64,000 nt of DNA from Orbicella franksi (GCA_964199315.1 OZ116703.1:558001-622000), one strand, 5' to 3'. Shown: positions 1-64,000, counted from the first letter of the stretch. The notes: generated from the letters alone by a model not told the origin. Program-made: numbers and translations.

Positions 1-1474
1 CTAATTCGAGGATTTACGGTACGTCCACTTATCATCGCTGTCGGCCAAATCGGCTGGTGCATCGTCAACATCAAATTCTAGATAACCCAATAGCGATGAG
101 TGCCGGCTGAAATTTGCAAGCTCGCAGCCCACTGGAATGATCATGTGTCATATATTTACACAGGTGTTTGACGTAATAGACTCTTTTTCAGTGGTAAAAA
201 AATAAACAGACCTTAATTTTACTGAAGTGTGGTTGACAGAGATGTATTTGTCAGTCAACTTTTGATCGCCAAAAAAGCGACGAAACGGCGATGATGTTTG
301 ACGTGTCTGTTCGGCGGCAATCAGAAGTTTTTCGAATACCACACACGTACGTAAATTTTTACGGAGGTTTAACTTTGTCAAATGACAATTTTTCGTGTGT
401 TTGCCGAGTTTTCGGGACTAATTTTTGCGTTTGACAAAGACTGGCTTTTCTTGCAATGTTCGGGACTTTTGTCAGTAAGGGATTTTCCCAACTATATGAA
501 TCATATATAACCTACGCATTACAAACAAGAGAATCACATATGCTCCTCTGGGAATGAAGCATCTTCAGATGTTCCATTTTTATAAAGCTCAAGCAGCTAA
601 ATATCGACTATCTTTCATGTAATTTTTCTTTTATCGACGAAAATGTGGTGGCATTTTTTCATTTAAAGTTTGGAAATTAGACGTGAGAGCGATGTTAACT
701 AAGACAACGGATAAGGAAAAGGTCAAGTTGAGCGCGCACTGTAACGTGGGTGGCTGTATGTAGAGGGCAGGAAATGTGTCTAAACTTCCTGAATGTTATT
801 AAGCAATTGAAGTCCGCGGATGGATCTGTTCTGTTGTTTAACGGAAGTTTTTTCATGTCCGTTTGTGCGTCCGGAAAGCCGAGGGCGAAACTGAACGTCT
901 GGTTGCCTAGGAAATGTCTGACTTAGTCTCAGAGAGAGAGGGAGACTGGATTCTAAACCTAGGTCTGACTGGGTGAGACATCGACAAACTGTCGTTTCAT
1001 AAATTAAAGTGGCCAGACGAGTGAAAAAAAACAAACAAACGCTGTACCGGATTTTCTGTTAAAACATATCAAAGTTGTCTCACGTTTTTTGATTCATCAA
1101 GGCTTGAGAAGCAACATTTGTAATTATTTTTATGTCAATGTTAGCAGTTCACTGTTCTGACAGCTTCACGTGGGCAGAATATTTCCCTCAAGGTGTTGTT
1201 TCTAAGAGACGTTTAAATCACCGGCACCCACTTTGACGTACTTTCAACGGACACCGAGTGAGTGGAAACATATACAAACGTGTTACAACTTTATGCTCGG
1301 CTTAATCAGCCCCGAGGAAATTGTCCAGTGTCGACCGCTTATATTTAATAGTGCTTACAAGAGAAGCGCACTAACATACAATAGTATTTTATATGAAATA
1401 TAAATTTATCCAATTCTATGGCAAGCAGTTCATGATCATATCCTGCTAAAAATTCTTTTGTATTTTCGTGGGAA

Positions 1475-2578
1475 TTACGAGCTAATTCTTACAAGGTTTT
1501 TCAATAACTCGTCGTTTTTTAATTTCTCAATATTCTTTTGCTTGGTCAGCAGTTCGTCTTGCCTCTGAAGTTCCTGAATGTATTGCACCGCAGATTTAAG
1601 TACAAGTATTTTAGAAACTTTGTGTCTGCTCTCTATTTCTGGGATGCATTGTCTCAATTTGTCATATTTAGAATTCATTTCGCTGCGACGTTTTCGTTCG
1701 AGTTTATTCCTGAAACCTACAACAACTCCACAACCCTCCCCGATTTCCTTTTGTCTTCCTCTTTTTCTTCTTCCTTTGTTTTGTGCCAAAGCAGGCTGCT
1801 GTCCAAGCTCAAGTTGTTGCACCTTGCAAACTCCAAAGCAATTGTCATTATTCAAATTGAAGAATACCTCCAGATCTTGAGCGTTCGTTTGTAAATAATC
1901 GTCCTCCACCGTGTCAGCAATTTTACTCTCGCTATCTTCGCGTTTTAATTCTGTTCCTTTACATTCGTCCTGGTTTTGTTCTACAACAGGAAATTCAAAC
2001 ACTGTAGTACTAACTGAACGTTCAAGACGCTCCAGAGTTGCCGCCGGAGTGAAATTCTCGGGTAGGTACATGGAGAGGTCCTCGGAAGGTTTGCGACCAA
2101 ACGGACTCAACAACATCATGGCTAAGGGACTTGCAGGTGACGAGATATCACCTGGATTTTTTGCAAGCGGCGAGAATGGAAAGGTTGGAGTACATAGTGG
2201 TTCTGCTGAATTAAACGCATCCAGAAGAATTGATTTATTCAATTTCGGACTCCAAGGGTAGTTCAAGTTTCGCTTGATTTCAGTCTTCGGTTCAGTGCGA
2301 CAATGTGATATGTTTTGAGATCCTTTTACCGCACGTTTCTCGCGGGAAACAACCTCATGCATTGCGAGATAGGGACTTGGAGAAAGATCTTCAAAAACGC
2401 TGTCGTTTTCTGGAACCACTTGTAAACTGTCTTCCTCCCGTTTCTTTGACAGGGACCGTAAAACTTTCTCTTGTAACTGTGTCAGTGTGTTCTGGCTGCA
2501 TCCATACATGTCATTAGCTGGCCAGTTGGCATAAATGTCGTTCATTTGAAAAGATAACATCGTAGATTCATTAGCCAT
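1475..2578 (-). CDS. myc: Myc-like bHLH-leucine zipper transcription factor (367 aa, coding region in one exon)
   Basis: The C-terminus RNKLERKRRSEMNSKYDKLRQCIPEIESRHKVSKILVLKSAVQYIQELQRQDELL...LKNL aligns by eye with the Myc bHLH-LZ ([45 protein letters not shown]). The domain sits at the extreme C-terminus, as in Myc. A probable acceptor (ttctgcttcag|cccATG) just before the ATG suggests a non-coding 5' exon. Confidence 0.8.
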   Translation of the reverse strand: MANESTMLSFQMNDIYANWPANDMYGCSQNTLTQLQEKVLRSLSKKREEDSLQVVPENDSVFEDLSPSPYLAMHEVVSREKRAVKGSQNISHCRTEPKTEIKRNLNYPWSPKLNKSILLDAFNSAEPLCTPTFPFSPLAKNPGDISSPASPLAMMLLSPFGRKPSEDLSMYLPENFTPAATLERLERSVSTTVFEFPVVEQNQDECKGTELKREDSESKIADTVEDDYLQTNAQDLEVFFNLNNDNCFGVCKVQQLELGQQPALAQNKGRRKRGRQKEIGEGCGVVVGFRNKLERKRRSEMNSKYDKLRQCIPEIESRHKVSKILVLKSAVQYIQELQRQDELLTKQKNIEKLKNDELLKNLVRISS

Positions 2579-4381
2579 GGGCTGAAGCAGAATTTTACAA
2601 GCAGTCTTATGTCAGCGATTAAGATGTCTCAGGTTAGTTCAACTGAAGCTTTCAGTTCGAAATTTCGTACGGACGAAATAATCTTGAAACGCCCGGATTT
2701 GGTCTATATTTATGAAGATAAGCAAGGAAAACGTTTGCGCTGTGATTCGCCCAAAACAACAGAACTACCTGCTATGAGTTGGCTATTCAGCACTTTGTTA
2801 CGTCATACCTTTTTTCGAAGCGCTTGTTTATCAACAAATCAATTCGAGATTCTGCTACACCGCCTAACGTATTTGGAATAATTTCGAGTCGGAAGACTTT
2901 TTTTTAGCGATTATTGCGAAAAAATTAATTTTAGTCTTGAAAGTTTTGTCTTGAAATAACTCGTAACAGATTTTGTTAATTTTTGAATTCTAAAGGATTT
3001 CCGAGTAATTTTAGTCTGTGACATAAATGTCGGCTAGCAAGCACCTGTTTAAACTAGAATATTCTCCAAGCCCGTTACCATGGAAACTCACGATCAACAA
3101 GAATCAGCGAGAGAACTGAGCCTTTATCTTTGCTTTTTTTTAGACAAAAAACTTGAAATTATACAGTAAAATGCAAGAAAATCGCTTTCTCCCTCTTCAT
3201 AAAGAGGCAAAAATAAGAAATAAATTTTTGAAGCGAAAAGTCTGGTAGGTTTAATTATTAATACTCCACGAACCGCATAATCGCATATCATTCAAAGCCG
3301 AATGGAATCATTGTTTGTTTTTAAGGCCGAGAGGTATTGCGAGAACAATAGTAAAACTAATGGGTGAGAAACTTGACATAAAAATGATTGCAGCGCATTT
3401 TAAGAGCTTTTTATCAGACAAAACATCAACGGAACTGTGACTAATAACAAATAACAGAGATGTTTCTTGTTTATTTATCGACCGTCAGTATTTGTGTCAA
3501 GTTTATGGTTCTACATCACTCGAATATTTAACCCTCTGGGTTTTTTTTTTGTGTGTGGCAAAGCGAAAAAAGTGTTTCTTCTCACTTCAGAATCCCACCC
3601 TCATTGCATATAGCAAGAGGTACACATTTATAATTTGACAGTCACTCTCTATTTTTCTTGCTACAAATTAATACTCTAACCCTGAGTTTGATGTTGTTTT
3701 CCTCTCGAATTTTCTTCAAACTGTGCTTTGAAAATTTGCTTTCTTAAATTTTCGATTAGAACATTTCAGGTGACTCTGCAAAGAAAGTCTACTTCGGGTT
3801 TTCAAATATACACAGCAAATAATAACACCTTTTTGAATGCTCATAATTTAATTATCAACGAATCTAAATATAACTACCTAAAACGACATTCCATTGTCAT
3901 TCAGTCCATTTCATGCTTTAGCGTGTAGTCTATTTTATCACAATAAAATATCGTTCACTAACTAGGCACGAAATTTGCTAAATACTGCTAACTTGTCTCG
4001 CTATTTTCAAAAATCGCCTGACTTTCTTTTCTAACCGTTTACATGTAATTAAATTAATACAAAGAAGTGGTCAAACAGTGTGGTCTGTTTTTAGACCAAA
4101 CGAAGTTCTAGTCGACACATTTTTTTTCTGTAAATAGTAAAATTACGTGTGTATCTTGCTATTACTCAACGTAAATCTTTTACGCGATATTTTCTTAAAA
4201 CGTTTAAGATAACCCAAAGTCAATCATTTGGTCTTCACACATATTCTACAAGCTAAGTGAACTTTTCTGTTTAATTACATGTACGGTTGAAACAAGGACA
4301 ATCCTAAAACTGGATCTCATAGGACTTCTATCCTTTCTTCAAAAATCTGTTCCTGGTGGCAAGTCAAGACTTTTCACGCAC

Positions 4382-7300
4382 TCAATTCTTGCACTTCAGC
4401 TGACCAGTTAAATCGATGAAGCAAACATTTCCTTCGTCTTCGGCCACAAGACTTGGGCACCGAGCCTCTTCGCACAAGGGGCGGTTTTCAGTAGCAGCTT
4501 TTCCTTGGTCACGGATGATGACATTTCGACCTAAGAGAGCGCTCTCCTTGTGTCCATGGTGATAGCAGACTACCGTGCGCACGTGCAGTGGCGTGGCGTT
4601 AGTTTGACGCAGTCTTCTTCGCTTCAGAAGAAGGACAGTGATCGCCACAATAAGACAAGTGGAAGAGACGGAAATGATGACCCATTCAAACACATCTGCA
4701 AGTGAAGTGGTTTGTTAAATGCTGCTGAATGAGATAACGGGGCTCGCGCTTTTTAGGCGATTGGTGAAGAGTCGAAAGAAGCGCTTGAAAAAACGATTTT
4801 CAGAGCTAGAAGAACAAATATTATAAACCAAAAAAGCAGTACAGATGGCTGAAACTGGAAAAGATTAAGACTGATTAACACTTTATCTTAAACAGATTTC
4901 TTTTTTCTTTAATTGAGTGTTCCTAAATCAGTGAACACTAAACTAGGAGGTTTAGTGTTTACTAAAATCTATATGAAAAATCTATATTTAGATACAAATT
5001 TTAACAGATTTGACCAAAAGATGTAATTTTCCAAAGTAACGTTAACATCCCAAAATCTGAAATGGGAGAACAAATAATTGAGCTATAAAGGGCTCATTTC
5101 TGACCCACCTTTCGTTTTCCTTTCGTTCTCGTTCCCCGCATGCGCACTGGTTTTTAAGCCTCGGCTGCATACTGCCTCGTCACAAGCACATTGGCGAGTT
5201 CTCGCTATGTCACGCCAACAAGCCTTCCACTTCACGCATTCTTCAACTGAGCAGTGCGTGACAGGACTTGCCTCAACATTCTTTGTTTGCACATCGCTTG
5301 ATGTTGTTATGTCCGTTGTCATTATCGAAGATTCGATTGGTGACCGAGCCGGAGTTCTGTTATAAAATTGACGCTTCTTTTTTCCTTTTGTGTTGTTATC
5401 GGAGTAAATCCGTTTTTTCATGTTTTTCTTGTGTTTATCTTCCTTAGTCTTCTTAGGTGAAACAGGTTTGGTGTTTTCACTGTGTTTGTTGGGTGGGGTG
5501 GGTGGGGATGTGGTCAGGTTACTGGACATGGTGGGTGATGATGTTCTGTTTGCTGGGATGGTTAAGTTTGTGACATTTAACTTTGGTCCTTTCTTATCTG
5601 CAGAAAGGAAAAAGAAAAAAACTCTTGAATGAATGAATCAGAATTAATTTATTAAGTAAACGTAGATGTCCAAAGTATTTTGTTTTTTGTCGTAAACGAA
5701 GGAAGAAACGACCAACAAATATATAATAATAATAATAATAATGATGATGATGATGATGATAATAATAATAATGATTATGTTTCATGGGGAAACTCAACTC
5801 GCCATGGCGATTTCAGTGGGCCTTCAAAAGAAAATTAGAAAAGAAAAATCGATCAATCGATCAATGAGTTAATTAATTAACTAACTTAAAAAAACAGTCA
5901 AATTCTAAAAATAGATAACTACTCAAAATATAGAAGTTTATGAACAAACCAAACAAACTAATAAGCAAACACATTAACCAAGTGAACTGACGACTCAACG
6001 AGCCAACGAACGACTGAATGAGCCACTAACACACGTGCTAAAGCACGAACTAACACAAAAGCTAGGTAGTTGCCATGGTTACTCACCGCAGTGAAGTTCA
6101 TCGGAGAAGTCACGACAATTAATGTCGCCGTCACATCGCAGACTTGGATTGATACATTTAGTGGTATCACACTGGAATTCATCTTTCGAACACAAACCAT
6201 GACCTTGAAGAGAAAAGGGTACCGTGTTATAATTAATAAAGCTTTTACTTACTATACGACTTGGACGAAGTTTCTATTAAACAATTGGATTATTCGCTCG
6301 CGATTTATATCGCGTGATAGTTGACGAGGGCGCAGCCCCAGCCACTGTCACGCGATAGAACTCAAGAGCGAATAATCTAATTGTTTTAGTATAAATCAAC
6401 TTTTCGTTCAAAACTTTGTCTAAATTCTCTCGACAGATACCTCGGAAACACAAAGAATCGACCGTCATTTTGATAACAAGCGCACACGGCTAGGCTACTC
6501 ACAATCTACAACAGAAGAGATAGTGAGTAGCGTAGCCAATCAGCGAACGGCATTCGAGATAGAACGCTAGTAGATTTATACTAATAATTATTATCATAGT
6601 TAACTACAGAGTTAGAGACAACCACTGGTCAAAACTTCAACTGACAAATCGTTTCGTGACATTAGCAGCGATGTGTTAACTGGAAACTGACGCCTCGAAG
6701 TTCGTCAAAAATACTCGGCTACGCGTCGTATTTTAGACTCCCTTCTCAGTGTTTAGAAATGTGGTTAAACACGATCTTTCGTGTTTGATATATCACATGA
6801 ATTCTGTCCATTCTCTAATTTTCGTGGACTACGCATCCATCGTGAAATTCGTGGCGTAGAGCGGTGTCGACCTTTAATTTGTTTACTAAACAAATCATTC
6901 TGACATGGCTACGCCCATATCCACATTTATCAGTAGGAAAATATCAACTTTAGCTCGAGTACGTGTGCACAGTGGACACACCAAGAACACGCTAGTTTAT
7001 TTTAAAAAAGCATTTACAGCGAAATTTCGGCCTTTACAAATAAAATGATTTTTTGACCAGCAAACTAAAGTTATTAGTTAAAATATAGCGGAAGGGCTAC
7101 TTCTCTGACAAATAAATAAGCCAATAAATAACTTAGACTTAAGCCAAGTAACGTGACTTTGCTCATCTAAACAGCATAGACATGTCTGTCTTTCAAAGTT
7201 CTTCTGAGCTCGTTGGCGTACCTGCAGACTAACAGAAATTGTCGCCGAATATCCAGCGACATTCGTCCGGCGAAAGAAATATTTAAGATAAATTTAAATA

Positions 7301-7895
7301 GATTTGTAAATAAGACCCACAAAGAATTTATAATCGAGGTTAAATAAACTGCAGGTATTATTATAAGATATTAAGCTCTCAAAAATAAGAAATAAAAACT
7401 CTAACAAGCTCTAATAAACTGGGAAAGTCAAATAAATTCCCGATCCACGAAGCCAAATTTGGAATAAAACGGTGGTGGCGTTTAATCAAAAAACTGTGGT
7501 ATGCACATTGCGATCCAGGTGCTCACGTGCGATCACGCGGTCCGGGCAGACTGAATCAACTGCCGGTACGTACAGCTCCCGTAAAATTCTCAAAGTTGCA
7601 TTTGTGATTCAAATTCGAAGCTGCTGGCAATAAGTCTCGGATTGATCCTACAATAATTAGCAATTCTAAACAACACTCTGAACCACACCTTAAAATCAGC
7701 GTCGTAAAATTAAACAATGTTCTCTCGAAAGTGGGTTATCATTTCATAAAACCAACTTTTGCATCGACGACATCTTGCAGTCTTTCGCTCTGATTCAAAG
7801 CAAATCGCGATGAGCTGTGACTTGTACTTACCGGTAGAGATGACCGAGAGAAAAATCAAGGTCAGAAAAAATGATGTAGGAATCTTGTTGAGCAT
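4382..7895 (-). CDS. Type I membrane protein: signal peptide, one LDLa module, Ser/Thr/Lys-rich stalk, Cys-rich juxtamembrane patch, TM helix, short tail (~327 aa)
   Basis: Exons 7895-7832 ([22 protein letters not shown]|gtaagt), 6203-6087 ([35 protein letters not shown], LDLa pattern with SDE), 5597-5109 and 4695-4382 (TM segment [20 protein letters not shown] followed by KRRR). All introns are GT-AG phase 1. The 984-nt total is in frame to a stop. Confidence 0.85.
5721..5778. repeat. Compound microsatellite (ATA)n(GAT)n(AAT)n
   Basis: Read directly from the sequence. Confidence 0.9.
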
Positions 7896-8344
7896 TTGTG
7901 ATTCAGAGGTGGGACAGCAGACAGCGAGGGGCGTCACAGGCTGCGGGATGAAGCGAAAGCTTGTCAGCTGACAAACAACAAGTTGTTTTATAGACATCTT
8001 AGTCCTCTGGGCTTTGAAAATTTAGTTACAGCTGTAAATCGCAATCACACGCTGAATTCTTTCAGATCACAACAATAACAATGTTTCATTCGGAAGGTTG
8101 GTCATCGGCATATGCTAATAACCATTCGAATTTTTGTTGTCATCGAGCAATTCCTAATTATTCTCCTAATTTAAATCACAAGTGAAGCGGTAAGCAAACA
8201 TAGGAATGAGCCAACTGATCGTTTTAGGAATGCATAACAGTTTGTTTATGAGAAGATGTAACACAATCTGGGTGGCGACACTTACCATTCCTCCATTCCT
8301 CTCCCCTTTTGGACTAGACAATTAGTAGTTTGAAACTACTGTAA

Positions 8345-8626
8345 GGGACGGACCATCATATTTTTGAGGGGTGGGGGGAGGGTCAGTCAATTTTCTGGAG
8401 CATGAATTTTTTTTTTTTTCTCACCTTTAGGTTGTGCATGAATTTTTTGGTGGGCAATAGCTTGCGCAAGAATTTTTTCATTACGTGGATAGTAGAAAGC
8501 ACTTGCTCGATTTTTATTTTCATGCGGCTTCCCTTGCACGAATTTTTTTTTAGCAGTGTTTGCTGTGCTGGAATTTTGTTTTGAAAATTGCTTAACTCCC
8601 ATCCCCCTCATTAATGGTCCGTTCCC
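8345..8626. mobile_element. MITE with GGGACGGACC-type termini (PIF/Harbinger-like)
   Basis: The left end taa-GGGACGGACCATC and the right end ATGGTCCGTTCCC-aa form an imperfect TIR around a poly-T-rich non-coding interior. Confidence 0.6.
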
Positions 8627-9489
8627 AATTGTGAACTGATTGTTCAAAGTTTAAAAATGTAACATAAGATAAGCGTTAAGAGACAGTGACAGTTTCTGTT
8701 GACAAATTTCTATCCCGCTGAGCGTATCTGAAACTGTAAATTTGATTTAGTTCAATAAAAAAAAGCTCAGAGCAAACTAAACTTAAGTTGCAAATGAGGA
8801 AATAAGACTGGATACGCGTTTTAAACGTAGCTGCACTCTTGTTTCAAAGTAAAGCTTAGTGTATTCAATGTGCAACTGAGTCGCGCCAGTGCTGAATTTT
8901 CCGGAAATACTAAATGTACCAGAGTTCAAAAAGCTCCAAAACTGTAGCCAGCTTTTCGGAATGTTTCGTAGAAATTACCCCGCTTCAGTTTAATCTTTTT
9001 TGATTAAGATCTTGATTAGGTTTCTGTTCTGGAATTACTCCTAATTTAAGTTTTATTGTAAATAGTGTGAAAACAAGCAAATAGGCTCAGAACAGAACTA
9101 ATATGGGCGAGATGGATACGATTCTGAATTTTTTTTTATTTCATACCACAAATCAGGAATAGCGGAGCGTATTTTGAATTGGGGGCAAATATGTGACCTG
9201 ACATCGGCAAATATGGGACCTTTCACGCGAAAACGTTCTTTACGGTATCCGTTCGAACGGCTGAACGCACGGCAAGTGAACTAACCTGCGAACAGGCTCC
9301 CAGCGAGGGCGGAAAAAACATTCCAATGGTTTAATGTTTTTCTCGTCTCGCCTTCTTCCCTATTCGGCCATACCGCCCTTGTCCTGCCTTCTTCCCAACT
9401 CGGCCACCGCCATACTGCTCTTTTGCGTTCGCGATGGCTAAACACTCGTCCTAGTGACCCTTAGAGAGAAAACCGGCTGCCAGCAGACT

Positions 9490-9736
9490 AAGAGTAATCC
9501 GTCACGAAAACGGAGCTTTTCGAACGCTCTTCAAACTGGAGGGATTTGACAAGGTCGGCTTCGGTTGAGTTTTGGTGTGGACGGAAAACATTTTAAAACG
9601 GACCTTTTCGAACACGATAGGATCAGGAGAACCACCTGATTACCCTGGCCGAGATTTCCTCAAACAAAAATATAAAACAACCGGTGATTGTTGCGTTTTT
9701 AAATTCCTCCGGTGTAGTGTGGACGACCGGGCCTAA
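9490..9736. mobile_element. MITE related to the 20272-20528 element, opposite orientation
   Basis: Shares ACCGGTGATTGTTGCGTTTTTAAATTC..CCGG and a terminal GTGTGGACG..GGGCCTAA with the reverse complement of the 20272 element. The left end is unresolved. Confidence 0.55.
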
Positions 9737-11501
9737 GCGTCCTAGGCTCCTAATGAAGACAATAATCAGACGGCGTTCTTCAATGAGTCCAAAGAGAAAA
9801 AAATCGGAGGAGGTCCCACGCGAAGGAGAAATGCACCATAAATAAACACCGTAAACAAAATAAATATTTAGGAGAGTAACTCTCTGAGGACCTCAATCAA
9901 GTTTAATATTCGTTATATGTTACCAGCATTATCACGAAGGCTGACCCGGTGGCTAAATAAAGTTTTACTTTACTTACTTTTACTTACTTTTACTGTCGGA
10001 TTTATCGGAAGGAACCCGGCTGGAACACATTTAAGAAAAACTCTTGTTATCATTAGTAAGAGACCACCTGTGTGGGATTCACATACCCAAAAGGAAGTTC
10101 ATTGCATCCAGATCTTGGGTATACAATTTATTATCCAATACCAGGGTACGTGATTCGCGTACTTTAAAGGAAATTCATGACATCCATATCTAAGGTGTAC
10201 AGCGACAAGCCGCTCGTTTTGTTAATCATTTTTATGATTCCCCTTTAACACAATCGGGAGCCTGTTCACAGGCTAAGTTGGCAGAGATCTTGTATACGAA
10301 TTGAAAAGACCTCTACGCCACCTTGCCATGCTCTAATATACAGGCAATACTAATGTCAAAGCTTTACACCCGCAAATCCTTTTCTGTGCGGCAACGTTTT
10401 TTTGTCTGTAAAGGATATAACGTGGCTTAGGTCTTTATGACACAAACGTTTCCCTTGTGCAGTCTCTCGTTGCTTACGCAGCTGTCTTTTCGAGCGGTAA
10501 AATAAAATGACACATAATTCTAACGTGTGTTATCGTTTCAGCCCTTTTGGACGAAATTCGTGCAGACCTTTTGTACGATAGCCGGATTCAGATATGGTGT
10601 GTCATATTCTCTTGGTCCGATGCACTGCCAAAAATGATCGGTCGACAAAATGGACAAGAATAACACAGAAGCTCATAGTCCTTGTGCAACGTTTAATTAT
10701 TTTCAATTGACTTATTCCTATGATCTGTATCACAATTGTTTGGACCTATAGTACTATGAGATCCACGAAGATCAAAGGCATCAGAGGTCAAGAAAAGGAC
10801 GAAAAAGACCAGAAAATGGTGTCACGTCTGCCACGATTTGATGATATTTGTGAAGACTCTATTTACTATTTACTTTGAATGAATGATATCCTTCTAGTTC
10901 AAAGAACGTTCACTTATCACGGAAATCTAATTGGTATGCTTGTAAAATAGCAAATCATGCATCACGTTATGATGTCCTGTCCCGCGTCACGCGGTTAATT
11001 TGGTCTCAATCACGAATCACGCTGCTAATTTTGGGGCGATCACGCGTCACACAAAAACCCTTTGCTACCTTCTCGCTGAAAATTTACGATTTTTATTACG
11101 ATCAGCGGATAGTGTGTGCTCTCGGAGCTCCTCGAAAGTTGCCCGCCACTATTGCGCGATCAGTTTACTTCAAAGTAACCAAGACCTGTTGCTATCAAGT
11201 GGCACCATCATGGGCTCGGGGGTGCTTTCCCGGCTATATTAGGCTGCGAAAACTCTGCAGACTGTTTGAAACTCATAGATGTGCGGTATCCGATTGTCGT
11301 TTCCGTGACAGGATCAAACTGGTGCCCAGCGCTTAACCTGTATGGGCTAGGAATTGATCCTAGGCTAGAAACGGTTGGACTGCCTAGTCGGGGATGAGAA
11401 GGGTGGGGGGGGGGGGGCGAGGGGGAATATATTATCTCCCCTGGAGTACTTCTTCTCGCCAGGGAGCTTTTCTACCCGTCACGTGGAGATTACGATTTTT
11501 T

Positions 11502-14500
11502 ATGAGTAGCGAGGAGCCTGGATCGAGTTTCGATTCTTCAGACGCCAGAAGTAACATGGCGAATGGTAATAGTGAAAATGATGCGTGGACAAATTTATCA
11601 CCTCGCATTATTTTTGTTCGTTTAGGCAAAGATAAATCAAAAGACGCTGTTGAAGATGAACTATTCAAGTGCATTAATCAGGTGCTGGGGGAATCAAATG
11701 ACAATGGAAGCGTATTGGAGAAGGCTAAAAATTGTATAAGTTTGCCAGATTTTGGCTCGAGTAGAATAATTCAAGTGGCAGTTGGACCGGAGTTTTTGGG
11801 ATTGCTTTTTAATGATGGACGTGTTTGCAGGGTTAAATGTGTTACAAGAAACCTTGATTCTATAAAGAAATTGCCGAGTTCTCTGGGAAACTCTGAAGAA
11901 CCACTCTTTCAAGTTCAAAGCGACGAAGCCTTTGCACGACAGCTTCAACACGAATTTTTGAATAATGGAGCGACTAGCGGAACCGTACCCGGCCGATCGC
12001 TGGTGTCTGGAACAGCGATGTCTCCGTCATTCCGTGCTTCTGGTAGATCTGGTTTCGGTAATGTTTTTGTAAGTAATCGGACTAAGCCGCGATTTGCGTC
12101 TTGGATGCCTAATACAAGTAGTGCGACTACTCAGACTCCAGTCTCTCGCGAATTCCAGACGGGAAAAGAAGAACTAGAAAAATCAAACAATACTAGTTCA
12201 ACACTTGCGGAAGGAAGTGGGTCAAGTAACCAAGAAACACAGGCAGATACAGCTATGCAAACTTCGAGCTCAATTAAAACTGAAAATCTCAGTAAAGATA
12301 CTTCCAATGAAGGTGTAGAGTCGTCTTGTGTGACAAAGGCAGGTAGCGAAGCAAAAGCCGAAAATCAGAAACCAAAAGGATCGGATAGTGGAAATCAAAG
12401 GCAAGAAAATGCTTTAGACCCTTCTTTATCAGCTGGTTCTAACCCCCGCCGCTCAGTCTCTTCACCAACTCTCCTCCACCGGACAGTCTTTACTACAACC
12501 TTTCCCGGAAATACGAGGCAATGGCCCGCTTTTCTGTTACCAGTTACAGGCTCTATGCCAATAATGCCCAGACGCTCAAATCTTCAGCCCCATGTTGTAA
12601 GGGCCCAGCTTGCTGAGGCGGGTGCATTTCCCAGGGGACCCACGACTGTTAATATTCAACGACCTGATGAAAGGACTTCCATTGAAAGTAAAACTACAAG
12701 CAGCAGCGATGCAGATTTTTGCTATCCTGAAATCGGCGACTTACAATGGCTGGAAGCTGAAAATGTGAGGGAAACTACATCTTTGAGTTTTATTAATAAC
12801 ATTCCTACGCATTCAGATTTGTAAATCATTGACTAAAAAATATTGATTTTAATAAATTGTAAATAATCTTTGTGAATTACAGTGTAAATTAATAACAAAC
12901 AAACAATACTGGCTTTTTCTCAATACTCAAAACACCAGATCTTAGAATAAAAAAGATCAATAAAAATGATGCTGATTTTTGGTTAAAAATTATTGTGATT
13001 TAAAAATAGGAAATTTTTGAAATTTTGTAAAGCACTAATACATGTAGCCAAGTGTTTTCTTGCGGTAAACCTTGCCTTGTTTTGTTTGTTTGTTTTTTAC
13101 TGGTTTTTCACTTTGCTTTTAATAAAATAACTGGTCTTTGAAAAACTGTTAAATCATGTACAGTACATGTATATAAAATTCTTTAAAGGAAGTATGTGTA
13201 ATGAGAACTTATGTGATTTTGTTAACAGGGTAAAGAAGTTGTTTTCTCACACATCACCTCAATGCATTCAGAATTTTTACTTGTTGAGAAAGGAACTGGA
13301 ATCCTTTATCACTGGCCATATGAAAGTGATGTGGCGTGCGACATTGCCATGGAGATCTCGTCCTCCAAAGAACCTACGTACCTTCCATTAGCAAAGCCCC
13401 ACCCATTAGGAGAGGCATTAGGTCTGGACTGTGAAGAAGTTTGTCTTCTGGCATCATCCAATGTTCGTTGCTCACTCGTTACATCAAGTGGAAAGATTTG
13501 CACATTTTATGACAAGCTTCTCAGAGGTGGGTGAGATCCACTGTTTTCAATAGACTGTGGTAATGTATGATGAATGTACAGACTGCTATGTACTGTACAT
13601 GGACTCATGCTCAGTCATTAGTGTGATCTTTCCATTTATTTTACATTTTGCACGGGTCTGGTTTGTTGTCTTGGAGCGGTGGTGTGTGTACATGCAAAAT
13701 TGTACATTTTAATTATATAAAAGCACACTATGGAGTTCATTAACATGTTGTTCATGAGACTGATATTCTTTTTTTTTTATGTAGAATCTAACTGTGGAGA
13801 TCCTCCAGCCCTTATCCAGGAACTCTCTCATCCTGCAATGGCATTCTCTGAACTTCAGGGAGAAAAAATCCAATCACTCAGCTGTAGTGAATTTTTTTCA
13901 AGCTTAATGACGCAGTCTGGTAAAATATTCTGGTGGTGAGTTTTGTGTGTGTGCTTTCTGTAACTTCTTAACTAGAGTATAAAGTGCTATTTTGTGGACC
14001 ACTTGTTCTTTTCATCCCTGACATGGTTTGATATTTCAAGAGTTAGAAACCCTCTGATAAAGTCAGCACACTTTCTTGGTTAAAGTTAAAATTGTGGTGG
14101 TACATGTAAATGTTAATTTAACCAAGTTTGTTGTTAACGTAGTGATCAGCTAGTTTATTAGAATCAAGTTGTCAATGCTTCATCCCTTTGGTGAGGTTAG
14201 TAGCAATATCAAACACAATAAATAAATAAAAATAAGTATCTTAACTGACCACTCCCTCAATGGGCTTATCAGGGCCAATGGAAACAAATGATGAAACAAA
14301 TAATGCAAATGAACATATAACATAGTTGAAAATTCCAACTGACATTAGGCAGACGTGGCCAAGGAGTTGAACTAGGGTCTACCAAGAAACAACTCCAGCT
14401 TAGTGATCAGAGCGGGACTTAACCATTAACCATTCGGCCATACTGCCTCTGTTGCACTACTGTAAGCTCACATTTTATTTGTAGCATTGTCTCAACAATC

Positions 14501-17500
14501 TTCATATGCAGTGATATTATTTTTTTTGGTCTCATCTCAAACTTGTAAGGCTCTCTAACAGTTTTGTGCCCTTCAGTGACATTACAAATACAGTTGTACA
14601 GATATTAAGAACATTCTTACAGAATATTGTTTCATTGAACTGAAGTTTTCTATAATACCGTGTACTAATCCACTTTTTGTTTCCCTTGCTGTCTTTTTCC
14701 TCAATCTTGTTCTTTTCTTCTGCAAGGGTCTTGTCACTTACTCAATACTTATGTGTCTTTTTTCTTTTTCTTTTCTTGATTTTAGGGGACTGTTACCAGC
14801 TGAAGAACGCCAAAACTTCAGGCAGAAGTTGAACAAAGCAACCAATGAAGCTAGTAACATTGGTGTCAATGAAAAAGTCCAGCTGCGTCAGCACTTTCCT
14901 GGGTTTCCTGGCGCATTAGTCTACAAGTGTTGTAAGATCAGGGGACCAGTTGTAGGACGTCTCATTGGTCACGAGTCACCAGAAGGGCCAAGCACTACTG
15001 TGACAAAAATCAGGGTTGAACCGCTGAATAAGAAAATTGACAGTGGTGACAAATCTCTTGGTGAGGCTGGAAAATTAAATGCAGATTTGCCAGTAGAGAT
15101 CACTCCACGAGGAAAAACTGTTGAAGAAGAATTAATTTCCAGTCACAGTGATGCTGTGAGATCCTCCAGCCCGCACACTAGTGTAAGAAGAAAAGCCCAG
15201 AGTATAACTGTGTCAAGTAATGGCTATGAAATTTGGGAAGTCAAGGATGTTGTTTTTCTTGAAAGTGAGAACAAACTGTTGGGTACAGTTGCCGCTATTG
15301 ATGGTCCTCATGTAATTGTCAAAGTTGCCAGTGTAGTGTCACCATCAGAGTCATCATTACGTGTGTTTAAAGTCTCTGAGCTGGAGTCTGTACTAAGTGA
15401 CAGTCCGGGAAGTACTGTGACTCAGCAGTTACCAACCAGTTCATTATACAGAGGGTGCATTCAACATTCTCCAAAGTGTATTGTTGGAAGTTCAACCAAA
15501 TTGGGAAATAAAGAAGTCCATGCTGGTCTTAAGCCTGTTGCCATGACAACCACATCAGCAGGAATTTCTCTCGTTGCCCAACGCTTGTCTGACAGCAAGG
15601 CATTTTTCTTGGGACCCGCAATGGACCAAGTTATCGACAGCAGTAAAGTTTACACCTGTAGTAGTGATGTAAATATTTCCTCAAGCAATGACCACGGTTC
15701 ATGCACAGTGGATGCTGAAGCCATCAGTAGCCGAGAAGCAGCTCTCATACCAACATCTTTGGTACATTCAATGACACACAAGAAGCCAGTCACTGGATCA
15801 AAGAGAAGACGAAACAGTGGTGATGACGATGATGATAGTGTTTCAAATAATGCACAGGCGAATTCAGCAAATGAATCATCAACCCCTGATGGTCTTTTTC
15901 CATGTAACTTTCATTGTTCCAGTCACAGATTTCCATTACTTCACTCCACCAGTGAATATGACATTGTATTGCTGACTGATGTTAATGGCTGCCTGTATCC
16001 GAGGCCTTATGGCACAAAGTTGTCAAACCCAACTGTTGGAGAAATTCCTCCACTGCATAGCTTTGGTCTTGGGACAAGATTAGGCCGAAGTTCTGAAGGG
16101 AGTTCTATACCTGAACGAGTATTAGTAGCATTTATAGGTAAGTGGGTCCTGTTGTTCAGAGCACAACTGAGCTAATTTAGGATTACATTTAATTTGAATT
16201 TTGCAGTGAGATTTTCTGTTTCCAATATTTATCTTTCAGTTCTGACTTTCAGTTTGACTAGTATTGAACACCTCAATATGTTAGTAATAGCAAACACTTG
16301 ATTTAATATATGATTTAGATTTGTTGATTAGAAAACAGCCATAAGAAAATACAAAATCATGTTTTCATAACTTGATAGAAACACAGAACTAGCACAAGCT
16401 GTTGATGTAATGATGGTGTGAACAAAGAGAATTTTTATTTTGATTATCAAAGTTAACAAGTTGTTTCTTTTTTTTCGTCACGTTGTTTTCTAAAAACATG
16501 TTCTCTGTGTTTCTATAGAGTTACAGAAACGCTCATAAAAGTTTGTGAGAACTTGCCTGTGACTTTTGTTCCCACAGCATTTCTCATTCTCCCAAACTTC
16601 CACTTGTGTTTCTATAACTTGATAAAAACACAGTACATGTTTTCTATTTCTTAATTAATGCCTCATTATTTTTGGCTTAGTATTAATCTGCTTTCTAACA
16701 GCTTGGAAACAGTATAATTTTCTGTCTTTTACTGTGCCATCACTGTGCTTTCTAATATACTGGTCACTTAATTTTTAAACAAATGTATGAGCCTGCAAAG
16801 CCCCTAAAAATTCAATAAAGCACAATTTATCATGAATAGTCAGCAATAAATCTGCCAGTAAATAAATTTTGATGTAATATATCAAACACGAAAGACTGCG
16901 TTTGACCACATTTTCCAAACATTGAGAAAAGAGCTGAATGTACGATACATTCATGTAGCAGAATATTTTTGACAAACTTCAAGGTGTTTGAAGTAATGCT
17001 GAGGGGTAACCTTGCAATGGACTAGTATCCTATCCAGGGGAACTCTTAGTCGCTTCATGCTACGGAAACTGGAGATAAGTGCCGACCTAACGGGCCACTT
17101 GGCTTGTATGCAGACTTTACCTTGTCTTTTTTTCGCCAGCATTTCAGGAACAGCATCTTCTGCAAGCTGTGCAATCTGGAATTGTACAAAAGATCAAGGG
17201 AGCGCTAAACTGGCTTAAACAGCTGAACAACAGTAAAGATATTGGGAAGGGAAGTAAAAGTGTCACAAAGGGCTCCAAAAAGATGGGCGTCACAGACAGT
17301 CATGGTCAGATTTATGAAGAACCAACAGGACATGTGACTGTTATCAGCAAGAGAGTTGCACAGCTACTTCATCAACAATCCACTTCTAACCAGAATGTGT
17401 TGCATATTTGCTGCGGCAATCCAACATTTGTTGAAGAGCCAACTGAAATCCAGAATGCTGTGCAGAGCCATGGTAAGGGAACATCTGCATGGATGGTTTC

Positions 17501-20500
17501 AAAATTCAACTTGATAACTTTAATAGTACAAAAAAATTTTCACTGTTATAGGCTGCAACCATGTTAAATTTGTAGTGACCATGGCATTCAAAAGTCAATT
17601 AAGGTGGCTCAAAACAGTTTTCAGTTAGATTTCAATGGGTCGTTATAACCGCTAATTATCACTTGATGCTACAATCATGGTACCAAGAAAATGCCCACTC
17701 ATTGGTGAACACGCTGTTATCATTTTCGTGACACAATAGGTTACCATAGCAACAGTATGACTTGCTGGAAACTGTTTTGAGCCACCTTAATAGTACATAC
17801 ATGTATATGTACATGTACATTCTTTGCAGCAGGTAAAATGTTTCTCTTTCAAATGATGTGTGACAACTGTGCATGTAGATTGCTCAAAAATCTAAAAAAG
17901 CTCAAATGGAATGGCCGGGCTTTCCATCCAGCAACTGTTCTGAAAATTTCAAGCTTTGTAACCAGAAATTTGTAATGCTATTTTCATCTAACTTATCTCT
18001 TTCTTCCGTCAATTCACACTTTGCTCTACAAGTACATTCATGTTTACAATAGGGTTCTGCAAGAGGCTTGTTGTGTTAATTAATTTTTAATTAATTCTTT
18101 CTATTTATCATGTGTTGTGTTTTCCAGCTGCAGGTCCATCTACAGCTGCAAATCCTGTGAATTCAAATGGTCTCCCAATAGAGGTAGCTGGCTTACACAT
18201 GCTGGTTAATGATGAAGTGTTTGCAAAAGAGCTTGTGCCAATGGTAAGACCTACACAGTATATGCGATAGAGTACAGTAACATTTAAATGTGATTGTTGT
18301 GTTAAGGGAAAAAGCAACATAAAACAAGCAAAGGTTTTAAGCATTGGTTGTGAAGACCTATGAAACAATTTCATTGTACATTTGCGCCCTTGGTATGAAT
18401 GAACCAAACATTGCATAATTGTCTTGTGCCTGAAGAGAGCAGCCGCATTTCAAACACCTTGAATGCACTTATTGGTAAAATTTGCTTGCATTATTTACAG
18501 CTTAAAGAGCGCGATGCTCGTGGAAACACTCCCTTCATGACAGCAGTTCAGTGCCACAACTTTAAGGCTGCAATTTATATTCTGGATTTTGTGGAGAGTA
18601 ATAAAGGTATTGTACAATCATATGCAATCATATGTAAGATTTCATTTAAAAAAAAACAACAACAGATATTGGTCATAATTCTGACCTTTTATTTGTTTGC
18701 TGTTTGTAGACAACATCACTCCAAACTTGCAGTGTTCGATGAGGGACATGATCTATCCTGAGTCGTTTAACGGCATGACACCTCTTCATGCTCTTGCTGT
18801 AGCTTGCACGGAGAATCTTCCTCCTAGTGGGCTAGGAAATAGTCTGACAGTGACCAACCTACCATCCAGTTACACTCCAAGGATTCTGTTGAAGCTTTTC
18901 CAAGGCAGATATCCATCAGCTTACAGGGCTACAATACCTCCTGCTTCAATGGAGGGCAGAAAGGTGAAGTTTTGTTTGTCACCTTTATTTCTTTTTCCCG
19001 GGATAGCACACGACTTGTATTTGGTGTTATTGTGTCGTATATTTAAATAGTTACTGCAAAGTCAAGGAACAGTCACTAAGGAAGCTATGGCGCAATATTT
19101 TAAGTCATATTTCTGACCATCAAAAAGACTTTCGAATTAAAACTTAACCTAGTAGTTTTCTTAGGGTAGAAAAACAATTGAAAGAAGTAATCTTACATTT
19201 ATGTTAAATCAAAAAGACGGATTGCGAACGATAAACTTTAAAAAAATCGGCGAATTTTCCAAGATGCGTCATGTACAATGTGGCTGATCTAATTCCATTT
19301 TTGTTCTTAATTTTTTGTATTAGTACTGTCGCAACAAGACACCAAAGCAAAGACTAGTAGAGAAACTTCGGAAAAGTAAGGTGAAGAAGATCCCTAAGAA
19401 ACCAGCTGAGTCCAAGAGAGGAACCCTGTTAACACCCACTACATCAGGCGGCAATAGCCATCCATGGTCAAGGCGTTATGTTGAAGGAGGAGGGCGAATT
19501 CCTGTAGTTGGCAGTCGACGAGAATCACAAACAGGTGAGCTGATGTTTTCTAAGAGCTTTTCTCTTTCACGTGGCTACAGTGTATGTCAGAGTGGGTAGG
19601 TACAGTATTCAGAGGCAGTCGCTGTGTAGTAGAACTTATGAGCTCCTGAACTAAAGCATTGTTTCTGTATATTACGTTTTGTCCCCAAGGTATGGTGACA
19701 TTTTCTGATCCTAAAGAACTCCGGCAAGCCCTGATCGAGATGGATCATCACATGGTATCTAGTGAGATGACAGCGCCTGAAGGAGGACTTGCCAGTCTAG
19801 TACAGCATGTTCTGCATGTTAAACTCACTGAGGTTAGTACATTGGAATGTCAACATTTACCACTGATTGACCTGAACAACTCAGTCCTATTTTTCTCTGA
19901 AAGTGTTAAGCAAGAGGCATGAAAGAAACTGTATTACAGTGTTTATTATTTGTTTTAGCCCGTGTAGCTAGCGGACTTTTGGCGATGTATAAAACTACAG
20001 TACATGTACCTTTGAGCGTTACTATTGTTACCTCATGTAAAACCACCAAACAGGACCGACGAACTTCAAATATTTTGAAGATGCGCCACACTCGCCATAC
20101 ATGTACATGTGCATCTTTTACAATCAAGGCCGCCTTTTGTGATCAAATTTCTTTTTGTTGGAAATGAGTAGTTTTGCGCTGGGGTGGGTCAGAAACATGA
20201 AATAACACAAGACATACTGTTTACGTAAAGTATTATTTTCAGGGTTAATTATGGAGTTGACAAATAGTCTTAGGCCCGTCCACAATACGCCGGAGGAATT
20301 CGAAAACGGAGGTTTCACTTTGAAAACGCATCAAATGTTTTCCTTCCGCGTTACTCCGGAAGAATTTAAAAACGCAACAATCACCGGTCATTTTGGATTG
20401 GTGTTTGAGGAAAACTCGGCTGGGAAATCACATGATTATCGTGACGTCACCGTGGTGTGGACGGTTGGCCTTACCGTAGAAATAAAGCTGCGTTTTCAAA

Positions 20501-23500
20501 TTACTCCCCCGTAGTTTTGACGGGGCCTCAGTGTATAAATGCATGAACCTTGAGTGTGAAAATGTGAATAATTTATAATGCTCATTTCTTGTGATACATC
20601 GTCAATACAAGTTGGCTGACTTGTTTTAGAAGGTCCTAGGCGTGCATTTATGATAGTGGTATTACATTAGAGATGATGTTGTGAATTATCCAGGTGGAAA
20701 ATGACGAGACAGAGAGAACAGAAATGGAGGTGGGTGTCCGAGGAGGCGTGTATAATGTGTCCAATGTTGAAGGAATGGCCAAGATAATACCCAAGACACT
20801 GTGCTTTACTGATCATCCTACGCAAGACAAAATAGTGGTGAGTGGAAACAATTCCTGCTTAAACGAGCTACTTCACGGTTTGCGCATCGTTAAAAGTTTA
20901 GCCTAAATTTTTCAAGTTTGTCGTTTGCAATCCGTTTTAATCTTCCCCATCCTTAACCATCCTTGTTTCTGTATGGTTTCTTATTATCCCTTATGTGTTT
21001 TTCTATGGTGTTTTTAGTGAACCACTATTTCAGGTTTCCTTCGATTTAAAGTTAATTTTGTTCATGGCCAAAATAACTCAAAACACCGTGACTGAACTCT
21101 TGAGCTAACACTGGGAATCGATGCAGACTGATGTAAACACCTATTATGAAAGTACCTTGTTCTTGATTTTAACATCATTAAGCCAGTGGGAGTTGTTTTG
21201 TACTAATTACGAGCGAGACCTAACCGATGTAATTATGTGTTCTTTAGGATGCCGAAGATAAGCTTATCGGCCAATTGTTTTCTCGTCTTTTGTCCTATTC
21301 AGAGGTGAGTGATTGGAATTCTATTTTCTTGAACAGGAAAATATGCAATATTTATTGTCGAAAACGTTAGGATGCTCGTGTGTTAACATTTCAGTCTCAA
21401 GTCCAAAATGTTGATAGAGATTTTAAATTCTCATGTAGAACTTCCTGAGAATTAATTTTGGTGCCATATGGCTACTTAAATTGAACCTTATCTGATGATT
21501 CCCGTAATTCTCATCAACTGTCAGCTGGGCTAACTATCAATATTGTATAGAGATATCAGATGTCGATCATGTTTTTCAGATTGCTACCGCCAGAAACAAG
21601 GAAGGCGACACATCTTTGGCATTCCTGGTCAATAATTCTCGATGGATTAAACTGAACGCCAGCCAGAAGCTGCGACTCACCAAATACGGGAACCTTTTGT
21701 TTGGACAAGACTCCACATTTACTGTCAAACGGGAGCTTGGACTTCAGCCAGAAACCTCCAGACCTGCCGAGAACGGTGAAATAATGGCTGAGATCAATAT
21801 AACAGGTGTGACAGATGCCTCCATGCTGGAGAGTAATCTTCTAGCTCAACTCGACGACATCTCCAGCAGCTTTCGAAGCATTGTAGATACACTGACAGCA
21901 CTGGAGAGGAGATGTTCACCAGAAGATGCACAGCAGCAGAGCGTGCAAGCAGATTCTGATGAGACAGCAAAGCCAGTAGACAATGAAGCTTCCCCCAGTG
22001 GGAATGACCCAACAGCTGCAGGAGCCACGGACAGTCCAGCGCCTGATTTGATGAGTTTCCCACCAACTGTAGCAAGTGTCCCTGATGATCTATCCAGTGA
22101 GAGTTTTCCTGTTTTGATACAACTTACACACAGCTGGCCCTCTGTCGCGTCAACTGTTCTGGGGTACTACCCTATGGGTACTTCTGCTGGGGGCTCAGAC
22201 GTGGACATGTCCGAGGAGCAAAAGGGTTCTGGTGGTTCACTCCAGAAAGGTCCGTCACGATCTGGTCCAATAGAGTCTTGCTCCCTGGATTCGTTTGTCT
22301 TTGAATTGCTTTCTCATGCTGACGAAGCTGTCTTGGTGAGTTTTGTGGAGACTATTATCACTGAAATGAACAAGCATCCTCAACTCCTGACACTGGACGC
22401 GGCTCATCGGATTAGTGAGCTACACATCCCTCCAACCGCCAGGGATGTTGCTATGATGGTTGGAATCAAGTTTCTGAGGTCTGTCATCCGACAGTTAGCT
22501 GTACACCTCAGCAGGTCTGGCTTATCCTATGTTGACCTTCGAACCCGCCTCGGGTCCAGTCCTTCAGCGTCCAATGTCCGAAACGTTCAGAGTGACAATG
22601 TGGAGTTCAAGAGGAAAGTCAGGTGAGACAAGAGATGCCCGGCCCCCTGACGTACAAACGTCTGTGAACTTGTCAATTACTAGTAAATGTACCTTTTTAG
22701 CGGGTTTCAATCCGTTTCTTTTTAAACTTAACACGTTGATAAACTGAAACCAACCTTTTCACATGCGTTCTGTATCGTGGTACGTTACCCATCTTTGTTA
22801 TATGGTTTTTGTTTGTAGCCGATATAACGCGCACTCTGATCGGCTAATTTTAGGGTATTGTTCCACGGTCCGATTTTGGGCCAGCAAAAACAAACCACAA
22901 AACCATGGAATAAACAACTTTCTGACCTCGAACGTTCGGTCTTTACGGGAAAATATAGACCTCGCTATCGCTCGGTCAATACGGCAAGGTCTCGGTTTGA
23001 GATTTTCCCGTAAAGACCTCACTCTCGGTTAATAAGTGGTTATTCCTGTGCAAACAACTTGTAATGACCATAACCTTCGTTTCACAGAGAACTTGACACA
23101 CGACCGCGATGGTGAATTTTTAAGTAAGCTGAGTTTCAGGTTGTCGGTGCTCTGACATTCCTTTCATTGTTAGTTTTATGTTAGCCAATGATTACACCGT
23201 AGCTAAGTTGACTCTTTGGGACATTTCCATAGAGCAAATAGCTTCAACGTGTACTTCTTTTCTCAATGTAACCACGCACAATTGTTTGTCCTTGTAGAAT
23301 GATTTTGCGCTCATTTTCATGGCTGGCTGTGCATGAGTTGATCCAAGCCGCGGAGGCTTCCGTTGTTCCCGTCAGGGAAGGTGTGGCTAAGCCTCAAGCC
23401 CGCTCCACAGGCTCCTCAGTCAGTAACAGCATACCCAACCCTAATGGAGGATTCCCGGGTGCTAGGTTCCGGTTTAGACCAGGTAAATGTTTACTCTGTT

Positions 23501-26500
23501 AATCAGTACAGTGGAAATCAGTACAGTGGAAATCAGTACAGTGGAAATCAGTTCGGTGTAAAACTAAAACTAAACTTAAATGATATCTTAAACCGTTTAC
23601 AGTTGTCATAAAGCTAAACTCAAAGCAAATAACACAAAAAATAACCCGTGTGCTTGATGAGACATGCAGACACATGCATGATTGGTTTGCGTGAACACAG
23701 ATACCAGTCCTTTCTTAGTTACAGTCGTCTCTTGTTTTGTTACAAATGAATGAAAGTGAGCCACGCGTAAGTAAATCGAATTTGTCAAATATCGTTAAGT
23801 TTGCTCTTTTAGTTTTCTCAGCTTTTTAATACTGTAACTTGCATGAAATACGGAGTTGTTGTTGTGCAAACTTCGCCATAGTGTCATTTTACAAATCTTA
23901 AAATCTGATTATTTTATGATGGGCAGGAATTCGTGTCAGTGGTCCTCATGACCCTTCTGGCAGGGCGCAGGGTCCCCCGCTTAGGACAGCTCAGAGGTAA
24001 GGAGAGTGAGAAATTCATTGTCATGCCTTGTGATTTGAATACAACATATTATACATTAAAAGCTCGCGTTTAAGAACCTAAAATTTAAGAACCTGATAGG
24101 CTAAAATTTCCCAGTTTTAAAGCAACCTCCACATAAGAACCATTCTAGGCTAAAATCTCAATACAGGTTTTTATTTCCAAAATATAGGTTTTTTGAAATA
24201 TAATACAGTACATCACAAGCGATACAGAAAAAGTTAACAAAAACTAGGCAGAGCACTGGCAGTGTTATAAGACCACAATATCACTGTACTATGAATGATT
24301 CAATATGAAGGCCACACTTATGAGTACAAGTTGGTTTTTAAGCAAAAATTAAGAACCTGATGATTAAGAACCTAGGTAGCCTAATTTCACAGTAAACACC
24401 ATTTATATAAGAACCTATGGAGGCTAACTTGAAAAAACCTAGGTTCTTATACGCGGTTTTTACTGCGTAACTGTTGTCGCATCGAAAAGACGAATGAAAA
24501 TCCTGTCGTTCATTTGTTTAACTGTCGTCTTCTGTTTTGTCGTCCATACTCAAGTTCCTTGCATGTTGTTTTTCTCTTTATCCACCAGGATTCAACAGAA
24601 CAGGTCCACTGAAAATTCTTCATCGTGCCGTGGAATCAGATTAGCAAACATTGTTGAAGGTTCTTCCGGGACCTCCAACAAGAAACCTTCTCCGAGCCCC
24701 TTTAGGGCCTCTCCGTTTGAGCTTTCAAGAGGCCTTAACAAAAAGAGCTCTCTATTGGACAGCGACAGTGATTCCGATGACGACGCAGATCATATTGGAG
24801 CTTTAAGCGGCGAGGGTGACAGCGATATGGAACTTGACGAACCAGATCGGCGGTCCGTATCCATGGCGACAGGAATTACCCATGATCACCCTTACGCGTG
24901 GGCTTTGGATGGACGCGTTGCTAGTTTAAATGAAGGAAACGGCATGCCTGGACATATTCATGTAAGGCTCAACAAACCAAACCATACTTCGAGAATATTA
25001 ACGGGCAGACCCAAGAATCCCTTACACGGGCCCCTGTCCCTTGTCATATGTGACAATTTACCCATTGTTTATTGCGAACTTGTGGATTTAGGTGCCAGTG
25101 TTAATAGGCGAGTAGCAAATTAGATGTAACATTTGGTTGGCGTCTAATTTTGTATAGGTTGCTTCTTTTTCTCGTCAGGTTCGTCACGAGATAGGTCCGT
25201 TCCCCGGTGCTATCCCTGTGATTTAGGTACTAGCGGTGGGATTACTACTGATACCCGTGGGGCGTGTTTCCTTTTCGTCGGATTCCCCGGTAGTGTACGG
25301 TATACTAATGAACTAAACGTTCTTTGGTTATAGCTTCCACAGTTGGCGACTAGCGTGATTTCCCCGCCCAGCGTTCACACTGGAAACTGTTACTTGACTC
25401 GCATGTTCTCACGCCTTGTCAAGGAAACATTGGACCTGATGACCACACTCTCCCAGGACACTGTAGCCTCGCCACAACAGGGTGCGGTCAGTGAAGGCAT
25501 CTTACCCGCTCTGTCGATAGCACAAGAAGAGTGCCAGTCGATTCAGAACTCTGTCATGTCCAACTTGGAGAAGTCATGGGCGTGGCTGGCGGGGGTGCTG
25601 GATGTGGTTGAAGGGCAACTTAGAATGGGGAAAAATTTTGATACCAAGGTAGCCTCTAATTTTCTTATTTAGTATTTCAATAATATCGATCGCATTTTAT
25701 ACTAATTGTCTTAATTGCTCTTGTAGCATTAATCATGCTAACCATTGTACTAAGCTAATTATACTAACCGATGTAAATTTGTGCAATATCAATGCTGTGA
25801 TCAAAAAAGTTGAATCTTTTTGTTGCTTTTCAGCGGTACCTTGCCTCACTCCAGCGCCCTGAAGACACGGAATTAGCCATGCTGACAAGGACTGTGTCAA
25901 CTATCCCCGGGGCCTCCCCTGAGGAGTATCTAATGTTTCTTTTGAGAGCTCATAACAACGAGCATAAGGATTCACTTCCTGTTGTTGATATGCTGTGGTG
26001 AGTGGTTTGATTCACTTCCTGTTGTTGATATGCTGTGGTGAGTGGTGTGATTCACTTCCTGTTGTTGATATGCTGTGGTGAGTGGTTTTGGGAATCAGAT
26101 ATTTTGTTAAAACTTCGCGATCAGTTTTGTGTTGCCAGATTGATTGCCTGAACAGGCATTCGTGTAACTCGCGAGTATGACTAAAATTGTCCAGTCGGCA
26201 TGCCGGCAGGTCAAGCAAGGCGTCCCGAAAGCCTGAGTCTTCGGTCGATCACTTAAGACTTTAATGATCTGGTTACATTTTTTCCGTACTTTACCAGAAT
26301 TCCTCTTCACCATGTGACTCAAATTGTATTCCTTGTAGTTATGAACATGCTGTGTATGTCCTGGATGCCTTTATTTACTCCATGACGCACTGGCCTCGCG
26401 CTGGAGTAAGCTTCGACCGCAGTATCTCTGTGTCGAGTCACGATGGAGACGATTCTGGACCCAGTTCCTCTCAGCCTTCGCAGCACGAAGATGCCTCAGG

Positions 26501-29500
26501 CCTAGAAACTAGGCCTTCCCCCAACACGGAGACCAAGCGGCGACGGAGGCACAGCTACGAGCGAGAAGCCATCTTGAAGTTCTTTGGAATGGATGTGATA
26601 CACGCGGACAGGGAGAAGTTTCTAAGCAGTCTGCAGGATACACTACAGCAGAAATTCCCCAAGGTCCCTAAAGCATCGTGGGAAGTGTTTACACATAACG
26701 TGACAATGGCTCGTCAGAAATCAAGTGACGACACAAAGATGGCGTCACAGAGGGAGACTGATGAGGAGTCTGGGCTGCCGACCACGTTTAGTGCGATGGG
26801 CATGTAAGTAATTATAATGAACTTATCAGTTCTATACGGATTGTGAGAGTGTTCACACCTGCTTGTATCCTAAGCTGATAACATAAAAGCTGTTGCTTAT
26901 TTTATCGCTTTTTCTTGTAGACATACCTACACCACTCCCCTAGTACTGAATTGGTCACCTGATCAAGTGATAGGCAGATGGAAAATTTCTGTGGATCTGT
27001 TTTCCCGCCTTTTTCTGGCGGATGGCCCTGGGGCCGAGAGAGACAGTTTCCTAGCAGCACGTGCTGGTGTGGCGGGAAGGTTGGCCAGGTACGCATGCGC
27101 GTTTGGTTCCGCACGAGTTGGACGGCAGTGTATGCTTATATAGCCGCTATTGAGTGGTTAAAAATAAATAACAAGCTACTGTAATTTTCGTGTTCTTTTA
27201 TGTTCAGGTTCCGTCGCGCTGCTTCTTATCTTCGTGAATCCATCACAAGCGAATCTCAGCAGCTTGGTGTTTATGGAGGACTGGGCGGGAGAGTCGGTAC
27301 CACTCTCTCACTGTCAATCAAGAGGCAGAAGATCCAGGAAAACACTCTGAGAATACTTGGAGAGGTAATGTTCATGGCGCAACACAAGAGGTCTACCAAA
27401 GATTTTTACACAACAATTTTGGGCGAGTTTATTGGAAATAGTTTCCCTTACCAGCTGCCATTCTGTGAAGCACTTCTGTTGTCAGTTGTTCTGCTATTAT
27501 TCACTTGTAAAACAAAAACTTAAGGTCGCAAGTTCTTAGTTCTGATATTACCAGGGACTCGCTGAAGATAGCCTTTTTTGTCATTCGTGTGACAAATCGT
27601 GTTTGTAGATATCTTTAGATTGGCCTTAAAATGAATCCTAATTTCCTCCTCCGAACCTATCTTGCAGATGTCCACATTTCACTATAGCAACCTACGAGTC
27701 AAATTCGAGGGAGAGGAGGGGTCTGGGCCTGGAGTGAACCGAGGATTTTTCGCTGCAGTGGCGAATGCATTGAAAACGGATGAAAAGGTTAAGTACGACA
27801 CTTTATGCCACTTTAAATTAAGGATTGTGCACAAACATCAAAGGTATCATCAAAGTTATCAAAGGTAGTCCGCAAATCGCACAACGCTCTTGTGACTACC
27901 GTGACTGATGACGTCACCGTGGCTGACGACTTAACCGTGGCTGATGACGTCACCCTGACATGCCATAGGAACCGTGATTGATGAACTGCTGAAACTAGGA
28001 CTATTCACCTTTAATTGGTCATTGTTACCTTTACTTTATAGACACACAGAAAACTTGAGCTGAAGTCGAACGATTGACGAGAGGAAGGAAAATGTTTATT
28101 GCGTTGTGTTATTTGCATTGTTTCTCAGCTAAGGCAGTTAACTTAACAGTGTCATCTGATTTGCAGTTGCCAATGGAAACCACAACTCTACTCCACGAAC
28201 CAGGCAAGTTACCAGAGCAGAGTGGCTTCTATGCGCCTAAACCATTTGCCTATTCAGAGAAATCCCCGCAGGAAAATCACACTAAGGTAACTATCTTCGA
28301 TCTTGATGAGTTAATAACTGAAGGGAGCGCTGTGAGAAAGAAACTCTCCAGTTTCGGTAAAGCGAAAAAGAAAAACATCACAACTTTATACAGGAAACAA
28401 ACTCTTTGTTGCAAAGTCTCGGAGTAGTTCTTAAAGAGTTTTCGATTCTTGCCAGTCAATCACACGTTAGTACAAATCCCTGTGAACACTCTGAAAATTG
28501 TCACGCCCGCGTGACGTTACAGAACATGTCCATAAGCGTTGCTCCCTAGCAACTTCTCTGAAGGTTCCGTTCGTATTGTCCGTCTTATTTGGCCATGTTT
28601 TCATGTTTGTTTCAGACTAATCGCCTGAAGATGTTCACAGCCATTGGACGATTCATTGGTTTGAGTCTTTGGTTCAGCAACACTGTTCCACTAAACTTCA
28701 GTCGCCACGTGGTCAAATTCCTATTGGAAAGGTAATTTTCTCTAGAGCACTTTCTGCATTGCTTATCAAATGAACAATCTTCATTTAACTTCTCGCATTC
28801 GGTGATAGTCATTATGCCTCTTCGCTATCACGAGTATTGATCTGAGGTGATAACAGAAGCGTCATTTAACTGTTTAGTTTGTATTTGGTCCTGTGGTAGA
28901 GGTCCTCGTCGTGATTGTTATTTCCCAGTGATACGTTTAAATTTCGTTTGGTATCTACAAACATGGTTGATCATCGCAGTTATACACTCACCTTAAGCAG
29001 TTGTGAAATTAAAACCTGAAAAAATTCAGGCGACCTCCGCGATGTCGATGCAGTACTCTACCAACTGAGCTATCAAGCCAACTGGGAGCTGGTCATATTG
29101 TGAGTTGGTAATATACCCGTAGATAGTGAAGAATGCAAGTGAATATATTCACTTGGTTCAGTATGGTATCTGTCAGATAACGTTGTTGGCAAAGTAATTT
29201 TTTACATTTTTTCATCATGATGATTGTTGTTTCGTTTTATTCAGGGATGTCACGTGGGAAGACCTTGCGTTTTTCAATGCTGACTTGTTTGAGGGTCTCA
29301 GTCGTATGGTTCTTGACAGTCATCACCCAATGATGACGTCAGAGCGCTTTCAGGCCACGTACTGCTGTCATTTTGAGGTGAATTTTTCAAGTTAGAATTT
29401 TCTCTTCATTTTTATGATTGATCATTTCTTAAATGTTCTTTTTGCCGAATGAGGCATGTGAAGAAAATGTCCTATTATCGATCATGTTATTTATTCTCAT

Positions 29501-31993
29501 AACATGTCTACTTGACGATTGATATTGGTATTGTAAGGAGATGTCAGATGTTGGTCAGTTTTTGGAATTAAAGGTCGTCGATTGAAGGGCTTCAGAGCTA
29601 TGCGATGCCTGCTTAGTTGCATGCGAGAGGTAGAAAGAATTTTTCTTACAAATCTAGACAATAATTTGCCTTTCACTTTCTGCCATCAGACCTCGGTCGG
29701 CGGTACTACAGAAGAACTGGTTCCAGGAGGCTCGCATATTCCTGTGACGCCTGAAAACATCTACAAATACGTCAGGTAATAATAATGTTTATTGTCCAAC
29801 TGCAGCGATTACTGTCCAAATAACAGTACAAATATACAGCGATATTGTACAGTAGAAAACCTGTTTGGCGTATTTGTACAGTAGAAAACCTGTTTGCCGT
29901 ACAGGTCGGCGCGCCCACGCAAAACTGTCACACTCTCCCTCTTTCATTGATAAATTTACTGACTACAGCTGTTGGATAATAAATCTCTTATTAGATGTTT
30001 GGTGTTAGATGTTTTGGTGTTTCGTTGTTTGTATTTTGACTCGTAAAAATATACAACGATACTACACACCAAAACATCTAATAAGATATACGTATTTTAA
30101 TGTTACTGTGTATTTATTGACCTAGTGGAAAGGCTGCAGGGGTAAAATATTTCAAATGAATAATCTTTTAACTCCGCTGGCTAGCACAGCCTGCTGTCAT
30201 ATCGTATCGGTATTTAGTAAAATATTTTCACTGCGCTATGCAGTGAGAATAAGTTGTAAGCTAGTACATGTGGTTAGTGTCTTGCTCATGACCAGGGGCC
30301 CGTTTTTCGAAGGTCCCGAAAAGTTTTCGCACCCGGAAAGTCGTAGCAAACTCTCAAACCTTCTGATTACAGAGCTTTGTTATTCACGTATTTTTAATAT
30401 GAACAGAGGTTCTCTTCATACAAGAAGTTTCAGGCGTATGCACCTCTCTGTTTTCAGAAAAAGATCAACTAAAAATGGCTTTGCGGACCCGAAAAGTTTC
30501 TGGACCTTTCGAGAAACAGGCCCCAGGTCAATGCAATGACGAGACATTTACTCTCACAATGTCTGTCTCCTCCCAAGAGCGTACCTGAATATGGTGCGGG
30601 TAACCCTGAAGGCGTGTATAGCTCTCGTGTAAACAAGGAAGATTTGTGAAATAGAACTGATGCAAGTTTTTCATTATTGTTATTTTTTGCAGGTTATATG
30701 CCACTAAAGTAATGATCGGCTGTGTTGAGAGTGAGCTGCGAGCAATGAGAAACGGACTGCATGACGTCATCCCATCAGAACTCTTGTCGTCTCTAACACC
30801 AGAGGTGAGCCGTCGGTCATATTTTCAGCAGTGCGACCATAGTCAATATTGACATGGTGGTAACTGCATGAAATGTAGCATATATGTATGTCCTATCAGA
30901 GAGAAGATACTTGACCGTTGTACTTGTGATGAGGGTTGTTCTGTGAAAGTCACGCAACTTTCTTTTCTCTATCTTCACATGTTGTTTAGGATTTTCAGTT
31001 GTTGCTGTCAGGTGGTACAACAGATGTGGACATAAACCGTCTTCGTTCCGTCATCACATTCAGCAACAGTAATGGCTGTTCAACTGATATACTCGACAGA
31101 TTCAAACGGTAAGTGACAACTTGCTTTCAAGCTTAATAATTCCTCGACTTTTGGATTGGTAACAACTTCCTGCATGTGTCGTCACACGTTGCATTTTCAG
31201 CTGACCATTCTCCTGCAAACTGCTGCCTTAGCTTGAGTTGGATAGCTATAGAACCCTTTTTAAGGCGTTCACCTACTTTGATTTCAAGTTTACCTTCATC
31301 TTTGTTGTGTTGGCTTTACCAGGTGGTTCTGGTCCATTGTACAGAAGATGACTCCTCTTCAAAGACAGCAGTTGTTGTACTTCTGTACAGGAAGTGCAGT
31401 GCTTCCAGCATTGTCCGACAGAAGGGATCCTGACCAAGGTACCATTCAGTAATTCATGGTTTGTCTATGAGCGAAAAGAGCTGTTGAGTTTCTCTGGTTA
31501 AGCCTTCAGTCTCTGTCAGTGGTTGCTAAGTAATCAGTGTTGTGTAGGGTTTTGTCGGCTGTCGCCGCACTTGCAGACGTGACAAAGTTCCCGTATGTCC
31601 GCTAGTTCTCGAGAACTCTCATACCTTGAAGCATGTCGTCATCAGCAAATGTCACATTGCCACGAGATACCGACGTAATTCCAGGCTCGATAAGATCTCT
31701 GAAATCAAGTTCTAGTGGAAGCGAGACTGTGAATAGAGGTCACACTAGTTGTTGAAATTAGACCAGGAAAAAAAGCCCACTTGTTTGATACAAAAACAAT
31801 AATGACAATTCTTTTTCTCTTTTGTTTTCCAGACCTCAATATCACTGTGGACGTTATCAGTGGAAATACCAAAGCGTTACCCATGGCAACCACGTGCGGT
31901 CAGCGGATGAGCATTCCGTTGTACCCATCAAAGAAAATCCTGAAGAGAAAGCTCCTCCAAGCCATTCAGTGCCAGGGATACGGCTTAGGCTGA
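11502..31993 (+). CDS. UBR5: UBR5/EDD/hyd-like HECT E3 ubiquitin ligase, divergent (~2757 aa, 29 exons)
   Basis: Exons: 11502-12764, 13229-13526, 13785-13935, 14786-16137, 17140-17472, 18128-18243, 18501-18606, 18710-18963, 19324-19534, 19690-19832, 20694-20837, 21248-21304, 21580-22622, 23298-23482, 23927-23996, 24589-24961, 25343-25648, 25834-25997, 26339-26803, 27208-27364, 27668-27787, 28167-28286, 28616-28731, 29245-29377, 29690-29775, 30693-30804, 30990-31108, 31323-31438, 31833-31993. The sum is 8274 nt, all introns GT-AG with consistent phases. UBR5-like blocks occur in order: VAVGPEFLGLLFNDGRVCRV, GDLQW, ELQGEKIQSLSC..FWWG, TPFMTAV, FLRSV, VVPVREGVAKP, LLRAHNNEHKDSLPVVD, VKFEGEEGSGPGVNRGFF, IGRFIGLSL, and HECT catalytic LPMATTC..IPLYPSKKILKRKLLQAI. 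Confidence 0.9.
14229..14450 (-). mobile_element. Degenerate tRNA-derived SINE (second family)
   Basis: The reverse complement begins GAGGCAGTATGGCCGAATGGTTA (A-box-like). The element is truncated or degenerate. Confidence 0.5.
16494..16642. mobile_element. Small TIR element (MITE)
   Basis: AAACATGTTCTCTGTGTTTCTATAGAGTTACAGAAAC pairs with the inverted GTTTCTATAACTTGATAAAAACACAGTACATGTTT. Confidence 0.6.
16993..17121 (+). mobile_element. 3' fragment of the same SINE family, in UBR5-like intron 4
   Basis: GGGGTAACCTTGCAATGGACTAG...CTTAGTCGCTTCATGCTACGGAAAC...CCACTTGGCTTGTATGCAGACTTTACC matches 62385-62507. Confidence 0.75.
17603..17786. mobile_element. MITE with TTAA target-site duplication (Kolobok-like termini)
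   Basis: ttaa-GGTGGCTCAAAACAGTTT...AAACTGTTTTGAGCCACC-ttaa: a perfect 18-bp TIR. Confidence 0.8.
20272..20528. mobile_element. MITE (PIF/Harbinger-like)
   Basis: Left end tta-GGCCCGTCCACAATACGCCGGAGGAATT; right end AATTACTCCCCCGTAGTTTTGACGGGGCC-tca. Confidence 0.7.
23501..23552 (+). repeat. 3.5 x 15-bp tandem repeat
   Basis: (AATCAGTACAGTGGA)3 AATCAGT. Confidence 0.95.
24059..24461. mobile_element. MITE with subterminal TAAGAACCT repeats
   Basis: AAAGCTCGCGTTTAAGAACCT at the left and AGGTTCTTATACGCGGTTTT at the right. Several internal TAAGAACC copies. Confidence 0.65.
25969..26088 (+). repeat. 3 x 40-bp tandem repeat spanning an exon-intron junction
   Basis: GATTCACTTCCTGTTGTTGATATGCTGTG|GTGAGTGGT(T/G)T at 25969, 26009 and 26049. 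Confidence 0.95.
27898..27959 (+). repeat. 3.4 x 18-bp tandem repeat
   Basis: ACCGTG(A/G)CTGA(T/C)GAC(GTC/TTA) units. Confidence 0.85.
28975..29140 (-). mobile_element. tRNA-related interspersed repeat remnant
   Basis: The reverse complement has GATAGCTCAGTTGGTAGAGTACTGCA (tRNA A-box/D-arm) but the T-arm/B-box is missing. Confidence 0.55.
29845..29902 (+). repeat. 2 x 29-bp tandem duplication
   Basis: TTGTACAGTAGAAAACCTGTTTG(G/C)CGTA twice. Confidence 0.85.
29985..30086. repeat. Small foldback with a tandemly duplicated arm
   Basis: TCTTATTAGATGTTT(T)GGTGT occurs about twice at the left, and its reverse complement ACACCAAAACATCTAATAAGA occurs at the right. Confidence 0.6.
30296..30523. mobile_element. 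MITE with CAG target-site duplication (Harbinger/ISL2EU-like)
   Basis: cag-GGGCCCGTTTTTCGAAGGTCC...GGACCTTTCGAGAAACAGGCCC-cag. Confidence 0.8.
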
Positions 31994-34412
31994 AAGATAA
32001 ACGCACTAGCCCCACGTTACTGGATCACAAGCGATATTTTCACTTGAGTAACGAGATGGTTATAATTTAGTAGTAATTTGTAGAGACATTGTCTTGAGAA
32101 CTTGTCACGAGATTCACACGCGTTCATCACGTGCACAGGAGATGCTGGCCTTTATGAAAGCCAATGAAAAGCCCCCAAAATAGCCTGCTCATTGAACGAA
32201 ATCAGTTTGACGCGTGCCCACTTGGCAAGCACGTGTTTTATTTACGAAGAAGACGAGGATGTTTGGCGAATGTGTTAAGTCGTTTTCTGTGATGAACACC
32301 TTTAACTGATCCGTCGAGGTTAATTGGTGCAGTTTGCACTGAACTATTCAAGTAGACCGTTCAGTGTTACTTTAGAGATGAAAATTCGCAAGGAGCCTTG
32401 AAGTCAGCGACTGAAAGAAATAGTCAAACAACTACCTGTTTTGAAATCAAGAAATCCGACGTATTTAATTTCAGTTATTGACAACGTAGAAAGAATACGC
32501 AAACCTCGCTTTTAGAACCTAATAGCTTGTTTTAATGTCTTGGTCGTACAGAGGCCATCCAGAAATGTTCTTCAGGACCAAGTTAGTGAAGCGGTCTTGC
32601 TATTTTCTGGTAAATCAGAAGTTTTGATGTTTAAAATAAGTAGTTTAGTAATAAACAAGATTGAAAAGAAACAAGACTGGAATGCATGAAGCAGCACTGT
32701 TTAGCCTCAGTTTACCGTCAATCAAGCACGTTGTTTAACACTGACAACCACGCAGACACGTGACAGGTTAGCGCGTACTGAGAGATTGTGCCGAAAGACT
32801 TTCTAGAAGGTAGTTCAAGGTGAAAGGTCCTCAGACGGTTGATGCTTCGACACTGGGCAAACTCAACTTTTTTGATACCCCAACCCCCTTACCCCCCTTA
32901 ACCCCCACCCCCACTCAACCCCCTCTCCCCCACCCTTCGCTGTTTTTTTTTTTTTGTCTTCAGTCACAAATTGTTTTTATCACAATCAAAAGATTGCTTG
33001 CGGGCGGGGTGGGGGGAGGATAGTCAATAACTGGTCATTTCAATCATCTTCGAAATACAAAATTTTATTCCACAAATGCATTCGACAGATTTGATTAGAA
33101 GGCAATATTTCAGCAAGCGTTGTATATTTCGTCGCTTCTTCATATATAGACCCGTTCTACTATAAATTTTCCAAAGTAGAGGGCCAAGCATTGTACATGT
33201 GCGTTTAACTGCACTTCCTACCTATGACAAGGTAGTAATGATCTCAAAGTGAATGCACCGCTGTCCACGTTAACTGCATTTAGACGTGATTCCAGAACAG
33301 GTGCGACTATTGCTTCAAACTTAGTAGACGATAACTTTTCTTAAACGTTCGTTCAAACAATCGACCCAATCGGTTCCCAAAAAGTGTTATTGAATTCCAG
33401 AGTCTCTTCATCCCCGAGGCGGCAACAGAGAAGCTAGGCAGCTTTGTAATCTGTCGCATCGAGAAAACTATTAACAACAGTTCATGCAGTTACAAAATTC
33501 CCAGATGACATTGATCCTATACGTATACTAAATATTCGCAGCACGACCCGCTTAACAGCAGTCTGTTATAGCAAAGTTAATGGAGCGGCTTTCTGATAAC
33601 CAACTCTCGTAAAACCGTAATCAAAGCCATCTTAATTGGCCAATCAGAGCAAACACAAACAATACAATAAGCCAATCAGCTGTCGTATCTGAAACATGCA
33701 CCCAGCGCCAAGCGCGGGAAAACCCGACGTGCGTAAATGCTTTGAATTGATTGCTAGAATACATAACAAAGTGCTACAGGTGAACAAATAAAACATTGCC
33801 CTACTATCGAAAACCGTTCTACAAATTCGTTGTGTAGCTTAAACGGCCCTGTTATTTAACTAACTTGCCTTTATTTCTAAAAGTTACTGTAAAACTCCTC
33901 CATATCGTAAGGAAAAGAAATTCAGTATTTTGTGCGAAGGTTTTGATCAGTTGATAAAGCGTTATCATGATGCAATGTTTGATGCACGGATCCGTCCAGC
34001 TATCAGGTCTGGCAGAGGATCTTTCATACCAAACCCAAACAGGTGTTGTTTGGTTTTTCTAGTTAGCCGTATCATTCGGCAGGCTTATTAATTCGCTACT
34101 TAACGAGCGCATACCATTGATTGGCGAGTCAGTGACTCTGACACTATAAACGCATTATTTCTAAGCTGTATTTTGACATTTGACAATCCTATGTTGCATG
34201 CACTTTGCATGATTGAAAAACGAATCATTCCAAAATAAATACAAAAGGTGCAAATTGAAGAAATTCTTTTCTATTGTACAATTACGGTCTCCAAATTCGA
34301 ACAAAGACACATTGTATGCAAATAAATTGGTAGCTATCAAATGTAAAATTTAATGTCAAAATTGAAAGTGCATCAGTGATCCACTGACACTGTTCATGAT
34401 TCGCAATGCAAT

Positions 34413-37400
34413 TCACTGGTAGTACCCCTCCCTCCCATAGTAGCTGCTAGAATCTTCGTACCAGTCCTGCCGTTGCTGATAGGGACTCTCCATGTCGTGA
34501 TTGTAGTGCTGTTGGTATCCCACGTTTGGATCTCTGTCGTAGTAAGCGTCGGGGTACTGGTTTTCATTCGCGTACCCGTGGGAGTACCCCTGATTGGGGT
34601 CCTGTCCATATTGTCCATAGCCATATTGGCTATCTTGACCATACTGCTGGGAGTACCCCTGATGATAGGGCTCAGATGTGTAACCCTGCTGATGCCCATA
34701 CCCTTCTGAGCCGTAATTTTGCTCCTGCCCGTAATGTTCCTCCTGGGGATAATACTGCTGTTGATTCTGATTCTGGTGCTGATGTTGGTCATACTGTGCT
34801 TCTGAATTGTAACCAGATTGATATGCAGGTTCTGCTTGGTAAGACTGTGAGCTCTGGAATGCTTCATGGAGTTTCTTACCGAAGTCAGGCGCATTCCCAG
34901 TCACAGCCATTTTTCTGTGACTGCTTCCATGTTGTGTTGACCTCTGCCCAGCCTGCTGCTGAGGACTTTTCACTGGAGAGCCTTGCTGTTGAACACCTTG
35001 CTTCGCTCCGGTGGCATTCTGACTGGTCAATGGAGTCGGAAACTTTATGAAATTTAAATTTGGTCAAAACAATAACTTGGTGAGTTTGGAGGAATGAGGT
35101 TTTGACTGTTAGCAATTTCAAGATAGTTCTTCGCTTGGTGTTTTGAGACTAGAGTTAAGTTTAAGGCCCAGGTCAAACGTCGAACTTTGAATGAGACGAA
35201 CTAAATTGCAATTTGAGTCGATCCAAACGGGTAAAGCTTGACCGTTGCGGTCAAACGTCGAACATTATACTAATTTAGCAGACGAATAGAACGTGTTGGT
35301 CGATCTAAATTCATCGGACGAACTCTGTTATGTCAAACGTCGAACTTATCATGAACTTGATTCGCTCGGTTTAGTTGGATCGTCTCATGTGAAGTTCGAG
35401 GTTTGACCTGGGCCTAGCTAAGGACTCAGTATACTATTTATTCTGTGCATGGTCTCTTGAATGTTTTTGCACTCTCTTGGCTGCATGTAACGAAGTTCAC
35501 ATTCATTTTTTCTACCCGAGATTTAGGAAAAAAGTTTACAAATCTCGTTACAATACTTGCTGAAATAATATAGATTTGAAACTATGGATTTTGGTACCTT
35601 GAGGGCAGGAACCCTGGAAGGTCCTTGGAGCAGAGGCATCTTCTCAGATAAGGGTGCGGCCCCATCTTCATTGTCACTCGGGTGAAGATCCCTCCAATAC
35701 TGATCTAAAAACTCACCCAAGTGCTCGCAGGCGTCCTCAAAGATGGCTTCATCAAGGATTAGATCAAACATTTCCTGAGTTGAAGTATTGAAGTAAAATA
35801 TTAGTGATAACCTAACTTTACATTGTACATTAAACAACAGCTATTTCTAGCTACTATTTTGTTCGTATATACGGAAAATAATAATAATATTAATATTAAT
35901 AATAATAATACAAATGATAATAATAATACACACGAAAAAATTACTCGATTCGGATTGGCTAAGAGCAGTGCAGTTCAAGTGTAACACCAGTGTAAAAAGT
36001 GTTACATCAGTCCAAAAAGTGTAACGCCAGTGCAAATTACACATCGCAATTCTGGATTATGATTGACTGAAAGACAATAGGAACGTTTCTGAGAAATTGA
36101 TATCACGTAAAATGATGACGAAAATTTTGTGCTGAAACTTTGAAAAAAGTTTTCTCTGATGTGAAGTTTATATGAAATAATTCTTATATGAACTGCGGTT
36201 GTAGATGAAAAAATGGCTTCAAGAAAGATCTTCCGGCACTTCCTCCGCGCGAATTTTTTCATGTTTATATTATTAATAAGTAATCATACGGTTTTCTCGT
36301 TCAATTTGGAGTTAATTTGCACTTGTGAGTTTTCAAAAAGCTGAAATTACACTTGCCGAAGCGGCTCGTGCAATTTCAGCTTTTTGAAAAACTCACTCGT
36401 GTAAATTAATTCTAAATTGAACTCGAAACTGTATGATTACCTATACTAATACAAATAATAATAATAAAGTAAAAAACAAGAAAGTAATAAAGATAGTCTA
36501 AAAAACACTATGTAAAAAAACACTATGTAAGGAGTTGATTGAGATCAGCTACACAAAAAGAAACTTCTAATTTCAGCAATAGATACAAACTCAGCAAAGA
36601 AGGGGCAAGGTAAGAAAACGTAGACAAAATATGGCACAAAACAGGTCTCTACGTGATCAAGAATATACGAGGAATATACATAATATAAATCTGTTTCAAA
36701 AGACAAGGGATATGAAAAATATATATCTGCTTCAATAATATCAAGCTAAGGTTATCAAAATCGATGTTTTGCAATCATTTAAACCATTCGTTGGGAACAA
36801 ACTTCGACTTTTTAAGACTGGTTATTTTTGTCAGAATCGCCTGTTAAGACCTTTGACTTAAAGGAGCTCAGTCGTGGTACTTTAAGTTCTTTTGGCCTCG
36901 TGCAAAATCGCCTTTAAATTTAAGGAAAACTGAAAATAGTAGTTTCCTAAGATAGAAAAACGGAAAAACGCCAAAAAGACAATAATAAACCATGAAGGAA
37001 CAAGGATGGTCAAGGATGGCAAAGATTGACTACGGATTACAAACGGCAAACTTGAAAGATTTAGCCTGGAAGTTTCAAGATACGCAAAGCGTGAGGTGAC
37101 TCCTTTAAATTATATTTCTCACCTCGTTGCACTGTGCAAGTTTCTGAGCGGCTACAACCTGAGCTCCTAAATTTTTCCGTTTAGAGCCACGCAGTTTCAC
37201 TAATTTTTCAAGAATTTGCGGCTCCATTTTGATGTACACAGCGATGGGTGCCAAAGAGCAGTCCATAAGCTGGGACGGGTGGTTGATGACGTCACAGTCA
37301 ATAACGACCATGTTGAGACCCTTGGTAAGTTCGTAGATTCGCTCAACTTCTTTTTGCACCTCAGCTGTTGAATTTTATCAAATGCCTTGTTAACGAGTTG

Positions 37401-38950
37401 CTTAAACTGCAACAATTGTATGATTAGTATGCATAAGTTACAGTTAAACAACATTGTTCACAAAAAATTAAAAATATATTTAAAAAAGCTGCTAACAAGC
37501 ATTAGTTACGTATTCTGAATATGATTATAAGAGAAGTATTATGAACATACATGATAATATGAGTTTTTTTTTTTTTTTTTTGAAAAAATTATAAATAAGT
37601 AATCTGGGCTACATAATTTGTGTAAACTAAATCATCTGCCCGTCTTATATTGTCTTGTTGTAATATAGAGTCACAACCCAGCTTGAGCGAACATGGTCTT
37701 ACTGTTTTCTTACCTGTCATCCGTGGCCCTCCGGTCTTGGTGATGTTAAATCTTTCCTTCTCTGTGGGATTGTTTTTTGATCGTTTTGACAGCCCAATAT
37801 CCGCGTGTGTTCTGTAAACTGATATCCTGTTGAGACACACACGGTGTTAAGGATGCTAAACATGATATTTCTATTTGTATGCAAGCAAATTGTACGCCAT
37901 TACACAGCACCGCGGCTTGAATATGCTTTCCCTGGAGCATTAAACAACCAGGCGTGCTATGATTAGATGGAATGTTAATCGATTAAGGTTGTTACCCAGC
38001 AAGCATTTTGGTCAGCTTTCTTAGCAACTCACTTTGAAAGTATATTGTGGTAAAGTTAACATACGATAAGCGGTTTCAGTTGTATAAAGCGACTAGGAAT
38101 ATTTCTACTTCTCTTGGACGAGATGTTAGTCCATCGCAGGGTTACCCCTCGCCCAAGAACACAACACAATGTCCTCAGCTAGGGCTCGAACCTGATGAAC
38201 AGCTCGGTCCGGAGGCGAGCGCACTAGCCATGAGAGCACCACGCCTCCGCAAAGGTAACATACACAGTCAGTTGTCACTTGGTGTTGGGGTCATCCCTGT
38301 GGCCAATCACGTGTGATTTTGTGTGGGAATTGTGTATCACTGTCCCAACCCAGTAACGAATGTGCTGCGCTAGTAGAACACGTATATAATTCTTAAAATT
38401 TTAATTAAAAATACAACATTCCCTTGTTGGAAGATTTTGCCAGTCTGAATTAGATTCAAACTATAGACCTTATCCTGAACTGTTATTATAAAAAAAATTC
38501 GGCTAAAAAAGAAACAACGTACTTTCCAGTAAACCTCTTCTTTAAAAAGTTGTACAAAGCTCTGTGCATGAGATCAGTGACCTGAAAAAATCAACAGAAA
38601 AGAAGTTGTTTAAGATCACCTATTATAACCGAACCCTTCAATGCAATGGTGTCCATCTTTTTTCCGCTTACACTGCAGGAGTGAATCACTCCTATGCGAC
38701 ATCGAATGTTCCTCTAGACTCGAACTAAGCATATGAGGAAAGGAGCGTCACAGCTAAATGTGATTTTTCACTATGTCACTGGTTGATATGCAGTACACGT
38801 CTACTCGCACATTTATCGTCAGTTTTCGTCGTTCTTCGGTTTACATACCTCGTATCCTCGGAGCGAAGGGCCCATTACAATAATGGGTCGAGTGGCAGGG
38901 ACGACTTCATAAGGTGGAAACGAGATCTCGCTGGATGAACTCATCGATCC
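34413..38950 (-). CDS. CACNB: Voltage-gated calcium channel beta subunit-like protein, constant exons (GK domain plus Q/Y/G-rich tail, 440 aa plus first exon)
   Basis: Exons 38950-38849 ([34 protein letters not shown]), 38581-38523 ([20 protein letters not shown]), 37826-37714 ([16 protein letters not shown]...), 37364-37123 ([13 protein letters not shown]...[19 protein letters not shown]...KLAQCNE), 35774-35598 ([27 protein letters not shown]) and 35042-34413. The 1323 nt are in frame. Motifs and intron positions match the Cav-beta GK domain. Confidence 0.92.
35165..35414. mobile_element. MITE (Harbinger-like)
   Basis: taa-GGCCCAGGTCAAACGTCGAACTT...AAGTTCGAGGTTTGACCTGGGCC-tag, with two internal copies of GTCAAACGTCGAAC. 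Confidence 0.8.
36272..36450. repeat. Long imperfect palindrome (foldback element)
   Basis: GTAATCATACGG..TTCAATTTGGAGTTAATTTGCAC..GTGAGTTTTCAAAAAGCTGAAATT [central loop] AATTTCAGCTTTTTGAAAAACTCAC..GTGTAAATTAATTCTAAATTGAA..CTGTATGATTAC. Confidence 0.8.
36862..37104. mobile_element. MITE with TTAA TSD (Kolobok-like), ending 18 bp from a Cav-beta exon donor
   Basis: ttaa-AGGAGCTCAGTC...GTGACTCCT-ttaa. Confidence 0.6.
38049..38248 (-). mobile_element. Internally deleted copy of the same SINE family
   Basis: The reverse complement contains GGTTCGAGCCCTAGCTGAGGACATTGTGTTGTGTTCTTGGGC joined directly to GGGGTAACCCTGCGATGGACTA...TAGTCGCTT...ACTTTACC. Confidence 0.75.
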
Positions 38951-39241
38951 CTTAACAGGAACAAAGAGAAGAACAGAAACGCGTCAATAGTAATCATGAG
39001 ACAGCAGAAGCCACGCACAAGCTTGTGATTGCGATCTTCTTCAACCGTTTCACAGAAAATGGGAAGACAAACAGAAGAGGATGAGAGTAGGATTCTCAAA
39101 CAACAAAACAATTTTGAGTCTGGAACGCAATATCATATATTCAAATCTACATCGTCTTCCGCAAGGGAAGACGATGGCCCCAATAAGCGCGCATGACATC
39201 AAATCTCGCAAAATTAGAAAACAGGCCACGCTTATTGATAC

Positions 39242-39294
39242 CTGCCTCATCAGGGGAGTACAAGCGTTTGGCTCCGATTTTAAGGCTGCGTTTT
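39242..39294 (-). CDS. Candidate short 5' exon of the Cav-beta gene ending ...PLMRQ
   Basis: Acceptor acaacag| and donor CAG|GTATCA. In the frame ending in phase 0 it gives an RQ|GS junction reminiscent of vertebrate Cav-beta1 (FVRQ|GSAES). The entry phase (1) needs an unidentified upstream exon, or translation starts at M-R-Q. Confidence 0.3.
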
Positions 39295-40500
39295 CTGTTG
39301 TGTTCCATCATACATACATGTACATTGCTCATCATCAGGGAAGCGAAATTTTCTTTAATATAAGCAAAGCGATTACATCAGTTACATTGTGAAGAGATAA
39401 AATGGTTAACCGGTGCTAATTGAACAAGCCACAACTATTACAAAACACCTTTCTTTCGAATGTCTGTGGCTCAACTTCACGTAGGCGTTCTCAGCATTGC
39501 ATACAAGTTATCTCCCCACGCAGTTGAAATATTTCGTTTCTTCAATTCCGCTCGGAAACCGGGTAAAAAGATCACTTGCAAACGCGAGTAAAAAGCGAAT
39601 GCTGCAAGACTGAATCAAAGCGTCGGCCATTTTTTTCTTTCACCAGTTAAAATGTAAAACCAAGCGATCAATCGCTTTCACTCCACATGTCTAAGTTGGT
39701 AAATAATAAAAGTGAAACTTCCCGATTGGATGAAAATCCAGTAAAAAGCCTCTCATTTAATATGCCAAGAAAGAGGCATTTATTCTACCCTGAGTTTACA
39801 AAACTGAAGTAAGATAAGTATACTTTTCATAATCCTGAAATTTGTTCTACCAGTTTCAGGCCTGGGATTATTTTTGTGCATTTTCGAGAAAACAGACAAT
39901 CTTCCAATGGATGAAAATTCAAATTGTAGTTTAGAAAGTCTGGTTTTCCTCTCGACGCGAAGATGAAGTTGCACACTAACATTGTGAGAAAAACCTCAAG
40001 TGCAAGCACGTTTTGAACCATATGAGATCTATAAGAGGATTATAAAGAGCTGTTCTAGGCAAACTTGGAACTCGAAAAAGCCTGGCATCAGCCCACACTA
40101 GCTTAAAAACTGTGGAATTATGAATAAATTAGAAAAGCTAACAAAATTGATGATGAAATCTTCAAAGAACATAGATAGATCAAAACATTATGATAATAAC
40201 AATTCATTTCGAGAGAAAACAATTAGGAAACAAAAGTCATAAAACTTTCATAACTGACAAATTGCAACTCCTTGTCGATTCATAGTGATTCATGAAACAT
40301 TTTCACCTCCTAAAAAATATATTCGACCACAAGAGCGAATGTAAATACGAATTCAAGGTGAAATTGGAATATTTTCACGTGTTGAAGCACCGACGTAGTT
40401 GTCTGCTTTGAATGAAAAATATTCCATCGATCGTCGTTCGTAATAGCTTTGCACTAGAGCAAAAATTTATATGAAATAAAAGAAAAGGGAGTTTACGTAC

Positions 40501-40677
40501 CTGTTCCCTTCTTCCCGCCGATTTTGCTCGCGCTAATGATGGTTCTGAAGTACTTTCTCCGAAATGTTGAAGAGTAACACTGCTTTCGCTTCCGTCGTTT
40601 TCAAGTAACGTGAAAACACGGTTGGTCGAGAAGTTAAAAGCTCCTTTTTTCAACGGAAGACAGGAAGCACGTGTCAT
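40501..40677 (-). CDS. Candidate alternative first coding exon of the Cav-beta gene (MTRASCLPLKK...AGRREQ)
   Basis: ATG at 40677, 59 open codons, donor CAG|GTACGT in phase 0. Confidence 0.55.
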
Positions 40678-42450
40678 GGTTGGGGAGCGAAGTCTTGCCA
40701 ATGCTTAATTCATGCATGTTTTCCTTTTTGTCGAAAAAACATCAATGCAGAAAGGTCCGTTTAGCTTGGGTAAGTACACGACGCGTTTAATTGAATTAAT
40801 TCTTTGAAGAAGTCAAGAGCAATTCAAACCAACTGTGGCCAATGAAAATTTACAGCACCGACTAATGGCTTCTTGTTGAAGAGTGCTAAAGTATAATTAC
40901 TAAAATGTGTTGAGTCGGCCATAGATCATTGGACCATATGAAGCTAATTTTAAAACAACTCAAAAGTGTATAAAATGGATATTCTCTTTGAAGCTGTACG
41001 TTTCTAATTTTTCTCCGTCATATTTCGAGCTTTCGTTGACCCGCTTAGGTTTTGACGCTATAAAGCTCGTTTGCAATTCTTCTTTTTCCAATATCAACTC
41101 GATGAGTTTGTTGTATATTTGAATTCTTGAGACCTTTCCCTGGACGTAAAATTGTAAAGCTTTTAATAAGACGCTACCGGTCCGGTATAAGCTTCAGAAT
41201 GTAATACAAAACGGCGCGTAGTGAGCGGTTTTTATTGTTGTCTCGGTTTTCAAACATGCGAAGCACGATATCACTTTTTTTCTTAGTATATTCCAGAACA
41301 AGGAATATTTTGATTTGCTATACTATTAGCGATAACTGACAGATTTTTAGCCCGTGATAGGCCTTGACACCGACAGGAAATGTCAGCCGTAAAAAAATCG
41401 TTGTGATTTTAAGAGGCTTATAATCTCTGACACAATTTCTCAGTAAATGTATGCCACTTGTTGAAGAGTTATCGAAGTATGAAATAGAGCTTGACTTTTT
41501 TAGTCAAAAGTAGCAACATTTATTGCCTCGCGTGATAAGGCAGATTGCTAAATGAAATAAATAGACTCAATAAGAGTGGAGATATGTTATCTTGAATTTA
41601 TTAAAAGTCGCACCACTTTGGCGAAAGTCCGAGATAAGAATCCGTGTAGACATCACAACATTTTTTTCTAATTTGGTCAACTTATTTCATTCATTCCGCG
41701 AATTTCATGAAGAAAAATACGTGAAACTGTTTCATATGAAAGATTAATGTCCCAGTTTCACGTTTTTCACCAACGATTGGCTCACTAGAAACTGCCATAA
41801 ATAAAGTTTAATTTGTCCTGAACTTGAACTTGAAAATTCACCAGTACAAAGAAAATTACTTTGAAATTTTGAGCGTGGCTTGGCGTTTCGCTTGTTGTCT
41901 GTTTAGCTGGTAGAATACATGTCAGATAACATTTTTTTTCTGTTCCCAGAAATATTTCGGCTTAATGAATGTTTCGCGCATGCGCTGTTTCTTCGAGTAT
42001 TTTAAACTTTAATTTAAACGAAGTGAACTCATTCCTAGGACTCTCACGATTTTATTCAGCATTTTTAAAATACCAAATCCGATAGGCAATCGAGCAATTT
42101 CGGTTTTTAATGGACAAAAACCTTGTACCAGAATAACTTGAAGTATTACAGTCCTTTTTGCAACTTCTAAAAGCTAAAGATATAAATAGTTGCCTGAAAT
42201 AACACCAAAAACAATTTTCCATGGGAATTCGAGAGAATAAATTTCAAAGTTCAGAGAAATTGTGCAATCACGGGTAAAATTTGATTATCAGTTTCATTTC
42301 ACCAATACTTTCAAGTGTTTCATATGAACTTCACAATTTGTTTTCAAAATTTTATGCCAAATTTCTTTCAAGAGAATATCGAAAACAGTGGCACAGAAGT
42401 TTGCGATACAATGTAAATAATCTCGGTACAAAGTTTTGTCCGCTTGTTAC

Positions 42451-42543
42451 TCGAACTTGTGATGGATTCGTTCTTAAAACGGCTTCACCATCGTGCTGTA
42501 AACTTTCTTCCAAATGAGGAAAATTAAGAAACCCAGAGACCAT
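42451..42543 (-). CDS. Weak candidate alternative first exon of the Cav-beta gene (MVSGFLNF...LRTNPSQVR)
   Basis: ATG at 42543, 31 codons, donor CGA|GTAACA in phase 0. The donor is weaker than the others. Confidence 0.25.
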
Positions 42544-43885
42544 ATATAGAAAGGTAACTAATTAGTTCGCAATTAACGATTAACAGTTTGCTGCTATAAG
42601 TTGCTAATCACAACAGACTGAGACATAGAGCTTTCAATAGAAATAACAACAAAATAAAACACTGGTCAAAATTATTCATCAGTAGTTTCTTACTTACGTC
42701 ACTTAGTCGGCGCACAATTCTTTTATTTGATTACATGATGAATTAACTTGGCATGCCGAGCCGGATTTGTTCATATCAAGTACTTGCGCTGTTTTTCCAG
42801 ACGTTGCGATAAAAATGGAAGTGATATTTTAAATGAATAAGCTCGCTACCTGCTTTATGTATGAAGTAAATTGCAAAAGTAAATAGCATAGGCAGTAACC
42901 GTGGCATGCTAAATATAATTATGGAGCTATCTATTGTTTTTATTATGAAATACCGGAAAGAAAATAAAAGAGAATTTTTGTAACCTAATTGATCATTGGT
43001 TTTCCTTAACCATAGAAATTGGATGTGTCTGTTTTTTAAAATTTGTAGAAAATAAACAGAAAACCGACCTATTATTGTAATCGTGTGATTTTCTTTTCAA
43101 CGAGTGTTGTATTAATGATGTGAAATTATTTTTAATGAATTGAATTACCCAAATGAGGTCGATTATTTGATTAAAAGCTTAAACTTTCAAAAGAAGACCA
43201 AAGCTCTTTCTTTAACTACAAATCTGTCAGAGAAATCTTACTATGATGTGTCTATACCTAGGAATAGGGGCATGCTACAATCTGCAACTTAAGAAGCGGT
43301 TTGCAATTCAGTTATCTCGGACAATAATATTTCATTTGAATGCATGTTGAACAAAATTTCGCTGGTAACTTGTGAACGCTGAAGTTACTTAAATATATTA
43401 AAGTTGATAACACTTTCTAACTCAATTAGGTCAAAATTTCGCTCATTGTTCTTCAGAGCAATTTTACCGGCGTGTTTTTCTTCTTACCTTTCTCATATAA
43501 ATTGATAATTGAAGTTTTACGCTGCTAGTTTCCAGATTTTTTTTTTTTTTTTTTTTTGTGAATGACTGAGAAGTTGTTTTCTGGTCAAACTTTTACTCAA
43601 ACATCAGTTTTGGAGACGACTAAAATCGTTCGTATATGTTTTTGAATTCATAATTATTTTCAATATTCCTTTTTCGCAGAATGTTTCAAAGATTTCAAAT
43701 CAAGGACTAAATTTTATAAGGCTCCACTAATCTGAGAAAAATACTGTCAGTTTTAAACGGTTCAGCTAAACTCACGGACCGAAAATTTCCCTTATTACAT
43801 ATAATTAGACTGAGATTTTGATAAACGGTTAGTGTCGCAAATATCAAAACATTAATCTTAAACAAAACAATGCAATGGGAAATAC

Positions 43886-43978
43886 CTTCGAAGAAATGCT
43901 GGAGCGAAACGCAGCCTGAGTTGTAAAGGTGGCCTGGCCGATAAATTTGTGGATTCCTGCTACAAAATCCACGTCCAT
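43886..43978 (-). CDS. Candidate alternative first coding exon of the Cav-beta gene (MDVDFVAGIHKFIGQATFTTQAAFRSSISSK)
   Basis: ATG at 43978, 31 codons, donor AAG|GTATTT in phase 0. Confidence 0.4.
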
Positions 43979-46292
43979 TACTAAAGCCGGTTTGTGTTAA
44001 CAGCAAGACAGCAAAATCTCATGTGAGGATGAGAATTACAATAACCCACGCGAACAAAAACAACAGAGAGTTCGTCGCATTTCATTTGTTGATCCCTGAC
44101 CGTTACTCATAATAATGTAGAAAACTTCGGATTTCGTCGGGTTTCTTCGGAATTCTTTGGTTTATTTCCGGTTTGTTCGGAGGAGTTCGTTTTCACGATT
44201 GAATTGTACTTTTAATAAGATTAATTTATGAAAAGTTCAAACCAAGTTTGGTAAACTAAAATTAAATTAATACTAATAGTTCCAAATAGCTTTATATCTT
44301 CTGTATTAGTTGAAATTAATTTTTCTTTTTTTAATGTTTGAAGATTTATGAGCTTGTCTTTGCCCTTTGAAAATGTAGAAGAAGTAGGTAGTAGATGGTA
44401 AAATTGATAACAAGAAGCAACTGATTCCTTGAGTGCCAGACCATCGTGTGCGCTGCGTGCTACACAAATGGGTGTCCAGTAAAAAAAAACTTCAAATGCC
44501 ATAAGCTTTTTCATTTAATCTACCAACATGTACACAGTTTCTGAAAGGTTATTAAAGTGTCTTTTCAATTCAGTTAATTTCGCTGAGGTTGACGTAGTTT
44601 GATATCCATATGACGTCACAGGAATGGGAAGTTAGTAGTGTCTCGAAAAACCTCCTACGAATATCAGGTGCCGATAAAAGTTGTTTTTAGTGTGGCGGGA
44701 GTTTGACTAAATCTATTAAAGTTTTGACGTACTCAGTACGCCATATCTTGACGCACTGAGTATACGTCGTATAGGCAGTCAAGAGGCTAAGCACTGAGGA
44801 AAATGTTAATGTTATCAGGGAATTAGAGCCTGCTTAAAAAAAGTAACGGGGTAATTATTAAGCCAGGTTTTCCAGGACTTTGTAACCAGGCTATATCGTG
44901 GGGTGACTGTTGAAAGTCAGTATTTTCAATAGATGAACTCGTTAATTATAGTGTTATCTTTTCTTATCGATACTTCTTGAAGATATTTGATTACATAAGT
45001 ACGAGAAAGGGTTCAAGTTTCTTCTTTTTAATTATGAATAAGTTGTTGTGCAAGATCTTCCTAGAAGTGTCATCTTTTTGCGCCAGAACAATTACTTTTC
45101 GTAGTCACACGCCGAGTCATTGAATTAGTTCGAGTGGGTCTGAAGTTAAGTTAATCTTAGTGGTTTATTGAGTGGTTTTACATCTAACGTACTTTACTAA
45201 AGATAGTGTATTTGGACAGTTTCTTTCGATGAGGGGGTACAGCCATTAACAAAATATTTCATCGTCCTCGCTGTGATAGCTGCATTGATCGAGCTTAAAC
45301 ACACCAGGAATTAAACACAGTTACAGAACGCGATAATTTTTGTTTTAGGTCGATGTATAACTTATATGTATCAATTATACCACGTTGGTATAAAAACGAG
45401 AAAGTAAGTTTCAAACAACTTGTTGCATACAGGTATCTCTGAGAAAGATCCTAAACTGAAGATTAGCACAAAGTTTGCGATCGTCCATTACATTAAGGTA
45501 TTGATGTATAATATTCAAAGACACACTGAAAACGACGTAGAATGAAACGGACTTCGTAGACAGATTTAGTCTCAAGGCAAAGAAGATGATTACAATAAAA
45601 TCCGCACTGTATTCGCTGGCTGGAGATTAACAGAAAAATTATCATATTCTAAATTCGGAATGAAATCAACAGCATGTTAATCAAGATCTGCTCAATTCAG
45701 GAGGCAAAAGACTGTGTTGAATGAAAAAATCTCGAGATTAGTCACTTATTTACTTCGCTACCGATAATATTTTCATAATGGACCAAGTATTCATAGAATT
45801 CAAAAAGCGACGATTTCCTTATTTGCACTTTATCAGCCTAAATTAAATGTAACTCGGAGCTGCAATTTTCTAATTGTGAAAATAGCGCCTCGAGCTAACT
45901 GAATTAAATTAAATAAAGTTGTGGTTATGACAAACTAATACACACAACTGAAGCTATGAAAAAGGAAATATAGAAACCCCCCCACAAAATGTCTTCAGAC
46001 AGACGTCATTCGGGAAATATGAAGTCAAAATTTAGCGTTGTTCTTGGGAAATAAGTCTTCCTTGGAGGACTTACCCAATTTCAAATCCCCGAGAAAAAAT
46101 TCCTGTAAGGTGTATGCGTGGACGACTGATAATTTCAGCGCGCAATTACAAAGAAGGAGATGTCTTCTTGAGCCATTGGGCGCCAATTGCTTTGTTTTGT
46201 GGCTGACACAGGAAACAAAATCTCAATAAGTTACGCTGAACGAAGCATTGTGACTCACAGAACGCGACTCTTTTACGGCAAAATTGACTTAC

Positions 46293-46337
46293 CTGTATTC
46301 TGTGCTTCCCTAAAACTCTAAACTCCTCGTCGCTCAT
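46293..46337 (-). CDS. Candidate alternative first coding exon of the Cav-beta gene (MSDEEFRVLGKHRIQ)
   Basis: ATG at 46337, 15 codons, then a consensus donor CAG|GTAAGT in phase 0. This is compatible with the phase-0 acceptor at 38950. Confidence 0.55.
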
Positions 46338-49300
46338 GCTCACTTAAATTACACACGCGTCAATTTTTGTCGATTTCTTGTGTGGTTTTCATGAAAATGC
46401 ATAAGTAGCTCAGCGGCAGGTTTTAACTTCCCTAATTTGATCTTCTGTTTTTTATGACGACATAACTTTAACATAAAAGGAATGGATTCCACGCAGAAAA
46501 CTTTTAACATTAAATTGGACTGTGATAAGGTAGCAGAATATCATGAAATGCGAATCCTTGGCCTAACAGAATTTATATCGTAGTTCAAACAGGCTTTTTC
46601 TCTGACATTTAGCAGTTCTAGTGCTTGAATCTTAATCCTTTTCTTACTGGCATCTTAAAATACGTTGATCTCCTCAACCCGACCCCCCTGTGGCTATAAC
46701 GAATTTATTCCATCTGTCGCTAAGGCAAACATTCCAGTAGGATCATAAAACATGTTGCTAGTGCCGTCTTTTTTGACTAACTTTTGGAGCGCTTTTCAGA
46801 TAAAAAACATTGTCGTAATCGACTGCAAGAAATGCATATCGCCGCTATTGACTAAAACACCTGCCTGAATTAGTTTAAACCAAAACTGCTTGCGTTTCTC
46901 TTTCGATCTTAACATTATTTACCTCGTCTCTGGCTCAAAAATGCAAATACAACGAAATTGTCTTCTGCCTCGGTTGGTAATTGGGAAAATTCACAGCTGG
47001 AAGCAGGCGGCTTATAATGAAAAATTTAAGTCGGTGAGTGAGCGAATGGTTTCTCTTTTATAGTTTCCGCCTGACTTGTACAACGTTGACAGCAGCCTTT
47101 GTATTCCTTTAAGAACGTGACTAAAACATAGGTTCATCTTACCCTCGCGTTGCTAAAGACGAAAATGTGATCCCTTTCCAAATTGAGATTCAGATTGAGA
47201 AATGTTCTTCAGTTTGTTCTCCGAGTCAATCTTCAAAAACCTCATTTGCCTGAAGCATTTTTGAATCAAACGGTAAAATTTACAGCCATCTTTATTAAAG
47301 TTCTATCACTCTAAAGCATACCTTTTCAGCTATACAATTCGCAAAATAGATTAACAGAACCGCAAAAGCCTATCCTTTGTCAAACGTTGTAAACTACAAC
47401 ATTTCACCGTCCATTTTGAATATTGTATTGTTCGTCGTAAGCGAGGTACGACGACGGCCTTACAAATGTATATAACTGCAAAATGTGGGAAAAAAATGTT
47501 TTACATGTAGTGAATAAAGTACGCAGGGCAATAATGATGTTAGGCCAAGAAACTGAATTGCGCGCTTCAGACGAATTTTATTTGTGAATTGTTATTTTGC
47601 TTTGATAAATAAGGAAGCTGGCCGACCACATTCGGACTCGAAACAATGCTTGATCTGCCAAAAGCTCATTTCTTTGGTAACTAGAAAGTAAAAAATGTCA
47701 TTTTTTTTAAAGTATTCGACATTTGAATCAATCTCACGCGCTTTTTGGCTTCGATAATTTTGTACAAAAACGTTGCTGTGTTATGGTGTGACATAATTTG
47801 ATGGCGCATGTCAATTTCCACACACGTACACTTTTTTTAATTTCAGTTTTCTTGCCGACTTAGTGAAGTATTGTAACAATTTCTCGATAATGCACTTGTT
47901 CAGTTAAAGATGTTCGCACGCTAAAGTTGTTCTTGCCAGGAAACAAATTACAAGTAAATATTCTTAAGCTACAAGTCTGCTTCGGCATATATTTAAGTAT
48001 ATATATCTCATTAGTTTATTTGCCGGCCAGCTCCCGATGTCATTTCAAACTCAAAAAATAACGCGCTTATTTTCTAGACCTTTAACAAGCCATAGTTTAT
48101 TTGATATTTTATTCCTTTCCATGTTCAAAAAAAATTATTTCGTCTCCAAGACAGATTTGTTTGCTCACGGATAGTTCCGGTTCACTCGTTGAATTGCTTC
48201 TATGCGCAGGCCATGTATTTTTTATTTTCTATGCAGCATTTTGTCGCAGTAGGTGACATGTGAATGAACTCTGTTTAGCGGCTTTTTTATTCGAAGTCAA
48301 TATGTCGAGATCGTTTTAAAACGCAGTATCATCTTAAACGTTAAGTGTTTTCACGAAATATTTCGAATCGTGCGGTCGTTGTTTATAATCATTCACTGCG
48401 TTCTTATTTTGGAACTAAACTATAAATAAAACGAGATACCTTCAAAAACTTACCCTTGTGATCAAACTCCGTTTTTGCGTCGTTTGGTCGAAGCCTTCGA
48501 AGGCATTAGCTGCCATCGAAATCATGTTTACTCCAAGTTGCAGCGCAGACACTTCTACAAAATTATACGTTTCATTCCAGCCTTGTACTTCGCCTATAAT
48601 ATCATCAAATCGAACTAGACAGCACGACCATAATCCTCCTCTAGAACATTCATTGATCAGCAGCGAAGCAGTGTAGACATCTGCCACGGCAAAAATTAAA
48701 TATTCATGACGCTATCCAGTGTGGGAGATTTTTTTTGTCATTTATTATGACTCTTGCGAGCAAGATGAGCTGATTTTAATTGCCGAACCGATAGACTCTT
48801 CAGTCCTCTCATTTGTTTCTACGCATTTGTTTACTGCTAGAAACCCATTCATTTTCCCAGTTAGCACTTGCCTAGATTTCGTGTTAAAATCTGTATCAAA
48901 CAAATAAACTCTTTCGCTTGCTTCTGTAGTGTTGTTGACTATTTTATGATGTAAATTCACAGTCCACAAATGCATCATTGAGTAGTTTATGCGGCAAATT
49001 ACATTTGATGAATATCTGTTTCGCGAGAATTTTCTCCTACTCATTGAAGACTATTTTTAACTATGTATCCCGTGAATTTCTTTTCAAGATACAAGAGTTC
49101 GTTCAAATTCCTTCTAATTTATGATTTCTCGGTTTGGAAATTGTCCCTTATGATTTTCGCAACTAATGCAAAACGACCTGACCTATAACTTCTGAATACG
49201 CATGACTTTCAAACTTTATTTTACTAAAGAATTAATTCGGAGCCAATCTTCGGGTTTTACTTTATTTTTAAATCGATTTCGAGCCGTCTTTGCACCTCTT

Positions 49301-52300
49301 GTTTTCCGCTGAATTATTTAAAAGTTAAAATAAAACAGCAAATCGTTATAGAAATGTGTGAGTCTAGTTTTTGTTCATCAACCGCTCTTAATTATTTTCT
49401 ATTATACAGCTCACAGAAGATTTTCCAGGAATTTAAAATTCGATTCAGAATCCGATGACCTCGCTTTGCTCTTTCAACCATCCACCAGAGTTTATACTGC
49501 TAACGAAAACGACCCGTTTGTTTACATTTCCAAGGCGAGAAAGCAATTAACAGAATGGGAAACGCTTCGGGCTGTTGAGTCTGCAGACACACGCATTTTC
49601 AATAAACTACGTCCAATTACTGTTTTGTAAATACTGTTATTTGTAAATACTTAAACTATCGCATTTACGATTTTCCAGTTTCCGATCTGGCACATACAGT
49701 TATACACTGGTTATATTCTATTGTGACCAAAATTTCCGCAATCTAAAAACGAAATACGTGATAAGATGTTGCGCAACAAAAAGAAAATAAAATCGCAAAA
49801 AAAAAGGTTGAAGAGACACTCAAGGTTAATTGACAGATGCTAATTCTCATCACGCTTTAATTAATCTCCGAACGCGATCAAATTCTAATTTCTCAACATA
49901 TTTTGCTAAGGGCATCAAGTAGAAAGTTCTTCTTTCATCTACCAACAGCTAATGTATAGCTCTGAAAAAGTATTCTTATCTCGAGTTAGCCTCAATAAAG
50001 TTGATGAGTTATTATCTAACTGCTGATAAATTGAAGAATATTGCGAGAGATTCGTTTTAATTGGCAAGCAAGAGAGTGGGTTTAGTGTAATTCGATGTTA
50101 TTGGGAAGTGTCTACTTGAATACAATGGAACTCCGACAGACCTTGACCTCATAATGATTACCCTGTGCATGTGGCGTAACTTTCTTTGCCTGTTCGTATT
50201 TTAGACAAACAAAGTAAACAAAGCCTAAAATGTACTTTCATATGACGTTTTAATTCTAGAATGACTTTAGACTGCAGTGTAGGTAATGGTACGGAAGATG
50301 ATTCTTCAGGAGGTTTTTTCTTGGTTCTTATTAATAAATTTATTTTTATTTACTATCTGTATATTTTTGCAAATTTTGAGAAGAGTCGAAACACAACGTA
50401 TTAATGGACTCAGAAACCGATGTTTGAAAACTGTTAATAAAAGATTAAAAAGATGGGCGTGATAGATAAACTAAAACAAATGCATGGGGTAATTTCTTCA
50501 TTGAGCGAACGCTAAATAACTGTATTTTATAAACTTGTTCTTAGGCCATCGTAGCTTGATTAAGAATCTTACACAAACAGCGGTGATAAACATTATATTC
50601 CAACGCATTTTAATACAGAACTTGACGTTTCGTATGCTAGTCTGCATACATTTTCAAAAGTGACCGTTACAATTTTTTTAAAACTATATATATATATCGT
50701 AAAAATCAGAGGTCCGGAACCTAGACTGAGAAAAATGATCTTCCTATGGCAGTACGTTAACCTGTCTAGACATCATGAGGAGAAACAGCTAATTAAGCAA
50801 TAACTCCTCACTACTGACATTGACATTATGGTAAAGCTTTAGCTCTTGAATGAACAGAGTCTCTTCAATTTTGCAATGAAAGTCAGTTTTGCCGGACGCT
50901 AGAATATCAAAATGATCCCATTTTATGTTGTGACTAGTAGTTTTCACATGATCAGCAAGGGCTAATGAATGGTCACGTTTAGCGAGGGCCTTGAAATGTT
51001 ATGTTTTTTTTTGTCATGGAGTCTTCGTTTTGTTTGGCAACGTAAAAAAAATGCGTTTTAAAAAATGCGTTGGAATACAATGTTCGTCACCGCTGTTTGT
51101 GTTATATTCTTAACTGTATTTTATTATTTGCTTACGTAACAAACAACTCACCAGGCTTAGGGAAGAGAGAAAACTGGGATGAGACTTAAGACTTAACCCA
51201 TAATCCCACATGGGAGGGGCCTTGAGAGAAAGAGCTCTCCCCAAACACAGGACCCATGACAGGCTCCTTCCACTTTTTCGTATTTTTCTTTGAACCTCGC
51301 CATGATTTCCGATCCCTGCTCGCGATAATTGATTGAGGTTATTGCAAATATAACCCCAAGTTTTAAAAAGTAGCATTACATGCAAAGCTAACATGATTTT
51401 TACGTTTCCTGTCACCCTCTCAACAGCTTGACTCCCATCAACAGTTCATTCATATTTCGTATGATGTTGACTCTGCCATCGAAGAACTGTCTTGGAAAAC
51501 GTCCATGCTGAGAACTCTTAAAATTACCCGACAACTCCGCCCTCTCTGGGAAAGTTCCCAAAGTACAACTTAACGATAACAGAATGATTTTTTTTTTCGA
51601 GAAACACATAATATGGACATAAATTTTCTTTTTCTTTTTTTTATTATTTTTTTACTTTTATAATTACATTACATTCATAAATTTTTCTGTTTCGCTTAAA
51701 AAAGCCTTGATACATTCGTACGTTAATTACAGAGAATACATGCAAGTAAAAATTAAAAGATTAGATTGAGGCACAAAACAGAAAATCTTTCAAAAGACGA
51801 CAACTTGCATCACAAGGCCCAAAATATCTGCTCCAGACTCCGCTAGCATTCTCCAGGGGTTAATTGTGATTAATTCATGTATGCAGTTACATAGTTACAA
51901 CCTATTTGTAATACAATCCTCTTCAGTATAGCCGTATACTAAACCAGTGTGCCTGACAAACTTCTATTAATGACAGAGCTAAGTAGAAAATCATTCTAAT
52001 CAACACCTCCATTGGCAGTGCCTATTAGCAGCCTACCTCATTTTCCGGATTACTTTAGTATGTGTTTGTAGTGTTTGTATAAATAAGTCAAACTGTCTTG
52101 ATTGTTCTTGTAGATATTTGCTTGCCCCAGGCTGTGTTCGCGTGGCTTTCTTATTATTGAGACCTCATCTAATGTTGGCACTGTTAGGAGCAGCGCTCAT
52201 TAAAAGGGCATTAAATTTAAACTATTTCTTCATTAAACTCGTATCCCTTTCAACAACTCGTTAAATGACATTTATAACTTAAAAAACATAAGAAAGCAAA

Positions 52301-53049
52301 GGAATTCGTAAATGACTAATATCTCATAAATTATTATCGTAATTAATTGTGAGCTGCCTGCAGAGCTTTCCGGCGCCTGAGTGTCTTAAAATGAGAAGAA
52401 AACCACAGATGATCAATGCCTTCTGGTTCTTTTCCTTTCAAGTGCGTTCTGCTCTCATGGAATTTTTTTGGATCATATTCATTGTTCATGTTAATTCTTA
52501 TAATCTCGTTTTACCTTTTCTAACAAATTCTACAAGAAGGATGAATCTGATTACCTTAGACAAAAATCTTGATCAAAGACCATTTTCTCCCAGGGAAAAT
52601 TATGGGAGATATAAGTGACAATAAAGAGAATTTGGATACGATCATTGGGACTTGTTGTTCAGTGTTTTTCAGTGCTGTTTGGGTGTAAAAGTACTTTGAG
52701 CTGAGTGTTAGTCTACTCAATAAGAGAACTAGACACATAAACGATTTATTTTACGAGGGAATATTCCATAAACACGATGAAAGTATTTCCGTTTCCGTGC
52801 TTGTCGCGTATCTCCTTGCACTGAGGTCGGCGCTTGAATTTCCTGTCCTGCAGTGTAATGAGTTCTACATTTCATGCTTCATTCATTGTTTTCTATTGAT
52901 CATTGCCAACAATATCACGGGGCGCATGTTTACTCAGCTGCTGCAGATGTGCTTTTAAATGAGTCGTAAATTGTTCTCATAGCACATAAGCGTTTAAGAG
53001 CCTCGTTAAATTAAGTTGCTGCTAAAACTCACTAGCCTTTCATCGTAAA

Positions 53050-56000
53050 ATGAAGATCTGGGCGGCGTTGTTCGTTTGCCTTATGGCGGTGTCTGGGCGA
53101 AGGTACTGGCATAGATCTAGAAACGCAGGTAATGGCAATATTTGGAAGATTCACGTCTTTGTTGTTCCTTTTAATTTATGTGCGTAAACAGGATAGGTAA
53201 GACTTTTCGAAGGCCAACAATTAGAAATTACCGTACCCATATGGAAAAGTTTAGTTTACTTGTAAGAAATGCTGCGAAATACCATGCAGTCTGAGCTAAT
53301 GTTCTCGTTTGTTCTCTTTTTTCTAATCTTTTTGGCCAATTTACTCCCTAAATAAAGGGGAAACTTACAACTGAGTCGGATAATAACACTGCTGTGTAAA
53401 CAAACTTGCCTATCACAATTTGTACACAAACCGAACAGCATAATTTTTCAACAGAAGCGGAAATTTAAACTTATTTAAGTGTTTTATGCTGTTAGTAAAT
53501 CGATTTTAAATGAGAAACTTATTTGCTCATCTAAACTCCGACTTCAGCATTAAATTTGCAACAGAACTACAAACTTCTCTCATTCGTAGCGGAGTTGATT
53601 TTATTTAGCACTAGATAATGATATAATTATAAATAAATTCTCAGACAATATTTTTAATTTTGGTGATATTTAGGGCTCGAGGTTTTTAAAATAAATCAAG
53701 TTTTCACTAACAAGCAGTCCCCCTTCAGGAATATTTCGATACTAACGGTTTTTTCTAAGAAAAGTAAGTACTTCACTCGCAATTATAGAACAAAGCTTTT
53801 TTCATATCAATTAGATTACTAGCCCAATAAATTCTTAATTTGGATAGTGTTCAAATTAACAGGTAATTTGGATAGTTCCGTACGCGATCTAATTAAAAAC
53901 TAGTAAGACTACGTCATAGTCCAATTTGGAAATATTGGATTCAAAAATATATTTGACAGCCAAATTGGTTTTGGCTGTCCTCGGAATTTTTCTCATCCAA
54001 TTATTTGGACAGCATGTTGTCCTATTGTACACAAATCCGTAAAATTTGGCCTCCGAGATGTTCCTGGTTCGTTAACTTGATATACCTAGCAAATGGGATG
54101 TATTTATCAAACTTGAGATGAATCCAACTGTGCTCAGAAGGAAATTTATGGACAATGTATAATAAGTGGTCAAGTAAAGTCAGCAAATGAACCTAAAATA
54201 TACTCCTAATAATTATTACTCTTTCTTTAGTCAAGTCATTGATCTAAAGAAGAGGGCTGGACCTAACTGGTCTACTTTAAGGGGAGCTTCTACTTTGCCT
54301 TAGCTTCTCGAAATTTTTGAAGTGATTCAAAATTAGTTGAATGATTGGAAATTGGTATTTCATAACAGAGAAAGATATTTTTGACTCGTTTCAGTATTTA
54401 TGGATTACTGGAGAACCCTCGATGACGGCCAGGACAGCAATAGCATTTCTTTTTGGTTTTTTTTTTGGTTTTTTTTTGTTTTGGTTTTTTTTTTTGTTTT
54501 TTGCTTTGTGGGGACATGTTAGCGAACAGCAGCGCTGGAGGGCTAAACATTTGGGTTTGATTGACCTCTCTTAGCTTCTCGTACTTATTCATTAATTTTG
54601 TGTAGGGGTTGTAAAACTATCCGGAGATAAATTGTCCGTGTTGAAAAAGAGCCTAGCTTGCTACTTACCTAAATGTTTTGTTGTTGTTCAGTGTTATTGT
54701 TATTTTAAGTCCATTCTGGAAAGCCTAACCCCAGTTCCATTACTGAACAGAACTTGATACATGTGTGAGACTGTTTTTGTTCTTTTAGACCCGATGGCTC
54801 CAAAATGGGACGCACTATCAGGTAGGCGATTACAAGACTTTTTTGCACTTTAAATCTCCTACAGGAGGGATGCCGTATTCTCCAGGGTCAAATATCGTAA
54901 GGAACTCATCCAAAGACGTCACGGATCCCCCAAATGTTAATAAGTAAATATGCTCAAGAAACAGTTTGTTTACGAATATAATCCTGAAAGCTTTACCTGT
55001 CTCTCAGTCACTTGGCTCAAATGGGAGGCGATGCCGCTGACCGTTACTGACGCTGTCGACAAAGGGTGGAGCTTGCAGGACAAGTGTCGCGGTGAGTGTA
55101 AAATGCTATAAATTAGCATACGCCTGTGGTCGGAGAATTGACTTTGTTTTTTAATTTATTTTTTATTGTTAACATTTTTGAAGGATGAAGCAAATTGGTT
55201 TAGTACTATTGTCCCGAGTATAGTGATGTTAGTCGATGGTAGGTCCCCCTCCTTCCTTCTTTCCCCACCCCCCTCCCCTTAAGCTCAGGGCCTTCTCCCC
55301 ACTTCCTCCATTTTTGCGGATCTATTTACCAGGTGTACATCATAATCATAGAAGCACACAAAAACATCACAGCAAAATAATTCTTTTGATCTCTATTTAT
55401 TTTTCTTGAAGACAGCGCATATTTTCACGGAAATCGTTATGTTCGTGATGGGAACACGACACTCATGCTGTTATTTGATGAAAACGATAACATAGCGGGA
55501 ATACAGACTGGGGTAAGTATGTTCAGTTAGCCATGTCGTGGCTGATGACGCTGTTGTAGTTGATTATGGACGCTAAGCATCTGTTCTGTCAGTTTTGGAT
55601 TATTCCATTCAACATGGCGAACATTTTTGTAGACGAGGCACCTCAGCACATCATCAGGCATTCCAGGATTATTATTCTTTGAACATTATTTCAAGACATT
55701 TGTTGATTTCTTAATTTTTCTTTTATATTCTAAAGATTTCTAAATCATCTGTTGAGCCTAAGGCGTTGCATTGGAGAGAGGAGAACGACACTTACGTCAT
55801 AACAGCTTACTTTAAAGATCCAAGCCTCATTTGTTCTAAGAAACATTCACACGCCCGATATATCGGCGACCGACTTTTGATCCAAAACAGTCCCAAGTCA
55901 TCTGGACTCGTTCAGGTCCCTTTACTTGAGGACGGCCTGTTAGAAACGAAGTGGACTGAGGGAGAGTGCTTCTGGTCGATGGGTAAGTTGGGAAGGCGCT

Positions 56001-57908
56001 CGGTGTTACGACAAGTGCTTCTCGCCCCCAGGATTTCACCCGGCCAGCACCCGGCCATTTTTTCTCGCGGTTTTCTTTGGCGTCACGCACGACGGACTAA
56101 GCGAAAGAGGGACTACTCGTAGTTTATGTTAACAGCTGTGCAGCACCTATCTTAACAATTCACTAAGGTGGCTATGGCAAATATATACGAACGATGAAGA
56201 TATAGGTTCCTACCTTTGCTAGCTTGATGTTCATGATCATTATCTCACCGGCCCGCGGGAGTTCAGGGTTTTCAAATTTGCTCATTTTTTTTTTCTTAAA
56301 TTTTGATGATGCCGCGTGCACGCTGATGTAAACACGATAAGGAGTTGTCTTAGCTTGTTTTCTGTTTTCGACTTTATGTTGTACAAGGAATGAAAAAATA
56401 CCCCTTTCTTCAACAAATCTTTATCCAAACGCGAGAGAAGGCTTAGGAGAATAAAAGAGTACTATGCAAAGTCTATACAGTACTTTCGAATTCCGCCAAA
56501 CTTTGTTTTCGTGCTTGCATCGGACTATGCATTGTCCATGATGAAAGTCAAAATTTACAAGACTCTGTTAACAGCCGTATTTGCCTTTGTTTATAGGGAA
56601 GTTATACTGGTATGATCTATTAAACGTGGTTGACTGCAACTCGCTGTTTCCGGTGTTTCTGATGTACACGAATGGAGTGTTAAACGGGTTTGGCTGGGTT
56701 CTTCCGCACAAACTTGACAATTCACGATTTGTACATCCAACAAATACGTCCTACCCGGTATGCTAACCACTGTTTACAAGTTTATTTTTACGTCTCTTTC
56801 TGAGAATAATATATGACTGACAAAATACTTCATTGTGATTGGCTGAGAACACGCCAATTTATCTTTAATTCGTAATTACCACTGCGGTGCAGATCAATGC
56901 GCGCGCGTTCATAATTTTCTCAGTCATATAATAAATGGGTAATCGTATGAAAGTTCCAGCAATGTATTAGTCGTAATATTTGAAAATAATTTCAAATTGC
57001 ACTTGCCTAAAGGCTCGTGCAATTTTGAGAGAATTTTCAAATATCACTCGAAATGTAAGTCCTTACTTTCACTCGCATTCATACGATTACCTCCACATAA
57101 AAGACCTTCACCAGTCATTTCATCCTTTTGTGTAGTTTTCAGGCGAAATAAAGGGAAGCCATAGGCATGGGGGATGAACCAAACCATTTACAAATATAAC
57201 GGTTTTCGAGCTTTCGTATTGGCAGCATTATTTATGACGTGAGATAACGCAGAATACAAATATACTCCATCACCACGGTGTCTTTTAATACAGGTCAAGC
57301 CCGAAGTGGGAGAGGGATAACTAGCCTAGAAAGTTTATACGGGGGCCTCCGCCCCCAGGTTCAACCCCTTGCCCTTTTGTATACCATTTTGACAAAAAAA
57401 CTACCCATTTCGTATGCCTTTTATTGGAAAAAATAACTCTGTCACATAGCTCACTGCATCCCTTTTCTAAACCCTTGAAATGAAATTAGGAACAATATTA
57501 TGGGAGAACATCAAGCATTATCAGGAGACTGTTAACCAAAAAACAAGTATTATTTCTTCATTTCATGTTGTAGCGGGAGTCAAGATACTCTGATTTCCCT
57601 ACCCTTTCATATACCTCAATCTGTGAAATCTGTACCCTTCAGTATACCTGAAGCCTGAAGAAGGTACCTCCCTCGGGGCCTCCCCATATAGGCCATTATA
57701 GGGGGCACGCCCCCCCCCCCCCCCACCAGAGAAGTCAAGTCAAATTTAATTCGTAGACTTGAGATGCAAACGCTGTCAAAATGATGTTGTCGTTCTTTTC
57801 CAGTATCTGTTTAAGAATGGTACCGTGCCGCCCTGTTTCTGGACCGCTGACCGGCTGTCTATGATGCACGTCTACTTGGACTCCAGTCCTTTCCTGAACA
57901 TTTGCTAG
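53050..57908 (+). CDS. Secreted Cys/aromatic-rich protein of unknown function, paralog A (269 aa, 7 exons)
   Basis: Exons 53050-53128 (signal peptide MKIWAALFVCLMAVSG), 54789-54821, 55008-55091, 55412-55512, 55736-55982, 56597-56757 and 57804-57908. All introns GT-AG, 810 nt in frame. Colinear with the paralog at 58933-62698. Confidence 0.85.
56938..57092. repeat. Related palindromic element
   Basis: GGTAATCGTATGAA...TTCATACGATTACC arms, with the same central CACTTGCC..GGCTCGTGCAATTT core as 36272-36450. Confidence 0.65.
57345..57725. mobile_element. Probable non-autonomous DNA element with a poly-C end
   Basis: Contains TACCC/ATACC-rich subrepeats and ends in TATAGGCCATTATAGGGGG..CCCCCCCC. 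Recognised as repeat-like only. Confidence 0.4.
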
Positions 57909-58932
57909 AAAAACGATTCATGCGTCCAACACAAAAGAAAACAAGGATAGTATCACTTAAAATGGTTTCCAGAAATCTGTCAAGGACTACTTGTAGACTT
58001 ACACTGCCGTGTAATTGACTTCCTTGTCAGTTTTAAGAGTCTTCAATAGAGAATTAAGGAGTCTTTTCCTTTCGGATGGGAAATAAAGATGATTGCGTGA
58101 GATCTTGCTGGTTTCTAGAAAACGCTTATTTTGTTGCAGTTGTTAATGTTACTATGCACTTCTATAGATGCCTATTTTAAATTGCTTTTTTGGTGATAGG
58201 CCAGTTTTTTCCAGTTGACTGGTATTTGCTTCTTTTAGTGAGAATTAATTTGTTCCCAGAATCATTGTCATGTTTCGAAACGGACTATAAAAAATGCTTT
58301 TTAATCTAACAATTAATCTTAATCTCGATTTTATAACTAATTAGCTCGCCTGTTACCTAAATTTGTAGCTCTTCAAACCCTTGATTTGAAATGTTTATTC
58401 TTGTCACTTCCCCCGGTGCTGAGAATTTCGCGACGATCCAGACGCTATCCCCTACATGATGGATTTCTTTATTCTCATTACCCGATTGCTCGAAAACGCA
58501 TTAGTGTTGTAACGAGAATTTAGCTATCGATCGCAATTAATTTATCAGAAGGATAAAGGTGTTACTCGGGAGTAAACAAAGAATGTTCTACAGAACAGTA
58601 ATTGTCTACTGATTGCTATTTCTTGCATCATCCACCCAGCTACAAAAATTATCGTCGATGAAAAGTATACGGGAAAATGATAAAACAAACGCCTGTGAAA
58701 AGAACCTGTTTTAATTTCGGAGATTAATACCACAATGTTATACATTAGTCAATCAAGATTCCTTTCATTTTAAGACGTATTCAGGTTAGTTTTTAGCAGT
58801 AATAAATGGCAGAAAAGATGAAAGTCTATATTCAGCATTTTTTTGTTTGCCTTCTGATTTTTAATGCAATGATATACATGCCCCTTAGATATTCCCTCAT
58901 TCTACAGTTAATTTCCCAGAGAGCGTACAGGT

Positions 58933-61900
58933 TCAGCAGAAACTCAAATATGGGCGCTTTTCCAGGTACACGTGTTGAGTGGTCAACGATGGTATGTTTG
59001 CGATGCATTTGGGCTTAGTATCTGACAAGAAGAAGCCAAGCTGCAAGAGAAGAGTAAAAAGAAAGAGAATTAAATGAAAATAACTTGCAATCGAGTAAAG
59101 ATATTGTTTCCCGACTCTGTAGCAGACATAATAAGAAACGAGATGTCGAAACACTGCAGAGTCGATGTTTTAGCGATCACAATCTTTCGACGCTGTCACA
59201 GCGTCTTTCTCAACTCATGAGAGTTCGTGAGGCCTTGGAAATTCTGTGCCAGTCCCCGATGCTCAATCAAGACCGGGATTTGAACTTCCGGCCCTATTCG
59301 AGGATGTTTGGGCGCTTGACTTGGTTCACCCAAGCTCACGTGACAAGTAGATTTCTGCCATATTCACTTGAGAAAGACGCCGTGACAGCGTCGAAGCTTG
59401 TGATCGCCAAAGCATGGCTCTGTTCCGGTATCTCGTTTCTTAAAAATAGCTTGTAACTTATTAAATTTGATAAGAGTTTGACGTTGGTTCTTTATTAGCT
59501 AATACAGCTCAAACAAAGGAAAAGACACTTGTACAGGCGTGGGGCACACCCACATGCCTATACATGGACACACTGGCACGCGAACACACTCACGTACACC
59601 TGTACTCATACATAATATAGATAGGACACCGCTCGTATCGTACTTACCCCCAGTTTCTTAGGGGGAGGGTGTTCGTATCTTGAGCTGGCAGCATTACCCT
59701 GGGCAACCCATCCAAAACCTGTCAAACGGTCACTGTTGTACAGAAGAAACATCGGATAAAAGTCGTCACAGTTCATATCCGCTGAGATGTCGTACCAGTA
59801 ATGACGCCCTGGCGAAGAAACAAAATATGAAACTGTCAATTGACGAGGGAAAGAACTTGCTAATTTAGTTCACGAATTACATTTGCCACTTTGACAAGGA
59901 AGGCAATTTCGTGACGTTAGTTGTCCTCGTGACGTTATTTTCCAACACTTTCTTAGATATTTTATAGTAGTTGTATATTTTTAGATAGTTTAGCTTAATA
60001 TTTATAACCAATTGTACATACATTTTTACTTCGTGATTTTGTTTTCCGTTAGCGCACCGGTAAACTAGCTGATGCGTCCTGTAGACTCAGATTATCAAGT
60101 CTATGGTCCGTGCCGTTGCCATAGCTAAGTATGTAAGTATGTCCAAATAAAATAAACTCTATGTTTATGTTTATGTTTATGTCTATGTCTAATAAGTATA
60201 GGAAAAAAATTCACCCAAAAAACAAAGAAAAAACCAGTCAATAATTTGAAAGAAAAATGCCTGAATTTTAAAATTACGTCCGTAGTTTTGATGTTTCAAA
60301 AGCGAAACGTTTTGTTAAATATCCGACGAATGCTTTTTTGCGTATATTTCCCGCAGATATTAACTTTAACCGTCTGTTGTTTCTCTTTTGTCTAGTGAGT
60401 CACGCAATAAAATGACATTTAATACAGTTTACTAAAACACAAGTGACCAGAATCTGATAAGCTTCATCTAAATTCCTTTGTCCTCACCTCCCAACCCGCA
60501 GTCTCTGGGCAATTCATAACAAAATGAGTTTGACTTGCAATTTTAAATGTATTTTCAAGTTTCGTAAAAAAGGCTACAATGAAAAGACCTTTTTTCAAAT
60601 TTTCACTAAAATTACACTGGTAAGTCAAATTACGGTCCAAGAATTAACGATGACGATTAAGACAAGTTTTTTAGGCCACTTTCTACTCACCCATGGAAGG
60701 AAAGCAGCCTCCGCGAACCCATTTGGTTCCCGCCAAGTCTTCTTGCTTGAAAAGAATGGACATTGTCTGAGAATACTGGTTTCCAGTCTGCAGTAACAGT
60801 TTGTCGCCAATGTATTCTGACGAGGGTCTGGATCCACCGCAGATGTTTTTAGGATCGGTGAAGTATGCGGTGATAACGTACATGTTCCCTTCTGAGATCC
60901 ACGGTGACTTCAAAGCCAGCACCCCGGGCGCTGATTTTGGGAGCTTAAGTTAAATGATGTACATTTTCAGTCACTGGATAAAAATGGCATTACTAACAAG
61001 GAACGTGGAAAAAAACGTTGAAAATGAAAGTTTAGTTTTTAAAAAGGAGCGAGAGAAAAAGAAGTAGCCAGGAGGTATTTCTTACCCCATTTTGAATTCC
61101 AGCTATTTTGCCACTGGAGTCAAACAGAAGCATGACAGCAGTGTCTCCATTCAACACGTACCGATTCCCCGCAAAATAATTAGAAGCTGCAACAACAACA
61201 ACAACAACAAAACAGAAACATCAGCCGTACTCGTATGGCCCCGTGAACAAGTTAGGCCCTCATTTGGGTTTAAGACTTGTTTTTAAAAGGGCTATAGGTC
61301 ACGCTATTTTAGGTAATTTTGTTTAATTTTGTTAATTATGAGTTCTAAACGTCAAATTGGCAGAGCAAGAGTCTTTCATTTGTAAAATCACGGCCACATA
61401 ACAATTGAGAATGATTTTCCAGCTGTGCAAATGACATTTTGATATAAACTGATATAAGTTTGAAAAAAAGGTGGGCCGACCTTTTTCAGAATTACCCAAA
61501 TGCAATCCATTTTAATCCTCTCCCGTTTTGTCCATCCATGTTCCTTCTTGGTCTTCCTGTGTTTTGTTTGAGATCTTCTATAGTTTTGAGCCGTTTTTGT
61601 GACCATCTGATCAGTGCTAAAATTGCCTAAAATTGCGTGACCTAGCCCCTTTAAGCATATAAGGGAGTTATCGCCCTGGTTAAGTTTGAAAGCTGTGTTA
61701 TTAGTTTACCTTTTTACACAGTAAACTTTAAGTACAGTTTGAGACTGGCGGAAGTCAAAAATAGAAAAGGAACTCATAGCTTTTGTAATTTCTAACTTGC
61801 AATCTGAATTAGAAGTACTACATCGATCGACTGAGTGCTTTGAGTAAGACAAAGAGTGGGCCGTGTTTAATTCAAAGTAATCTTCTGTTGCTGATTACAG

Positions 61901-62698
61901 CTTGTTTCTGACTTTAGAACATGAATGACAGCTTGTTATCCTTTTCTTACCGCCACATGACCTTGTCAGCGTCCAGCCATCAGCCCTGGCCTTGTTCACA
62001 TCCATTGGAAGTTTGTTGAAATATTTCCACGGCAGTGGGCCCCATGTCACTGAAAAGGCAGCCATAAACTCTACGGTTAGCTTAGTTCATAAAGTCAGAG
62101 TGACTAAAAATAAGAATGCTGCAGTATTCTGAGCTGCAATTTTCGCCATCAGAGACATTGTGACATTGACATTGGCATTGACATTGACATTTTCTCTTTC
62201 CCCTGTCACGCGTCGATGTGCGGAGTGGCTTCATGATTAATGCGCTCGTCTCCTAATCGAGCGGTCCGGGTTCGAGCCCTGGCTGGCGTCATTGTATTGT
62301 GTTCTTGAGCAAGACACTTTACTCTCACAGTGCCTCTCTCCACTCAGGTGTATAAACAGGTACCGGTGAATTAAATACTGGGGGTAGCCCTGCGATGGAC
62401 TAGCAACCCATCCAGGGGAGAGTAGAAATACTCTTAGTCGCTTCATGTTACAGAAACAGGGATAAGCTTCGGCCTGATGGACCACTTGGCTCGTATGCAG
62501 ACTTTACTTTTACTATCATGTAAGTTCAGATGAAAAAAATGTTCGAGCGAAACGATAATCCTTTTTTACTGAAGTTTTCACACAAAAGCAAAATTAGCTA
62601 ATAATAGTACTGACATACTTTTTAGCCAAGGGCGTTTTTGTTTTATTTATTAAATAAATCATATTTTTAGTTACCTGAGAGCTGGTCCCACTCCGGTG
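58933..62698 (-). CDS. Secreted protein of unknown function, paralog B (5'-incomplete; signal-peptide exon not found in the window)
   Basis: Exons 62698-62675 (24 nt, APEWDQLS), 62049-61951, 61186-61086, 60943-60691, 59808-59648 and 59040-58933. Intron phases match paralog A and two exons have identical lengths (101 and 161 nt). Shared motifs: GNRYV..G.T..MLLFD....IAGIQ.G, YVITAYF.DP..IC, IGD.LL.Q, KW..G.CF.SMG..YWYD, F.GFGWV, HVYL...P.L..C. Confidence 0.85.
59960..60190 (+). mobile_element. Probable 3' end of a non-LTR retrotransposon
   Basis: A T-rich UTR-like tract ends in AATAAAATAAAC followed by a (TATGTT)n microsatellite tail, a typical LINE 3' signature. No ORF remains. Confidence 0.45.
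61287..61650. mobile_element. MITE with TTAA TSD (Kolobok-like)
   Basis: ttaa-AAGGGCTATAGGTCACGCTATTTTAGGTAATTT...AAATTGCCTAAAATTGCGTGACCTAGCCCCT-ttaa. Confidence 0.75.
62218..62510 (+). mobile_element. tRNA-derived SINE, near full length
   Basis: A-box-like head and B-box GGTTCGAGCCC (62269-62279). The body CTTGAGCAAGACACTTTACTCTCACAGTGCCTCTCTCC resembles CORE/Meta-type SINE domains from memory. The 3' end GCAGACTTTAC is shared with copies at ~17000 and ~38100. Confidence 0.8.
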
Positions 62699-63159
62699 CT
62701 GAAAAAGTAGCAAAAAAGTGTTTTACCAAATAAGATTATTACATACTGTTAGCAAAGCTGCGATATCAAACCCAATACACTCGAAGGGAGTGAATCCAAT
62801 GGTGCGTATTCATGGCGTAACGTCGCTTTGCCATTTCCCGTGTTGGCAATGAAATAAGTTATGATGCACTTGGGAAGTTTGGTGAGCACTCAAGAAATTG
62901 GAGTTCTCCCAGCGCTTAGGGAGCTTTTATTATTGCTGTCGAGCGTTAGCGAGACAGCACACTATTCTTCTCTGTAGGGCGAAAAATCCAAAATTTTCTC
63001 GGATGTAAGACTCGAAGCCTGCGCAGCAGAGTATTATCCGGGACAATTGAAACGACAATCACGCGCACATCACATGGCTGTCATATCATCCGGGATCCAC
63101 GTTTGGGATCACGTTGCACTTGAGAAATCCTCGCACGCTGTCAGATGGTTTTGGAACCT

Positions 63160-63720
63160 TTAGTACGCTGTCAGTTGTTTGACCCGACGCTTTCGACTTT
63201 CGAATCTTTCGTACGCCGTCAGTTGTTTGACGTTGCCATCATACAAGTAGGTAAGTATTTTCTGAATGTTTTCATTTGCTATTAAAATGTCTTCATTTTC
63301 TTGTGTAGTTATTCATCAAGGTCGCGAACGGAAAGAGATCAATTTGTGTTTGGCTGTTTTTCTTTCATAGATCCACGCTTGAGAATTGAGGGAGCACGCT
63401 ATCGGACGCTTTCGACTTTCGAATCTTTTGTACGCTGTCAGTTGTTTGACCAGACGCTTTCGACTTTCGAATCTTTCGTACGCTGTCAGTTGTTTGACGT
63501 TGCCATCATACAACAAATAATTCATTGTTCAAGGTAGACATATTTTTATAGTTACTGTTATTGTTACCCACTGAACATTGGTAGATTATATTTCATACAG
63601 ATATAGGAAGAAATTTTAATCCTGCTTACTACTGATTTACTAAGTATCTTTGCCAAAACCCTTTTGCAAAGAATTCATTGTTCAAGTTAGACATATTTTT
63701 ATAGTCACTGTTATTGTTCA
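63160..63720. repeat. Local modular duplications
   Basis: GACGCTTTCGACTTTCGAATCTTT(C/T)GTACGC(C/T)GTCAGTTGTTTGAC occurs at ~63186, ~63405 and ~63454. TTCATTGTTCAAG.TAGACATATTTTTATAGT.ACTGTTATTGTT occurs at ~63520 and ~63675. Confidence 0.8.
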
Positions 63721-64000
63721 CATTGAAAAGGAATTACTCCAGTCAACAATATTTTGTATCAAGTTTATGGCATATAACATTATTTTCTAACTCGTTGTTC
63801 AAGTTACAGTTCGAAATGAAAACAGTTCAAATGTGTAAATGGCAAACAATTTTAATACATACTTGAAGTTAGAAACTTTGGTATCTTGTCAAGATACACA
63901 TTGTATAAGGATGAATTTTCCAATAAATGAGAATAGTTGTCATTTATAATTCCCAACATCTATCAAATTAATGACTTATCAAATCAACAATAAAAAATAA

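Follow-up and report, generated by a model that had tools for sequence, protein, structure and literature searches.

A diverged UBR5-family HECT ligase paralog in the coral Orbicella franksi that lacks the UBR box and probably carries an RRM-like domain in its place

The gene and its exons

The window analyzed here, a stretch of 64,000 nucleotides of Orbicella franksi DNA (GCA_964199315.1 OZ116703.1:558001-622000) that does not contain a single N, carries on its plus strand an expressed gene for a HECT ubiquitin ligase of the UBR5/EDD family, about 2,800 residues long. The features on which the following sections rely are given below, with the evidence for each; positions are counted from the first nucleotide of the window.

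11502..31990, + strand: UBR5-family HECT ligase paralog, whole gene; about 30 exons, about 2,760-2,830 aa
18501..18606, + strand: exon 7, helix of the upstream flank LKERDARGNTPFMTAVQCHNFKAAIYILDFVESNK, corresponding to human UBR5 residues 1107-1134; RNA junctions
18710..18963, + strand: exon 8, second ankyrin-like GxTPLH helix and first half of the putative RRM; RNA junctions
19324..19534, + strand: exon 9, 70-residue Lys/Arg-rich insert; RNA junctions
19690..19832, + strand: exon 10, second half of the putative RRM; RNA junctions
20694..20837, + strand: exon 11, acidic 48-aa linker; long form in 9 reads and 2 contigs
21248..21304, + strand: exon 12, first part of the helix in the downstream flank DAEDKLIGQLFSRLLSYSE; RNA junctions
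21580..22622, + strand: exon 13, remainder of the downstream flank IATARNKEGDTSLAFLV and helical scaffold; RNA contigs, orthologs P0001-P0026
31833..31990, + strand: last HECT exon, with the catalytic Cys codon at 31895-31897 ATTCGQRMSIPLY; Pfam HECT E 8e-10

The exon chain was drawn from RNA junctions, from the ortholog transcript P0031 and from conservation with five orthologous loci, and it gives a coding chain of about 8.3 kb that is free of stops; the gene model is approximate beyond 16135-25651, and exon 2 is probably too short as drawn. Exons 8 through 13 (18710-18963, 19324-19534, 19690-19832, 20694-20837, 21248-21304 and 21580-22622) are connected in RNA by GT..AG junctions. Every one of these junctions is crossed by 3-9 raw polyA RNA reads in run X23 and recurs in RNA contigs of two more runs (X1 and X14), and a single RNA contig of 3783 nt covers all six exons. 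The junctions of these three runs reproduce exactly the coordinates and phases of exons 8-12 that had been proposed in an earlier, sequence-only reading of this DNA. Exon 11 also has an alternative in-frame donor after 20729, which gives a 12-aa form of the linker, and this short form is seen in transcript P0031. Spliced polyA RNA of the gene is present in several studies, and 29-49% of the words sampled from the stretch were found in fourteen RNA runs.

Relationship to UBR5

The sequence on both sides of the slot that holds the UBR box in UBR5 is homologous to that protein, in agreement with the alignment of the sequence-only reading. When aligned with the canonical UBR5 of the same genome, the upstream flank scores 63 (shuffles 23.1 ± 4.4, blastp E 1e-4) and the downstream flank scores 43 (shuffles 21.4 ± 3.9, z about 5.5), and in neither case did any of 2000 shuffles reach the real score. 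The top match of an exon 7 profile is human UBR5 at residues 1107-1134 of the solenoid (E 3.7e-6), the pre-HECT exon at 26910-27089 matches UBR5 only (residues 2181-2217), and an N-terminal segment can be matched to the beginning of the RCC1-like domain. The C-terminal end of the HECT domain has the UBR5 C-lobe as its best PDB match (E 2e-7) and carries a UBR5-type C-terminus (...ILK.KLL.AI...); the Cys in the last exon aligns to the UBR5 catalytic motif LPTANTC, and the paralog retains the catalytic cysteine. Matches to the canonical coral UBR5 in tblastn are weak but collinear, and the similarity that lies beyond the HECT domain is particular to UBR5, with its order preserved. Exon 13 gave no UBR5 match in a phmmer search against the PDB because it is too diverged. 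We also considered HECTX, a cnidarian and placozoan HECT family (Marin 2010, Grau-Bove 2013) that is of class III and related to E6AP, as the identity of this gene, and rejected it because the gene matches UBR5 outside the HECT domain.

A canonical UBR5 with UBR box, MLLE and HECT domain is present elsewhere in the genome, on contig C8, in seven near-identical copies. The gene in the window is a paralog of UBR5 and not its ortholog, as had been supposed from the sequence. The paralog is similar in size to UBR5/EDD/Hyd (about 2,800 aa), but its intron positions near the slot differ, and its divergence from human UBR5 is far greater than that of the canonical coral copy. It also differs from UBR5 in domain content. 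The MLLE insertion is absent from its HECT N-lobe: a PF00658 scan of the genome gave no match in the window, though it detected the canonical copies; in the gene model ...ALKTDEK is joined directly to LPMETTTLLHEPGKLPEQSGFYAPKPF at the MLLE site; and in one ortholog (L036) the segments flanking this site lie 95 and 159 nt apart. A Pfam search of the 478-aa ORF with exon 1 detected no UBA/EDD domain at E values up to 1. A putative MIU-like motif lies at 11919-11948.

The segment in place of the UBR box

The solenoid of human UBR5 has the UBR box set into its fourth armadillo repeat. Such a zf-UBR box holds three zinc ions by means of eight Cys and two His (PMC10425842). The 220 residues between the flanks of the paralog include 3 Cys and 6 His, in line with the near-absence of Cys remarked on in the sequence-only reading, and they show no similarity to a UBR box (alignment score 23; shuffles 23.6). 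We conclude, with a probability of roughly 0.7, that this slot holds a divergent RRM-like domain of about 85 residues that is split by a basic loop. In this assignment the last part of exon 8 would supply beta1 (SLTVTNLP, 18841-18864), alpha1 (YTPRILLKLFQGRY) and beta2 (SAYRATI), and exon 10 would supply beta3 (GMVTF), alpha2 (PKELRQALIEMD) and a probable beta4 (HVLHVKL). The Lys/Arg-rich insert of about 75 residues, most of it encoded by exon 9, interrupts the domain in its beta2-beta3 loop; exon 9 contains KLRKSKVKKIPKKP and closes with a conserved RRES motif, and the Lys-rich stretch picked out earlier is there (KLRKSKVKK, 19363-19389). This exon is poorly conserved, being 63% and 43% identical in orthologs, compared with 98% and 75% for exon 10.

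The RRM assignment is argued for by comparisons of each half and of the joined domain. In PDB profile searches RRMs rank first for either half, each at the corresponding sub-region: exon 8 finds the RRMs of Prp24, Sex-lethal and Nam8, and the best match of exon 10 is the RRM of PABP3 (residues 58-81). With the basic loop taken out by hand ahead of the comparison, five joined domains score 15.3-16.6 bits (E 4e-4 to 9e-4) against an HMM built from 28 RRMs of the same genome, where the best of 1000 shuffles scores 6.5. On the same loop-free domains, hhalign against own-genome RRMs gives a probability of 96.4% (P 1.3e-9), and 96.7% (P 3.7e-10) when a sixth ortholog is included; the real score is 48.5, versus 18.2 for the reversed alignment and at most 14.5 for 20 column shuffles, and the gap in the alignment coincides exactly with the exon 9 insert. 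Profile-level similarity extends across beta1-alpha1-beta2-beta3-alpha2 in the right order. The description of the slot as unrelated sequence in the sequence-only reading needs refining in that the slot resembles RRMs.

That reading had also proposed a new substrate or localization module in the slot, and the RRM-like module is indeed conserved. Purifying selection on it is strong, with dN/dS values of 0.04 over exon 8 and 0.02 over the RRM half of that exon, and exon 10 has a dN of 0.009 with saturated dS, the 98% identity given above being to an ortholog that is 71% identical. Introns are unalignable in the ortholog comparison. The module is present in all five readable orthologous loci (L034, L035, L036, L037 and L068), which span three deep clades, and the family as a whole forms more than 20 clusters at 50% identity.

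The slot might instead be a mostly disordered linker with a nuclear localization signal and a few helices, in which case its RRM-like motifs (LxVxNLP...LF and GxVxF) would have arisen by chance. Scores from Pfam are consistent with this. RRM_1 is the sole family matched by the exon 8 translations (in four of the five orthologs, at profile positions 1-29), but with these half-domain queries of exon 8 alone scores reach no more than about 11-13 bits (E 0.1-0.3), below the gathering cut-off of 20.7, and exon 10 alone has no Pfam match. AlphaFold2 predictions of the halves alone, of low confidence (pLDDT 60 and 73), recover beta1, alpha1 and alpha2 and no other strands, the exon 10 half appearing as two helices. 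Prediction of the two halves as a complex supports their packing together, though weakly: the score was 0.44 (best of 3 controls 0.01), with runs agreeing in at least 96% of contacts and a partner pLDDT of at least 71; of 78 solved complexes 51 attain the mark used, as do 2 of 108 mismatched pairs, and a pass at or below 0.60, such as this one, counts as weak. Finally, the aromatic positions of the RNP motifs (RNP2 position 2 and RNP1 positions 3 and 5) are T, T and M in the coral (LTVTNL; SQTGMVTF); a Tyr at RNP2 position 2 is found only in ortholog L036, and the other RNP aromatics are absent. A chance resemblance is nevertheless quite unlikely in our view, given that the halves match RRMs independently, in the correct sub-regions and order, that the hhalign result is accompanied by clean controls, and that the motif pair recurs across the three deep clades. 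Furthermore, a disordered linker would not be expected to show the 98% identity that exon 10 has between corals with saturated synonymous sites.

It is extremely improbable that this is an ordinary UBR5 whose UBR-box exon was overlooked through alternative splicing, in an intron or in an assembly gap. A genome-wide Pfam scan with PF02207 was insensitive, a false negative for canonical UBR5 that missed all seven canonical boxes; negative scans on this genome therefore need caution, and we did not rely on this one. However, the window has no gap in which such an exon could lie, RNA junctions link exons 7 to 13 without interruption, a single contig spans the region, and the UBR-box exon is absent from transcripts of the locus. 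Pfam found no zf-UBR in the exon-bearing ORFs or in the ten most Cys/His-rich ORFs, and a local UBR-box HMM never exceeded 7.5 bits over 1114 pieces from the six-frame translation of 9-34 kb, whereas canonical-exon controls scored 67.6 and 16.4 bits. In addition, the five orthologous loci share this structure without a UBR box, and transcript P0031, whose sequence begins no earlier than exon 10, links exons 10 to 13 directly. The paralog has neither a zf-UBR domain nor an N-degron-binding UBR box, and the early judgment that no exon is missing was sound.

A decaying or neutrally drifting UBR5 duplicate with no function of its own, which might be suspected from the lost UBR box and MLLE, the undetectable UBA and the great divergence from human UBR5, is already contradicted by the stop-free coding chain, the spliced polyA RNA, dN/dS values of 0.02-0.15, the retained catalytic Cys and the spread of the family over three deep clades and more than 20 clusters.

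A protein search with residues 200-360 of ortholog P0011 returned 14 unnamed metagenomic exon fragments and no full-length or named relative. Among the cluster members of the orthologs no spliced protein covers the slot, P0031 being the one member derived from a transcript; the protein representatives returned are only exon-sized fragments. Public proteomes probably include the paralog family under an unnamed "UBR5-like" prediction, and it seems not to have been described in the literature searched.

Possible ligands of the module

UBR5 is a much-studied ligase whose roles extend to cancer, nuclear receptors, orphan-protein quality control and K48 chain building, and its substrate-binding modules sit on the solenoid and are presented to the HECT domain. 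We propose that in the paralog the RRM-like module and its basic loop would replace the UBR box as the recognition module facing the HECT domain, and that targets would be chosen by tethering to RNA or RNPs, or by way of a protein that binds the RRM surface, and not through N-degrons or PAM2 partners. Tentatively, we place first a nucleic acid ligand, RNA or another, to which the basic loop would contribute most of the binding with the RRM as its scaffold; a protein ligand, as in UHM-type RRMs, is only slightly less likely; and it is rather unlikely that the role of the module is mainly structural or that of a nuclear localization signal. Because the canonical RNP aromatic residues are missing, RNA binding by the module can only be called a prediction.

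UHM-type RRMs bind proteins and have an RRM fold with degenerate RNP1 and RNP2. The domain proposed for the paralog would be like them in its fold and in its degenerate motifs, but it shows neither an R-X-F motif following alpha2 nor an acidic alpha1, and a basic loop 3 of 75 residues is not known from UHM domains.

K-rich regions are a recognized RNA-binding class in RNA-binding ubiquitin ligases (RBULs), which hints at an RNA link for the paralog, and the 26 putative human RBULs that have been listed are RING-type, with RNA-binding domains assigned to RING members only (PMC5707401). The paralog is like the CNOT4-type RBULs, which have a RING plus an RRM (PMC5707401), in that it would combine a ligase catalytic domain with an RRM-type module and a K-rich region. 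It differs from the RBULs of that study in being HECT-type, and from the CNOT4 type in that its RRM would lie inside a solenoid repeat and not be a free N- or C-terminal domain, and in that it lacks the RNP aromatics and its RNA binding is predicted only.

Among UBR5 homologs, only EDD, zf-UBR and PABP domains are given for animal proteins of the family in a survey of HECT ligases (PMC3673628), and architecturally simpler UBR5/EDD homologs are described there for Salpingoeca rosetta and Capsaspora owczarzaki (Grau-Bove et al. 2013, PMC3673628). The latter resemble the coral paralog in being UBR5-family HECT proteins without the full EDD, zf-UBR and PABP set. By their descriptions, however, they are orthologs in unicellular holozoans, whereas the coral gene is a second copy beside a complete UBR5 and appears to have gained an RRM-like module. 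We found no paper in the literature searched that describes an RRM-like domain in place of the UBR box in UBR5. It is conceivable, although doubtful, that the paralog is the first HECT-type RNA-binding ligase and belongs to an ancient sister lineage of UBR5 in cnidarians and other invertebrates, absent from the standard models, in which the N-degron reader gave way to an RRM and a long basic loop. If this were true, RNA or RNP context, and not the protein N-terminus, would set what a UBR5-type chain builder ubiquitinates. With the scaffold and catalytic domain kept, the UBR box swapped, MLLE gone and no UBA detected, the paralog is in effect a natural domain-swap experiment; the armadillo-repeat slot evidently accepts unrelated recognition domains, and the paralog points to a possible RNA-linked HECT ligase.

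Two further points bear on an RNA link: the basic loop could be a simple nuclear localization signal, which speaks against it, and orthologs of clade III carry an RGG-rich box, which is a hint in its favor.

Exon structure and UBR5 homology of the window gene

The window, G000:C6:558001-622000, contains 0 N and carries on its plus strand a multi-exon gene, extending roughly from 11.5 to 32 kb, that is single-copy in the 497 Mb genome. Splice junctions over 17050-22950 were mapped with two kinds of RNA data, raw polyA reads of run X23 and contigs of runs X1 and X14, giving the following exons.

Exons of the window gene across the slot and its flanks
exon ending ...16135, plus strand, joined to 17138-17471; the join rests on loose contig ends in RNA runs X1 and X14 and is not a listed joint
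17138-17471, plus strand, exon, GT..AG RNA junctions
18127-18243, plus strand, exon, GT..AG RNA junctions
18501-18606, plus strand, exon 7, GT..AG RNA junctions
18710-18963, plus strand, exon 8, GT..AG RNA junctions
19324-19534, plus strand, exon 9, GT..AG RNA junctions
19690-19832, plus strand, exon 10, GT..AG RNA junctions
20694-20837, plus strand, exon 11, GT..AG RNA junctions
21248-21304, plus strand, exon 12, GT..AG RNA junctions
21580-22622, plus strand, exon 13, GT..AG RNA junctions

Each junction is supported by 3-9 X23 reads and is present in the X1 and X14 contigs as well, exons 8 to 13 lie together on one 3783-nt RNA contig, and 29-49% of the window's sampled words occur in each of fourteen RNA runs. 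The exons 8-12 and phases proposed by the sequence-only reading are exact, since the RNA junctions fall at precisely those exons. A stop-free model of the gene has 30 exons and 2,764 aa; its exon 2 is probably too short, which makes a real length of about 2,800 aa or a little over likely. For exon 11, which corresponds to L034:8936-9043 in an orthologous locus, there are two in-frame donors, one after 20729 and one after 20837. Orbicella franksi uses the long form (48 aa); the transcript-derived ortholog protein P0031 has its donor after the first 12 codons, and despite this short form codons 13-36 show coding conservation (dN/dS 0.15). The introns flanking exon 11 contain repeats (20202-20595 and 20793-21186) where RNA depth is very high and loose ends are numerous; with an ORF reading ...EEFENGGFTLKTHQMFS..., these repeats look like transposable-element fragments, and they do not belong to the gene.

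The flanks of the slot are homologous to UBR5, as had been proposed: aligned to the canonical UBR5 of the same genome, the upstream flank reaches a score of 63 (shuffles 23.1 +/- 4.4, 0/2000; blastp E 1e-4) and the downstream flank 43 (shuffles 21.4 +/- 3.9, 0/2000). A five-species profile of exon 7 has human UBR5 residues 1107-1134 as its top match (E 3.7e-6), the sole match of exon 26910-27089 is UBR5 (residues 2181-2217), and the gene ends in an exon for a HECT C-lobe (Pfam E 8e-10; catalytic Cys codon at 31895-31897) whose best match is the UBR5 C-lobe (E 2e-7), with HACE1 behind. The flank motifs DARGNTPFMTAV (18501-18606) and NGMTPLHALAV (18770-18800) resemble the ankyrin-repeat GxTPLHxA consensus, and DARPins and ankyrins rank after UBR5 in the PDB match list.

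Absence of the UBR box from the slot and its presence elsewhere in the genome

The UBR box of human UBR5 holds three zinc ions, bound by eight Cys and two His (PMC10425842). The slot has 3 Cys and 6 His in its 220 residues, and its alignment to the canonical UBR box scores 23, no better than chance (shuffles 23.6 +/- 3.7). Pfam gave no zf-UBR match in the exon-bearing ORFs of the gene or in the ten most Cys/His-rich plus-strand ORFs of 17.3-24.6 kb. An HMM built from UBR boxes of the same genome reached at most 7.5 bits when the six-frame translation of 9-34 kb was scored in 1114 pieces; two canonical UBR5 exons, serving as controls, gave 67.6 and 16.4 bits. No additional slot exon is found in the transcripts (X23 reads; X1 and X14 contigs). 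The earlier observation that the box is missing is thus confirmed.

A second, canonical UBR5, which the sequence-only reading had suggested seeking, is present on another contig of the genome, C8, where a complete minus-strand gene has the UBR box (HVLCCNDTCSFTWTG...GHDCK, an intron, then LKRTAPTAYCDCWEKCKC), the MLLE domain and the HECT end. From 21.02 to 23.49 Mb this contig has seven copies of the UBR-box exon at 98-100% identity (exon starts 21,022,503; 21,289,784; 21,772,095; 22,203,736; 22,657,526; 22,931,600 and 23,485,058), each accompanied by an MLLE match and a HECT end. These near-identical, apparently intact copies lie 267-553 kb apart (G000:C8:21,007,000-23,490,000, the first being covered by loci L026-L033); they result from segmental amplification on a large scale or else from an artefact of assembly. 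A genome-wide PF02207 (zf-UBR) scan, whose listed boxes read as UBR1/2/3-, UBR4- and UBR7-type only, was a false negative here: the box is split by the intron after GHDCK. That scan missed all seven boxes, and a negative result from a family scan is therefore unreliable in so intron-rich a genome. The window gene is therefore a paralog, with canonical UBR5 kept in the same genome, which supports the proposal of a UBR5 paralog lacking the UBR box.

The paralog differs from canonical UBR5 in other respects. Canonical UBR5 has an MLLE-bearing insertion in its HECT N-lobe, whereas in the window gene model (27668-28286) this insertion of about 200 residues is absent and ...ALKTDEK runs straight into LPMETTTLLHEPGKLPEQSGFYAPKPF; the orthologous locus L036 likewise lacks MLLE, its N-lobe segments lying 95 and 159 nt apart. 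PF00658 (MLLE) has no match in the window, and the same scan finds the canonical copies. In exon 1, Pfam detected no UBA/EDD domain. SDEAFARQLQ (then HEF) at 11919-11948 in this exon resembles an MIU (motif interacting with ubiquitin), at roughly the position of UBR5's UBA domain.

RRM-like blocks in the slot

Two short blocks of the slot are strongly conserved across five orthologous loci from other assemblies, namely the tail of exon 8 (GLGNSLxVSNLPxxYTPxxLLKLFQxRYPSAYRAxIPP) and the whole of exon 10 (GMVTFxDxKExRxALxEMDxHxVS...HVKL); exon 9, which separates the two, is basic and poorly conserved. From their sequence the exon 8 tail can be read as the RNP2/beta1-alpha1-beta2 half of an RRM and exon 10 as the RNP1/beta3-alpha2-beta4 half. 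The sole Pfam family for exon 8 translations alone is RRM_1 (4/5 orthologs, best E 0.1, profile positions 1-29), at a score under the gathering cut-off. In PDB profile searches the RRMs of Prp24, Sex-lethal, Nam8 and RBMS1 come out on top for exon 8 positions 43-72, and PABP3 RRM residues 58-81 for exon 10.

For RRM profile comparisons the halves were joined with the loop excised. Scored with a local HMM made from 28 single-exon RRM_1 matches of the same genome, the five joined domains ranked first (15.3-16.6 bits, E 4e-4 to 9e-4), whereas 1000 shuffles reached 6.5 bits at best. Comparison of the joined alignment with the local RRM alignment by hhalign gave a probability of 96.4% (P 1.3e-9), or 96.7% (P 3.7e-10) with the orthologous locus L068 added, over about 57 aligned columns with a single large gap at the beta2-beta3 loop, the site of exon 9. 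The real template scored 48.5, its reversal 18.2 and 20 column-shuffled templates at most 14.5. Predicted docking of the halves as separate chains scored 0.44 (best of 3 controls 0.01), where values up to 0.60 are a weak pass by the method's calibration, with at least 96% of contacts agreeing between runs and partner pLDDT of at least 71; AlphaFold2 on each half alone gave low confidence and recovered only beta1, alpha1 and alpha2. The box has thus been replaced, as the sequence-only reading held, by sequence that is RRM-like and not simply unrelated; its idea of a new substrate or localisation module is supported and sharpened to an RRM-like module. Just before beta3, at 19516-19527, an RRES motif conserved in cnidarian orthologs looks like a basophilic-kinase site.

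Selection, breadth and putative function

Comparison of the window with the orthologous locus L034 gave dN/dS of 0.04 for exon 8 (dS 1.75) and 0.02 for its RRM half, and for exon 10 a dN of 0.009 with dS saturated; the introns are not alignable (no blastn match). For the four loci compared pairwise, exon 13 identity to the window is 71% (L034), 49% (L035), 38% (L037) and 29% (L036). Three deep clades appear in a tree built from 22 homologs of exon 13: clade I contains L034, L035 and L037, clade II contains L068 and clade III contains L036. The RRM-like blocks are readable in the slot at all five loci, spanning all three clades. The HECT end of L036 is 76% identical to that of the window gene (QRMSIPLYPS..ILKKKLLQAIQCQAYGLG).

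The fourth armadillo repeat of the human UBR5 solenoid is where the UBR box is embedded, and the solenoid protein presents this box to the HECT domains as one among several modules for substrate binding (PMC10425842). The window gene keeps the helices on both sides but has the RRM-like module in place of the box, from which we infer that the module would serve for recognition in a ligase that otherwise resembles UBR5. Grau-Bove et al. 2013 give EDD, zf-UBR and PABP domains for animal UBR5/EDD proteins, with no reference to an RRM or to a second paralog (PMC3673628). RNA-binding ubiquitin ligases may bear a HECT, RING or RBR domain, and the 26 putative human ones enumerated in that paper, sorted by RNA-binding domain, are RING-type (PMC5707401); our other literature searches turned up neither an RRM-bearing HECT ligase nor a UBR5 paralog that lacks the UBR box.

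RNP2 has Thr at position 2, and RNP1 has Thr and Met at positions 3 and 5; these residues count against canonical RNA binding. K-rich regions are a recognised RNA-binding class among RNA-binding ubiquitin ligases (PMC5707401), and by analogy the 75-residue Lys/Arg-rich beta2-beta3 loop may provide a nucleic-acid link; it may equally be a nuclear localisation signal. Clade III orthologs (L036, about 11050-11130; proteins P0009, P0011, P0012, P0014, P0015 and P0054) have an RGG/RG-rich box, absent from corals, after the LVGKRFLNSV..LALEHSRV helix. Such boxes are low-complexity motifs typical of RNA-binding proteins, and this one may likewise provide a nucleic-acid link.
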